This document shows positions 1-51,353 of a stretch of 51,353 nucleotides of DNA, one piece after another (positions within the stretch are counted from its first letter, which is position 1; the number at the start of each line of letters is the position of its first letter). The DNA is from an uncultured Spirochaetales bacterium (GTDB lineage: Bacteria > UBP6 > UBA1177 > JAKLFG01): NCBI GenBank assembly GCA_964412895.1, contig CAYPQK010000007.1, forward strand, positions 1 through 51,353. Reading direction: 5' to 3'. A program made the position numbers and the translations under genes. The notes below the pieces were generated by a model. That model saw nothing but the letters and a program-made list of their open reading frames with translations, was not told the DNA's origin and did not search any database.

Positions 1-1
1 C

Positions 2-445
2 ATCGAAGACAAGGCGCTCGGCACCGACAAGGTCAAGTGTTATGTGGTGAACATGGTCCACTCCGGGTCCAAGGTCTTTGTGCCGGTCGATTCGGCCTCG
101 CGCATGGGACTGCGGAATGTCGTGGAGAAGACCTCGACCACCGATGTCTACACCTGCCTGCGTGAACGGAACCCGCTCCTGCTCAAGATGAACTGGAACA
201 AACGCTTCCGTTACTTCCAGGACAAGATGAAGACCGGCAAGGCGACCGATGTCGCGCTGGTCATCTCCGACCTGCTGTTCCTCAAACGCAAGAAAGGGCT
301 CTCCTACGGCGAAGAGAAACTGTTGCAGGATGCCGAAGAGATACTGGCCACCGAGCTTTCCATCGCCGAGAAATCGGACAAGGAAGACATCCGCAAGAAG
401 ATCTACCGTCTCGTCGAGTCGTCGGTCAAACCGGCCGTCCGCTAA
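2..445 (+). CDS. CarD/CdnL-family transcriptional regulator, 5'-truncated at window edge
   Basis: Frame 2 is open from nt 2 (IEDKALGTDKVKCYVVNMVH...) to TAA at 443-445. The ORF-track start at 44 is an internal GTG. KVFVPVDSASRMGLRNV followed by a K/E-rich helical tail resembles a CarD N-domain plus CarD C-terminal domain. Confidence 0.65.
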   Translation: MEDKALGTDKVKCYVVNMVHSGSKVFVPVDSASRMGLRNVVEKTSTTDVYTCLRERNPLLLKMNWNKRFRYFQDKMKTGKATDVALVISDLLFLKRKKGLSYGEEKLLQDAEEILATELSIAEKSDKEDIRKKIYRLVESSVKPAVR

Positions 446-527
446 AATCGCTCACCACTATTCCCCCATTCCGGCCCTATCCCGCTCATAACGCTTTATT
501 AGATATCTTCACTTTCCGGCGTTTTCC

Positions 528-555
528 TTGACTCCACCCCTACCGATAGTATAGT
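528..555 (+). promoter_or_regulatory. sigma70-like promoter for tdh-kbl (TTGACT-N16-TATAGT)
   Basis: TTGACT at 528-533, a 16-nt spacer, then TATAGT at 550-555. It lies in an AT-rich gap about 60 nt upstream of the tdh ATG. Confidence 0.45.
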
Positions 556-616
556 GGGTCGGTTTTTTTACACGACCGAAAGGTGCTTATAAACCCGCTC
601 TTCAGTGGAGAGTAGC

Positions 617-1567
617 ATGAAGAAAATTCTCATCATCGGCGCTGTGGGACAGATCGGTTCCGAACTGACCCTCAAGATGCGCGAACTGTACGGCAACCAG
701 AATGTCATCGCCTCGACCCGTAAGACCGAACCGTCGCAGAAGATCAAAGAAAGCGGTCCCTTCGAATTCTTCGATGTCATGGACCGGAAGAAACTCGAGG
801 CGGTGTGCGACAAATACAAGGTCGATCACATCGTCAACATGGCCGCCATCCTCTCCGCCGTGGGCGAGAAGGACCCGATGTTCGCGTGGGATGTGAACAT
901 GAACGGCCTCATCAACATCCTCGAAGTGGCCCGCGAGAAGAAGATAAAGCAGATACTGATGCCCAGCTCCATCGCGGTCTTCGGACCCGGCACGCCCCGC
1001 GTCAACACCCCACAGGACACGGTCCTTAAGCCGACCACCATGTACGGCGTGACCAAGGTCGCCGGCGAACTGCTGTGCGACTACTATGTCCGCAAGTACG
1101 GCGTCGACATCCGCGGCCTTCGTTATCCCGGCATCATCAGCCACGAGACGCTGCCCGGCGGCGGCACCACCGACTACGCGGTCGCCATCTACTACGAGGC
1201 TATCCAGCACGGCAAATACACCTGCTTCGTCCGCGAATCGACCAAGCTCCCGATGATGTACATGCCCGACTGCCTCAAGGCGACCATCGACCTTTTCGAA
1301 GCCGATTTCAGCAAACTGAAACATCACTCCGACTTCAATGTCGCCGGGATGAGCTTCACCGTCGGCGAGATGGCCACCGAGATCCGCAAGCACATGCCCG
1401 ATTTCAAGATAGACTACAAGCCCGACTTCCGTCAGGCGATCGCCGATTCGTGGCCGGAATCGATCGACGATGCGGCCGCCCGCGCCGAATGGGGCTGGAA
1501 ACCGGCCTACACGCTGGCCTCGATGACGGTCGACATGCTGACCGAACTCAAGAAGAAACTTAAATAA
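617..1567 (+). CDS. tdh: L-threonine 3-dehydrogenase (extended-SDR / NAD-dependent epimerase-dehydratase type)
   Basis: Rossmann motif IIGAVGQIGSEL and catalytic YGVTK (YxxxK). Directly followed by kbl. GGAGAG RBS sits 4 nt before ATG 617, so GTG 605 from the ORF track is less likely. Confidence 0.8.
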   Translation: MKKILIIGAVGQIGSELTLKMRELYGNQNVIASTRKTEPSQKIKESGPFEFFDVMDRKKLEAVCDKYKVDHIVNMAAILSAVGEKDPMFAWDVNMNGLINILEVAREKKIKQILMPSSIAVFGPGTPRVNTPQDTVLKPTTMYGVTKVAGELLCDYYVRKYGVDIRGLRYPGIISHETLPGGGTTDYAVAIYYEAIQHGKYTCFVRESTKLPMMYMPDCLKATIDLFEADFSKLKHHSDFNVAGMSFTVGEMATEIRKHMPDFKIDYKPDFRQAIADSWPESIDDAAARAEWGWKPAYTLASMTVDMLTELKKKLK

Positions 1568-1579
1568 AAGGAGCACGCC

Positions 1580-2803
1580 ATGTCACTGACGAAACTGAAT
1601 AAGACCCTTACCGCCCATGTGAACGGCCTCAAGGAAAAGGGTACCGCGAAGGGCGCCGAGATGGTCATCACGAAGGTCCTTCCCGCGAAAGGGGCGAACG
1701 GCCCCCGCTATATCGTCGAAGGGTACAAGCAGGAATTCATCAAGATGAACTCGAACTCCTACCTCGGTCTGTCGATGCACCCGGCGGTCATCCACGCCGA
1801 AGAGGAAGGGACCAAGACCTACGGCGTCGGCCCCGGCGCGGTCCGCTTCATCTCCGGAACGCACAAACCCCATATCGAGCTTGAGAACCGGCTGGCGAAG
1901 TTCCACGGCAAAGAGGCGGGCATGATCTTCTCGAGCGCCTATGTCACCTCGCTGGGCGTCATCACCCCGCTGGTCACCGAGACCACCGTCATCGTTTCCG
2001 ACGAACTCAACCACAACTGCATCATCAACGCGATGAAGCTCGCCCGTCCCGCCGCGAAGCTCATTTTCAAACACAACGACATGGCCGATCTCGAAGCGAA
2101 AATGAACGATGCGGTCGGCAAAGGGACCCGCTGCGTGGTCGTCACCGACGGCGTCTTCTCGATGCGCGGCGACTATTGCCCCTTCGACCAGTTCGTCAAG
2201 ATCTGCGAGAAATTCAATGATAAGTTCGAGGACGGCGTGACCACCATCGCCGACGACTCGCACGGCGTGGGCGCTTACGGCGCGACCGGCCGCGGCACCG
2301 AAGAGGTGACCGGCACGAAGGTCGACATCATCATCGGCACGCTCGGCAAGGCCTTCGGCGTCAACGGCGGGTATGTGGTCGCCAGCAAGGCGGTCACCGA
2401 TTTCCTCCGCCAGACCGCCCCGATGTACATCTACTCCAACCCGATAACGCTCGGCGAGACGGTCGCGGTCCTCAAGGTCCTCGACATCCTCGAGAGCGAA
2501 GAGGGCCTCAAGCGGATCAAGCACCTCGCCGAGATGACCGCGCGCTTCGAGAAAGGACTCGTGGATAACGGCTACGAGACCATCCCCGGCCCGCATCCGG
2601 TCACCCCGCTCATGGTGCGCGACACACAGAAGACGGCCGATCTGGTGAAATGGCTCACCGATCACGGCGTTCTGGGGACCGGCCTCAACTATCCCGTCGT
2701 CCCGAAAGGCTCCGAAGAGATCCGCTTCCAGATCAACGCCGACCACACCGCCGCCGATGTCGACTATGTCATCGATGTGCTGAAGAAGTACAAGAACAAG
2801 TAG
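1580..2803 (+). CDS. kbl: glycine C-acetyltransferase (2-amino-3-ketobutyrate CoA ligase), PLP-dependent
   Basis: Alpha-oxoamine synthase family (VRFISGT, SDELNHNCII, DDSHGVG, GTLGKA lysine motif). Pairing with tdh argues for Kbl rather than BioF. AAGGAG RBS present. Confidence 0.85.
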   Translation: MSLTKLNKTLTAHVNGLKEKGTAKGAEMVITKVLPAKGANGPRYIVEGYKQEFIKMNSNSYLGLSMHPAVIHAEEEGTKTYGVGPGAVRFISGTHKPHIELENRLAKFHGKEAGMIFSSAYVTSLGVITPLVTETTVIVSDELNHNCIINAMKLARPAAKLIFKHNDMADLEAKMNDAVGKGTRCVVVTDGVFSMRGDYCPFDQFVKICEKFNDKFEDGVTTIADDSHGVGAYGATGRGTEEVTGTKVDIIIGTLGKAFGVNGGYVVASKAVTDFLRQTAPMYIYSNPITLGETVAVLKVLDILESEEGLKRIKHLAEMTARFEKGLVDNGYETIPGPHPVTPLMVRDTQKTADLVKWLTDHGVLGTGLNYPVVPKGSEEIRFQINADHTAADVDYVIDVLKKYKNK

Positions 2804-2944
2804 TCGTTTCCCTAATATTCTCTTAATTATTTCAAACGGTTACCTGCCATTCTGATATTTTTTTCATGGACTTGCCATAAATTTGTGGTAGTATCACCAC
2901 TAAAGGGTGCGAACTTGTCCTTTATTATGTAGGGGGAGATAGTC

Positions 2945-4783
2945 ATGAAAATGATGTGTTACATCCTGTGTACGGCGCTTCTGCTCATCGTCGCCTGCGA
3001 CGGGAGCACCATCCAGAAACCGGGACCCGACACCAACACGAACGATACCGATCAGGCCGGGGGCGATGACCTGCTCAACGACGACGGTCAGCTCATCAAT
3101 GACGATGGCCAGCTCATCAACGATGACGGCCAACTGGTCAACGATGATGGTCAGGTCGTGAACGACGACGGTCAGATCGTCACCGACGACGACGGGACCA
3201 TCACCGACGAAACGAAACCCGACAGCGATATTCCGGTGGGCGACTGTTCGCTCAACAAGGATTGCGATCCGACCGAACTCTGCCAGAAGGCGACGGGGCT
3301 CTGCAACGAAGGGTTCGGCTCCTGCGAGACGCGCCCGGTCGAATGCCCCGCGGTCTCCTCGCCGGTCTGCGGCTGCGACGAAGTGACCTACGACAACGAA
3401 TGCATGGCCCACTCCTACGGCGTCAATGTTCTCTACGCGGGAGAATGCGGTTCGGTCATCACCTGCGGCTTCAACGGCGATTGTAAGGAGCTTCAGTTCT
3501 GCCAGCGGGCGACCGGGACCTGTGAAGTGAGCGCCGCCACCGGCGTCTGCACCGAAATGCCGCTCGGTTGTAATGACATCTACGCGCCGGTCTGCGGCTG
3601 CGACGGCAACACCTACGGTAACGAGTGTGCCGCTTTCTCGGCCGGCATGAATATCGACTACGAGGGGGAATGCGGTCTGGTGGAGACTTGCGGCAGCAAC
3701 AACGACTGCAGCGAGTTCGAGTTCTGCGCCAAGCCCGACGGCACCTGCGATGCCTACCTCGCCGGCACCTGCACGGAACTCCCGCTCGATTGCGGGATGA
3801 TATCGGCCGAGATAATCGTCTGCGGCTGTGACGGGAACACCTATAAACACCCCTGTTTCGCCAATGCCGCCGGGGTGAATGTCGCCTATGAGGGCGAATG
3901 CGGCACGGTGGTCACCTGCAAGACCGATCAGGAATGCGGCGACTTCGTGGCGATGCTCTGTCAGAAGGCGACCGGCGTCTGCGAGAACGGCACCGGCACT
4001 TGCGTGACGCCCGAGACCGGCTGTCCCGAGGTCTATGCGCCGGTCTGCGGCTGCGACGGCAACACTTACGGCAACGAATGTCTGGCCCATGCCAACTTCA
4101 TGAATGTCTCCTACGAGGGCGAATGCGGCGGCGGCGAAGGCTGCTATTACAATGAGGAGTGCCCAAGCGAGCCGAACGGCGGCAAGGGCTTCTGTCAGTT
4201 CGATACCGGTACCTGCTACGGTCCCGGTATCTGTTCGATCATGCCTCTGGCCTGCGACGGCATGTACGCCCCGGTCTGCGGCTGTGACGGCAATACCTAT
4301 TCCAACGAATGCCTCGCCAATTCAAACGGAGTATCGGTAAGCTACGACGGCGAATGCGGCGGAGAGGAGAAATACTCGACGATCTATTTTTACTACGAGC
4401 AGTCTTCCATGGAACAGCCAAACGCCACGGCGATCATCATCAACGGGCAGGAGACCGTCACCTTCGAAGGGGCCGATCTCATCACCCGGACACCCTTCAC
4501 CGGCGGCGTGACGCTCACCACCTCGTTCTACGGACCCGACGGCGGCGGCGTTGTCAACCTGCAGTTGACCGTGTACAGCAACGGCTTCTCGCTCCCCTAC
4601 ACCGTGACGCTCGACGGCAGCGAAAACTATGCGCAGTGGACCAACTTCTACGGCGGCGGCCCGACCCAACTGCTCGGCAACCTGTACGGCGAAGTGACCA
4701 TATCGCAGTACCAACGCGACAACAACGGCACCGTCACCCTTATCGAATTGAGCGGTGAGATGCTGACCTATACCGCGAATTGA
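2945..4783 (+). CDS. lipoprotein with acidic heptad-repeat stalk, five follistatin-like (Cys-rich + Kazal-type) modules and a C-terminal domain of unknown function
   Basis: Signal peptide plus lipobox (LLLIVAC|DG). Five copies of PVCGCDGNTYxNEC...Y(E/A/D)GECG, each preceded by a 4-Cys module. GGGGGAG RBS present. Confidence 0.8.
   Translation: MKMMCYILCTALLLIVACDGSTIQKPGPDTNTNDTDQAGGDDLLNDDGQLINDDGQLINDDGQLVNDDGQVVNDDGQIVTDDDGTITDETKPDSDIPVGDCSLNKDCDPTELCQKATGLCNEGFGSCETRPVECPAVSSPVCGCDEVTYDNECMAHSYGVNVLYAGECGSVITCGFNGDCKELQFCQRATGTCEVSAATGVCTEMPLGCNDIYAPVCGCDGNTYGNECAAFSAGMNIDYEGECGLVETCGSNNDCSEFEFCAKPDGTCDAYLAGTCTELPLDCGMISAEIIVCGCDGNTYKHPCFANAAGVNVAYEGECGTVVTCKTDQECGDFVAMLCQKATGVCENGTGTCVTPETGCPEVYAPVCGCDGNTYGNECLAHANFMNVSYEGECGGGEGCYYNEECPSEPNGGKGFCQFDTGTCYGPGICSIMPLACDGMYAPVCGCDGNTYSNECLANSNGVSVSYDGECGGEEKYSTIYFYYEQSSMEQPNATAIIINGQETVTFEGADLITRTPFTGGVTLTTSFYGPDGGGVVNLQLTVYSNGFSLPYTVTLDGSENYAQWTNFYGGGPTQLLGNLYGEVTISQYQRDNNGTVTLIELSGEMLTYTAN
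3077..3208 (+). repeat. in-frame 21-bp tandem repeat array (DDGQ[LIV][IV]N heptads)
   Basis: Encodes N-DDGQLIN-DDGQLIN-DDGQLVN-DDGQVVN-DDGQIVT-DDDGTIT-D. That is five clean units plus one degenerate unit. The DNA copies differ mostly at synonymous positions. Confidence 0.9.
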
Positions 4784-4811
4784 TCGACCACAAAGAAGAG
4801 GAGATATCTTC

Positions 4812-6200
4812 ATGAACAGAACGATCTTTCTGCTTTTTACAGCGTTGTTGTTCATCGCCGCCTGCGATGACAATACCGTCAACCGCTTCACGCTCGACAA
4901 GGATATCGTCGCCGTGAACGACACCGACGACCTGACGGGCGACGACCTGCTCAACGACGATGGGCAGCTCATCAACGACGACGGCCAGATCATCAACGAT
5001 GACGGCCAGATCATCAACGACGATGGCCAGATCGTGAATGACGACGGTCAGATCATCAATGACGATAATGAGGTCGTCAACGACGATGGCGAAGTGGTCC
5101 CCGACGACAACGAATGGACCGACGATGGTACCATTATCACCGACGACGGCACCGTCTGGCCCGACGATAACGAGTGGACCGACGATGGCACCGTCTGGCC
5201 CGACGACGGCCCGATACCGACCGACGATGGCACCGTCTGGCCCGACGACGGCCCGATGCCGACCGACGATGGCGTGATCTGGCCCGATCAGGACTGGACC
5301 GACGATGTGAAACCGGACGATGATTCGACCACCGTCTCCTGCGGCGACAACAATGGCTGCGCCCAGACCGAATACTGCGCCAAACCAGCCGGCAACTGCA
5401 ATACCTTCCTCGCCGGCACCTGCGAGGACCGTCCCCAGATGTGCCCGCCGCTCTATTCGCCGGTCTGCGGCTGTGACGGCACCACCTACGGCAGTGAATG
5501 CGACGCCTCGGCTGCCGGGGTCAATGTCGACTACGCGGGCGAATGCGGCACCACGCCGGGCTGTTACGGCAACGAGGAATGTACCGACAGCAGCGGCACC
5601 AAGCAGTTCTGCCTCTACGGCGTCGGCGCCTGCTACGGTCCCGGCACCTGCACCGACATCCCGATGACCTGCCCCGATCTGTACGCCCCGGTCTGCGGCT
5701 GCGATATGATGACCTACGAGAACGAGTGCTACGCCTATCAGGCGGGTGCCTCGATCATGTACGAAGGAGAATGTCAGGAAGAGAAGTATTCGACGCTCTA
5801 CTATTACTATGATCAGGACACCATGAACGCCCCCGAGGCCACCGTGGTCATCCGGACCGATGACGGCGAGGTCCAGTTCATCGGCGCCGAGCTCATGACC
5901 CGGACCACGCCCGACTATGGCTTCACGATCTACCTGAACACCGTTTTCTATGGACTCACCGACGATGGCAGCCAACTCGAATTCCAACTGAAACTCTCAT
6001 CCATCGGCTGGTCGATACCGAAGACCGTGACGCTCGACGGCGGCGACAACTACGCCCGCTGGACGCGGCTCGGCAACGAACTGGTCGGCAACCTCTACGG
6101 CGATGTGACGATACAGCAGTACACCCGTCAGGACACCGTCATCACCCTCATCGAGATAAACGGCGACTATCTCTCCTACACGCCGAACATTGTCCCATAG
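4812..6200 (+). CDS. paralogous lipoprotein: long acidic repeat stalk, two Kazal-type modules, same C-terminal domain
   Basis: Lipobox LLFIAAC|DD. Shares the junction GDDLLNDDGQLINDDGQ with the upstream gene. Kazal signatures are CPPLYSPVCGCDGTTYGSECDASAAGVNVDYAGECG and CPDLYAPVCGCDMMTYENECYAYQAGASIMYEGEC. The C-terminus starts EEKYSTLYYYY, compared with EEKYSTIYFYY in the paralogue. Confidence 0.8.
   Translation: MNRTIFLLFTALLFIAACDDNTVNRFTLDKDIVAVNDTDDLTGDDLLNDDGQLINDDGQIINDDGQIINDDGQIVNDDGQIINDDNEVVNDDGEVVPDDNEWTDDGTIITDDGTVWPDDNEWTDDGTVWPDDGPIPTDDGTVWPDDGPMPTDDGVIWPDQDWTDDVKPDDDSTTVSCGDNNGCAQTEYCAKPAGNCNTFLAGTCEDRPQMCPPLYSPVCGCDGTTYGSECDASAAGVNVDYAGECGTTPGCYGNEECTDSSGTKQFCLYGVGACYGPGTCTDIPMTCPDLYAPVCGCDMMTYENECYAYQAGASIMYEGECQEEKYSTLYYYYDQDTMNAPEATVVIRTDDGEVQFIGAELMTRTTPDYGFTIYLNTVFYGLTDDGSQLEFQLKLSSIGWSIPKTVTLDGGDNYARWTRLGNELVGNLYGDVTIQQYTRQDTVITLIEINGDYLSYTPNIVP
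4953..5306 (+). repeat. in-frame tandem repeat array (about 17 acidic 6-7-aa units with a 42-bp higher-order duplication)
   Basis: DDGQ(L/I)(I/V)N units grade into DDGTVWP / DDGP(I/M)PT / DDNEWT units. The 42-nt blocks 5178-5219 and 5220-5261 differ at a single base. Confidence 0.9.
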
Positions 6201-6299
6201 GTTTTTTCAAAAACATTTTCTCGATACTACATCTTCCCGATTTTCTTCTGGCATATCAAAAAGAATTTGCTATGATACCGTGAAGCATCCGGGGGAAGA

Positions 6300-8069
6300 A
6301 TGCTCTTGAAACATCAGCCGCTGGCGATCGCCATAGCAACGCTTTTTCTGCTTCTCGCCTGCAACGGTTCGTCATCTCAGACCGATGATGAAAACATCGA
6401 CCACGATTATCCCAAGGTCGAGTGGGATATCCATGTAGACAATGACACCTTTGACCCCGACAAACCAGACCCGCGCTGTGAAGGTTGGCGCCGTTGGGGT
6501 GATCTGCTCTGGTGGGAACAACCTTTCTGTTGTTACACGCACGATGAGGCCGAGGATGTCTGTTCCAAAGAAAAAATTGGGGGAAGGCTTCCTTTCATTT
6601 ACGAGCTTCGGATGTTGATCAAAGATTGTAACATCACGGCACCCGGCGGGGACTGTGTGATCGGCGATTCACTTCTTTCTACCGAGTCTTGGCGAGGACG
6701 ATGGGATATATCGTGCAAGGGTTGTGACGGAAAGACAGAAGGCGGTTACTCGCGATTCGGTGATACCACCTGGTACTGGAGCGATACGGTCACCATGGAG
6801 CACTCGGGAGCCTACTGGGGCATTGATTTCGGATATGCGAGCATCGGGCGATATCAAGAGGTGACGCCCACCGGAAGTGTTCGTTGTGTACATTCCTTCA
6901 ACCTGAAGGATATCAACGGAGACCCTACATGGGAGTCGACCTGTCCGTACGATACTAGAGATGATGTGATTTCCCCGGATGAAATGCCCGATTATGATTA
7001 TCTGCCGTGCGCGAAAAGGGAAGAGGAAGTATGGCATGCCAATGCAAATGGGGGAGAGCCGCTAAATTATGATCTTTATTCAGGGTACACATATATCACG
7101 GCCAATCTGGACATAATTGCTGACTCTCCTAATGTGCAAGAACAAATCTGGTTTAAGGATCTAAGCGCGTTTTCTGGCCTAAAATGTATAGGCATGGACA
7201 TGAGAATAACCTTCACTGATGAGTTGGAAAGTTTGCATGGACTGGAGAGCTTGCTCCGCATAGGAGGAAATCTAGAGTTTCGTGAAAATAGCTCGTTGGT
7301 AGATATCACAGCGCTTTCGAACCTTACTGAAATTCCGGGAGATATATTGATTTATTCCGATATCCCCTCTTTGGAGGGACTTCACAATATCACGAAAACA
7401 AAAAACATACATTTTTTGTTGAGTGATGTCGAGAGTCTGGCGGGGCTGAGCGGGTTAGAAGAAATAAAAGGACTTGGACTGGATACAGTTAGATATCTCA
7501 ACAGCCTAGAAGGACTTGAAAATGTCAAAAAAATAAGGTGCATGGTTTCGATACTAGACGCAGGGATAACTTCTCTGAAAGGATTATCGGGATTAGACTC
7601 GTTGGCTCAAGAATGTGAGGATTATGACTTAAAAGCGGAAAACCTTCCCGCATTGTCTATCCGAACATGTCCCAGCTTGATTTCCTTGGAAGGGATGACT
7701 TCATTAACTCAAATTCCGGCAGACTTGGAAATCACCAACAATGAAAGTTTGGAAACATTGGTTGGATTGGGAAAGATCTCTTTCCTCGACGGTGATCTGA
7801 TCATTGACCAGAACAAGAGTCTTAATTCCTTGGCAGGAATTGAGAATCTGAAGACGGTCACCGAATCGATCAAAGTTATCGCAAACTTGAATTTGGCCGA
7901 TATCACAGCTCTCTATAATCTCGATACCGTTACCGGCGACCTGATCTTTTCAAACAACCCCAAGCTTCCAACCTGCCAATGCGAGCATCTTCGTTCTTTG
8001 TTGGAAGCGAAAGGTTGGGTTGGCACTTACGATTTCTCGGGAACCGACACGACGGGTACCTGCGAATAG
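6300..8069 (+). CDS. lipoprotein with DUF1566-like N-terminal domain and C-terminal leucine-rich (receptor-L-domain-like) repeats
   Basis: Lipobox LLLAC|NG. The DUF1566-like pattern is HDEAEDVC...GGRLPFIYELRML...YWSDT...VRCV. It is followed by more than 12 repeats of the type LxSLxGLxxLxxIxGxLxIxxNxxL. The gene is markedly AT-rich relative to its neighbours. Confidence 0.65.
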   Translation: MLLKHQPLAIAIATLFLLLACNGSSSQTDDENIDHDYPKVEWDIHVDNDTFDPDKPDPRCEGWRRWGDLLWWEQPFCCYTHDEAEDVCSKEKIGGRLPFIYELRMLIKDCNITAPGGDCVIGDSLLSTESWRGRWDISCKGCDGKTEGGYSRFGDTTWYWSDTVTMEHSGAYWGIDFGYASIGRYQEVTPTGSVRCVHSFNLKDINGDPTWESTCPYDTRDDVISPDEMPDYDYLPCAKREEEVWHANANGGEPLNYDLYSGYTYITANLDIIADSPNVQEQIWFKDLSAFSGLKCIGMDMRITFTDELESLHGLESLLRIGGNLEFRENSSLVDITALSNLTEIPGDILIYSDIPSLEGLHNITKTKNIHFLLSDVESLAGLSGLEEIKGLGLDTVRYLNSLEGLENVKKIRCMVSILDAGITSLKGLSGLDSLAQECEDYDLKAENLPALSIRTCPSLISLEGMTSLTQIPADLEITNNESLETLVGLGKISFLDGDLIIDQNKSLNSLAGIENLKTVTESIKVIANLNLADITALYNLDTVTGDLIFSNNPKLPTCQCEHLRSLLEAKGWVGTYDFSGTDTTGTCE

Positions 8070-8100
8070 AAGATTTCTGAAAGATGCTCCCCGGATACTG

Positions 8101-9471
8101 CTAGAACAGCCAGCCCATCTGATAGGGCACCGTGCGGATATCGAGTTCGCCGGGACGCCATGAGCGGACCGTCGCGGCGGGGCAGGTCTTGTCGTTAAGG
8201 TAGGAGAGCGCCGCCTTCAGCGAGCCCTCTTCCGGGTCGCCGAAATCGTGCGTCACATCGTCATCGGCGGCGCAGTCGGCCGGCATCCCGTCGAAATAGT
8301 CGCCATACGCGTCGGCGTTGGCCAGCTTGAAGGTTATCGGCACGAGGGTGTAATCGCAGTGGTTCATCGGGTTCATCCCGACCGGCTTGCCGTAGGTGGT
8401 GTCGCCGATGATGGCGACCTCGATGTAGGGCTTGAGTCCGTTGATGACCACTTCGGAGGCCGAGGCGGTGCCGCCGGTGGCGATGAAGACGACCTTCGTC
8501 AGTTCGAGGCTCTGGCTGTAGTCCTTGAAATGGTAGTCGCTGTTGTAGTCCTGATGCTTGCCGTTGTAGGTGAGCCGCGTGAAGAGTTTGTCCTTCAAGT
8601 CGCCGCCGGTGATGAGACTTGCGAGGTGCTCCGAGCCATCGAGCCAGCCGCCGCCGTTGTAGCGCAGATCGACCACCAGTTCGGTCACCCCGTCGGCCTT
8701 GAATTTGGTGAAGGCGGCGTCGAGTTCGTCGTTGGTCGAATTGATGAACGACTTGAGCATGAGGTAGCCGACCTTTTTCTCCCCCACCGCGAGTGTCGCC
8801 GCCTTGTAGATCGACGGCGCGGTCACATCGCCGGCGTAGAGGGTAAGCGTCTTCTCCTCCCCCGCCTCTTCGACGATATACACTATCGGGATCTCTTTCT
8901 CATCCTCCGGACGGGAGGTCACCGTGCCCCAGAGGTTCTGGTCCTCTATCTCCTGCACCGTCTTGCCGTCGATGGCCACTATCCGCTGGCCGCGCCGCAT
9001 GCCGGCGGTGTCGGCGGGGCCGCCCGGGATGACGAGCGTCACATAGACCATATACTCGGGCAGTTTGCGGAAGCCGAAGCCGAACCCGTAGTACCGGCCG
9101 CTGTAGTAGTCGTCGTGCGCCTCTTTCTTGGCGACATAACTGAAATGATCCGAGGTCTTATACATGATGCTGTGGAGGAACTCGTCGGGTTCCTGATCGC
9201 CCCGGAAGTCGATGCCGGTCGCCAGTTGGTCGTACCAGAGATACATATCCCACATCGTGTCGACGATCCAGAGGTTCACCTCGTCGAGCGAACAGGCGGC
9301 CAGCGCCGGTACCTTGTCGGGCATCCCGGCCGTATCCGCCGTCCAGTCGTAGCCGTTCCCCGCGCCGTAGTAGGAGCCGGAACCCCACGGGTGAAGCCGG
9401 TTGACATCGTTCTCGCAGGCGGCGATGAACAGGGCGGCAACGCCCGCCAACAGCGCGATGGATCGTTTCAT
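8101..9471 (-). CDS. S41-family (C-terminal processing / tail-specific) serine peptidase lipoprotein with PDZ domain
   Basis: Lipobox LFIAAC|EN. PDZ-like segment VIPGGPADTAGMRRGQRIVAIDGKTV. S41 core motifs DLRYNGGGW, TGGTASASE (Ser) and TYGKPVG (Lys). GGAGGAG RBS present. Confidence 0.8.
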   Translation of the reverse strand: MKRSIALLAGVAALFIAACENDVNRLHPWGSGSYYGAGNGYDWTADTAGMPDKVPALAACSLDEVNLWIVDTMWDMYLWYDQLATGIDFRGDQEPDEFLHSIMYKTSDHFSYVAKKEAHDDYYSGRYYGFGFGFRKLPEYMVYVTLVIPGGPADTAGMRRGQRIVAIDGKTVQEIEDQNLWGTVTSRPEDEKEIPIVYIVEEAGEEKTLTLYAGDVTAPSIYKAATLAVGEKKVGYLMLKSFINSTNDELDAAFTKFKADGVTELVVDLRYNGGGWLDGSEHLASLITGGDLKDKLFTRLTYNGKHQDYNSDYHFKDYSQSLELTKVVFIATGGTASASEVVINGLKPYIEVAIIGDTTYGKPVGMNPMNHCDYTLVPITFKLANADAYGDYFDGMPADCAADDDVTHDFGDPEEGSLKAALSYLNDKTCPAATVRSWRPGELDIRTVPYQMGWLF

Positions 9472-9547
9472 GGACTCCTCCGTTTCCCAAGATGAACGGC
9501 GCTATTCTACCTCGCCGCGCGCCGAATGCAACCCCCCTTCTCAAAGA

Positions 9548-9576
9548 TTGCAAACGGTGAGCGTCTGTGCTATAGT
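9548..9576 (+). promoter_or_regulatory. sigma70-like promoter with extended -10 (TTGCAA-N17-TGcTATAGT)
   Basis: TTGCAA at 9548-9553, a 17-nt spacer ending in TGc, then TATAGT at 9571-9576. It sits 36 nt upstream of ATG 9612. Confidence 0.5.
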
Positions 9577-9611
9577 CCCCCGTGTCGGTTGACTTTTCTC
9601 GAGGGGTCGTC

Positions 9612-11243
9612 ATGAAAAAGGCGTTATTGGCGGGTGTGGTGGTCGCGCTGGTCCTCGTGCCGGTCATGGTGGCGACGGCGGCCAAGAAAAAGCCCAAGGT
9701 CGCGGTGATGGAGATCGAAGACCGCTCGAAGAAATTCGACGCCGACACGATGGCCAACGCCACCGATATCTTCCGCTCCGAACTTTCGGCCACCCAGCGC
9801 TTTGTCGTCATCGATAAGACCAGCCAGCAGGCGAAGATGAAAGAGGCGATCAAGGCGGGCAAGAAGGAGTCGTTCGAGAAGTGTCAGGGACGCAACTGCG
9901 AGATACCGCTGGGCCAGACGCTCGCCGCCGACAATATCCTCAAGGCGACGGTGTCGTGTCTGGGCAAACGCTGCACGCTGGCGGCCGAGATGATCAGCAT
10001 CGCCAAGGAGGCGACCGTCGCGGGGGCGACCGGCGAATTTGACGGCACCCCGGAAGGAATGCTCCCCGCCATCAAGAAGGTGGTTGGCGAGATGGCCGAC
10101 ACGGCGGGCGGCGACTACAATGTCGAAGAACTCGATGTCAAGACGCTCTACGAGCAGGCGCAGGAGGCCGACCGTAACGGCACCGACGAACCCGAAAAAG
10201 CGATAGAGGCGTGGAAGAAGGTCGAAGAGATCGACACCAATAATCCCTACAAGACGCTCGCCAAGACCAAGGCGCGCGAATGGCAGACCTATATCAATCA
10301 GAAGGCGGAGCTCGAAAAGGGGCACGACGAGGATGTGGGCAGGCTTATCATGACGCTTCCCGACAAATCGGTCGGCTTCGAGGTGAAGAAGAAGTCGCTC
10401 CTCGCCTTCAAGGAAAAATACAGCAAAGTCTATGGCGAGAATGACTATCAGACGGTGCTGATGGCGGTCGCCGACCAGAAGTTGCGCCAGCGGCTCGAAA
10501 AGGCGATGCTCCCCGGTACGGCCGATGAGGCCGACAATCCCGACCTCGACATGGTGACCATACCGGCCGGCACTTTCACTATGGGTTGCACCGGCGACGA
10601 TTGTTCCGATGACTGCGAGAACAAGCACAAGGTCAGCCTTAACGAGTTCAAGATGGACAAGTACGAGGTGACGATCGAGAAATACCGTACCTGCGTCGAT
10701 GCCGGCAAATGCCCCGCCCCCGCCGATTTCAAGGACTGCAACTGGGCGGCCCAGACCAAGGAGGACCATCCGGTCAACTGCGTCTCGTGGCAGGATGCCG
10801 ACGCCTTCTGCAAATGGCAGGGGAAACGGCTGCCGACCGAGGCCGAACGGGAAAAGGCGGCGCGCGGCGAAAAAAGTCTCGTCTACCCGTGGGGTGATCA
10901 GGTGGCCGAATGCCGCTTCGTCGTCATGGACATGGGGACCCCCGGCTGTCAGAAGAACGGTACGCACGATATCAAGGCGAAGGATCGCGGCCAGAGTCCC
11001 TACGGCCTGTTCAACATGATCGGCAATGTGGCCGAATGGGTGACCGATTGGTACGACGACGATATTTATCCTTCCGGCGAACGGAAGAATCCGGTCTGCA
11101 CCAGCGGCAACAAGAAACAGGAAAAGGTGTTCCGCGGCGGTTCGTGGAAAACCTCGGTCCAAGCGAAGCTCAAATGCTATTCCCGCGACAAACTGCCGAT
11201 GACCCAGAAGAATCCCGAGATCGGCTTCCGCTGCGCCAAGTAA
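9612..11243 (+). CDS. secreted fusion protein: CsgG/LpoB-like N-module, helical linker, C-terminal formylglycine-generating-enzyme (SUMF1/FGE-sulfatase) domain
   Basis: ATG 9612 (MKKALLAG..., with GAGGGG RBS) is preferred over GTG 9582. The C-terminal half carries FGE-family motifs: MVTIPAGTFTMGC, HPVNCVSWQDADAFCKW, RLPTEAEREKAARG, NVAEWVTDWY, RGGSW, GFRCAK. Confidence 0.75.
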   Translation: MKKALLAGVVVALVLVPVMVATAAKKKPKVAVMEIEDRSKKFDADTMANATDIFRSELSATQRFVVIDKTSQQAKMKEAIKAGKKESFEKCQGRNCEIPLGQTLAADNILKATVSCLGKRCTLAAEMISIAKEATVAGATGEFDGTPEGMLPAIKKVVGEMADTAGGDYNVEELDVKTLYEQAQEADRNGTDEPEKAIEAWKKVEEIDTNNPYKTLAKTKAREWQTYINQKAELEKGHDEDVGRLIMTLPDKSVGFEVKKKSLLAFKEKYSKVYGENDYQTVLMAVADQKLRQRLEKAMLPGTADEADNPDLDMVTIPAGTFTMGCTGDDCSDDCENKHKVSLNEFKMDKYEVTIEKYRTCVDAGKCPAPADFKDCNWAAQTKEDHPVNCVSWQDADAFCKWQGKRLPTEAEREKAARGEKSLVYPWGDQVAECRFVVMDMGTPGCQKNGTHDIKAKDRGQSPYGLFNMIGNVAEWVTDWYDDDIYPSGERKNPVCTSGNKKQEKVFRGGSWKTSVQAKLKCYSRDKLPMTQKNPEIGFRCAK

Positions 11244-12538
11244 TGGCATCTCATCTTTTCCATCCCTGCTCCCAGATGAAAGATTATGACCAGTTCCCGC
11301 CGTTGGAAATAGTCCGCGCCGAAGGTTCGTATCTGTACACCGCCGACGGCAAACGGCTCATCGATCCGCTCTCGTCGTGGTGGTGCAAATCGCTCGGCCA
11401 CGGCCATCCGCGCATCAAGGCGGCGGTCACGGCGCAGGCGGATAAGTTCGAGCATGTCATCCTCGCCAACACCGTGAACCGCACCATCGCGGAACTCTCG
11501 GAACGGCTTGCGGCGCTCCTGCCGGGACGACGGCATGTCTTTTACGGCGGCGACGGCTCGACCGCCGTGGAGATCGCGCTCAAGATGGCGCTCCATGCGA
11601 TGCTGATCCGTGGCGAAACGAAGCGGACCCGTTTCATGGCGCTCGAGAATGGCTACCACGGCGAAACGGCGCTGACGCTCGCCGTCTCCGATCTCGGCAT
11701 CTATAAAGAACCATACCGGGCGCTCGCCCCCGACTACCCGATGCTCAAAGGCATCCCCTACTGCACCGGTCCGGACGACCCGCTCTTCACCGACTGCGGC
11801 GCGGCGTGGCCCGCGCTGGAAGCGCAACTGGAACGCGAGAAGGATACCCTCTGCGCCGTCATCGTTGAACCGGTCGTGCAGGGAGCCGGCGGGATGCTCA
11901 TCTACAGCGCCGACCTGTTACGGCGTTTGCGTACTTGGACCGAAAAGAACGGCATTTACCTCATCGCCGATGAGATCATGACCGGGTTTCATCGCACCGG
12001 CGCACCGCTTGCCTGCGATCATGCCGGGATAGCGCCCGACCTCGTCTGTCTTTCAAAGGGCCTTACCGCCGGATGGGCGGCGATGTCGGCGGTGGTGCTG
12101 TCGGGCGAACTCTACGATCTTTTCTACGCCGACTACGGCACCGGACGCGATTTCCTCCATTCGAACACCTACGCCGGGAACGCACTTGCGGCGGCGGCGG
12201 CGCTCGAGGCGCAGAAGATATATAAAGATGAAGGTATCGCCGGACGGGTCGCCGCGACCTCTCAGATACCTCAACGGCTCATGCAGGAGGTTGCCGCCGA
12301 AACGGGGATGCTCGAGAGTGTCCGCGGCATCGGGATGATCGCCGCCGCCGACATAAAACCGGAATTCATAAAAGCACCGCGATCCGGCTACCGTGTCTAC
12401 CGCCGCGCGATAGAGCTTGGCGCACTCCTGCGGCCGCTCGGGAATACTATCTACTGGCTGCCGCCGCTCAACATTTCAGTGGAAACGCTCGAAGAACTCA
12501 AAGAAATAACGGTCAGGGCGCTCCGGGATGTTTTGTAG
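11243..12538 (+). CDS. bioA: adenosylmethionine-8-amino-7-oxononanoate aminotransferase
   Basis: MASHLFHPCSQMKDYDQFPPLEIVRAEGSYLYTADGKRLIDPLSSWWCKSLGHGHP is a typical BioA N-terminus. DEIMTGFHRTG and the class-III aminotransferase lysine motif LSKGLT are present. ATG overlaps the upstream stop (TAATG). The 111-codon extension in the ORF track (10910) is spurious. Confidence 0.85.
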   Translation: MASHLFHPCSQMKDYDQFPPLEIVRAEGSYLYTADGKRLIDPLSSWWCKSLGHGHPRIKAAVTAQADKFEHVILANTVNRTIAELSERLAALLPGRRHVFYGGDGSTAVEIALKMALHAMLIRGETKRTRFMALENGYHGETALTLAVSDLGIYKEPYRALAPDYPMLKGIPYCTGPDDPLFTDCGAAWPALEAQLEREKDTLCAVIVEPVVQGAGGMLIYSADLLRRLRTWTEKNGIYLIADEIMTGFHRTGAPLACDHAGIAPDLVCLSKGLTAGWAAMSAVVLSGELYDLFYADYGTGRDFLHSNTYAGNALAAAAALEAQKIYKDEGIAGRVAATSQIPQRLMQEVAAETGMLESVRGIGMIAAADIKPEFIKAPRSGYRVYRRAIELGALLRPLGNTIYWLPPLNISVETLEELKEITVRALRDVL

Positions 12539-12558
12539 GGGCGCAATTCATTGCGCCC
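12539..12558 (+). terminator. GC-rich stem-loop abutting the bioA stop codon (putative 3'-end hairpin / REP-like unit)
   Basis: TAG then GGGCGCAA-TTCA-TTGCGCCC, an 8-9 bp perfect stem. No U-tract directly follows, so this is not a canonical intrinsic terminator. Confidence 0.4.
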
Positions 12559-12582
12559 TATATCGGGGAAACATCTTTTTTC

Positions 12583-12602
12583 GGGCGCGATGAATCGCGC
12601 CC
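12583..12602 (-). terminator. mirror-image GC-rich stem-loop abutting the ribF stop codon
   Basis: On the minus strand: TAG then GGGCGCGA-TTCA-TCGCGCCC. This is the same element as 12539-12558 in inverted orientation, with one compensatory base-pair change (A-T to G-C). Confidence 0.4.
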
Positions 12603-13544
12603 CTACCCTATCTCCGGTAATCCTTTCAGGTCGATACCGGCAAGGCGTTCCTGCGCAACGGCGATGTCCTGCGCGATCTTCTCCCGCAGTTTGTCGCGTG
12701 AACTGAACCGTATCTCGCGCCGTATCCGCGACAGAAAATAGACCGCCGCCCGTTCGTCGTACAACTCGGGCAGGATCACGCCGGGAACATGGGTCTCGAT
12801 GGTGCGGTTCGTCTCTTCGGCGTCTATGGTCGGGTTGGTGCCGATGTTGGTGACGGCGCCGTAACGCAGCCCCTTCACCACCAGCGCCGTCGCGTAGACG
12901 CCGTCAGGCGGCAGCAGTTTGTCGCCGGGGGCGAAGTTGACGGTGGGATAGCCGATATGGGTGCCGACCCGCCGTCCCCGCCGCACGATACCCGAAACGA
13001 CATAGGGATAGACCAGTAACGCGGCGGCCCGTTCGACCTCGCCGTTGAGGATGTATTCACGCACCGCGCTGGAACTCACCCGCATCGGGCCGTTGAGTAC
13101 CGGCGGCACCACGCGGGTCTCAATGGCGGTCCCTTTGCCCCACCACAGGAGGATGTCGGTGTTCCCCTCCTGATTCTTGCCGAAGTTGAAGTTGAACCCG
13201 ACGCTGATGGCGGTGAGCGCAAGCGACCGGTTGAGAAGATCGAGGAACTCGACCGCCGCCAGCGGCCGGAGCGGCTCGAATGGAAGTGCGAAAACCGCGT
13301 CGACCCCAAGCGCCGCGAAGAAGGCGAGCCGTTCCTCAAAGGTGGTCAGCATCCGCGGCGCGTAGCCGGGCTGGAGAACGGTGCGCGGATGGGGATCGAA
13401 GGTGATGACGGCGAGTGTGCCGTCATGCCGCTTCGCCTCGTCGAATATCGCGCGGTGGCCGATGTGGATGCCGTCGAAGTTACCGATGACCGCCGAGAAC
13501 CGTTCGTTCTTCGACGCGTCGGAAAGTGAGCGGTAGAGGCGCAT
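12603..13544 (-). CDS. ribF: bifunctional riboflavin kinase / FAD synthetase
   Basis: True start is MRLYRSLSDASKNERFSAVIGNFDGIHIGHRAIF (ATG 13544-13542). It overlaps the fba stop as TGATG. The FAD-synthetase N-domain and the riboflavin-kinase C-domain (GRRVGTHIGYPTVN) are recognisable. The 133-codon upstream extension in the track is spurious. Confidence 0.85.
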   Translation of the reverse strand: MRLYRSLSDASKNERFSAVIGNFDGIHIGHRAIFDEAKRHDGTLAVITFDPHPRTVLQPGYAPRMLTTFEERLAFFAALGVDAVFALPFEPLRPLAAVEFLDLLNRSLALTAISVGFNFNFGKNQEGNTDILLWWGKGTAIETRVVPPVLNGPMRVSSSAVREYILNGEVERAAALLVYPYVVSGIVRRGRRVGTHIGYPTVNFAPGDKLLPPDGVYATALVVKGLRYGAVTNIGTNPTIDAEETNRTIETHVPGVILPELYDERAAVYFLSRIRREIRFSSRDKLREKIAQDIAVAQERLAGIDLKGLPEIG

Positions 13545-14539
13545 CAGACCCGGTTGGCCGAGCCGAGAACGGCGGCGTTCTTGTGCTTGTAGAGCTCCTT
13601 GAGGGCGTCGCGGGCCGGGCCGAGGTATTTGCGCGGATCGAATTCGGCGGGCTTCTCGGCGAAAACCTTGCGGATGGCCGCCGTCATCGCGAGCCGTCCG
13701 TCGGAGTCGATGTTTATCTTGCAGACCGCCGATGCAGCCGCCTTGCGCAGTTGCTCTTCGGGTATGCCGACCGCGTTCTCCATCTTTCCGCCGTACTTGT
13801 TGATGATCTTGACCTGCTCGACCGGCACCGACGAGGAGCCGTGCAGGACTATCGGGAAACCGGGAAGCCGTTTCTCGACCTCTTCGAGGATGTCGAACCG
13901 GAGCGGCGGCGGGATGAGTATGCCGTCGGGCGACAGGGTGCACTGTTCCGGTTTGAACTTCGTCGCGCCGTGCGAGGTGCCTATCGAGATGGCGAGCGAA
14001 TCGACGCCGGTCTTCTTGACGAAATCGATCACCTCGTCGGGCTGGGTGTAGGTCGAATGTTCGGCCGACACATCATCCTCGATACCGGCGAGCTGGCCCA
14101 GTTCGCCTTCGACGGTGACATCGAACTTATGGGCATATTCGACCACCTGACGGGTCAGTTCGACATTCTTGTCGTAGGGGTGATGCGAACCGTCTATCAT
14201 GACCGACGAGAAGCCGTTGTCGATGCAGTCCTTGCACAGTTCAAGGGTGTCGCCGTGGTCGAGGTGGAGCGTGATCGGTATCTCGACGCCGAGCTTCTTG
14301 GCATATTCGACCGCCCCTTTGGCCATGTAACGCAGGAGTGTCGCGTCGGCGTATTTCCGGGCCCCCGACGATACCTGCAGTATCACCGGCGACCGCGTCT
14401 CGACACAGGCCGCGATGATCGCCTGCAGTTGTTCCATGTTGTTGAAGTTGTAGGCGGGGACGGCATATTTGCCCGCCATCGCCTTCTTGAACATCTCGCG
14501 GGTGTTGACCAGTCCCAACTCACGATAACTGACCGCCAT
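13544..14539 (-). CDS. fba: class II fructose-1,6-bisphosphate aldolase
   Basis: YAVPAYNFNNMEQLQAIIAAC, LHLDHG and HGSSSVP motifs. AGGGAGG RBS present. Confidence 0.85.
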   Translation of the reverse strand: MAVSYRELGLVNTREMFKKAMAGKYAVPAYNFNNMEQLQAIIAACVETRSPVILQVSSGARKYADATLLRYMAKGAVEYAKKLGVEIPITLHLDHGDTLELCKDCIDNGFSSVMIDGSHHPYDKNVELTRQVVEYAHKFDVTVEGELGQLAGIEDDVSAEHSTYTQPDEVIDFVKKTGVDSLAISIGTSHGATKFKPEQCTLSPDGILIPPPLRFDILEEVEKRLPGFPIVLHGSSSVPVEQVKIINKYGGKMENAVGIPEEQLRKAAASAVCKINIDSDGRLAMTAAIRKVFAEKPAEFDPRKYLGPARDALKELYKHKNAAVLGSANRV

Positions 14540-14555
14540 GAGAGCCTCCCTTAGG

Positions 14556-15353
14556 TTATTGCGTGCCTCTTTTCCGTCCCAGCAGGAACAGCGTCGTATA
14601 GGTAGCCGTCACGCCGTCGGCGCGCCGGTGTTCGGTGTCGTAGCGGTTGATGACCCGTTTGAGGTCGCGCGGCGGCAGAAGATCGCGGTGGGCGTTGGTC
14701 GCGCCGATCGCCTGTATCGACCGGAAGAAATGCAGGGTGTCGGGGTAGTGGACCGGCGCGTCGAGCACCGAATAATGTTCCACCGTGAAGCCACTGTCGA
14801 GCATCGTGCGGACCACCTCGTTCGCCTCGAACAGGCGCTGACCGGGGTAGGGACAGCCGACCGCACTCGCCACATGGTGCAGTTCGCGGAAGGTGCCGTC
14901 GACGAACAGGCAGAAGGCGAACAGCCCGTCGCGCTCCAGATGTCGCCGGATATTGAGGAACGGGTCGATGAGCGACGAGAACCACTGAAAGGTCGACGAT
15001 GAGAGGACGGCGTTGAACCGCTCGCCGAGCTGGAACCGCTCTCCGTCGAGTTCGCGCACCGTCAGGCCGGGGAAGTCGCCGTAGGTCTTCTGAAGCGCGC
15101 CGACCATCGCCGGGGCGACATCGGTCACCATGCCGCGCGAAACGCCGAGCTGGATGAGGTAGTCGGTCAGGAAGCCGGTCCCGGCGCCGATCTCGAGGAA
15201 CGGAGCGAGGCACTTGGTCTGAGGACAGTGGGTCTTGATGATGGCGGCCAGCTGTTGGGCATTACGCCGCTGGACGACCGCCGCCGCCTCGTAACTCTCC
15301 ACCGCTCGCGAAAAACTCGCGACAACCTTATCCTTGCGGACCTTATGCTCCAT
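14556..15353 (-). CDS. bioC: malonyl-[ACP] O-methyltransferase (SAM-dependent)
   Basis: Starts MEHKVRKDKVVASFSRAVESYEAAAVVQ, with SAM motif FLEIGAGTGFLTDYL. Overlaps bioH by 11 nt. The upstream 72 codons in the ORF track are spurious. Confidence 0.7.
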   Translation of the reverse strand: MEHKVRKDKVVASFSRAVESYEAAAVVQRRNAQQLAAIIKTHCPQTKCLAPFLEIGAGTGFLTDYLIQLGVSRGMVTDVAPAMVGALQKTYGDFPGLTVRELDGERFQLGERFNAVLSSSTFQWFSSLIDPFLNIRRHLERDGLFAFCLFVDGTFRELHHVASAVGCPYPGQRLFEANEVVRTMLDSGFTVEHYSVLDAPVHYPDTLHFFRSIQAIGATNAHRDLLPPRDLKRVINRYDTEHRRADGVTATYTTLFLLGRKRGTQ

Positions 15354-16035
15354 GAGAACCTCGTAGTGCGGTGAGTGTGGAGATGATGAGCGGCCGGTGG
15401 ACAAAAGGAAGCGCATGCCCGGTATCGACCGGCGTCGCGGCAGCCTGCGGGAGGATCTGTTGCCACGCCGCGACCGCCGCCGGGTCGACGATGACATCGC
15501 CCGCTCCGTGCAGGATGGCCACCGGCACCGTCGCGGGAAGCTCCGCCGCCGGGGTGCGCCATTTTTCAAGAAACGCCAACTGCGGCAGAAGCGTCGCCGG
15601 TTCGGTCGGCAGTGACGGCCCTACCGCGCGGCGGAAACGGGCAAGCCAGCCGTCGCGTATCTCGGCGGGGGTGAATAACTGTTTCTGGAAATCCTGCAAC
15701 ACCTTCAGGTCGCCCTGCGCCACGGCGTCGCGCAGTTCATGAAGCACCGAGAGCGGCTTTCCTTCGGGGAAAAGGTCGCTCGCGACATACGACGGGGAGG
15801 AGGAGATGAGCACCAGCCCCTTGACAAACGGGAAAGAACGCCGCAGCATCTCGACCGCGATCATCCCGCCCATCGACCAGCCGACGAGAATGGTCGGCTC
15901 GGTCAACTCGGGAAGCACCGGCGTGCCGTCATCGGAAAATCGGAGTGTCGGCATGAGGGCGTCGGGGAATTCGGAACGGTACTGATCCCATACCGCGCCG
16001 CCCGCCGCAAAGCCGTGTAGGAAAACTATCTGCAT
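15343..16035 (-). CDS. bioH: alpha/beta hydrolase, pimeloyl-[ACP] methyl ester esterase-like
   Basis: MQIVFLHGFAAGG and nucleophile elbow GWSMGG. Operonic with bioC. Confidence 0.65.
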   Translation of the reverse strand: MQIVFLHGFAAGGAVWDQYRSEFPDALMPTLRFSDDGTPVLPELTEPTILVGWSMGGMIAVEMLRRSFPFVKGLVLISSSPSYVASDLFPEGKPLSVLHELRDAVAQGDLKVLQDFQKQLFTPAEIRDGWLARFRRAVGPSLPTEPATLLPQLAFLEKWRTPAAELPATVPVAILHGAGDVIVDPAAVAAWQQILPQAAATPVDTGHALPFVHRPLIISTLTALRGSHGA

Positions 16036-16063
16036 CGTTCCATTACACCGTTTGAACGGGTGG

Positions 16064-16091
16064 AGTATAACACAATCAAAACAAAGGGCAA
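16064..16091 (-). promoter_or_regulatory. promoter cassette copy A (TTGCCC-N16-TATACT) upstream of bioH
   Basis: Minus strand reads CACTTTTCCACTAATATA-TTGCCC-tttgttttgattgtgt-TATACT-CC. There are 28 nt between the -10 and the bioH ATG. About 80% identical to the cassette at 18744-18792. Confidence 0.5.
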
Positions 16092-16126
16092 TATATTAGT
16101 GGAAAAGTGCGGTCCGAAAAAAAGCT

Positions 16127-17650
16127 TCAGGGCGCGGTCGTACCGTCGACCGGTTCCGACCACGGCAGGCCGATATGGATGTGATGGTGGTGATTGGGGT
16201 AGTCGAACAATGACGTGCCGTCGTTGAGTTGGTCGGCCAGCGCCGGTTCGATATGGCGTGGGTCGTCCTGCGGCAGAGCGGCGAGGGTATAGGCCGCCTC
16301 CTGAAGAAGCGGCAAGAGCGTTCTATCGGTCAGCACCGCCGACATCCGCCCGCTCGCGGTGAGTTGTGCGATGAAGAATATCTGCCGCTCCAGATCGATG
16401 AGGTGGGTATTGACCGCGTCGGGGTTGCAGATCAGGTCGGTTCCCCATCCGGCGGTCCCGCAGACCTCGCGGTAGCGGTTGTCGCCATTCTGCTGGTAGT
16501 AGGCGATGTCCATCGCCCGGCCGTGGATATGATTGAACCGGCCCGGCGCATCGTGCGAGATATCATAGCGGGGCGACCGCCCGTCGGTCTGACCGCTCAT
16601 ACCGACGCCGAGCGGTGCGGTGCCGGGAAAAGCCGCCATCGTCTTGAATATCGCGTTGCGGACATACATCAGCAGTTCGCGCGCCGCGAAACGGTAGTTC
16701 GCGTGGTTCTGGAAGAAGTAGGCGCCGCCGGTGATATCGAAAGGGAACGGCAACAGGTCGGTGCCGTCGAATCCGGCGCCGTAGCACTCCTCTTCGGTAA
16801 AACCAAGCCCAAGACAGTCCGCGCCGTCGGTGTACGGATAGAGTTTCGCGGAAAGGCGGTAACGGTTCTCGGCGCCGTTGTAGCCGACCACCTTGAAGAA
16901 ATAGGTCGCCATCCCGGCCGGATCGTAGAAGCCGAAGAGTTCGGCGTCGGTCTCGTATTCGCGGACGCTGGGATGCGGATACGGCTCTATGACGCAGGAA
17001 CCGCCGGCACCGCGACAAAGCCGTGAACCGAGAAACCCGAGTTGCCCATCATGCACGAGCAGGTCGATGTCTCCGCGCTTGTTGAAGTATTCGATGCCCC
17101 CCTTCACCACCACGCCGGAGGGGACCGTCATACGGTACCAATGTTCTTCGCCGGTGCAGAGTTCGCGTTCGTTCTGCGGCACGGCGGGATCGAAAATCCC
17201 GGCGGTCTGCGGCGTGTTGGAACCGGTTGCGGCACTGCAACGATACGGTTGGGCGCAGGCACTGCACCGGGCATCGGCCTCGTTGAAACGGCCCGGCGTG
17301 CAGAGGCGGTACTTGTTCTCGTAGCCGGCGCAGGTCGCTTCGAGATAGCGCGGCGTGCAGACATCGTAGGCCGCACACTGCGGCGCGGAGAGGCATCCCA
17401 TGCCGTCGGGGCAGTTTTCGGCGCTTCCTTCGGTCACGCAGCGGCCGGTCGCTCCCTGCATGCAGACGCCGTAGTAACAGACACCGGGATGGAGTAGATC
17501 ACCCTGACATTCGATGTCGCACTTACACGCACTTCCCGGCGACAGGAACACGATGTCGGTATCGACCACCGCCTGCGCGATGTCGTTCTCGCAGGCGATG
17601 GCGGTCAACATTGTAAGCAGTACAACCATCTGTCGGAACAACAATTTCAT
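16127..17650 (-). CDS. Cys-rich lipoprotein with PPC (pre-peptidase C-terminal)-like domain and LAS/MepA-like zinc-peptidase motifs
   Basis: Lipobox LTAIAC|EN, and about 24 Cys in the first 140 aa. The PPC-like segment is HWYRMTV...GDIDLLVHDG. NHIHGRAMDIAY (HxxGxAxD) and the C-terminal NHHHHIHIG (HxH) resemble the metal ligands of LAS-superfamily murein endopeptidases. Confidence 0.5.
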   Translation of the reverse strand: MKLLFRQMVVLLTMLTAIACENDIAQAVVDTDIVFLSPGSACKCDIECQGDLLHPGVCYYGVCMQGATGRCVTEGSAENCPDGMGCLSAPQCAAYDVCTPRYLEATCAGYENKYRLCTPGRFNEADARCSACAQPYRCSAATGSNTPQTAGIFDPAVPQNERELCTGEEHWYRMTVPSGVVVKGGIEYFNKRGDIDLLVHDGQLGFLGSRLCRGAGGSCVIEPYPHPSVREYETDAELFGFYDPAGMATYFFKVVGYNGAENRYRLSAKLYPYTDGADCLGLGFTEEECYGAGFDGTDLLPFPFDITGGAYFFQNHANYRFAARELLMYVRNAIFKTMAAFPGTAPLGVGMSGQTDGRSPRYDISHDAPGRFNHIHGRAMDIAYYQQNGDNRYREVCGTAGWGTDLICNPDAVNTHLIDLERQIFFIAQLTASGRMSAVLTDRTLLPLLQEAAYTLAALPQDDPRHIEPALADQLNDGTSLFDYPNHHHHIHIGLPWSEPVDGTTAP

Positions 17651-17667
17651 CGACTCACCGGCCTGCC

Positions 17668-17691
17668 GTTACTTGTTCGGTTACTTGTTCG
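17668..17691. repeat. perfect 12-bp tandem duplication in the fic / lipoprotein intergenic spacer
   Basis: gttacttgttcg occurs twice (17668-17679 and 17680-17691). On the minus strand this reads CGAACAAGTAAC x2 and ends 17 nt upstream of ATG 17650. Confidence 0.9.
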
Positions 17692-17700
17692 GTGTGGCGG

Positions 17701-18717
17701 TCATTCGACGACTTCCCAATGGCCCGCCTTGTCTGAACCGATGCGTTTCAGTCGGCCCTGTTCACGGAGTTCTTTGATACGGCGTTCAACGGTGCGGGTG
17801 GTTTTGTTCAGCAGTGTGGCCAATTCTTTTGCCGACAAGGTCGGGTCTCGTTTCAGGATGTCCAATATCTCGTCTTTTACACCGACATTTACACCGACAT
17901 TTACACCGACATTTGCAGGGACATTTACAGGGACATCAGTTGCTGTTTCGGTCGCCTTCACTTGGGCGAGCGCCTCTTTGATGACCGACAGCATGAATTC
18001 GATGAACCGTGTGGAGTCGCCCGACTTGTTGCAGGCACCAAGCGCGGCGTAATAGTCGAGCTGATGATCGTGGACTATAGTCTCGACGGGAACAAAGGAA
18101 AATAGCGGCCGCCACTTGCTGAGGATACGCGTCTGCCACAGCCGTCCCATCCGGCCGTTACCGTCGGAAAAGGGATGGATGAACTCAAATTCGTAGTGAA
18201 AGACCGAACTGGCGATGAGTGGCGGCTCCTTGGTATTCTTGAGCCAGTCAAGCAGGTCGGCCATCAGGTGCGGAACCTTATCGGCGGGCGGCGCCATATG
18301 CACTACTTTTTTTCCCTGGAACACCCCCACGCCGCCGCTCCGGAAGGCGCCCGCGTCGTCTATGAGACCGGTCATCATGAGCCGGTGGGCCGCAAGCAGG
18401 TCGCGCTCGGAGACGGGGTCGAACCGGTCGAGTTCCTCGTAGGCGGCAAAGGCGTTGCGGACCTCCTGTATCTCGCGGGGTCTGCCGAGCACCCTCTTGC
18501 CATCGAGGATAGCGGCAACCTGTTCGAGGCTGAGGGTATTGCCCTCGATGGCGAGCGACGAACGGAGCGAACGGATGCGGTTCTCGCGCCGCAGGAGCGG
18601 TAGTTGCAGGGCGTCGACGGCGAGCGAATGTCGCCCAATCCATTCGCTGATGTCGCCAAGGAGCGACAGAATGGTCGGCGTTATTTCGTAGGGCGGTTTA
18701 TAGCCGGGATTCACCAT
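17701..18717 (-). CDS. Fic-family protein (class II, N-terminal auto-inhibitory helix) with C-terminal winged-helix DNA-binding domain
   Basis: Canonical Fic motif HPFSDGNGRMGRL. Inhibitory motif SLAIEGN matches (S/T)xxxE(G/N). The C-terminal segment ILDILKRDPTLSAKELATLLNKTTRTVERRIKELREQGRLKRIG is wHTH-like. GGGGAAG RBS present. Confidence 0.85.
   Translation of the reverse strand: MVNPGYKPPYEITPTILSLLGDISEWIGRHSLAVDALQLPLLRRENRIRSLRSSLAIEGNTLSLEQVAAILDGKRVLGRPREIQEVRNAFAAYEELDRFDPVSERDLLAAHRLMMTGLIDDAGAFRSGGVGVFQGKKVVHMAPPADKVPHLMADLLDWLKNTKEPPLIASSVFHYEFEFIHPFSDGNGRMGRLWQTRILSKWRPLFSFVPVETIVHDHQLDYYAALGACNKSGDSTRFIEFMLSVIKEALAQVKATETATDVPVNVPANVGVNVGVNVGVKDEILDILKRDPTLSAKELATLLNKTTRTVERRIKELREQGRLKRIGSDKAGHWEVVE
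17881..17940 (-). repeat. in-frame 12-bp tandem repeat (5 units) encoding a (V/P)NVG-type linker inside fic
   Basis: Plus strand reads accgacatttac | accgacatttac | accgacatttgc | agggacatttac | agggacatcagt. It encodes ...DVPVNVPANVGVNVGVNVGV... between the Fic core and the wHTH. Confidence 0.9.
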
Positions 18718-18745
18718 GTTCGGTCTTCCCCATCAAATCTGCGGG

Positions 18746-18773
18746 AGTATAACATAACCGGGACAAAGGGCAA
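18746..18773 (-). promoter_or_regulatory. promoter cassette copy B (TTGCCC-N16-TATACT) upstream of fic
   Basis: Minus strand reads CACTTCCTCCTAATATATG-TTGCCC-tttgtcccggttatgt-TATACT-CC. There are 28 nt to the fic ATG. The upstream part overlaps the last codons and stop codon of cca. Confidence 0.5.
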
Positions 18774-18779
18774 CATATA

Positions 18780-19991
18780 TTAGGAGGAAGTGTTCGCGGA
18801 AAGGAGCGGATGTTTTTCCCGCAGTTCTTTGAAGGCTTCGGCTTGGAGGTTGAGGAGTATCTCGCCCGACTTGGGGCCGAGGTCGCGGTATTTTTCGGGC
18901 AGCGGGATATCGAGGATGCTCTCGAATTCGGGTGCGAGCGGTGTGAGGTCGACCGCCTTCCCCGCCGAGTCGGCATGGATCATCGTAAGGTATCCGGCGA
19001 TCCCGCCGCCCGGAAAGCGCCGCAGTTTTTTGAGGAGCGTCACCGCCTTCCCCACCCGCATCACCGGCAGTTTCGCCGCCGCCATGTGATAGCGCGCCGC
19101 CAGTTCCCCCGCCAGCCGGAAGCTGTTCGGTATCCGCAGACGGTCGCAGAGCGCCGTGACGAGTTCCACCCCCGCCTCGTCGTGGCCGTAGTGGTGCGGC
19201 AGGATGGCCGGATCGGTCAGCCCCTTGCCCAGATCGTGGCAGAGCGCCGCGAACCGCAGATGTGGGTCGGCCGTCGGCAGACGATGAAGCAGTTGCAGGG
19301 CGTGGTCGAAGGTATCGGTTTCTCCTTCGTGGTAAAAATCGGGTCCCGGCATCATCCCGACGAGCGCATGCAGTTCGGGGAAATGGACCGTCAGCGCACC
19401 GGCGTCACGGAGTATCGTGAAAAACCGCCACGGAGCACGGGTGGCAAGCGCCCGAACGCACTCCATCCAGACCCGTTCGGGCGAGAGGGTGTCGAGTTCC
19501 GGCACGAGCCGCCGCATGAGGTCGAGCGTCGCATCCTCGAGCGTGAAGTCGGGCAGGAGCGCCGCGAACCGGGCAACGCGGTAGAGGCGGAGCGGGTCCT
19601 CGGCGAAGGCGTCGCTGATGTGGCGGAGCCGTTTCTGCGCGATATCCTTCCGGCCGCCCCACGGATCGATGAGTTCGCGCGTCTCGAGGTCCTGCGCGAT
19701 GGCGTTTATGGTGAGGTCGCGCCGTTTGAGATCCTCGACGAGCGTGACCGTCGGCGACGCGTCGGTGTCGAACCCACGGTAGCCGGGGGCGCTCTTCGAC
19801 TCGCGCCGCGCAAAGGCATATTCGGCACCGTCAACAATATAGACCGGGAACGCCTTGCCGACCCGCTGCGCGCCGGGGAACCGGTTCAGGAATTCTTCTT
19901 CGGTCGCGCCGACCACGACGAAATCGTTGTCGCCTTTATCGAGTCCCAGTATCTCGTCGCGGATGGAACCGCCGACGCGGTATATCTTCAT
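18780..19991 (-). CDS. cca: multifunctional CCA-adding enzyme (tRNA nucleotidyltransferase with HD phosphohydrolase domain)
   Basis: MKIYRVGGSIRDEILGL..DNDFVVVG, RDLTINA, and HD-domain residues (ALCHDLGK). ACGGAGGGG RBS present. Confidence 0.85.
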   Translation of the reverse strand: MKIYRVGGSIRDEILGLDKGDNDFVVVGATEEEFLNRFPGAQRVGKAFPVYIVDGAEYAFARRESKSAPGYRGFDTDASPTVTLVEDLKRRDLTINAIAQDLETRELIDPWGGRKDIAQKRLRHISDAFAEDPLRLYRVARFAALLPDFTLEDATLDLMRRLVPELDTLSPERVWMECVRALATRAPWRFFTILRDAGALTVHFPELHALVGMMPGPDFYHEGETDTFDHALQLLHRLPTADPHLRFAALCHDLGKGLTDPAILPHHYGHDEAGVELVTALCDRLRIPNSFRLAGELAARYHMAAAKLPVMRVGKAVTLLKKLRRFPGGGIAGYLTMIHADSAGKAVDLTPLAPEFESILDIPLPEKYRDLGPKSGEILLNLQAEAFKELREKHPLLSANTSS

Positions 19992-20013
19992 CGCCCCTCC
20001 GTTGCGTCAGGGA

Positions 20014-20042
20014 ATACTAGCGAAGAGCGCACCGAATAGCAA
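20014..20042 (-). promoter_or_regulatory. sigma70-like promoter for cca (TTGCTA-N17-TAGTAT)
   Basis: On the minus strand, TTGCTA at 20042-20037, a 17-nt spacer, then TAGTAT at 20019-20014. Divergent from the tRNA-Gly promoter. Confidence 0.4.
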
Positions 20043-20050
20043 CCATCAGG

Positions 20051-20079
20051 TTGACTTTTCTTTAATAGTAAGGTATGTA
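20051..20079 (+). promoter_or_regulatory. sigma70-like promoter for tRNA-Gly (TTGACT-N17-TATGTA)
   Basis: TTGACT at 20051-20056 and TATGTA at 20074-20079. The mature tRNA 5' end lies 12 nt downstream. Confidence 0.45.
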
Positions 20080-20090
20080 GAGCGCACTGA

Positions 20091-20165
20091 GCGGGTGTAA
20101 CTCAGTGGTAGAGTGCTAGCTTCCCAAGCTGGAAGTCGCGGGTTCAAATCCCGTCGCCCGCTCCA
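20091..20165 (+). tRNA. tRNA-Gly (anticodon CCC), CCA encoded
   Basis: Hand-folded cloverleaf. Acceptor GCGGGTG/CGCCCGC, D-arm ACTC-AGTGGTA-GAGT, anticodon arm CTAGC-TTCCCAA-GCTGG, T-arm GCGGG-TTCAAAT-CCCGT, discriminator T, then CCA. Confidence 0.9.
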
Positions 20166-20184
20166 AATTTTTTTGCATGGTGAT

Positions 20185-23100
20185 GTGCAAAGAGTACGGT
20201 TCCTCTCAGTAATTTTACTATTTCTACTTGCGTCCCTCTTTATCGTCCGCTTTTCGTTCTATCCGCTCCTGCGCGGCTACCTCGAGATCCAGTACGATAT
20301 CCGCGTGGAGATCGGCAAGACCGGGATCTGCGGCATCGCCTGTCTGTCGTTGCCGACCGTTTCCATTGAACAGCCGGGGGTCTTCCGGTTCACTGCCGAG
20401 GGGGTGACCGTTTCGGCCGGAGTACGGCGGCCGGAACCGTTCAACTACACACCGGTCGTACCCCGTTTCGCGGTCGGCAAGGCACAGCTCACGATAATCG
20501 ACCTCGACGCTTTGATGGGCGATTCCGACGAGCCGCTCTTCGGCCCTGAACTCCCCTACTTCCCGCTGGAACAGGTGGCGGTCGAACATCTCTGGGTGAG
20601 CCTGTCGCTGCCGGGACGGGAACTGAAACTCAACGATATGTCGCTCAAAGGCGACGGGCTCTACACCTTCACGATACCCGAGGCGATCTATACGCAGAAG
20701 GGTCTGCGCGCCGCGCTGCTGTCGACCGCCGAGATCGTCTTCAGCGCGAAGGGGCGCGACTACGCCATCCTGTCGCTCAAAGGTTCCGGCACCGGCTTTG
20801 AACTGTCGGGCAGAGCGACCCCCTCCGGCTTCACCGGCCGGGCGGTCGCGCGGCTCGACCGGATCGTGGAACGGCTCGACGACCGGCCGGCGTCGGGCGA
20901 GATCGTCGCCGATCTCACCGGGACGCTCTTCGGCGGCATACCCAAACTCGAGGCCGACATCCGCGCCACCGGACTGGGCTGGAACAACGAGTTCCGCCTT
21001 TGGGACATCGCGGCGCATCTGGTCGCCGACCCGCACGGGCTCACGGTCGACCAGCTGATGCTCTTCAACGGGAACAAACCGTTCCTCTCGCTCGGCGGCG
21101 TAATGAGCTGGCGCGAGGCGATGATGCGCGGGAAAGTGACGCTGTGGGACCTCGACTTCATGGATACGCTGACCCGGTTCGATGTCTCCTGCTGGGTCAA
21201 CATGTGGATATCGGGGAGCATCGACTACGAATTCTCGTTCAATACCCTCGTCGCGCAGTACCGGCCCCGGCTAACGGCGCGCGATTTCGGCGTACACGAC
21301 GATGCGACGCTCTCGATACTCGACCTTAAAGACACCTATCAGGTCGTCGGCCGCGGCGAGATACGGCCCGGTCGCATCACTCTCGATGAGGCCGAAGTGA
21401 CCCTGCGGGACGACACGACGCACCTGTTCCTGCACGACACCTGGTTCGACCTCGACGATTACCAGAAATTCCACCTCATCGTCCGGCCGCACTCGTGGAT
21501 AGATATCGGACGGGTCGATCAGATCGTCGAACTTCCTTCGGCGGGACGCGGCAACATTGATGTCGCCATCACCTCCTACTACCGGAACCCGCGCATCGTC
21601 GGCCACTTCCGGGGAAGCAGTTGCTCGGTGCGGGGCTTCGACCTCGAACGGTGCGACCTCACCATCGAACTGAAGGATTTCGTCCTGTCGTTCCTCGGCA
21701 ACAGCATCGAGAACCGCACGATCCGTTCCGAAGGCTCGTCGGTGGCGCTCGACTTCAACAGGACGCCGACGCAGATAGCGTTCCTCTTCAATAATGTGAA
21801 CGGCGGCCTGAACGACATCGGCAGGGTCCTGCGAAGGAAACTGCCCGACTTCGGCGGCCGCTTCTTCTTCACCGCCGAAGGGAAATACGCGGGGCGCCTC
21901 ACCTCCCTGACCGGCCGCGCACAGACCGACAAGCCGCGCGTCAACGGTACCGATATCGCCGACCGCATCGCCGTGTCGTTCGTCGACGACAAGGACGATC
22001 TGCGCATCGCGAAGGGCGCCATCCTGATCGGCGACAGTTCGCTCGCCCTCTCGGGGACGCTCGACCGCCGCACCTTCACGCTCGACGCCAAGGCGACGCT
22101 CGACGCCTTCTTCCGCAAGGATTTCTCCTTCCTCGACGACACCTCCTTCATCGCGCCGCGCGCCGTCATCACCGCCACCGGTCCGCTGACCGTCCCGAAG
22201 TTCGCCGCCGAGATGTTCCTCGGCCGCGTGCAGTATCAGGATGTGGTGATGGGGAACTTCTCGGCCGCCGCCGCCTACGATCTGGAAAACGGACGGTTCA
22301 CCGCGTCGGGCAACCTCGGCGAAGCGGCCAGTTTCCGGGGCGAAATGCAGGGACTCGACCCGGCGACGCTCACGGCGACCGCGAAGGTGCAGGATTTCGT
22401 CCACAAGAAGGGCGACCTCTTCTTCAAGACCTCCTTCGACGCGAAGTGGACCGAAGGCGAACTCGACGCGCGCATCGGCAAACTGATGATAGAGAAGCGC
22501 GGACTGTTCGTCCGCAACGCCCAGCCGTTCCACATCAAGGGCCGTTGGGACCGGCTGGCCATCGAGCAGGTGGTCCTCGACGGCGAAACGGTGAACGCCA
22601 CGGTACGCGGCGAGATGCGCAAGGGCAAACCCTACCTCGAGGCGGCCGGTACCCTTTTCCCGGCGGTGCTCGACTCCTTCACCGGCGCGAAACTCTTCAC
22701 CGAGGTCGCTGGCAACGCCTCCTTCCGGCTGACGCTGGAGGATACGGCGCTGTCGGGCAATCTATCGGTGCACGGTCTCGGTTTCACCCTCGCGCCGTAC
22801 GACCTGCCGGTCTCGGCGCTCGACGGCTCGCTCTCCTTCACCGGCGGAGACTGGAAGATAAACACGCTCGGCGGCCTTATCGGCGGCGGCAAACTCGACA
22901 TCAAGGGATCGGGCACCGTGACGCCGGCGTGGGGCGGCCAGATACACCTCGCCATCACCAACGCATCGGCGCGCCAGAAGTATGTCGGCGCTTTCTCTTT
23001 CTCCTCCTACCTCGACATCGTGGCGGCGGCGGGCGAAGAGCCCTCGATCGGCGGCGAGGTAGAGATAAAGAACATCACCTACCGCGACGATCTGTCGCTC

Positions 23101-23922
23101 GACAACGAACTGGTGAAACTGCTCGGCAAGGCGCGGGTGAAGGGAAAGGCGAAGGACGGCGGCGATGCGCCGTTCGATCCGCGGCTCAATGTCCGCCTGA
23201 CCGGCCGCAACGCCCTGCGGGTGAAGAACAACCTGCTCAAGGCCGACATCACCTTCGATACCCGCATCACCGGGACGCTCTCGCGTCCGGCGGTCGACGG
23301 CACCCTGCAGCTCAACGCCGGGGAGCTCACCTTCAAGCAGAACCGCTTCGCGCTCGACCGCGGCATCGTGACCATCGAGACCGAGGAGAAGATCCGCCCC
23401 TACCTCGACATACAGGGAACAAGCCGCATCTACGCACGGTCCAAGGAGACCGAATACAAACTTCTGCTCGGCGTCACCGGCTACCCGGAAGATCTCGCGA
23501 TACGCCTCACCTCCATGCCGCAGCTTGAGGAGACGCAGGCCTATTCACTGCTCCTGTGGGGCGACTTCTTCGACCCGACCCAGCCGGGGGTCGAGAATCT
23601 CGCGCTGGTGGCGGTGACCGACATCATGGGCATCTCCGACGAGGTCAAGAAGAACTTCCAGCTCACCCGTTTCGAACTGACGCCGAAATACAGCGAAATA
23701 GACTACAAAACGGTGCTCAAGATCATCGCCGTCAAGGAGATATACCCGTTCCTCGTGATGTCGGTCGAATCGAACCCGGCCGATCCGGCCGACCAGATGA
23801 TCATGCTTTCCTACCGCGGTTCGAACTTCGACCTGTCGCTCGACTGGAAATACAAGAACAAGCTCGAGACGACTTACGGCGGGGTCGGCGTGAATTTCAT
23901 CCTCAACTACCTGTTCGAGTAA
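20185..23922 (+). CDS. tamB: translocation and assembly module protein TamB-like (AsmA/DUF490 family)
   Basis: About 1245 aa, with an N-terminal anchor helix (FLSVILLFLLASLFIVRF), a long beta-rich body and a DUF490-like C-terminus. Immediately followed by a BamA-family gene. The ORF-track start (20113) lies inside the tRNA. The first plausible start is GTG 20185, with TTG 20173 as an alternative. Confidence 0.7.
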   Translation: MQRVRFLSVILLFLLASLFIVRFSFYPLLRGYLEIQYDIRVEIGKTGICGIACLSLPTVSIEQPGVFRFTAEGVTVSAGVRRPEPFNYTPVVPRFAVGKAQLTIIDLDALMGDSDEPLFGPELPYFPLEQVAVEHLWVSLSLPGRELKLNDMSLKGDGLYTFTIPEAIYTQKGLRAALLSTAEIVFSAKGRDYAILSLKGSGTGFELSGRATPSGFTGRAVARLDRIVERLDDRPASGEIVADLTGTLFGGIPKLEADIRATGLGWNNEFRLWDIAAHLVADPHGLTVDQLMLFNGNKPFLSLGGVMSWREAMMRGKVTLWDLDFMDTLTRFDVSCWVNMWISGSIDYEFSFNTLVAQYRPRLTARDFGVHDDATLSILDLKDTYQVVGRGEIRPGRITLDEAEVTLRDDTTHLFLHDTWFDLDDYQKFHLIVRPHSWIDIGRVDQIVELPSAGRGNIDVAITSYYRNPRIVGHFRGSSCSVRGFDLERCDLTIELKDFVLSFLGNSIENRTIRSEGSSVALDFNRTPTQIAFLFNNVNGGLNDIGRVLRRKLPDFGGRFFFTAEGKYAGRLTSLTGRAQTDKPRVNGTDIADRIAVSFVDDKDDLRIAKGAILIGDSSLALSGTLDRRTFTLDAKATLDAFFRKDFSFLDDTSFIAPRAVITATGPLTVPKFAAEMFLGRVQYQDVVMGNFSAAAAYDLENGRFTASGNLGEAASFRGEMQGLDPATLTATAKVQDFVHKKGDLFFKTSFDAKWTEGELDARIGKLMIEKRGLFVRNAQPFHIKGRWDRLAIEQVVLDGETVNATVRGEMRKGKPYLEAAGTLFPAVLDSFTGAKLFTEVAGNASFRLTLEDTALSGNLSVHGLGFTLAPYDLPVSALDGSLSFTGGDWKINTLGGLIGGGKLDIKGSGTVTPAWGGQIHLAITNASARQKYVGAFSFSSYLDIVAAAGEEPSIGGEVEIKNITYRDDLSLDNELVKLLGKARVKGKAKDGGDAPFDPRLNVRLTGRNALRVKNNLLKADITFDTRITGTLSRPAVDGTLQLNAGELTFKQNRFALDRGIVTIETEEKIRPYLDIQGTSRIYARSKETEYKLLLGVTGYPEDLAIRLTSMPQLEETQAYSLLLWGDFFDPTQPGVENLALVAVTDIMGISDEVKKNFQLTRFELTPKYSEIDYKTVLKIIAVKEIYPFLVMSVESNPADPADQMIMLSYRGSNFDLSLDWKYKNKLETTYGGVGVNFILNYLFE

Positions 23923-23925
23923 CCG

Positions 23926-26925
23926 ATGCGCGCGGCAGTGCTCCTCATCCTTCTGTGTCTCGCACCGCTATTGTACGGCGCCGGGACGGTGGAGCGCGTC
24001 GACTGGAAAAGCGACCTGCCGTTCGACGACTACCGCCGCCTCATCAAGATAGAGAGCGGCGCGCCGCTCTCGCAGAAAACGGTGCGGCGCACCGTGCGCC
24101 TCCTCTACGCCACCGGCCGCTTCGAACAGATCGTCGTGTCGGCCTCTCCCGGTGAAGCGGAGGATGCGCTCATCCTCACCGTGACCGCCCAACCGCTCCT
24201 GTTCATCGACGAGATAACGATGCGCGGCAACAGCGCACTGTCGGACAACCGGATAAAACTCGCGGGGAACCTCCGCCGCTTCTCGCCGTTCTACGAATCG
24301 AGCCTCGAACGGATCCGCGAAGAGATCCTTTTCGCCTATCGTAGCGAAGGCTACGCCGACGCGCAGGTGAGCATCGAGGTGAAGAAACGGTCGTCGTCCG
24401 AGGTCGATCTGGCGCTCTCGATACGCGAAGGGGAACGCCGTGTCATCAAGGCGATCCGCCTGATCGGCGAGGCGCTCCCCTCCGAAAAACGGGAACTCGA
24501 GAACGAACTGTCGCTCGCCAACGCCTTCGCCCCGCTCACCGACGAACGGATCCGCGAGATGGACGATCGCGTCGAACGCTATTACCGCGACCGCGGTCAT
24601 CTCGACGCGACGGTACGCCACCAGACAGCGGAGAAGGGAACGGTCGTCATGACCGTCAGCCGCGGACCGCGCTACGAACTGACCATCGACGGGCGCAGCG
24701 CCTTTTCCGACGCGACGCTTCGCGCCATCGTCAACCGCATCGAGAACTGGCAGCACAACAGCGACGCGGCCGCCGTGCGGCTGACGCTCTTTTATCAGGC
24801 GGCCGGATTCCCCGATGTCGCGGTGAACGCCCTCCTCCGGAAGGAACGGGCGGGCGGGCAGGAGGTCACGCGGATCGCGCTCACCATCGCCGAAGGGCCG
24901 CGCCGGTTCCTCGACGGCGTGGTGTTCAGCGGCGTCGCGGCCGAGGATCCGGAGGAGCTCAAGGAGCGGATATTCGAATATGTCGAGACGCGGCTGGATG
25001 CCGAAGAGTTCCCCGATGTGGCGCTCGATCGCACCATCATCGGCGGCGGCTACCGCGATACCGACGGCTCGCGGGTGACCACCGTGGAGCGCTCCAACAA
25101 GGACCGCGCCGTCCTGCCCGAGGCGCGCTACGCCATACCGGTCGCCTATCTGGAGGATATCGCGCGGCATATCGAAGGCACCTATGCGGCGCGCGGCTGT
25201 CTGGCGGCGAAGGTCGACCGGGCCGCCATCGTGCGCGACGGCGAGATGCTCTACCTCGATCTGGCGCTGACCGAAGGGCCGCGCTCCATGCTCACTTGGG
25301 TCGGCGTCGACACCGGCGATCCGGCGCTCAACGAGGAGCTTTTCTCGGAACTCGACCTCGCCGCGAACATCCCCTTCACCCCGGCGCTCATCGACGACGC
25401 GGTGGCGCGCCTGAACACCGAGCTCCGTTCGCGCGGCTACCTCTTCGCCCGGGTCCGGGACGACCGTTCGGTGAACGACACGAGCGTCCGCGTCGTCTTC
25501 CGGGCCGAGGACCTCTTCCCGGTGACGGCCGGCGAACTGGTGGTGAGCGGCAACGCCATCACCGCCGAACCGGTGGTGCGGAGCATCGTCCGCTTCGATC
25601 CCGGGTCGCGCCTCTCCACCGGTCTGCTGCACGACGCCCGCCAGAATCTGCTGACCACCGGCGCCTTCGACACCGCCGATATCGCCCTCATCGACGAGGA
25701 TGCCCCCAACAGCGTCAAGGATATCGTCGTCACCGTCAGCGAGGCGTGGCGCTTCCGCATCGACATCGGGGCGGGACTCGCCACCGACGAAGGGGGAAAA
25801 CTGTTCGGCGCCTTCGAGTACAAGAATGTCCTCGGCCGCGTCTTCACCCTGCACCTTTCCTACAAACTCGCCCACAAGATACCGTGGTTCATGCGCGACG
25901 CCTTCAAGGATTACTTCATGGACGAACTCTCTTTCTTCGAGCGATTCGACCGTGCGGTCAACGGCGCCATCATAGTCCCCGATCTCTACTTTCTCCCCTT
26001 CTCGCTCTCCTTCCAGACCGAGGTGTTCCACATCCATGATTCGCGCTCATCGAGCGGCCTGCCCTATCTGTTCGACAAGAACGGCCTGATGGTCTCGTTC
26101 TACAAACGCTTCGGCGATCATTTTTTCCTTTCGGTCAACGCCGACCTCGCGCGGCAGGATGAAGAGGAATACAAAAAGGTCTATAACGCTCAGACCGAAA
26201 AAAGCGAGGTGATCATCGAACATTCGACCCGCTATCTTTTGAGTCCCGAGATCGAGGGATGGGTCGACTACCGCAACAGTCCGGTGAGTCCCGACCGCGG
26301 CTTCAAGATAGGTCTGCGGGTCCGCAACACCTCATCGCTGGCCGGCGACGACACGAAATACTCACTTTTCGAGAATTACGCCTCCGTTTATCTGCCGCTA
26401 CAATACCGCCAGACCGCATCGGGCGATTATGTGCCGCGCGATACGCTGGTCTGGCATTCGTTCCTCAAATACGCGGCGCTGGTCCTCCATTCGGGCACGA
26501 TGACGGCCGACGACACGCTTAAGATCGGCGGTTCGACCTCGGTCCGCGGCTTCGCTCAGGGCTCCATGATCCCCTCCGATTTCGTCTATCTTCCGTCCAA
26601 GGATGTGGGAGGCCGCTACAACATGGCCTCGGTCCCCTATAACAAACCGAAAGGGCGTTACTACTTGTTCCTGCGCAACGAGGTGCGGCTCAAAGTACAG
26701 GGCAGTCTGTATCTGGTCGCCTTTTTCGACGCCGGCAATCTGTGGGAAAAGATAGAAAGCATCGGCACCGGCGAACTGCTCCGCTACGGCACCGGCGGCG
26801 GACTCATGTTCGCCTCGCCCATCGGCTCGATCAACCTGCAGGCGGGGGTCAACCTCTTCCCGCGATCGGAGGGCATTTACCGGGAAGAACCGTGGAGTTT
26901 CCACTTCTTCATATCGTCCTTTTAA
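23926..26925 (+). CDS. bamA: BamA/TamA-family outer-membrane protein assembly factor (POTRA repeats + Omp85 barrel), 999 aa
   Basis: Signal peptide, then repeated POTRA-like segments (I..I.i.Gn......i.......G..f), then an Omp85 barrel ending ...WSFHFFISSF with a C-terminal aromatic beta-signal. Confidence 0.75.
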   Translation: MRAAVLLILLCLAPLLYGAGTVERVDWKSDLPFDDYRRLIKIESGAPLSQKTVRRTVRLLYATGRFEQIVVSASPGEAEDALILTVTAQPLLFIDEITMRGNSALSDNRIKLAGNLRRFSPFYESSLERIREEILFAYRSEGYADAQVSIEVKKRSSSEVDLALSIREGERRVIKAIRLIGEALPSEKRELENELSLANAFAPLTDERIREMDDRVERYYRDRGHLDATVRHQTAEKGTVVMTVSRGPRYELTIDGRSAFSDATLRAIVNRIENWQHNSDAAAVRLTLFYQAAGFPDVAVNALLRKERAGGQEVTRIALTIAEGPRRFLDGVVFSGVAAEDPEELKERIFEYVETRLDAEEFPDVALDRTIIGGGYRDTDGSRVTTVERSNKDRAVLPEARYAIPVAYLEDIARHIEGTYAARGCLAAKVDRAAIVRDGEMLYLDLALTEGPRSMLTWVGVDTGDPALNEELFSELDLAANIPFTPALIDDAVARLNTELRSRGYLFARVRDDRSVNDTSVRVVFRAEDLFPVTAGELVVSGNAITAEPVVRSIVRFDPGSRLSTGLLHDARQNLLTTGAFDTADIALIDEDAPNSVKDIVVTVSEAWRFRIDIGAGLATDEGGKLFGAFEYKNVLGRVFTLHLSYKLAHKIPWFMRDAFKDYFMDELSFFERFDRAVNGAIIVPDLYFLPFSLSFQTEVFHIHDSRSSSGLPYLFDKNGLMVSFYKRFGDHFFLSVNADLARQDEEEYKKVYNAQTEKSEVIIEHSTRYLLSPEIEGWVDYRNSPVSPDRGFKIGLRVRNTSSLAGDDTKYSLFENYASVYLPLQYRQTASGDYVPRDTLVWHSFLKYAALVLHSGTMTADDTLKIGGSTSVRGFAQGSMIPSDFVYLPSKDVGGRYNMASVPYNKPKGRYYLFLRNEVRLKVQGSLYLVAFFDAGNLWEKIESIGTGELLRYGTGGGLMFASPIGSINLQAGVNLFPRSEGIYREEPWSFHFFISSF

Positions 26926-27036
26926 CGACGGCCCTCGCTCTCATCAAAAACTGCCTTTGTTCTAACCGTAAATTAACAATAACCTTGTAAGAAGCCAATT
27001 GTTAGTTGTTTGTTTTTTAATGAACGGAGTGCCGTC

Positions 27037-27681
27037 ATGAAGTTCAACATCCTTGACCTCCTGCTTCCCCGCGAAACAAAATTCTACGATCATTTCGAGG
27101 AGCAGGCCGATTTCCTCATCAAGGCGTCGCTAGTGTTCCATGATCTGATCGCGAACCTCGACAAGATGGCCGAACACGAGATCAAGCAGAAGATCGGCGA
27201 GATAAAGGAGCTCGAGACGCGCGGCGACGCAGTGGAGCACAAGATCATTGACGACCTCTCGGAGACCTTTCTCACCCCGTTCGACCGCGAGGACATCCAT
27301 GCGATGGCGGTCAACATCGACCGGGCGCTCGACATCCTCAACAGTTCGGCGAACAAGATAGACATGTACAAGATCCGCACCGCCCCCGCGCATGTCCTCC
27401 ACTTCGCCGACATCATCGTCGACATGTGCAAAGAGTTGCGTGTCCTGATGGGGCTATTCCGCGCGAAGGGGAATGTCGACGAAACGGTCGCGAAGATACA
27501 CCAGTTCGAGAACAAGGCCGATTACCTTTTCCATATCAGCATGGCGGAGCTTTTCACCAACAACACCGACGCGGTCGAGATCATCAAGTTCAAGGAGGTG
27601 TACGAACATCTCGAGAACATGACCGATTGCATCGACTACATCGCCAAGACGATCCGCGGCGTCATCGTGAAACTGGGGTGA
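27037..27681 (+). CDS. DUF47-family (PhoU-like) phosphate transport regulator
   Basis: MKFNILDLLLPRETKFYDHFEEQ... and ...PFDREDIHAMA... are typical of the DUF47 partner of Pit transporters. GGAG RBS sits 8 nt before ATG 27037. Confidence 0.75.
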   Translation: MKFNILDLLLPRETKFYDHFEEQADFLIKASLVFHDLIANLDKMAEHEIKQKIGEIKELETRGDAVEHKIIDDLSETFLTPFDREDIHAMAVNIDRALDILNSSANKIDMYKIRTAPAHVLHFADIIVDMCKELRVLMGLFRAKGNVDETVAKIHQFENKADYLFHISMAELFTNNTDAVEIIKFKEVYEHLENMTDCIDYIAKTIRGVIVKLG

Positions 27682-27685
27682 GAAC

Positions 27686-28705
27686 ATGGACCTGATATTT
27701 CTTCTGGTCGTCATCGTCGTCGGCGTAGCGCTTCTCTTCGACTTTCTCAACGGGTTCCACGACGCCGCCAACGCCATCGCAACGGTCGTCATCACAAAAA
27801 CGCTGACTCCTCTGCAGGCGGTACTGCTCGCCGGATTCGCCAACTTCTTCGGCTATTTCACGCTGGGGACCGCGGTCGCCAAGACCATCGGCAAGGATGT
27901 GGTGAACATCGGCATGATCATCAAAGAATACGACGCAACGACCTCGCTACTGGTTATCCTTGCCGCCCTCATCGGCGCGGCGCTGTGGGATATCCTCACT
28001 TGGCTGTGGGGTCTGCCCACCTCCAGTTCGCACGCCCTCATCGGCGGTCTTTTGGGCGGCGCCATCGCCGCCGCCGGGACACAGGTCGTGGTCGGCGCCG
28101 GGGTCATCAAGATCGTTTCCTTCATCATCATCGCGCCGCTTCTGGGCATGGTCGCGGCGGTGCTCTTCACCATCCTGATCATTCGCCTCTTCCGGAAGGC
28201 GCATCCGGTCAAGGCGGCCGGCATCTTCAAGCGGCTCCAGCTCATCTCGGCCGCCGCCTACAGCGTCAGCCACGGTACCAACGACGCCCAGAAAACGATG
28301 GGCATCATCACCATGGCGCTGATCGCCGCCGGTATGAAGCAGAACTATGAGATCGATCACTGGGTCGTCCTCTCGTGCTATATCGCGATATCGATCGGCA
28401 CGATGTTCGGCGGCTGGCGCATCGTCAGAACGATGGGGACCCGCATCACCAAGATCAAGGCTATGGAAGGCTTCTGCGCCGAGACCGCGTCGGCGCTGGT
28501 GCTTTTCGGCACCGCCCAGTTCGGCATCCCGGTCTCCACCACCCATGTCATCGCCGGGTCCATCATGGGGGTCGGCACCGTTGAGCACGCGTCGACCGTC
28601 CGTTGGATGACGGCACGCAAGATCATCTGGGCGTGGATACTGACCATCCCGGCATCGGGCGCCTGCGCCGCCCTGTCGTACTACGCTATTCGGCTCTTCC
28701 TCTGA
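27686..28705 (+). CDS. pit: inorganic phosphate transporter, PiT family
   Basis: Polytopic membrane protein carrying the duplicated PiT signature (FLNGFHDAANAIAT and SHGTNDAQKTMGII). Confidence 0.85.
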   Translation: MDLIFLLVVIVVGVALLFDFLNGFHDAANAIATVVITKTLTPLQAVLLAGFANFFGYFTLGTAVAKTIGKDVVNIGMIIKEYDATTSLLVILAALIGAALWDILTWLWGLPTSSSHALIGGLLGGAIAAAGTQVVVGAGVIKIVSFIIIAPLLGMVAAVLFTILIIRLFRKAHPVKAAGIFKRLQLISAAAYSVSHGTNDAQKTMGIITMALIAAGMKQNYEIDHWVVLSCYIAISIGTMFGGWRIVRTMGTRITKIKAMEGFCAETASALVLFGTAQFGIPVSTTHVIAGSIMGVGTVEHASTVRWMTARKIIWAWILTIPASGACAALSYYAIRLFL

Positions 28706-28715
28706 CCGGGACCGG

Positions 28716-30485
28716 TCACTCGGCGATAAGTTCCCCTATCTTCTTTTTCGCGTAGGCAAGCCCCTCGTCGATAAAGGCCCGGTCGAAAGGACCGGTCGGG
28801 GCGACCGCCTCGAAGATGCGGCCCGGCTTGGCGATGGTGTCGAAGCTGAACCCGTGCTTCAACTTGAAGGCATACTTGTCGCGGTAGATGGAGCGGCCGA
28901 GCGCCAGTATCTCCGCATCGGTGAACGAATAGCCGGCCACCGCGAGCGATTCGCGCACCACCTCCGGGGTATAGACGCCCCGCGCAAAGAGGCAGATGCA
29001 GAGGCTCGTGAGTATCTGCCGCCAGAACTCCTCCTTCATCAGTTCGTCGACTATCTGCGGCGGCGTCATCGCCTTGCCGCTCTTTATCGCGTTCTGATCG
29101 AGGCTGTATCCGGCGTTGTCGAGGTGGCTGTGGCGCGTACCCAAAAGGAAACCGAGATAACTCGCCGGCCCGGTCGGGTAGCCGGGCATCTCGTTGCCGC
29201 CGAAGGCGAGCGCATAGTCGGCCCCGCCGTAGACCTGCGACGCATGGGCCGCCCCCTTCGCGAGCGCCTTGTAGAAATCGTTCGGCTGATTGACCAGATG
29301 TTCCATCGCCTTGATGTAGGTCTTCCAGTCGCCCCACGCCAGTTTGAGCCCAAGGGTCTCCTTTTCGGAGATGACCCCCTTCTCCTGCGCCTCGGTCGCC
29401 CATGCGAGACAAACACCCGCCGACATCGAATCGACGCCGACCTTCTCGACCTCGTCGATGAGAAGGAACATCCCGTCGGGGTCCCCAATGCCGAGCATCG
29501 AACCGAGCGCGTAGATGAGCTCCCAATCGTAGCCGACCATCGTCGTTTTATAGAAGTACTGCTCATTCTCGTAGGGCTCGCGGACCGCCGCGATATGGAT
29601 ACAGCCGACCGGACAGTGGGCGCACGCCAACCGGCGGCCGAGGTACTTCGCGGCGAGCGCTTCACCCGATATCGCCTCGGCGTGCTCGAAACTTCCGCTC
29701 TGTAGGTTGCGCGTCGGCATCGCCTTGAGCCCCTGCATCGTCCTTACATTCCCGGCGGTGCCGAGGTCGTGGTATTTCTTCATGACCGGCGATTCGACCG
29801 CCGCCTTGAATATCTGATCATAGAGATCGCGGTACTTCTTCTTGTCCTCGACCGGTATCGACCGTTCGCCCGATATGACGAAGGCCTTTATCTTCTTGCT
29901 CCCCATCACGGCACCCATCCCGAGACGGCCGAAATGGCGGTAGGTCTCGGTGGTGGCCGATCCGAAGGCGACCTTGTTCTCGCCGCCGCGACCGATGCGT
30001 ATGATGGAGCGGACCCCGGCCCCTCCTTCCCCGGCACGGATGATCGACCCGGCGGTGAAGAGGCTCTTCATCCCCCAAATGGAGGTCGCGTCACGGAAAT
30101 GGACCGTCGCGCCGTGTATCGCTACATAGACCGGCAATTCACTCGCCCCGGTGATGACGATGGCACCGTAGCCCGCCATCCGGATCGCCTGCGCGGCGCG
30201 GCCGCCGGCGTGACTTTCGCCAAGGTTACCGGTCAGCGGTGACTTGAACATGGCGACCGTTTTCGACGCGAGCGGGAACAGGCCGGTAAGCGGACCGACC
30301 GAGAATATCAGCGGCGCCTCGGGGGCGTAAGGGTCTATCCCCGCCGGACAGGTCTCCTCCAGCAGTTTTATCGCCGCGCCGGTGCCGCCGAGATACTTTG
30401 CAAAAAGCTCCGGCCGTTCGACCGTCTTATAGCTTTTCTTGGTCATATCGATATACAGAACCTTCGTGGGATACGCGTGTATCAT
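28716..30485 (-). CDS. aldehyde:ferredoxin oxidoreductase family (tungsto-/molybdopterin) enzyme
   Basis: AOR N-domain (VLYIDMTKKSYKTVERPELFAKYLGGTGAAIKLL) and a 4Fe-4S ligand region (CAHCPVGC). 589 aa. Its start overlaps the upstream ferredoxin gene as ATGA. Confidence 0.8.
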   Translation of the reverse strand: MIHAYPTKVLYIDMTKKSYKTVERPELFAKYLGGTGAAIKLLEETCPAGIDPYAPEAPLIFSVGPLTGLFPLASKTVAMFKSPLTGNLGESHAGGRAAQAIRMAGYGAIVITGASELPVYVAIHGATVHFRDATSIWGMKSLFTAGSIIRAGEGGAGVRSIIRIGRGGENKVAFGSATTETYRHFGRLGMGAVMGSKKIKAFVISGERSIPVEDKKKYRDLYDQIFKAAVESPVMKKYHDLGTAGNVRTMQGLKAMPTRNLQSGSFEHAEAISGEALAAKYLGRRLACAHCPVGCIHIAAVREPYENEQYFYKTTMVGYDWELIYALGSMLGIGDPDGMFLLIDEVEKVGVDSMSAGVCLAWATEAQEKGVISEKETLGLKLAWGDWKTYIKAMEHLVNQPNDFYKALAKGAAHASQVYGGADYALAFGGNEMPGYPTGPASYLGFLLGTRHSHLDNAGYSLDQNAIKSGKAMTPPQIVDELMKEEFWRQILTSLCICLFARGVYTPEVVRESLAVAGYSFTDAEILALGRSIYRDKYAFKLKHGFSFDTIAKPGRIFEAVAPTGPFDRAFIDEGLAYAKKKIGELIAE

Positions 30486-30901
30486 GACCGCACCTCCTCT
30501 TTGCCGGCGTCCTGCCGCAGTTCAAGCACCCCGTGCGGACAGTATTTCGCGCAGATGCCGCACTGGATGCAGATGAGCGGTTTCTGCGCCTCATTATTCC
30601 AATAGACGGCGTGCAGAATGCAGGCCCCCTTGCAGTTGCCACACCCGATACATTTCTCCGCCTTCAGCCGGACACCGCCCTCCGGTCGCATCTCCAGCGC
30701 ATCGACCGGGCAGGCCCGGGCGCACGGCGGATTCTTGCACGACCGGCAGACGACGACGGTGAACCCCTTCGACATGCCGCCCGCCGACTTAACGCCGATA
30801 CAGGAATTCGACAGCCCGCCGATGCCGCTACGCCGCGAACAGGCGAACATGCACAACTGGCACCCGACGCACCGCTGTGAATCGATCACTTTGAGTTTCA
30901 T
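30482..30901 (-). CDS. 4Fe-4S dicluster ferredoxin-domain protein
   Basis: Several CxxCxxCxxxC(P) motifs: CVGCQLCMFAC, CRSCKNPPCARACP, CIGCGNCKGAC, CIQCGICAKYCP. Confidence 0.8.
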   Translation of the reverse strand: MKLKVIDSQRCVGCQLCMFACSRRSGIGGLSNSCIGVKSAGGMSKGFTVVVCRSCKNPPCARACPVDALEMRPEGGVRLKAEKCIGCGNCKGACILHAVYWNNEAQKPLICIQCGICAKYCPHGVLELRQDAGKEEVRS

Positions 30902-30912
30902 GGGACCTCCCC

Positions 30913-31497
30913 TTGATTGACATTCGACGGCGCATAATAAAACAAACGATATATTTTAGCAAAAAAATCGTTCTCTTGACTTTTTCCCCGCCGGGGTGTT
31001 CTATTGGCGCGAACGGCGAACGGGCGACAGGGAACACGCTGATACATCTCTCCTCGGTCTTCGGCGACGGCTCCTTTATTCCGCGCCGCCATACCGCCGA
31101 CGGCATGAATGTATCGCCCGCTCTCAAATGGCGCGGCGCCCCCGAATCGACCCGCAGCTTCGCCCTCCTCGTCGACGACCCCGACGCCCACCTCACCCGC
31201 TGGACCCATTGGGTGCTCTACAACATACCGGCCCGCTGCCGCGAACTGCCCGAACATATTCCGCCCTACGAACAGCTCTCCGACGGCACCCGTCAGGGGC
31301 TCAACTATTTCGGGCGCACCGGCTACAGCGGCCCCTGCCCCGCCACCGGGACCCACCGTTACCGTTTCCGCCTCTTCGCGCTCGACTCGCTGCTCACGCT
31401 CCGTGCCGGCATCCGCGAGGGCGATCTGCTGGCGGCGATGGAGGGACATATCGTTGCGGCGGGGGAACTTACCGGGCGTTATCGCCGACACTCATGA
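30913..31497 (+). CDS. YbhB/YbcL-family PEBP (Raf-kinase-inhibitor-like) protein; start codon unresolved
   Basis: PEBP motifs LVDDPDA, WTHWVLYNIP, GYSGPCPATGTHRYRFRLFALD. The homologous region begins around nt 31035. No ATG or GTG lies between TTG 30913 and the domain, so the 5' end is uncertain. Confidence 0.6.
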   Translation: MIDIRRRIIKQTIYFSKKIVLLTFSPPGCSIGANGERATGNTLIHLSSVFGDGSFIPRRHTADGMNVSPALKWRGAPESTRSFALLVDDPDAHLTRWTHWVLYNIPARCRELPEHIPPYEQLSDGTRQGLNYFGRTGYSGPCPATGTHRYRFRLFALDSLLTLRAGIREGDLLAAMEGHIVAAGELTGRYRRHS

Positions 31498-31617
31498 AAC
31501 GGATCGTTAGTAACCATGTACCTATAAATTTTAACGATAAAGGTTGACAAGTTCTTTTCTTTATACTAATGTAAAAACGCCTTGATTTGGGATATGGGGC
31601 CTAACAGGAGGACTAAC

Positions 31618-33135
31618 ATGTTGTTCCGCCGCTTGTTTTTCGTTGTCTGCCTTACCATATTCATCCTGCCGGCCGGGTTAGCTGCAGGAGAGGGGACCGA
31701 CGCCTTCGATACGGCGCAATTCTTTGATTCCATCGTCGGATCGGATGTCGTTTTCGTCGGCGAATATCTGCAGGGGGGCCAGACCAAAGGCCGCGTCCGT
31801 AAAATAAAGAACATCTTCGGCTCGGTGCCCGACGAGATGATCGTCACCGAAATAGACAATCAGAAACACTGGGTCAACCACCGTTTCAGTTATCAGCCGC
31901 GCACCCAGTATATCTTCATCGCTAAAAAGGTGGGCAGCGACTTCGCCCTGCATGCCGATTCGATATCGGTCCCGGTCATGACCGACAAGGTCAATTTCTC
32001 TTTCGGTACCCCCTACTACAACAACTTCTGGCAGCTCTTCAACCTCGAACTGTTCGAGGCGGTCGTCGCGGCGGTCCGCGAGAAGGCGACCGGCGGCATC
32101 CAGCCCGCCACCGAGGAGAAACTGCAGGAGCTGTTCAAAAAATATGTCGCCGCCAAAGAGATAAATTCGCTTAAGGCGCTCATCCCGGCCGTCGCCTACC
32201 TGTCGTTGCACCTCGACGAGACCGAGTACGGCAAACTGGTGGGACAGGCCGATATGCTCGGCTGCCTCGCGGTGAAGTTCTCGGCGCAGGTGATGGGCGA
32301 CCTCTTCTTCAAGAAGCATGTCCTTTCGAAACTCAAGGCGCTCCCGCAGGACGCCCAGATAGCGGCCGCGAAATGCGCCGCAGCGACCGACGCCAAGGAA
32401 TCGGTCCGCGAGCTGTCCGAGATGCTCAAGTCGATGGAACTCTACAACCCGGCGTCGAGCGAGTGTTTCCCCGAGGAGACCCCGCCTTCGAATAAACGGG
32501 TCCTCCTGCAGGCGGTCATCGAACTCGACACCCCCGACACAAAAAAAATAATCGCCCGCGAACTGGGCACCGAAGATGTGCAGTGGCTCTCCTCGATACT
32601 CGCCACTCTTTCCGAATATGAAGGAGCCGACCTCATCGAACTCGTCATGAACGCATCGGTCAATGAACACTCGAGCGAACGGAAACTCGAGTACGCCAAC
32701 TACTTCGAGAAGATAAAGTCGAAGGAATCGGCCGCCGTCCTCATCAACCTGTTCGACAAGAACGACAACCTTTTCTGGAAAAAGATAATCCTCTCGACCC
32801 TCGGCAAGTACGGCTACGAGGAGTCGCTCGCCTTCCTCGTGAAGGTGATGCAGGAATCGCAGAACGAAGAGGTCCGCACCACGGCCGCCATCTCCGTCGG
32901 TTCGCTCGACAAGAAAGAGGGCGTGGTCCCGCTGTACGATTTCATCAAGCGCGAGAAATCGATCCTCGCCAAATCGATAGCGGTCGACGCGCTTGCCCAG
33001 ATCGCCGACAAGAGCGTACAGACCTACCTCAAGAAGATAATGACCGAAGAGGATCAGAAAAAGATCCGCGAACAGGCCGCCAACGCACTCGAAGACAACC
33101 TGTTCATTCTTCGCTACGGCCGCAAGAAACAGTGA
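31618..33135 (+). CDS. secreted hypothetical protein with C-terminal HEAT/PBS-lyase-like repeats
   Basis: AGGAGGA RBS plus ATG 31618. Signal peptide MLFRRLFFVVCLTIFILPAGLAAG. The C-terminal part shows HEAT-like repeats (EEVRTTAAISVGSL..., ...SIAVDALAQIAD..., ...REQAANALE). Confidence 0.5.
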   Translation: MLFRRLFFVVCLTIFILPAGLAAGEGTDAFDTAQFFDSIVGSDVVFVGEYLQGGQTKGRVRKIKNIFGSVPDEMIVTEIDNQKHWVNHRFSYQPRTQYIFIAKKVGSDFALHADSISVPVMTDKVNFSFGTPYYNNFWQLFNLELFEAVVAAVREKATGGIQPATEEKLQELFKKYVAAKEINSLKALIPAVAYLSLHLDETEYGKLVGQADMLGCLAVKFSAQVMGDLFFKKHVLSKLKALPQDAQIAAAKCAAATDAKESVRELSEMLKSMELYNPASSECFPEETPPSNKRVLLQAVIELDTPDTKKIIARELGTEDVQWLSSILATLSEYEGADLIELVMNASVNEHSSERKLEYANYFEKIKSKESAAVLINLFDKNDNLFWKKIILSTLGKYGYEESLAFLVKVMQESQNEEVRTTAAISVGSLDKKEGVVPLYDFIKREKSILAKSIAVDALAQIADKSVQTYLKKIMTEEDQKKIREQAANALEDNLFILRYGRKKQ

Positions 33136-33851
33136 CCGATCCCCGTCAGCGCATCAACGAATTCCTCAAGTGGCAGAATACTACCAGTCCTTTTTTCCTG
33201 CCTAAAGAATTGCTCGTGAAACGGTCAGCGTCCGCCGTCGCTCCCGCCCTTACCGCCGCCGCGATACCGACACAGAGCGGCGACCCTGAGTCGGCGATGG
33301 CGCTCCTTGCCCGCGATACCGCCGGCTGCATGAAGTGCCGTCTGGGCGAAACGCGGACCAAGCTCGTCTTCGGCGTCGGCAATGTCCGGGCGCGCCTCAT
33401 GTTCATCGGTGAAGGACCGGGCGAGGACGAGGACCTGCAGGGGATACCGTTCGTGGGGCGGGCGGGACAACTCCTCACCAAGATCATCGAGAACGGACTC
33501 AAGATACCGCGCGACGCGGTCTATATCGCCAACATCGTCAAATGCCGTCCCCCGAAGAATCGCGCTCCGTTCAAGGACGAGGCCGACGCCTGTATCGGCT
33601 ATCTGAGGAATCAGATCGCCGTCGTGAAACCCGAGGCGATCGTGCTCCTCGGCAAAACGGCGGTTCAGCATCTGCTCGGGCTCGACATCAAGATCGGCGA
33701 TGCACGGCAGCAGACCTTCGAGTTCGAGGGCACCCGCGTCTTCGTCACCTATCACCCCTCGGCGCTCCTGCGCAATCCCGACTACAAGCGGCCGACATGG
33801 GATGACATGAAAAAGGTGATGGCATTCCTCGGCCTGCCGGTCGAGGGCTAG
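33132..33851 (+). CDS. family 4 uracil-DNA glycosylase (Fe-S)
   Basis: C-x2-C (CMKCRL), GEGPGEDEDLQGIPFVGRAGQLL and HPSALLRNP. A GTG start overlaps the upstream stop (GTGA). An internal ATG (..ESAMALL..) is an alternative start. Confidence 0.8.
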   Translation: MTDPRQRINEFLKWQNTTSPFFLPKELLVKRSASAVAPALTAAAIPTQSGDPESAMALLARDTAGCMKCRLGETRTKLVFGVGNVRARLMFIGEGPGEDEDLQGIPFVGRAGQLLTKIIENGLKIPRDAVYIANIVKCRPPKNRAPFKDEADACIGYLRNQIAVVKPEAIVLLGKTAVQHLLGLDIKIGDARQQTFEFEGTRVFVTYHPSALLRNPDYKRPTWDDMKKVMAFLGLPVEG

Positions 33852-35206
33852 GATACTATCTTTACTTTCAGCCATTCATCGCGCCGGAAGAGCGCAAGAA
33901 AAAAGACGGCGTTGAGCGCCATGGTCAGCGCTATGGTCGCCCAGATGCCGGCGGCACCGAAGCCGCAGCTCACCGCAAGTAGCCACGCGAGCGGTATCCG
34001 CGCCAGCGTCACCGGAAGACTCACCGTGAAACTCGGCCGCGTATAGCCGGCACCCATGAAGGCGCCGTCCTCGATGATTATCAGCATCGACTGAAGCACC
34101 TCGGCCGGCATCACGATCCAGAGATACGCGACTCCGTTGCTCACCAGCCCCGGATCGTCGTTGAACAGGGCGACCAGCCACGGCGCGCAGAACATCGTGA
34201 CGACGGTGTAGCAGACCGTCATGAGCGACACCACCCTCAACGCGTACCGGGTCCCCTCAAGAACGCGGTCGGGGCGACCCGCGCCGAGATTCTGTCCGAC
34301 AAAACTGGAAAGCCCCGTCGCGAATCCGAAGGCGAAGAAATAGGCGATCGATTCGACCCGATGACCGATCCCCATCGCCCCGATCGCCGTATCGCCGAAA
34401 CGGGCCGTCACATTGGCAAGAAAGAAATAGATGAAGGAGAACATCATCGAGGTCAACGCGATGGGATAGCCGAGCGTGATATACCGCCGCAGGGGAATGA
34501 GCCCATCGATCCCGATGCCGGAGAAGGACACCCAGCCGCGCCGGCGCATCAACCACCAGAACCACACGCAGGCGACCAGATACGAGATGATCGTGGCGTA
34601 GGCGGCGCCGCGCGTCTCAAGCCGCGGAAAGGGTCCCCAGCCGAACATCAGCACCGGCGAGAGCACGATGTTGAGCACGAAGGTGACCGCGTAGACGCGC
34701 ACCGGCATGACGGTATCGCCGCGCGCTATCATAATGGAGTGCAGTGAGAACATAAGGAAGATGATGACGGTGAATATCGTCATCACTTCAAGATACTGGA
34801 TACCCGCCTGCGTGGCGACCGGCGACATGCCGACATAGGCAATGAGGCTCGGAACGAGCGGGTATATCAGCGCCGTCAGTATGGCTCCGGTCGCGATGGT
34901 ATAGACCAGCGCCCGGCCGGCGTTCGCCGCCGCCCGGTCGTCGCGGCCCTCGCCCGCGTTGCGCGAAACGCCCGCCGATATGCCGGTGGTGATGAGATGC
35001 GACAGGCCATGGATCGCCCAGACCAGAAAGACCGATCCCGATACCCCGGCCAGCGGTTCGGCGCCGAGACGCCCGATCCAGAACATATCGACGATATTGT
35101 ATCCGGCCTTGAGAAGATTGAGAACGACCACCGGCAGTGCGAGGGCGAGAAGCGTCTGACGGATCGGCCCGCCGGTGATGTCGAGCCGTGCCGCTGTGGT
35201 CGCCAT
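33848..35206 (-). CDS. MATE-family efflux transporter
   Basis: 12-TM profile with a typical N-terminus (GPIRQTLLALALPVVVLNLLKAGYNIVDMFWIGRLG). Its 3' end overlaps the UDG 3' end by 4 nt; the two genes are convergent. Confidence 0.8.
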   Translation of the reverse strand: MATTAARLDITGGPIRQTLLALALPVVVLNLLKAGYNIVDMFWIGRLGAEPLAGVSGSVFLVWAIHGLSHLITTGISAGVSRNAGEGRDDRAAANAGRALVYTIATGAILTALIYPLVPSLIAYVGMSPVATQAGIQYLEVMTIFTVIIFLMFSLHSIMIARGDTVMPVRVYAVTFVLNIVLSPVLMFGWGPFPRLETRGAAYATIISYLVACVWFWWLMRRRGWVSFSGIGIDGLIPLRRYITLGYPIALTSMMFSFIYFFLANVTARFGDTAIGAMGIGHRVESIAYFFAFGFATGLSSFVGQNLGAGRPDRVLEGTRYALRVVSLMTVCYTVVTMFCAPWLVALFNDDPGLVSNGVAYLWIVMPAEVLQSMLIIIEDGAFMGAGYTRPSFTVSLPVTLARIPLAWLLAVSCGFGAAGIWATIALTMALNAVFFLALFRRDEWLKVKIVS

Positions 35207-35379
35207 GAGTGCTCACTCCGGTGATAGGTTGCGGCATCCTAACCGAAAAGCGAACAATTTCAAGAATAATGGCCTGTTTTTTGGTTTGCCATATAGATTT
35301 TTGTGGAAATCGGCACGCTTCGTGTATACTCTTCCCGCGTTGGCAGGCAAGCTATGCTTTCTATATACGGAGAACGATC

Positions 35380-36864
35380 ATGAAGAGAACCGGATTCCTC
35401 TGCGCGGTACTCGCCGCGGCGCTGCTCTTCGCGCCGCCCCTTGACGCGGCCAAAAAAAAGGGAAAGGGAAAGGCGGCCAAGCCGGCACCCGCCGCATCGA
35501 GCGGTCCGAAGAAATGCGCCCAGCTCGACGAAGAGTTCAAGCGGAAAGTGAGCGACCTCAGAGAAAAATGGAAAATGAACGACGAAGGACCGGAGCGAGC
35601 GCTCGACGCGACCGAGCGGACGCTGACCGACATGGACAAGAACGGCGGCGCCAAACTGCGTAAGTACGCCGACGAACTGGATGCGCAGAAAAAACAGGAC
35701 ATCGAGGCGGCCAAAAAGGAATATGAAAAGGCGCTGGCGCAGTTCGGGAAAAAGGACGACGGCGCCAAGCGGACCTTCGAGATGGAGGCCGACCGCTACC
35801 GCCGCAAGATCGCCGATCTTGAACGGCAAAAGACCGACACTCAAAAAGAGGCTCAGCGGCTCGAAGAGGTCCGCGGCAAGCTGGAGCACGAACGGTCGAT
35901 GGAGGACCAGCGGCTCCTGTCTGAGTTCGAAAAAGTGAAGATGGCGGCCGAGGACGAGAATCGGAAATACCGCAAGCAGATCGAGGACGAATATCAGAAA
36001 AAGTTCGACGAACTCAACGCGAAGCTCGGCGAGTGGGATGTCAAAGAGGCCGAAAAGAAAAAAGAGACCGAAGGCTTCGACCGCCAGATAGAGGAGTTCG
36101 CGATGCAGACGGCGCAGAAGCTCGATGTCTTCCAGCAGGACATCGAGAAACGGCGCGCCGAGGCGGAGGCGAAGTTCAAGGAGGCCGAGCTCGAGAACGC
36201 CCACATGGCGCTCGACATGGAACTGGCCAAGGAATCGCAGAAGCTCAATGCCGAAGTGGAGAAATACCGCAAGGAACGGCTGGAGAAGAAAAAGGAAAAA
36301 GAACTGCAGGTGAAGGAATTCCTCGCGACCAAAGAGGAGTTCCGGAAGCGCAACGATCGCCTCATTCAGCTCGCCCAGCAGTACCGCGACAGTCAACTCG
36401 ACAAGAAAAAGGCCGAGGAGGCAAAGGCGCAGGAGCGCTGGAACGCCGACAAGAAACGGCGCGACGAACAGTACGAACGGCGCGTGCAGATGGAATACCG
36501 CAGCAAGATGGACGCGCTCATCAAGAAACAGGACAAGATCGCCCTTGACATCGAGAACGAACGGAACGCTTTGGTGAATCGCGAAGGGAACTTCAAACTG
36601 CAGACCGAGACCAAGGAAGCGGCCATCGACAGCGAGAAGGCGCGCATCGAGGAACGCTACAAGAAGACGATCGCCAAGATAAACGACAAGTACGACCGGA
36701 TGGAGGTCGAAGAGAAAATGACGCAGGAAGTGGTGCGCGACGAACTCGACAAGAAGCGCGAATCGCTCATCGCCACCCGCGAGAAGAACAAGGCCGACCG
36801 GCAGGAGCTTCTGTACAAGATGAAGGACGACTACGAAGCGCAGAAGGGTTCCTGTGTCAAATAA
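35380..36864 (+). CDS. secreted, extremely K/E/R-rich predicted coiled-coil protein (unknown function)
   Basis: ATG 35380 gives signal peptide MKRTGFLCAVLAAALLFAPPLDA|AKKKGKGK. About 470 aa of charged heptad-like low-complexity sequence follow. The upstream part of track ORF 35209 is read-through of the intergenic region. Confidence 0.6.
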   Translation: MKRTGFLCAVLAAALLFAPPLDAAKKKGKGKAAKPAPAASSGPKKCAQLDEEFKRKVSDLREKWKMNDEGPERALDATERTLTDMDKNGGAKLRKYADELDAQKKQDIEAAKKEYEKALAQFGKKDDGAKRTFEMEADRYRRKIADLERQKTDTQKEAQRLEEVRGKLEHERSMEDQRLLSEFEKVKMAAEDENRKYRKQIEDEYQKKFDELNAKLGEWDVKEAEKKKETEGFDRQIEEFAMQTAQKLDVFQQDIEKRRAEAEAKFKEAELENAHMALDMELAKESQKLNAEVEKYRKERLEKKKEKELQVKEFLATKEEFRKRNDRLIQLAQQYRDSQLDKKKAEEAKAQERWNADKKRRDEQYERRVQMEYRSKMDALIKKQDKIALDIENERNALVNREGNFKLQTETKEAAIDSEKARIEERYKKTIAKINDKYDRMEVEEKMTQEVVRDELDKKRESLIATREKNKADRQELLYKMKDDYEAQKGSCVK

Positions 36865-37672
36865 TATCGACACTCCTGTCTACTTTCCCGGTGACACCTA
36901 CCGGACGCCCGATCCGGTCGTGCGCCCCTTTCTCGACAAACTGCTCCTCGGGAGCCGCTGGTACTTCTATCTCTCCCTGATCGACATCCAGCGCCGCCAC
37001 GCCCCGATAGCCCGAGCCGGGAAATACAACCGCACCTTGTGGGCCGCCGGCAGCATGGAGGCATTCCACCGCGCAGAATCGGTCGGCTGCCGCTTCCGCA
37101 TGAGCGGCATCGACAACATCCGGCATAACCCGGAAGAACCGCTGGTCATCGTGAGCAATCACATGTCGACGCTCGAAACGATCATCTTCCCCGGCATTTT
37201 CGCCGCATTGCGCCCTATTACCTTTATTATAAAGGAGAGCATCGTACGCAATCCCCTCTTTCGGGACATCATGAAGGCGACCGACCCGATCGTCGTATCG
37301 CGGCAGAATCCGCGCGAAGACCTGAAAAAGGTGATGACCGAAGGAACGCGACATCTGTTGACCGGCACCTCGGTCATCGTCTTCCCGCAGTCGACCCGCA
37401 CCGACGGGTTCGACCCGGCCCAGTTCAACTCGATGGGGGTGAAACTGGCGAAAACGGCCGGTGTACGGATGCTGCCGGTGGCGATAAAGACCGATTTCTG
37501 GGGCAACGGCAGTATCAAGATGTTCAAGGAGTTCGGTCCGCTCCACCGCGACCGGACCGTCCACCTCGAATTCGGCGCCCCGCTGACGATAACGGGTACC
37601 GGCGCCGAGGAACATCACGCCACCATCGAGTTCATCCGGACACGACTGGAACGCTGGCAAAGCGAAAAATAA
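36854..37672 (+). CDS. plsC: 1-acyl-sn-glycerol-3-phosphate (lysophospholipid) acyltransferase family protein
   Basis: Acyltransferase block I NHMSTLE (an HX4D-like variant) and block III FPQSTRT. GTG start with AAGGG RBS. Overlaps the upstream gene by 11 nt. Confidence 0.65.
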   Translation: MSNNIDTPVYFPGDTYRTPDPVVRPFLDKLLLGSRWYFYLSLIDIQRRHAPIARAGKYNRTLWAAGSMEAFHRAESVGCRFRMSGIDNIRHNPEEPLVIVSNHMSTLETIIFPGIFAALRPITFIIKESIVRNPLFRDIMKATDPIVVSRQNPREDLKKVMTEGTRHLLTGTSVIVFPQSTRTDGFDPAQFNSMGVKLAKTAGVRMLPVAIKTDFWGNGSIKMFKEFGPLHRDRTVHLEFGAPLTITGTGAEEHHATIEFIRTRLERWQSEK

Positions 37673-37673
37673 G

Positions 37674-37701
37674 TTGACATTTCGCCGCTTCTCATTATAT
37701 T
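37674..37701 (+). promoter_or_regulatory. sigma70-like promoter for rpsO-pnp-dut (TTGACA-N16-TATATT)
   Basis: TTGACA at 37674-37679 and TATATT at 37696-37701. It lies directly after the plsC stop and about 55 nt before the rpsO ATG. Confidence 0.5.
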
Positions 37702-37755
37702 ACACCGCGTAGTTTGTTGTATTGATTGAACTTTAGTTTCCAACGGAGGAAACGG

Positions 37756-38022
37756 ATGCTGGAGAAAGCAGCCAAACAGAATGTCATCGCCAAGTTCAAA
37801 GTGCATGACAAGGACTCCGGATCGCCGGAGGTACAGATCGCCATCCTGACGACCCGCATCAACCAGCTCACCGAGCATTTCAAGGTCCACAAAAAGGACA
37901 ACCACGGGCGTCTCGGTCTGCTCAAGATGGTCGGCAAGCGCATGAAACTCCTCAGATATCTGAAGGATAACAATTTCGCCCGCTACGCCGATCTGATTAA
38001 AGAACTCGGTCTGAGAAAGTAG
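37756..38022 (+). CDS. rpsO: 30S ribosomal protein S15
   Basis: [78 protein letters not shown] present. The ORF-track start at 37726 is too far upstream. Confidence 0.95.
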
Positions 38023-38077
38023 CGTATACCATTGTGTCTCACGCACTATCCTGAACCGCACCCACAAAGAGGTACTT

Positions 38078-40306
38078 ATGAAAACCCATCAAATGGAATC
38101 TATCGTATTTGAAGGAACTCCCCTTTCCTTAGAGACAGGGAAATATGCCAAACAGTCCGACGGCGCGATCTGGTGCCGTTACGGCAATTCGGTCCTCCTC
38201 GCCACCGTCGTCGCCTCCAAAGGCGATGTCCCGGCCGAACAGGACTTCTTCCCACTGACCGTCGATTACATTGAGAAATTTTACGCGGCCGGCCGCTTTC
38301 CCGGCGGTTTCCTGAAGCGCGAATCGATGCCGAACACCGACGAGAAGCTCGCGGCCCGCATCATCGACCGCCCCATCCGCCCGCTCTTCCCCGACTGGTA
38401 CCGTAGCGAAACGCAGATACTGGTGAACCTCCTGTCGCACGACGAGAACTGCGACCCGCGCGTCATCGCCATCACCGCCTCGTCAGCGGCGCTCATGATC
38501 TCCGAGGTCCCCTTCCTCGGCCCCATCGGCGCGGTGCGCATCGTCCTCAAGGACGGTGAATATATCATCAATCCGAACGCGGCCGCTCAAGAGAACGCCC
38601 GACTCAATATCGTCATGGCGGCCAACCGCGACTCCATCCTCATGGTCGAAGGGTCGGCCAACGAGGCGGCCGAAGAGGAGATCTCCGAAGCGCTCGCCCG
38701 CGGCCACAAGGCGATCGCGCCGCTTATCGACATGCAGGAAGCGCTCATGGCGAAGATCGCGCCGGCAAAACGGCAGGATCCCAAGAACCCGACCGACGCG
38801 GCGCTGAAGAATTTCATAGAACTGTTCGTCGCCGACAAACTCAAGGAGGCGCTCGGCATCCGCGAGAAACTGGCGCGCTACGAAGCGATAAAAGAGGTCA
38901 AGAAGGCGGTCGACGAACGGGTCACCGAATCGCTGGCGAGCGGCGCCCAGTTCCTCAACGCCGACGAACCGAAGGTGGTACACAACCGCGCCCACGGCAT
39001 TTTTGAGGACATCCTCAAGACCACCCTCCGCCGCATGATCACCGAGGACGAGGTCCGCATCGACGGCCGCGGCACGAAGAACATCCGCCCGATATGGGCC
39101 GAGGTCAGCGTGCTTCCGCAGGTCCACGGTTCGGCGATATTCACCCGCGGCGAGACCCAGTCGCTCGGCACCATCACCCTCGGGGTCGGTTCCGATGAAC
39201 AGCGGGTTGACACGGTGCTCGAAGAGACGCGCAAAAATTTCATGCTTCACTATAACTTCCCGCCGTTCTCGGTGGGCGAGGTCGGCCGCCTCAAGGCGCC
39301 GGGCCGCCGCGAGATCGGACACGGCAACCTCGCCGAGCGGGCGCTCCGGGCGCTCATGCCGACCAAAGAGGAATTCCCCTATACCGTCCGCGTCGTTTCC
39401 GAGATACTTGAATCGAACGGCTCCAGCTCGATGGCCAGCGTCTGTTCCGGCTGTCTGTCGCTGATGGATGCGGGCGTACCTTTTAAGAAGCATGTCGCCG
39501 GTATCGCGATGGGCCTCATCAAAGAGGGCAACGAATACGCGATCCTTTCCGACATCATGGGCGACGAGGATCACCTCGGCGATATGGATTTCAAGGTGGC
39601 CGGCACCAAGGACGGCATCACCGCGATACAGATGGACATCAAGATCGACGGCCTCCCGCAGGAAGTGATGCGCCGGGCCCTTGCGCAGGCGCGCGAAGGA
39701 CGGCTCCATATCATCGGCGAGATGGAAAAGGCTATGCCGGCCCACCGGCCGGAACTTTCCCCGCTCGCGCCGAAACTGGTCACCCTCCAGATCAACCCCG
39801 AAAAGATCCGCGACCTCATCGGGACCGGCGGCAAGAACATCAAGTCGATCGTCGAGAAGACCGGCGCCGATATCGAGGTCCAGCAGGACGGCAAGGTCAT
39901 CATCGCGGCCAAGGACTCCACCGTGCTCGAAGCGGCCATCGCGATGGTCAAATCGTTCACCGATGAAGCGGAACGCGGCAGAATATACGACGGCGTCATC
40001 ACCCGTATCGAAGATTACGGCGCGTTCGTCGAGGTCCTTCCGGGCATGACCGGACTGCTCCATGTCAGCCGTATCGACGACAAGCGGATCGAGAATGTCA
40101 GCGATGTGCTTAAACTCGGTCAACAGGTACGGGTCGTCTGCGTCGAACTCGAAGCGGGCGGCAAGTTCCGTCTTTCCATGAAGCCCTCCGACCTTGCGCG
40201 CGATTTCTCGACCGAAGAAGCGGAACCGCCCCGCGAGCGCAAGCCTCACGGCGACCGGGACCGCGACCGCAAACCGCATGGCGGCCGTGATCGCGATCGC
40301 CGCTGA
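38078..40306 (+). CDS. pnp: polyribonucleotide nucleotidyltransferase (PNPase)
   Basis: Two RNase PH domains, KH and S1 domains ([20 protein letters not shown]), and a basic R/D-rich tail. Conserved rpsO-pnp synteny. Confidence 0.95.
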
Positions 40307-40313
40307 TCGAACG

Positions 40314-40751
40314 ATGGCGGACGGCGTCACCGTCAGGATAACCGCCGCTCCCGGCATCACCCTCCCCACCTATCAGACCATCGGTTCCTCCGGCGCCGAT
40401 GTACGCGCCGCCACCGACCAGACCATCCCGGCTCACGGCTGGGGTGCCGTCCCGACGGGGCTCTTCTGCGAGATACCGCCGGGGTGGGAACTGCAGGTCC
40501 GTTCACGCAGCGGACTGGCGTTGAAAGAAGGAGTATTCGTCCTCAACTCGCCCGGCACCGTCGACAGCGACTACCGCGGCGAGATAAAGATAATCCTCGC
40601 CAATCTTTCCGATAAAGACTTTTCCATTAAGGCGGGCGACCGGATCGCCCAGCTCGTCCTCGCGAAGGTCGAGACGGCGCAGTTCACCGCCGCCGAAACG
40701 CTCTCCGGCACCGACCGCGGCGCGGGCGGCTTCGGCCACACGGGAAAATAA
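40314..40751 (+). CDS. dut: dUTP diphosphatase
   Basis: MADGVTVRI... with dUTPase motifs SSGADVRA, RSRSGLALK, GTVDSDYRGEI and TDRGAGGFGHTG. Starts 7 nt after the pnp stop. The track start at 40194 overlaps pnp and is spurious. Confidence 0.9.
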   Translation: MADGVTVRITAAPGITLPTYQTIGSSGADVRAATDQTIPAHGWGAVPTGLFCEIPPGWELQVRSRSGLALKEGVFVLNSPGTVDSDYRGEIKIILANLSDKDFSIKAGDRIAQLVLAKVETAQFTAAETLSGTDRGAGGFGHTGK

Positions 40752-40757
40752 GCTCCC

Positions 40758-42932
40758 CTATTTCTGTGATACCGGTTTTGCTTTTACGGGAAGGGTGAAC
40801 TCGAAGCGGTCCTCCAGTTCACCTTCGTACAGGAAGCGGTAGCTTGCATAGTTCGCGAGCACCTTCTTGACATAGTTGCGCGTCTGGAAGATCGGCATAT
40901 TTTCGATGAGTTCGTCGAGCTCCATCCCCTCCATCCGCTTGAGCCAGCGATCGACCTTGCCGGGACCGGCGTTGTAGGCCGCCGCGGCGAGCGCCATACT
41001 CCCCTGATACCGTTTCAGCAGATTGCCGAGGAACTTCACGCCGAAACGGGCGTTGGTGAAGGGCTTTTTCAGCAGGTCCACCGTCACCTTGCCGCCGTAA
41101 TCCTCATCTTTCGCAAGGAGTTGCGCGGTACCGGGGAGAAGCTGGAGGATGCCGATGGCGTTTGAAGGCGACACCGCCTTGGCCTCGAACATGCTCTCCT
41201 GCCGCGCGATGGAGAAGACGAAGAGCGACGAGACGCCGTAGAGCGCCGCGTGCGGCACGATCTCCTCCTCGTAACCCACCGGATACTGCATCCGGGCGAT
41301 CTCACCCGAGAAACCGGTGGTGGTCGGCAGAGACCGTATGAAGGTCCCGGCGAGTCCGTAACTGCCCACCTCGCGCGCAAGGAACGCGGCGAAGAGACGG
41401 TCTTCGGTCATGCCCGATCCGATCACCGTGTCGCGTATCATCCACAGCAGCGACGCCGCCTTGTCGGCGCGGCCGTTCAGCCACAGCGCGGCGACCCACT
41501 GCAGTTCGGGCTGGAACCGGTGTTCGGGGTTGATGAGCGGGGCGGAGGCGGGCCTATCGGGCATCTCGATGCCGATATTCTTGGCGCGCAGGCGCGAGGC
41601 GGCGAGCATTCCGTAGTAAGAAAGCGGCTGTTCAAGCGCTATATCGCGGAAGGCGGCGACCGCGGCGGCGTCGCGCCCCTGCTTCTCGTCGATGCGGGCG
41701 GTCCAGTAGCGGGCCCGCAGACCGTCGTAGCTGTTGCGCAGGGAAGCCTGCGTAATGTTCTGCAGTATCGCGAAGGCATCATCGTAGCGCTTCTGCAGGT
41801 AACGGATCCAGAAAACGAGGAACTCAGCCACTTCGCGGTGTTCGGTCTCCGGATGCTCCGTGAGCAGACGCAGATAGAGCTCTTCGGCGCGCGGCCAGTT
41901 CTCGGTCAGCCGCTCCATGTCGGCGGCATAGTAGAGAAAATCGGCCGCCTTCTCGGCGGTCGCCAGCCGTTCATATCCCTTGAGATAGTAATCTATCGAT
42001 TCGGGGTTCTTGCCGAGCGCCGCGTAGGAGTAGCCGCCCCAGCGGTAGAGGTCGCGCAGGTCCTCTTCCGTGAACTCGAAGCGGTCGAGGTAGCCTTCGA
42101 GGTTCTTATATATCTCTATCGCGTTCTGGTGTTCGCGCTGACGGGTGTTGGCCATCGCCCGCAGGAGACCGGCGCGCCAGTCGGTGATGTCCTTCGCGGC
42201 GTCGCTTTTGGCGAACTTCTTGCCGATGCGCAGACAGCGGTCGTACCGGAAGGCGCGGTAGCTGGCGTACATCTGCCACAGCAGATAATCGCGGCGCTGG
42301 TCCTTCTTTCCGGCCCACACGGCGGTGAACAGGGCGTCTATCTCGTCCTCGAACTCCTCCGAAAGCTTCATGCCGAGACCTTTGAGGAAGGCGAAGGCCG
42401 CCTCGGGATCCTTGCGCATCAGTTCGCGCAGATAGATGCGGATCACCCCCTCGTCGGCGACCGGCCGGTATTCCTGCATGAATTCGGCCATCCGGCCGAG
42501 GTCGGCCAACCGCCGCAGGTAAAGCGGGTGAAGCCGCGAGAAGTAGGGTTCGCCGATATCGTTGATGAGGTCACGGATCATCCCGGGATCGAGTTTCCGC
42601 CACCGGTCGGCGACAAAGAGATACACCGCGACGGCGCGCGACGCGGCCCCCGCCGGACTCACCAATATGCGCGGCGTGAACTCAGGATCGCCGCTGCGGG
42701 TCCCCGCCAGTTCGCCGTAGATGTCCTCGCTGGGCACCTGCGGGTCGAAGATCCGTTCCCCCGCGCCCATCAGGCAGGAAAGGGTGTCGCCGTCGCCGCA
42801 GAACAGCGACCGCTCCTCGGCGGTGAAGGCGCGGTACGGGGCGAAGGCGGCGGAGAACGACTGTTCCTGCGCGCCGACGCGCGAGAAATCAAGCTCCAGC
42901 GATACGATGAGGGCGAGGAGAAGAGCGCTCAT
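40758..42932 (-). CDS. slt: soluble lytic murein transglycosylase (Slt70-like: superhelical N-domain + SLT catalytic domain)
   Basis: Catalytic region SIARQESMFEAKAVSPSNAIGILQLLPGTA...AAAYNAGPGKV. Long TPR-like helical N-terminal part and a signal peptide. Confidence 0.8.
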   Translation of the reverse strand: MSALLLALIVSLELDFSRVGAQEQSFSAAFAPYRAFTAEERSLFCGDGDTLSCLMGAGERIFDPQVPSEDIYGELAGTRSGDPEFTPRILVSPAGAASRAVAVYLFVADRWRKLDPGMIRDLINDIGEPYFSRLHPLYLRRLADLGRMAEFMQEYRPVADEGVIRIYLRELMRKDPEAAFAFLKGLGMKLSEEFEDEIDALFTAVWAGKKDQRRDYLLWQMYASYRAFRYDRCLRIGKKFAKSDAAKDITDWRAGLLRAMANTRQREHQNAIEIYKNLEGYLDRFEFTEEDLRDLYRWGGYSYAALGKNPESIDYYLKGYERLATAEKAADFLYYAADMERLTENWPRAEELYLRLLTEHPETEHREVAEFLVFWIRYLQKRYDDAFAILQNITQASLRNSYDGLRARYWTARIDEKQGRDAAAVAAFRDIALEQPLSYYGMLAASRLRAKNIGIEMPDRPASAPLINPEHRFQPELQWVAALWLNGRADKAASLLWMIRDTVIGSGMTEDRLFAAFLAREVGSYGLAGTFIRSLPTTTGFSGEIARMQYPVGYEEEIVPHAALYGVSSLFVFSIARQESMFEAKAVSPSNAIGILQLLPGTAQLLAKDEDYGGKVTVDLLKKPFTNARFGVKFLGNLLKRYQGSMALAAAAYNAGPGKVDRWLKRMEGMELDELIENMPIFQTRNYVKKVLANYASYRFLYEGELEDRFEFTLPVKAKPVSQK

Positions 42933-44179
42933 CGCTTCTCGATATGCGAGACCGAGGTGAGTATCTGATCGGCCATGACGCGGCAGATCTCCCAGAGGAA
43001 CTTCGCCGCGGCGCCCGGCGACTCCTCAAGCAGCTCCTTTATGACGGAACGGCGTACCACGATGAAGGTGGAAGGCTTGTCTACAAAGAGGGTGTAGTTC
43101 ATCGGCTTCCCGGAGAAAAAGGCGACCTCGCCGATGAGACTGCCGGTGGCAAGCACCTCTATCTGGCGCGACTTGCGCAGGACCGAGACCTGCCCTTCGA
43201 GCATGACGAGCAGTTCCCCCTCGGGGTGTATCGGGAAGGAAATGATGTCGTATTTGTTCTGGGCCCGCACCTCCGACGAGGCGACCAGCCGCTCTATCTG
43301 CTCCTCGTCGAACCCGGAGAAAAGCGGCAGGGAGCGCGCCACGCCCGCGACATCGAGCAGTTTCTCGGCCGCCGCCATCTCCTCGTCGGCCTCGCGCGCC
43401 GTCACAAGTATCGCCGAGAAATTGTCCTCGGCGCCGGCCTTATAAATGGCGTCCATCATCGACCGTATCTCGCGGTCAAGAAAGCGTTTCTCCTCGAGCG
43501 CATCGATGCCGGGGACCGCCAGCTGGAGGGTGAACTCGGCGACCCGCGCCTCGTCGAAATAGCGGTGCACACCGTCGGAGCAGAGAAGGAACCGGTCGTT
43601 CAACCGTATCTCGAAGTTGCGTGTCTCGACCTCGATGGTATCGCACAGGCCGACGGCGCGGGTCAGGGTATTGGAGAGCGATCCGTCCAGCCCGTCGGGG
43701 GCCGCCCCGTATTTGCGTTCATAGTCGCCGCGCATCGTGTGATCGGTGGTCAGCTGGGTCATCACGGCGTTGCGGATGAGGTAGAGCCGCGAATCGCCGA
43801 CATGGAGCAGGAAGCCCTCGGTATCGATGGCCAACAGCAGCGTCAGCGTCGTCCCCATCTTGCCGCGCGAGCCGCTCTTGTCGGCCTCCTGCCAGACGGT
43901 GGTGTTGGCGCGCGTCGCCCCCTCGGCGATAAGGTCGAGCACCTTCTGCCGGTTCTCGGGACTGCGCGAAAGCCGGAACGCCTGCACCACCGCGTAGTGT
44001 TCGATGATGTGCCGCTCCAGCGTGTCGACCGTCAGCTGGGCCGCCACCTCGCCGTGCTTGCCGCCCCCCATGCCGTCGGCGACGATATAGAGCCCCTTTT
44101 CGGGCCACTCGAGGATCCAGTCCTCGTTGTTGGACCGTTTCTTACCGATATCGGTGATGCACGACGAAACAAACCGCAT
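42929..44179 (-). CDS. PP2C-family Ser/Thr phosphatase fused to a cyclic-nucleotide-binding domain
   Basis: PP2C motifs DIGKKRSNNEDW, ADGMGG, LCSDGV. The C-terminal cNMP-binding-like beta-roll contains GSLIGEVAFFSGKPMNYTL. Its stop overlaps the slt start (ATGA). Confidence 0.75.
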   Translation of the reverse strand: MRFVSSCITDIGKKRSNNEDWILEWPEKGLYIVADGMGGGKHGEVAAQLTVDTLERHIIEHYAVVQAFRLSRSPENRQKVLDLIAEGATRANTTVWQEADKSGSRGKMGTTLTLLLAIDTEGFLLHVGDSRLYLIRNAVMTQLTTDHTMRGDYERKYGAAPDGLDGSLSNTLTRAVGLCDTIEVETRNFEIRLNDRFLLCSDGVHRYFDEARVAEFTLQLAVPGIDALEEKRFLDREIRSMMDAIYKAGAEDNFSAILVTAREADEEMAAAEKLLDVAGVARSLPLFSGFDEEQIERLVASSEVRAQNKYDIISFPIHPEGELLVMLEGQVSVLRKSRQIEVLATGSLIGEVAFFSGKPMNYTLFVDKPSTFIVVRRSVIKELLEESPGAAAKFLWEICRVMADQILTSVSHIEKR

Positions 44180-44201
44180 GAATACTCCGTTGTACCGCGG
44201 A

Positions 44202-44230
44202 AAGATACCGGAACCAACGGCTCAAGTCAA
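44202..44230 (-). promoter_or_regulatory. sigma70-like promoter for the PP2C-slt operon (TTGACT-N17-TATCTT)
   Basis: On the minus strand, TTGACT at 44230-44225, a 17-nt spacer, then TATCTT at 44207-44202. An ACGGAG RBS precedes ATG 44179. Confidence 0.4.
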
Positions 44231-44260
44231 CTTTTGGGATGTCGGGGAAGATATAAAAAA

Positions 44261-44337
44261 TGGCGCGGTCGGCCGGACTTGAACCGGTGGCCTCCGACGT
44301 GACAGGCCGGCGTTATAACCAACTTAACTACGACCGC
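44261..44337 (-). tRNA. tRNA-Asp (anticodon GTC), CCA encoded
   Basis: Reverse complement reads GCGGTCG-TA-GTTA..TAAC-G-CCGGC-CTGTCAC-GTCGG-AGGCC-ACCGG-TTCAAGT-CCGGC-CGACCGC-G-CCA. 77 nt, with one A-C mismatch at the top of the T-stem. Confidence 0.85.
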
Positions 44338-44352
44338 GCCTCAAGGAACAGA

Positions 44353-44428
44353 TGGTGGGTGCTACAGGACTCGAACCTATGACCACCGGCGTGTAAAACC
44401 GATGCTCTACCAGCTGAGCTAAGCACCC
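44353..44428 (-). tRNA. tRNA-Val (anticodon TAC), CCA encoded
   Basis: Reverse complement reads GGGTGCT-TA-GCTC-AGCTGGTA-GAGC-A-TCGGT-TTTACAC-GCCGG-TGGTC-ATAGG-TTCGAGT-CCTGT-AGCACCC-A-CCA. 76 nt. Confidence 0.9.
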
Positions 44429-44443
44429 GACCAGCGGGGCGTA

Positions 44444-44471
44444 TTCTTACCATGCACCACGGCATTGTCAA
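44444..44471 (-). promoter_or_regulatory. sigma70-like promoter for tRNA-Val/tRNA-Asp (TTGACA-N16-TAAGAA)
   Basis: On the minus strand, TTGACA at 44471-44466 and TAAGAA(T) at 44449-44443, preceded by TGg. The tRNA-Val 5' end lies about 16 nt downstream. Confidence 0.45.
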
Positions 44472-44479
44472 CATATTTT

Positions 44480-46909
44480 TTATTTTTCGAGCAGGAGTTC
44501 CTTCATCAGGCCGTCCTGCTTCCGGTTCACGCGGTTGCGATATTCTTCTATGAGTTTGTCTATCGCAACGATGTCGATCTTTTTGCGCGAAAGACGCAGG
44601 TGGGTCAGTTCGGCGATCGCCTCTTCGTAGAGTCCCGCGCCGGCGAGCCGCCGCGCCGCATCGATGCGCCACTGCGGATTACCGCCGATGTCGGCCCCCT
44701 TGAGCAGGTACTTGAGCGAATCGCGCAGTTCTCCCCGTTTCATGAGCCAGTCGCTTTTCCAGCGGTAATAGCGGGCCAGATCGTCCTTGCGAATGAGCGC
44801 CTTGTCCTGCAGGCGGCCGTCCATCGCGGCGCATTTTTCCGGGGCATACTGGATATAGAGCTGGGCAAGCTGAAGGAGATCGTTGAAATTCCCGGTAAGC
44901 GTCGTGCCGCGCTCCATCTGCAGGATGGCGCCGGCATGGTCCTTTTTCTGGCGCAGCGATGCCCCCCGGAACAGATAGTAGCGCCCCTTCGCCGTCATCG
45001 GCAGGCCCTCAAGCCGCGGCTCGATCATATCGAGCAGGGTGTCGAGCAGGTCGTATTTGCCGCGCTGGATATAGCTGTTGCCCGCCGTTTCGAAGAATTC
45101 GATCTCGCGCCCCTCGATGAAGTACTCCACCAGTTCGGGAGCGGCGTTCTGCGCGCCGATGAACTGCGCGATGACCGGCTGAGCGAAAGGCCGTTCGAAG
45201 GGAAGGAGTTCCCGTATCCGTTTGTCGAGTCCCTGCGCCCGGAGCTGGCGGAAGATGTCGTGCAGGAGCGACCCGAGCCGGTTGTCGGGTACCCGCCGCA
45301 CGCTTTCGGTGAATATCGGCAGCGCCCCATCGGTCGAACCAAGCCGCAACAGCGCCGAACCGGTAAGATAGTAGACAAAATAGTAATCGGGTGCCTTGGC
45401 GGTGGCCTCCGACAGATACGGGAGCGACTGCAGGAACGCCCCGTCGGTCTGGGCGTTATAATGGCGGAGCGCCTCGCGCAGGGCCGGCTTGAAGTCGGCC
45501 GGATAGCGCTCTATGAGCGTTTCATACGGCAGGGTATCCTTGACACGGTAAAAATCGAGTTCGTCGCCGGTGGTCGCGCCGTAGATCAGTCCCGCCGCCG
45601 CCAGCATCGTGATGCCGAGGAAGAGATGCCGCCGCCGGCCTTTCAGTTCGAAGGCGCCGGAGGCCATCAGGTAGACCGCCACGGCCGGGAACAGTATCGC
45701 GAGGTCGTGCAGATTGAAATCGAGCGTATTGTGCATAAGGAGGAACAGCAGTATCGCCGCCGCGCCGCACCGGAGATGTTTCCCCCGGTTATACTTCACG
45801 AAGAACCAGACAAAGAGCGCCGCCGCGATGAACGCGACAAGGATGCCGTGCTCCAGCGCGAACTGCACCGGCTCGTTCTCCAGCTGTATGAAGAAGAGCC
45901 CCGGATCGCCCTGATAGTAGGGATAGACATGCATGAAACTGCCGAAGCCCGATCCGGCCAGCCAGAAGTCGGCGAGATATTCCCTGACCGTCACGATGAG
46001 AGCGAACTTGTCGAAGTAGTCGGGGCGCGTCATGTCGAATTCGGCGACGATGAATTGGTAGCCGATATAAAAGGCGGTCAGTACCGCAACGATGACGAAG
46101 AGGGTCGGCAGGGCGACCGCCGTGGTGCGGTGTTTGAGATACTTGAGGGCGCCGAACAGGATGACGGCAAGAAGCGACGCGAGTATGCCGCCGCGTGACA
46201 GCGTCATGATGACACCCAGCAGATTCACGAAGAACAGCGCGCCGTAGAAGACCCGCGCCCGGGCGAAGTCGGCCTCGGTGGCCGTCGCGAGGGAAAGGAG
46301 CGCCGCCACGCCGAAGAAGGCGGCGGCGTGGTTCATGTTGATAAGGGTCGGATGGATGAGGAGCGGCCCGCGCAGGAGCGACCCGAGCCACTGTGTCTCG
46401 CCGGTCATCTTGAGGAACACGCCGAACACGAAGACCGCGACGGCGGTCAGGATGATGGTATCGGTGATGGCGCGCCGCCAGCCGCGGTGCTCCCCTTCCA
46501 GCGTCCGCTGGAGCATCACCGCGAACAACACAAGCGCCCCGGTCCGCAGGAGCGAATATATCGTGTCGGGCAGAGACATCGTAAGCGGCCGCCAACCGGC
46601 AGGTCCGGCGAGGGTATGGAAATAATGCGCCTTGGGCGAGAGGAGCGCGATGAGCGCCGGCGGCAGCGGCAGGAGCTGGAAGAGCCCCCACAGGATGAGC
46701 ACCCCGAGCGGCAGGAGCAGGTACGGGACGAAGAGCCGTTTGCCCGCGACGAACATCCAGCCGCCCCACGCAAGGTAGAGCGCGGCGGTGAGCGCGATGA
46801 GGATCATGTTGACCGGGAGATGGGTATAGACCCCGCCCAGCAGGAACGGGGCGAGGATGATCGGCGCCGCGAACGAAAGGAATATGAGGATGTTTTTCAC
46901 GATCGGCAT
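44480..46909 (-). CDS. O-antigen ligase/polymerase-family (Wzy_C) polytopic membrane protein with large C-terminal TPR-like domain
   Basis: About 12 TM helices. Wzy_C-like motifs MTLSRGGILASLLAV and ...QLENEPVQFALEHGILVAF. The C-terminal 370 aa or so are helical-repeat (TPR-like). Confidence 0.65.
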   Translation of the reverse strand: MPIVKNILIFLSFAAPIILAPFLLGGVYTHLPVNMILIALTAALYLAWGGWMFVAGKRLFVPYLLLPLGVLILWGLFQLLPLPPALIALLSPKAHYFHTLAGPAGWRPLTMSLPDTIYSLLRTGALVLFAVMLQRTLEGEHRGWRRAITDTIILTAVAVFVFGVFLKMTGETQWLGSLLRGPLLIHPTLINMNHAAAFFGVAALLSLATATEADFARARVFYGALFFVNLLGVIMTLSRGGILASLLAVILFGALKYLKHRTTAVALPTLFVIVAVLTAFYIGYQFIVAEFDMTRPDYFDKFALIVTVREYLADFWLAGSGFGSFMHVYPYYQGDPGLFFIQLENEPVQFALEHGILVAFIAAALFVWFFVKYNRGKHLRCGAAAILLFLLMHNTLDFNLHDLAILFPAVAVYLMASGAFELKGRRRHLFLGITMLAAAGLIYGATTGDELDFYRVKDTLPYETLIERYPADFKPALREALRHYNAQTDGAFLQSLPYLSEATAKAPDYYFVYYLTGSALLRLGSTDGALPIFTESVRRVPDNRLGSLLHDIFRQLRAQGLDKRIRELLPFERPFAQPVIAQFIGAQNAAPELVEYFIEGREIEFFETAGNSYIQRGKYDLLDTLLDMIEPRLEGLPMTAKGRYYLFRGASLRQKKDHAGAILQMERGTTLTGNFNDLLQLAQLYIQYAPEKCAAMDGRLQDKALIRKDDLARYYRWKSDWLMKRGELRDSLKYLLKGADIGGNPQWRIDAARRLAGAGLYEEAIAELTHLRLSRKKIDIVAIDKLIEEYRNRVNRKQDGLMKELLLEK

Positions 46910-46917
46910 CGTATCCC

Positions 46918-48474
46918 CTAAAAGACGCGGTAGAACAACTGGACCGTCACGGCGTGGTAAGCGCGGATATCCTTGGTGATGAATGGCTGACGCTCGACCT
47001 GAAAGAGATACTGGATAGTGGCGAAGCTCGATATCCAGAAAGAGAGGGTGGTCTCCGAACTGAAATAGGTGTCTTCCGGTTCCTCGACGGTCACCAGCGA
47101 CACGAACTCCTCCTTCAGTTCAACGAACGAGAACGGCATCAGGGTAAGGTAGACGGTGAACTCGGGACCGTGCGAGTAACTGAAGGGATCGATACGCCGC
47201 AGTTCCTTTTCGGGAGTGGCGCCGTCATCGTTCGATTCATCGTAGTAGAACGGCGCGATATCCTGCTTGAAGCCGTATCCGGCGCGGGCCGTCAGAAAAA
47301 GGAGAGTTCCCCAGCGATACTCGAAATTGAGTCCGCCGCCTTCCTGTATCAAGGTAGGCGACCCGGTCTTCGATATCAGGATGTCGTCGGCCGGCATCGT
47401 CCAGCGACGGCCGTCGCGCTCGACACCGACATAGGTGTCACCGGTGGCCGAATAGTCACGGTGGTCAAAGAAGAATCGGGTATTGACCCGCGTGGAGAGA
47501 TAGGGACCGACCCACTTCCGGAGGCGGTAGATGACCGAGGTGTCGAACTTCGCCATGTCGCGGGTATTGCGCAGTATCTTGTCGTCCTTCAGCATGAAGT
47601 CCTCGAACAGGTCGAGCCGCGCGTTGTAGAGCCAGTCGCCGTCGTCGTAGGTGGCGCCGAAGTTGAGGGCGCTTCCCAGCGCCAGCGTGTTCTGATCTGC
47701 CGTGTCGCCGGTGAAATAGCCGTTGTTGACGAAAGACAGGTTGCCCGACAGGAGCAACCGGATATCCCAGTTCCCCTTCTCGGTCATCTGCTCATCGCCC
47801 GTTACCTCGCCGCCGCCGAGCAGTTGCCGCGTCTTCTCGTCGAAGATGAGCAATACCGTGGCCGCGGTCCGCTCCACCAGACGCACCGTCACGAAATTAC
47901 GGTACGAATCGGGCGCCTCGCCGCGCTTGGCGACCCGGAACAGTCCCGGCTTGAACAACCAGATGATCGGTTTCTCGCCGCGGGTCTCGTCGGCGCCGGT
48001 GCCGGTGCCGTAGTAGAGTTTGCTCTCCTCTTCGGTCACCTGATAGCCTTCGCGGAGCGGATTGTTGTAGGCGTCTATCACGCGGACGATGAGGGCGCTC
48101 CACAGCGGCATCACCACCGTCACCCGTTCGGGTTTGAGCGTCGCGTAGAAGACCATCCGCGTATCGAGCGGCCCCGATCCGATGTAGAGGACATAGGTCC
48201 CCGGATCAAGCGCCACCCGCTTGCCCGGTTCGGCGTCGGTGATGAACTCCTCGCCGCGGTAGACGGCGTAGGTCGGTTCGCGCTGACTGTCGACGAGGAA
48301 CGGGACGAACAGCGCCCCCTTCTCCATCGGCACCAGCGTCGCGTCGCGGGCGAGCTGTTCGCGTATCTCGGGGTCGGTCACCTGCTGGGAATCGAGCGTA
48401 AGACCATAGAGCGCACCGCCCCACAGTATCAGAACGCACAGGATGGTGGCATAAAGCGTCCTACTTTTTCTCAA
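46918..48474 (-). CDS. predicted outer-membrane beta-barrel protein with N-terminal periplasmic domain (unknown family)
   Basis: Signal peptide MRKSRTLYATILCVLILWGGALYG. The C-terminal half has an alternating amphipathic beta pattern rich in Y/F/G. It ends ...VQLFYRVF with a terminal Phe beta-signal. Overlaps the upstream gene by 14 nt. Confidence 0.5.
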   Translation of the reverse strand: MRKSRTLYATILCVLILWGGALYGLTLDSQQVTDPEIREQLARDATLVPMEKGALFVPFLVDSQREPTYAVYRGEEFITDAEPGKRVALDPGTYVLYIGSGPLDTRMVFYATLKPERVTVVMPLWSALIVRVIDAYNNPLREGYQVTEEESKLYYGTGTGADETRGEKPIIWLFKPGLFRVAKRGEAPDSYRNFVTVRLVERTAATVLLIFDEKTRQLLGGGEVTGDEQMTEKGNWDIRLLLSGNLSFVNNGYFTGDTADQNTLALGSALNFGATYDDGDWLYNARLDLFEDFMLKDDKILRNTRDMAKFDTSVIYRLRKWVGPYLSTRVNTRFFFDHRDYSATGDTYVGVERDGRRWTMPADDILISKTGSPTLIQEGGGLNFEYRWGTLLFLTARAGYGFKQDIAPFYYDESNDDGATPEKELRRIDPFSYSHGPEFTVYLTLMPFSFVELKEEFVSLVTVEEPEDTYFSSETTLSFWISSFATIQYLFQVERQPFITKDIRAYHAVTVQLFYRVF

Positions 48475-49060
48475 GTTCGGCGGCGATCTTTTGTATGAAT
48501 TTCTCGATCTCTTTGTCCATCATCTCGCCGAGCGCCCGGACCGTTTGCACCGCCTCCGGGCCGAAGACCTCGCGCCGCTCCTCGACCGGCAGCGAAACGA
48601 GCACCTTCCCCGTCTTGAACTCCTTGAGCGTCAGCACCATGTTGAGGTGGGCGAACCAGCGGTCGCCGCTGTCGAACTGATCGATCTCGAGCACCTCGCC
48701 CGATATCTCGTAGTCGGGCGTCTTGTCGAGCTTGATGATGAGATCGGAGAAGAGCCGGGCCGTCTTGAGGTGATTGTAGAGGACATCGGTCAGCATATCC
48801 TCGGGCCGCGACGCCCAGTAGTGGTTGGTGAAGTAGAATATCTCGTAAGGGGAGGTGCGGTAGACGAGGTTATAGCGCCGGTAGACCTTGTCGATCTCGA
48901 GCGTCTTGATGCGGGCCGTCGCCTCTATCTGGGCGACCGGCGCCGGGTTGGGCCGGTAGTAGACGCGGTAGTAGTGTTTCTGCCCCTGCGACCCGAAACA
49001 GCCGCCGAGCAGGAACGCCGCCGCGACGGCGCACAGCGCCGCGATCCATCCCTTTCTCAT
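48461..49060 (-). CDS. PqiC/YmbA-like ABC-type transport auxiliary lipoprotein (DUF330 family)
   Basis: Lipobox FLLGGC|FG. About 200 aa with a ...YYRVYY...VYRTSPYEIFYFTNHYWASRPEDMLTDVL... pattern typical of DUF330. Its start overlaps the mlaD-like stop (ATGA). Confidence 0.65.
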   Translation of the reverse strand: MRKGWIAALCAVAAAFLLGGCFGSQGQKHYYRVYYRPNPAPVAQIEATARIKTLEIDKVYRRYNLVYRTSPYEIFYFTNHYWASRPEDMLTDVLYNHLKTARLFSDLIIKLDKTPDYEISGEVLEIDQFDSGDRWFAHLNMVLTLKEFKTGKVLVSLPVEERREVFGPEAVQTVRALGEMMDKEIEKFIQKIAAELEKK

Positions 49061-50037
49061 TTTCCGTCTCCCGAACCGGTGCCCGACAGGATGGCGGCCG
49101 GATTCTCCATGATGATGCGGGTGAACTCGTTGAAGTTGTGCATACTCTCCGAAAGGTTCGCGAGCGACTGGTTGATGTCCTCCTGACTGCGCATGAGCGT
49201 CAGGTTGACCGTCTCGGTGGTCTTCTGCAGAGAGTCAAGCAGCAGCGATATCTTCTCCATCGTCCCCTTGATGTCGGCCTCGCGCACCGCGCCGCCCAGC
49301 TCGTCGGCGGTCCCCTTGAACGAGGTGAGCGTGCCGGTGATGACGCCGTCGCTCGCCGTCATGCCGCGGATATCGGTCACCACGGCGTCTATCTGGGACA
49401 TGCTCTGATTGAGCTTCTTCATGAACTGGGCCGATTCGCCGGTCAGCGCGTGGACATTGTCCTTGTTCTGCGCGAGTATGGTATTGAGCGATGTCGTTAT
49501 GCCGGCGACATTATTCGCTATCTGTTTGACCGTTTCGGGCTTTATCTCTTTGACGACATTGTTCACATTGTTCAGGATGATCTCGAGCTTCTCGGCGATG
49601 ACCTCCGCCTTGCCGGTGATCTGGTCCCACTGCGAATCGATGGACGGGACCTCGCCGTTCTTCGGGATATCCTTGAACTTGCCGCCACCCTTGAGTTCGA
49701 GGAACTTGAGTCCGGTGATGCCGATATTGCCGAGCTGGGAGGTGGTCCCCTCCTTCATCGGCGTTCCCGGCTTGAGGCAGTAATCTATACGGATGATGGA
49801 GCTGTCCATCTCGTCTATCGATATCTGCTGGACACTGCCGATGTTCATTCCTTGGAACTTGACGCTCGATCCCTCGGAGAGTCCGGCGACCGATACATTC
49901 TGGAATTTCGAGTAGTAACAGTCCTCGCGCTTCAGCACCTTGTCGCCGACGATGATACCGATAACGAGAAGGAATAGGGCGACACCGAATAAAAAGAAAA
50001 GGGCGACGCGCCGTTTTTGAGCCGGGGTGATCTGCAT
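49057..50037 (-). CDS. MlaD/MCE-domain protein (single MCE domain + helical C-terminal extension)
   Basis: N-terminal TM helix (VALFFLFGVALFLLVIGIIVG). MCE domain YYSKFQNVSVAGLSEGSSVKFQGMNIGSVQQISID. Long helical tail. Confidence 0.8.
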   Translation of the reverse strand: MQITPAQKRRVALFFLFGVALFLLVIGIIVGDKVLKREDCYYSKFQNVSVAGLSEGSSVKFQGMNIGSVQQISIDEMDSSIIRIDYCLKPGTPMKEGTTSQLGNIGITGLKFLELKGGGKFKDIPKNGEVPSIDSQWDQITGKAEVIAEKLEIILNNVNNVVKEIKPETVKQIANNVAGITTSLNTILAQNKDNVHALTGESAQFMKKLNQSMSQIDAVVTDIRGMTASDGVITGTLTSFKGTADELGGAVREADIKGTMEKISLLLDSLQKTTETVNLTLMRSQEDINQSLANLSESMHNFNEFTRIIMENPAAILSGTGSGDGK

Positions 50038-50063
50038 TACCGTAAACTAAACGATCCGGCGTC

Positions 50064-50092
50064 ATTCTAAAGATTGCGGCGCCGTTTGTCAA
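50064..50092 (-). promoter_or_regulatory. near-consensus sigma70 promoter for the MCE operon (TTGACA-N17-TAGAAT)
   Basis: On the minus strand, TTGACA at 50092-50087, a 17-nt spacer, then TAGAAT at 50069-50064. It sits in the 89-nt gap between the spoVR stop and the mlaD-like ATG. Confidence 0.55.
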
Positions 50093-50126
50093 TTTAATGG
50101 AAAAGCGCGCGTGAAGGGTTCGGGTG

Positions 50127-51353
50127 TTACAGCGTCTCTCTGACTATCTTGCGGTCGGCGCAGTGATAGCGGACGCGGCGGTATTCGCGCTGCGGTTCCG
50201 CCCCCTCCGTTTCGGGTTTTTTGACGACTATCTCGGTGGTTTCCAGCGTCACTTCGCCGCCCCACAGGAATTCTATGCCGATAAGCGTATCGCCGATGAA
50301 GTCCTTGACCAATTGCTTTCCCTCGAACTGATGCACGAGGGCAAGGCTCTTTTCGGTGGTGTGCGCCTCGTCGACCGTGATGACCGGCGGATGGTAGAGG
50401 TGTTCAAGCAGCATCTGTTTGTAGTCCTCGGCTTTGCGGCTCTTGATGTAGTACTGCCAGACGCCGCGCTCCTCGTCGAGCCGCTTGCCGACCACGAACA
50501 GATCGAACCGGTCGACGAATTCCTGATCGACGAAGGTATTGATGAGCATGAAGTCGCTGAAGTTGTCGCGCAGGGCGAAGATCGCCTTCTTCCCGGTGCC
50601 GGTCTTCTCGTCGAACGCCTCGCGCAAGTTGGCGTCGCTCACCTGCTGGAAACGGCGCGACATCTTGCCGCGGTCGGCCAGCTCCTCGACCCAGCGGATG
50701 AGCCGGAGTCCCACGGCGTAGGGATTGAGCCCGACGCGGCTGATGCTCGTCACCCCGGAGTTGACCCGCGCATAGTCCGATTCATGGCCGACGATCCGCT
50801 CGTCGCGCAGGAACAGTTCCTCGTGCCAGTAACTCGCCCACCCTTCGTTGAGGATCTTCGACCGTATCTGCGGCTGGAAGTAGAGCGCCGTATTGCGGAC
50901 CACCTGAATGAGCGACCGCATCCAGCCGTTCTCCTCTTTCTTGAGGAGCGGCGACCGGTCATGGATGAACTGTAGAAGGTCGTGGTAGCGCGTCTCCTTC
51001 TTCGCCCCCTGCCGTTCGAACTTCGCGACGAATTCGGGATAGCGGCCGCGCACCTCGGTGAAGAACAGTTCTTCGACCGCGGTCCCCTTCTCGTCCACCA
51101 GTTTGTTGTACTTCTCCAGTTCGCGGTAGTAGTCGGCGGTCGGCAGTTTCACGATCTCCTGCAGGAACGGGCCGAAGTAGAAGGCGGTCCGCGCCGAGGG
51201 ATCGAGTTCGGAGGGATATTCGCGCTCCGCCATCTCGGAGAAGTAGCCGGTGATGTTGTCGATGCCGCGCGCGAATTCGATGACATAGTCGACCCAGCGG
51301 CCGTATTCGCTCCGCAGGTTGGCGACCAGCCGTTTGTCGGCGAGCGCCTGCCC
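50127..51353 (-). CDS. spoVR: SpoVR-family protein, 5'-truncated at window edge
   Basis: LNEGWASYWHEELF and surrounding SpoVR-like sequence. The reading frame stays open for the 40 codons upstream of the track's Met (51233) up to nt 51353, so the gene probably continues beyond the window. Confidence 0.75.
   Translation of the reverse strand, partial: GQALADKRLVANLRSEYGRWVDYVIEFARGIDNITGYFSEMAEREYPSELDPSARTAFYFGPFLQEIVKLPTADYYRELEKYNKLVDEKGTAVEELFFTEVRGRYPEFVAKFERQGAKKETRYHDLLQFIHDRSPLLKKEENGWMRSLIQVVRNTALYFQPQIRSKILNEGWASYWHEELFLRDERIVGHESDYARVNSGVTSISRVGLNPYAVGLRLIRWVEELADRGKMSRRFQQVSDANLREAFDEKTGTGKKAIFALRDNFSDFMLINTFVDQEFVDRFDLFVVGKRLDEERGVWQYYIKSRKAEDYKQMLLEHLYHPPVITVDEAHTTEKSLALVHQFEGKQLVKDFIGDTLIGIEFLWGGEVTLETTEIVVKKPETEGAEPQREYRRVRYHCADRKIVRETL

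What the first reader, a model, noticed from the sequence alone, without database searches (positions are those of the whole stretch)
44480..50092. Orphan MCE operon: MlaD-like + PqiC-like lipoprotein + beta-barrel + Wzy/O-antigen-ligase-TPR protein, with no ABC permease, ATPase or PqiA
A near-consensus promoter (TTGACA-N17-TAGAAT) sits directly in front of the MCE gene. The four genes are tightly packed:
- an ATGA overlap between the first and second genes,
- a 14-nt overlap between the second and third,
- an 8-nt gap between the third and fourth, with the RBS spanning the stop codon.

Known MCE systems (Mla, Pqi, Let/Yeb, Mycobacterium Mce) pair the MCE protein with MlaE/MlaF-type ABC components or PqiA (established knowledge). 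None is in this operon, and the upstream neighbour is spoVR.

Instead the operon supplies an outer-membrane-type barrel ending in ...FYRVF and a 12-TM Wzy_C-family protein with a large periplasmic TPR domain.

Inference: a self-contained trans-envelope module. The components would be an IM-anchored MCE ring, a lipoprotein, an OM barrel, and a glycan- or lipid-handling polytopic protein. It could move or ligate a lipid-linked glycan or glycolipid rather than retrograde phospholipid. This combination is not one I know to be described.
Basis: partly seen in the sequence, partly recalled or inferred. Interest (0 to 1): 0.7.

Follow-up and report, generated by a model that had tools for sequence, protein, structure and literature searches.

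The report
MCE lipid conduit with barrel and Wzy
A conserved four-gene operon from an uncultured two-membrane bacterium encodes an envelope-spanning lipid tunnel plus a previously undescribed outer-membrane barrel partner, and a sugar-ligase-like membrane protein sits where the tunnel's usual ATP-driven pump genes lie in relatives.

Summary
Four tightly coupled minus-strand genes (44480-50037) follow a TTGACA-N17-TAGAAT promoter. They encode:
- a single-domain MCE protein;
- a PqiC-like lipoprotein;
- a 518-aa protein with a periplasmic beta-sandwich region and a 12-strand outer-membrane (OM) barrel;
- a 13-TM Wzy_C protein with a periplasmic TPR superhelix.

No mlaE, mlaF or pqiA lies in the 51-kb contig.

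The four genes are colinear, with conserved spacing, in 15 other non-redundant loci whose flanks differ; a 16th (L002) lacks the MCE gene.

The MCE-lipoprotein-barrel triad is not intrinsically orphan. In Fibrobacterota, Myxococcia, Pseudomonadota and KSB1 relatives it sits in one operon with STAS-MlaE and MlaF. In the nearest outgroups, mlaE-mlaF occupy exactly the slot that Wzy_C-TPR holds here.

The barrel family has 834 representatives, and 35 of the best 150 are PqiC-like::barrel fusions. This marks the barrel as the OM partner that a 2026 paper still calls unknown.

Best reading: a Mla-Pqi-chimeric (Mpc/PA3211-14-like) trans-envelope conduit with a dedicated barrel, coupled in this lineage to a glycan-handling enzyme.

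I could not test whether MlaFE is unlinked or truly replaced. Verdict: a new variant of a known kind.

The parts
50064..50092 (-). Sigma-70-like promoter: TTGACA, 17-nt spacer, TAGAAT. It lies in the 89-nt gap between spoVR and the MCE gene.
   Evidence: 11 of 12 consensus positions. TTGACA plus a -10-like hexamer recurs upstream of the MCE gene in L003-L006.
49057..50037 (-). MCE protein, 326 aa. It has a conserved cytoplasmic N-terminus (MQITPAQKRRVALFF), one TM helix, one MCE domain (aa 46-118) and a long helical C-terminal region ending in a G/S/T-rich tail.
   Evidence: PF02470 E 5e-12. TIGR00996 aligned over aa 18-297. The best solved relative is 13hr_I, a 312-aa Mce/MlaD protein, E 3.8e-14 over aa 13-231. 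About 83 orthologue clusters exist.
48461..49060 (-). PqiC-like outer-membrane lipoprotein, 199 aa, with lipobox LLGG-C21. Its start overlaps the MCE stop codon by 4 nt.
   Evidence: PF03886 E 3.6e-12. pqiC NF033620 weak hit. PqiC 8q2c weak hit. A lipobox is present in all orthologues.
46918..48474 (-). Outer-membrane protein, 518 aa. It has a signal peptide, a highly conserved periplasmic beta-sandwich region (aa ~50-225; nt 47800-48327) and a 12-strand beta-barrel (aa 236-518; nt 46921-47769) ending ...FYRVF.
   Evidence: AF2 mean pLDDT 79.6. Foldseek matches FapF, OmpG, NanC, FadL and porins, E down to 5.6e-7. 24 of the 44 invariant columns lie in the first 200 aa. The family has 834 representatives, and 35 of the best 150 are fused to a PqiC-like domain.
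45557..46909 (-). Wzy_C (O-antigen ligase/polymerase superfamily) membrane domain of the 809-aa protein. It comprises a 12-TM core with a large periplasmic loop (aa 291-345), plus TM13 (aa 425-451).
   Evidence: PF04932 36.9 bits, above the 31.7 cut-off. AF2 pLDDT 86.4. N191, N193, H194, S238, R239, K301, E344, Q349 and D397 are invariant even against distant homologues from glycan loci. K/R-rich loops alternate, as the positive-inside rule predicts (read from the sequence).
44486..45526 (-). Periplasmic TPR superhelix (aa 462-808) of the same protein.
   Evidence: TPR Pfam hits. Profile matches to PDB TPR proteins. Foldseek TPR matches. Its position after the 13th TM helix, which follows KGRRRH, places it in the periplasm.
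44261..44428 (-). Downstream boundary of the operon: tRNA-Val(TAC) and tRNA-Asp(GTC), with their own TTGACA-17-AAGAAT at 44471-44443.

Best explanation
Shown
- The operon encodes a trans-envelope MCE conduit of the Mla-Pqi chimeric kind (Brucella Mpc, P. aeruginosa PA3211-PA3214).
- Family membership, domain architecture, operon conservation, the lipoprotein::barrel fusions and the positional swap of mlaEF for Wzy_C-TPR are all supported by tool results.

Inferred by analogy with PA3213/PA3214
- The MCE protein would be anchored in the inner membrane (IM) and form a hexameric ring with a helical needle.
- No oligomeric states or contacts were tested here.

What is new in the OM part
- The lipoprotein has a dedicated OM partner: the 518-aa protein.
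- Its very conserved periplasmic beta-sandwich region would contact the lipoprotein ring or needle tip.
- Its 12-strand barrel would anchor the complex in the OM and may open a route into it.

What is new in the IM part
- In related lineages the same three proteins are driven by a co-operonic STAS-MlaE/MlaF ABC transporter.
- In this lineage those two genes have been replaced, at the same 3' position, by a 13-TM Wzy_C enzyme carrying a periplasmic TPR superhelix.

Inference on function
- I take this enzyme to be functionally coupled to the conduit.
- It would build or ligate a glycan on a lipid carrier or acceptor at the periplasmic face of the IM.
- Its TPR arm would hold it against the MCE/lipoprotein/barrel assembly.
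- The cargo in this lineage would then be a glycan-bearing lipid rather than plain phospholipid.
- Cargo identity, direction of transport and energy source are all inferred.

Open point
- I judge it somewhat more likely than not (about 60:40) that an unlinked MlaFE still energises the system. This was not testable here.
For: Family assignments

Conservation of the module
- MCE-AUX-barrel-Wzy_C is colinear in 15 other non-redundant loci, and a 16th (L002) has AUX-barrel-Wzy_C without the MCE gene. Pairwise identities fall as low as 52% (MCE), 42% (barrel) and 27-33% (Wzy_C), and the flanks are unrelated.
- Only these four gene families recur in the flanks.
- The MCE/AUX 4-nt overlap occurs in 14 of 15 loci, and the barrel-to-Wzy gap is -1 to +20 nt.

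The barrel
- Barrel fold.
- 35 of 150 family representatives are PqiC-like::barrel fusions.

ABC genes in relatives
- STAS-MlaE and MlaF are co-operonic in types A (E-F-MCE-AUX-barrel), B (MCE-AUX-barrel-E-F) and D (MCE-AUX-E-F).
- In the MCE tree, the types with mlaEF downstream of the MCE gene group apart from type A and are the closest by identity, 31-36% against 28-32%.

The Wzy_C-TPR protein
- Wzy_C active-site-type residues are invariant, and the nearest non-MCE-linked homologues sit in polysaccharide loci.
- The TPR domain is periplasmic.

Literature
- The OM partner of PqiC-like lipoproteins is stated to be unknown (PMC13631591).
- The organism has two membranes: a TamB plus Omp85 pair is in the window.
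Against: - No direct evidence of physical contact between Wzy_C-TPR and the other three proteins. No multimer modelling was possible.
- No glycosyltransferase, flippase or sugar-nucleotide genes are linked to the operon in any clade-C locus.
- The Wzy_C subtype (ligase, polymerase or protein O-glycosyltransferase) could not be resolved.
- The Wzy acquisition and the loss of mlaEF linkage may be a single evolutionary event in one clade. The perfect anticorrelation (0 of 16 other clade-C loci (plus the window) against 15 of 15) is therefore not 32 independent observations.
- L002 keeps AUX-barrel-Wzy without MCE, and L013 has the barrel alone.
Confidence: 0.45

Rival explanations
1. This is an ordinary ABC-driven Mla/Mpc phospholipid transporter. 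The mlaE/mlaF genes have merely moved elsewhere in the genome. The Wzy_C-TPR gene is an envelope-biogenesis passenger that shares the transcript but not the function.
For: - The MCE N-terminus keeps the AQKxR(L/V)(G/A)xF motif shared with all MlaE-linked homologues.
- MlaDEF are reported in almost all diderm phyla (PMC10665443).
- Unlinked components are known: MceG in M. tuberculosis (PMC13492129).
- A lone MCE gene exists in L038.
- No glycan-synthesis genes are linked to the operon.
Against: - Adjacency of Wzy_C-TPR is kept in all 16 other clade-C loci as well as the window, with gaps of -1 to +20 nt, while its sequence diverges to 27-33% identity.
- In every other architecture of this family, mlaEF stay in the operon (15 of 15).
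- Close Wzy_C-TPR homologues (E < 1e-112) in every context examined lie in this operon.
Confidence: 0.25
2. Non-orthologous displacement. The Wzy_C-TPR protein has replaced MlaFE as the inner-membrane partner of the MCE hexamer. This would give an ATP-independent conduit, analogous to PqiA-PqiB or LetA-LetB, in which glycan ligation to a lipid is coupled to hand-off into the tunnel.
For: - Wzy_C-TPR occupies exactly the slot of mlaE-mlaF in the nearest outgroup operons, MCE-AUX-barrel-E-F.
- No MlaE, MlaF or PqiA lies within 51 kb here, nor within the roughly 8-10 kb of flank held at the other clade-C loci.
- Non-ABC partners of MCE proteins exist (PMC13631591).
- The clade-C MCE N-terminus and C-terminal tail carry clade-specific, near-invariant changes.
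Against: - There is no precedent for a Wzy_C protein pairing with an MCE protein.
- The MlaD-type N-terminal motif is retained.
- Genome-wide absence of MlaFE is untested.
- L002 has AUX-barrel-Wzy without an adjacent MCE gene.
Confidence: 0.2
3. The functional core in this clade is a glycan export route: a Wzy_C polymerase or ligase, a TPR bridge, a lipoprotein ring and an OM barrel. This resembles PelB/PelC or Wzy-dependent export. The MCE protein would be an accessory.
For: - L002 retains AUX-barrel-Wzy_C-TPR without MCE.
- PqiC-like lipoproteins share a core fold with PelC, LptE and CsgG, all of which work with barrels (PMC13631591).
- Distant Wzy_C-TPR homologues lie in polysaccharide loci.
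Against: - MCE is present with a 4-nt overlap in 14 of 15 loci.
- The AUX-barrel pair is ancestrally tied to MCE plus MlaFE.
- A 12-strand barrel is small for polymer export.
- There are no linked glycosyltransferases.
Confidence: 0.08

Closest known systems
P. aeruginosa PA3211-PA3214 and Brucella abortus MpcEFDA (Mla-Pqi chimeric MCE systems; PMC13631591, PMC12436622)
   Same: - A single-MCE-domain protein of about 310-330 aa with a helical needle. The best PDB hit is 13hr_I (312 aa), E 3.8e-14.
- An adjacent PqiC-like OM lipoprotein.
- Relatives of the window operon also carry MlaE and MlaF in the same operon.
   Different: - Here there is no MlaE or MlaF in the operon or the contig.
- There is an extra dedicated OM barrel protein.
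- There is an extra Wzy_C-TPR protein.
- MlaE in the relatives carries an N-terminal STAS domain.
E. coli PqiABC
   Same: An MCE needle plus a PqiC-family OM lipoprotein ring, with no ATPase in the operon.
   Different: - PqiB has three MCE domains and pairs with PqiA.
- No PqiA family hit was found here.
- PqiABC has no barrel gene.
Veillonella parvula long MlaD with a C-terminal beta-barrel (PMC10665443), and chloroplast TGD1-3 with the TGD4 barrel (TGD composition as summarised in PMC13492129)
   Same: An MCE conduit that ends in an OM beta-barrel.
   Different: - Here the barrel is a separate gene associated with, and in other genomes fused to, the PqiC-like lipoprotein, not to the MCE protein. 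None of the 150 representatives hits the MCE HMM.
- The paper reports no barrel on MlaD in FCB phyla. The Fibrobacterota loci here show a separately encoded barrel instead.
LptD/LptE and PelB/PelC (barrel plus lipoprotein OM translocons)
   Same: - An OM barrel working with a lipoprotein of a related alpha/beta core fold (stated in PMC13631591).
- A TPR element in the pathway, as in PelB.
   Different: - No sequence relationship of the barrel to LptD or PelB was detected.
- The TPR domain is on the inner-membrane Wzy_C protein, not on the barrel.
- The barrel has 12 strands, against 26 in LptD and 16 in PelB (strand numbers from general knowledge).
Wzy_C superfamily: WaaL O-antigen ligase, Wzy polymerase, PglL/PilO O-oligosaccharyltransferases
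   Same: - PF04932 hit above the curated threshold.
- A 12-TM core with a large periplasmic loop.
- A conserved SRGG arginine and other invariant polar residues.
   Different: - An extra 13th TM helix and a 350-aa periplasmic TPR superhelix.
- The gene sits in an MCE operon rather than a glycan locus.
- The subtype is unresolved: phmmer of the TM domain against PDB found nothing, and Foldseek returned only TPR matches.

Membership tests
MCE (MlaD, PF02470) superfamily | MCE domain detectable above the curated threshold | tested here: met
   46.3 bits against a 25.1 cut-off, aa 46-118.
MCE (MlaD, PF02470) superfamily | N-terminal single-pass membrane anchor | tested here: met
   A hydrophobic stretch at aa ~11-32 follows MQITPAQKRR. 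It aligns with the TM region of the MlaD/PA3213-type chains.
MCE (MlaD, PF02470) superfamily | Hexameric ring with a central hydrophobic pore | not testable with these tools
   No multimer prediction is available.
Mla-Pqi chimeric systems (Mpc / PA3211-PA3214) | One MCE domain followed by a long helical C-terminal needle | tested here: met
   Best PDB hit is 13hr_I (312 aa), aligned over aa 13-231. TIGR00996 aligns over aa 18-297. No structure model of this protein was made.
Mla-Pqi chimeric systems (Mpc / PA3211-PA3214) | PqiC-like (PF03886) lipoprotein encoded next to the MCE gene | tested here: met
   (E 3.6e-12); lipobox LLGGC; 4-nt overlap with the MCE gene.
Mla-Pqi chimeric systems (Mpc / PA3211-PA3214) | MlaE permease and MlaF ATPase in the same operon | tested here: not met
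   No hit in the window or in any clade-C locus with HMMs built from relatives, and no Walker A/LSGGQ ORF. The feature is met in the A, B and D type relatives. Elsewhere in the genome: not testable.
PqiABC / LetAB | PqiA/LetA-type inner-membrane partner and a multi-MCE-domain protein | tested here: not met
   No PqiA-family Pfam hit among about 40 window ORFs. The protein has a single MCE domain.
Wzy_C (PF04932) superfamily | Wzy_C domain above threshold, on a polytopic (about 12-TM) protein with a large periplasmic loop | tested here: met
   (36.9 bits against 31.7). The AF2 model shows 12+1 TM helices and a loop at aa 291-345.
Wzy_C (PF04932) superfamily | Assignment to a functional subtype (WaaL, Wzy or PglL) through catalytic Arg/His equivalence | tested here: inconclusive
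   R239, H194, K301, E344 and D397 are invariant. However, there is no alignable solved relative, the TIGR04370 hit is only 18 bits against a 40-bit cut-off, and H393 is replaced by Q in some homologues.
Outer-membrane beta-barrel proteins | Signal peptide, a closed antiparallel barrel with an even strand number, and a C-terminal aromatic residue | tested here: met
   AF2 shows 12 long strands over aa 236-516. Foldseek probability is 1.0 to FapF, OmpG, NanC and FadL. The sequence ends FYRVF.
DUF3078 (PF11276) | Pfam score at or above the gathering cut-off (25 bits) | tested here: inconclusive
   The window protein scores 17.8 bits. Several homologues carry precomputed PF11276 hits, and P0187 scores 36.6 bits. 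The family is therefore related to, or overlaps, DUF3078.
Veillonella-type MlaD::barrel fusion | Beta-barrel fused to the C-terminus of the MCE protein | tested here: not met
   The barrel is a separate gene. None of the 150 barrel-family representatives hits the MCE HMM, whereas 35 of 150 hit the PqiC-like HMM.

The most novel reading that the evidence does not exclude
The Wzy_C-TPR protein is a third kind of inner-membrane partner for MCE tunnels, after the MlaFE-type ABC transporters and PqiA/LetA. It would have displaced MlaFE in this lineage. The result would be an ATP-independent machine in which transfer of a glycan onto a lipid at the periplasmic face is coupled directly to passage through the MCE needle, the PqiC-like ring and the dedicated barrel to the cell surface. 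That would be an Lpt-like glycolipid export route built from MCE parts.
Probability: 0.2. Interest if true: 0.85.

Novelty: new variant of a known kind. Interest (0 to 1): 0.62.

Why it matters
Two points make this worth following up.

1. **A candidate for the missing OM partner**
   - How MCE tunnels with PqiC-like lipoproteins connect to or cross the outer membrane is an explicitly open question. Giacometti et al. 2026 (PMC13631591) propose 'unknown OM binding partners'.
   - This locus and its relatives name a concrete candidate: a conserved barrel protein with a periplasmic domain.
   - It is always encoded next to the lipoprotein, and it is fused to it in about a quarter of family representatives.
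   - That makes the question directly testable by multimer modelling or cryo-EM of a system where the partner is known.

2. **A natural swap of the energising module**
   - The swap of mlaEF for a Wzy_C-TPR enzyme at the same operon position is a natural experiment on what can sit at the inner-membrane end of an MCE conduit.
   - It points to a possible link between MCE transport and lipid-linked glycans.

If the mlaEF genes turn out to be merely unlinked, the second point shrinks to an operon curiosity. The first point stands either way.

Tried and rejected
- **Exact-sequence look-up of the 518-aa protein:** nothing on record.
- **Foldseek of the Wzy_C-TPR model:** returned only TPR proteins, so it says nothing on WaaL versus Wzy.
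- **Sequence searches against PDB:** phmmer of the TM domain (aa 1-450) found nothing. The whole-protein profile was swamped by TPR hits.
- **Rfam on the window:** only the three tRNAs, so no riboswitch or leader precedes the operon.
- **Search for a fifth conserved gene in clade-C flanks:** none. Only antisense shadow ORFs and, in the closest relatives, the PP2C and SLT neighbours recur.
- **Genes downstream of Wzy_C in L025:** only weak SGNH/AlgX-like (E ~0.008) and Sel1 hits, too weak to use.
- **Whether the clade's genomes encode MlaE, MlaF or PqiA elsewhere:** could not be determined. The window is a complete 51,353-bp contig. Collection scans and context look-ups were exhausted, and the two long clade-C records (OY763407.1 and JBMNFX010000001.1) can only be read +/-10 kb around the match.
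- **Rejected - chance ORFs or a non-operon:** the GC3 pattern, conserved spacing and conservation across phylum-level labels argue against it.
- **Rejected - a barrel fused to MCE, as in Veillonella:** 0 of 150 representatives.
- **Taxonomy:** not resolved beyond the labels in MAG records ('uncultured Spirochaetales', 'Candidatus Sumerlaeota', 'bacterium').

Full report
**1. The observation**

The region holds four minus-strand ORFs:

| ORF | Coordinates | Length |
|---|---|---|
| MCE | 49057-50037 | 326 aa |
| AUX (PqiC-like lipoprotein) | 48461-49060 | 199 aa |
| Barrel | 46918-48474 | 518 aa, TTG start |
| Wzy_C-TPR | 44480-46909 | 809 aa |

- All four have the GC3-rich codon pattern of real genes in this 60% GC contig.
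- TTGACA-N17-TAGAAT lies at 50092-50064 in the 89-nt spacer after spoVR.
  - The promoter scan as a whole is not enriched over shuffles (3 found, 2.0 expected).
  - However, a TTGACA/-10-like pair recurs upstream of the MCE gene in relatives with different flanks.
- Downstream, the operon is bounded by tRNA-Val and tRNA-Asp, which have their own promoter-like site.
- Pfam and NCBIfam assign MlaD/MCE, ABC_trans_aux (PqiC family) and Wzy_C plus TPR. The 518-aa protein has only a sub-threshold DUF3078 hit.

**2. The parts**

*MCE protein*
- It has one TM helix, one MCE domain and a long helical C-terminal region.
- Its best solved relative is a 312-aa 'Mce/MlaD domain-containing protein', 13hr_I (E 3.8e-14, aa 13-231). 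Next comes mycobacterial Mce1.
- From its length and the 2026 paper, I take 13hr_I to be PA3213 of the PA3211-PA3214 system.

*Lipoprotein*
- It has a lipobox (LLGG-C21) and weak similarity to PqiC.

*518-aa protein*
- The AF2 model (pLDDT 79.6) shows a signal peptide, a beta-sandwich region (aa ~53-224) and 12 long strands (aa 236-516).
- Foldseek matches it to FapF, OmpG, NanC, FadL/TodX and porins, with E down to 5.6e-7.
- It ends ...FYRVF.
- More than half of its invariant columns lie in the periplasmic N-terminal region. That suggests a binding surface.

*Wzy_C protein*
- The AF2 model (pLDDT 86.4) shows a 12-TM core with a large loop at aa 291-345.
- A 13th TM helix follows, preceded by KGRRRH, and then a TPR superhelix at aa 462-808.
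- K/R-rich loops alternate as the positive-inside rule predicts, so the TPR domain is periplasmic.
- Polar residues N191, N193, H194, S238, R239, K301, E344, Q349 and D397 are invariant even against distant homologues. The protein therefore looks like a working enzyme, not a decayed scaffold.
- Its subtype could not be resolved.

**3. Conservation of the four-gene module**

- Homologues of the barrel brought in loci from genome and metagenome collections.
- tblastn with the four window proteins shows MCE-AUX-barrel-Wzy_C colinear in L001, L003-L012, L014, L025, L028 and L030. L002 has the same order but lacks the MCE gene.
- These MAGs are labelled 'Spirochaetales', 'Candidatus Sumerlaeota' or just 'bacterium'.
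- Identities to the window fall to 52% (MCE), 42% (barrel) and 27-33% (Wzy_C).
- Flanking genes differ.
- An all-against-all comparison of the flanks finds no fifth conserved gene.
- Spacing is conserved: the 4-nt MCE/AUX overlap occurs in 14 of 15 loci, and the barrel-to-Wzy_C gap is -1 to +20 nt in all 16.
- This is a real operon, and Wzy_C-TPR is part of it.
- Close Wzy_C-TPR homologues form a tight set of about 21 clusters (E < 1e-112). Scores then drop to E 6e-17.
- The more distant Wzy_C-TPR proteins sit in ordinary polysaccharide loci with glycosyltransferases, Wzz and flippases, and have no MCE genes nearby.

**4. The triad is not intrinsically orphan**

More distant relatives show three other architectures:

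| Type | Gene order | Loci | Lineage labels |
|---|---|---|---|
| A | STAS-MlaE, MlaF, MCE, AUX, barrel | L015-L021, L035 | Myxococcia, Pseudomonadota, Fibrobacterota, Chitinivibrionales |
| B | MCE, AUX, 510-aa barrel, MlaE, MlaF | L040, L041 | candidate division KSB1; unlabelled ('bacterium') metagenome contig |
| D | MCE, AUX-like, STAS-MlaE, MlaF (no barrel) | L039, L042 | not labelled |

- The 510-aa protein in type B matches the barrel HMM at E 1e-96.
- HMMs built from these MlaE and MlaF proteins find nothing in the window or in any clade-C locus.
- mlaEF are therefore in the operon in 15 of 15 non-C loci with enough flank, and in none of the 16 other clade-C loci nor the window.
- In types B and D, whose MCE proteins are the closest to the window's outside clade C (31-36% identity, against 28-32% for type A), mlaE-mlaF lie downstream. 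That is exactly where Wzy_C-TPR lies in clade C.
- The simplest history is replacement of mlaE-mlaF by the Wzy_C-TPR gene at the 3' end of an MCE-AUX-barrel-E-F operon.
- This may be a single event, so the anticorrelation is not statistically independent.

**5. The barrel as the OM partner of the lipoprotein**

- A full HMMER scan of 1.84 billion representatives finds 834 family members (562 at E <= 1e-10).
- Of the best 150, 35 carry an N-terminal PqiC-like domain. Pfam confirms this on 10 of 10 tested, and a local HMM finds all 35.
- P0019 is one such fusion and sits next to an MlaD gene.
- None of the 150 is fused to MCE, MlaE or MlaF.
- Recurrent gene fusion plus invariant adjacency is strong genomic evidence that the lipoprotein and the barrel protein act as one OM unit.
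- Giacometti et al. 2026 state that how PqiC/PA3214-type systems deal with the OM is unclear, and that 'unknown OM binding partners' are one possibility (PMC13631591).
- Cooper et al. 2024 mention no such partner.
- Grasekamp et al. 2023 describe barrels fused to MlaD itself, and report none on MlaD in FCB phyla. The Fibrobacterota loci here show a separately encoded barrel instead.
- Searches for DUF3078, PF03886 and MCE plus Wzy_C found no description of this arrangement.
- DUF3078 proteins are listed in an outer-membrane-vesicle proteome table, which is consistent with an OM location.

**6. How it most likely works**

*Shown:* families, folds, topology, operon structure, fusions and the positional swap.

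*Inferred by analogy with PA3213/PA3214 and Mpc (PMC13631591, PMC12436622):*
- A hexameric MCE ring and needle anchored in the IM.
- The needle tip held by a ring of the lipoprotein at the OM.

*Inferred here:*
- The barrel protein's periplasmic domain binds that ring or tip.
- Its 12-strand barrel anchors the assembly in the OM and may open a route into it.
- In clade C, I take the Wzy_C-TPR protein to be functionally coupled. It would be an IM enzyme handling a lipid-linked glycan at the periplasmic face, with a TPR arm long enough to reach the conduit.
- The cargo would then plausibly be a glycan-bearing lipid.

*Energy source: open.*
- The MCE N-terminus keeps the AQKxR(L/V)(G/A)xF motif of all MlaE-linked homologues.
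- MlaDEF are near-universal in diderms.
- Unlinked components have precedent, such as MceG.
- I therefore lean about 60:40 towards an unlinked MlaFE.
- On the other side, the strict retention of mlaEF in every other architecture and the same-slot replacement keep true displacement alive. So do the clade-specific changes at both MCE termini: the N-terminal motif, and a G/S/T-rich C-tail in place of the ...LLRG plus charged tail of the homologues.

**7. Exceptions and limits**

- L002 has AUX-barrel-Wzy_C without an MCE gene nearby.
- L013 has a lone barrel paralogue next to yidC.
- L038 has a lone MCE gene among sugar-nucleotide, glycosyltransferase and Wzi genes.
- No multimer modelling was possible. 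No structure was predicted for the MCE protein or the lipoprotein.
- The window is an entire contig, so genome-wide absence of mlaEF or pqiA is untested.
- Taxonomy rests on MAG record titles.
- The organism is a diderm: a TamB-like gene and an Omp85/POTRA gene lie at 20113-26925.

**8. Verdict**

- The system is a new variant of the known Mla-Pqi chimeric MCE systems, with two notable features:
  - a dedicated barrel partner for the PqiC-like lipoprotein, which is widespread and apparently undescribed;
  - a lineage-specific swap of MlaFE for a Wzy_C-TPR enzyme.
- Interest is 0.62.
- The most novel reading not excluded is Wzy_C-TPR as a new class of IM partner for MCE tunnels. I give it about 0.2 probability.

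Noticed in passing
window 2945-4783 and 4812-6200 (+): Two adjacent large proteins carry multiple Kazal-type serine-protease-inhibitor domains (Kazal_1 E 5e-23 and 2e-11). Kazal arrays are unusual in bacteria.
   Followed up: no
window 6300-8069 (+): A 589-aa ORF lies in a low-GC island (47% against about 60% for the contig) and has Receptor-L-domain/LRR-like hits. It is possibly horizontally acquired.
   Followed up: no
window 20091-26925 (+): A TamB-like gene (1269-aa ORF) is followed directly by an Omp85/POTRA protein (999 aa), forming a TAM/BAM-type pair. tRNA-Gly (20091-20165) overlaps the mechanical ORF start at 20113, so the true TamB start must lie further downstream.
   Followed up: partly
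window 42929-44179 (-) and 40758-42932 (-): A PP2C Ser/Thr phosphatase is fused to a cyclic-nucleotide-binding domain. It overlaps the start of an Slt-type lytic transglycosylase with TPR repeats, whose best NCBIfam hit is the spirochaete BB0259 flagellar-assembly transglycosylase (below cut-off). This pair is conserved only in the closest relatives.
   Followed up: partly
window 44261-44471 (-): tRNA-Val(TAC) and tRNA-Asp(GTC) lie immediately after the Wzy_C stop codon. They are preceded by a second TTGACA-17-AAGAAT site only 9 nt after the stop.
   Followed up: yes
MCE C-terminus: window 49057-49100 (-); loci L001-L042: In all Wzy_C-linked MCE proteins the C-terminal tail is G/S/T-rich (...ENPAAILSGTGSGDGK). 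MlaEF-linked homologues have ...ENPSLLLRG followed by a charged tail. In PA3213 this tail is the peptide that docks onto the lipoprotein (PMC13631591). Such low-complexity S/T/G tails could also be O-glycosylation targets of a PglL-like Wzy_C enzyme, but that is speculative.
   Followed up: partly
L002 2866-7536; L013 9220-10746; L038 10001-10987: Three loci depart from the module. L002 has AUX-barrel-Wzy_C without an MCE gene. L013 has a lone barrel paralogue beside yidC. L038 has a lone MCE gene among sugar-nucleotide, glycosyltransferase, sulfation and Wzi genes.
   Followed up: partly
L015-L021, L039, L042 (mlaE genes, e.g. L018 6219-7304): In these relatives MlaE carries an N-terminal STAS domain, that is, an MlaB-like module fused to the permease.
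   Followed up: no
window 50127-51233 (-): A SpoVR-family gene, truncated by the contig end, lies directly upstream of the operon. It is not conserved next to the module in other loci.
   Followed up: yes
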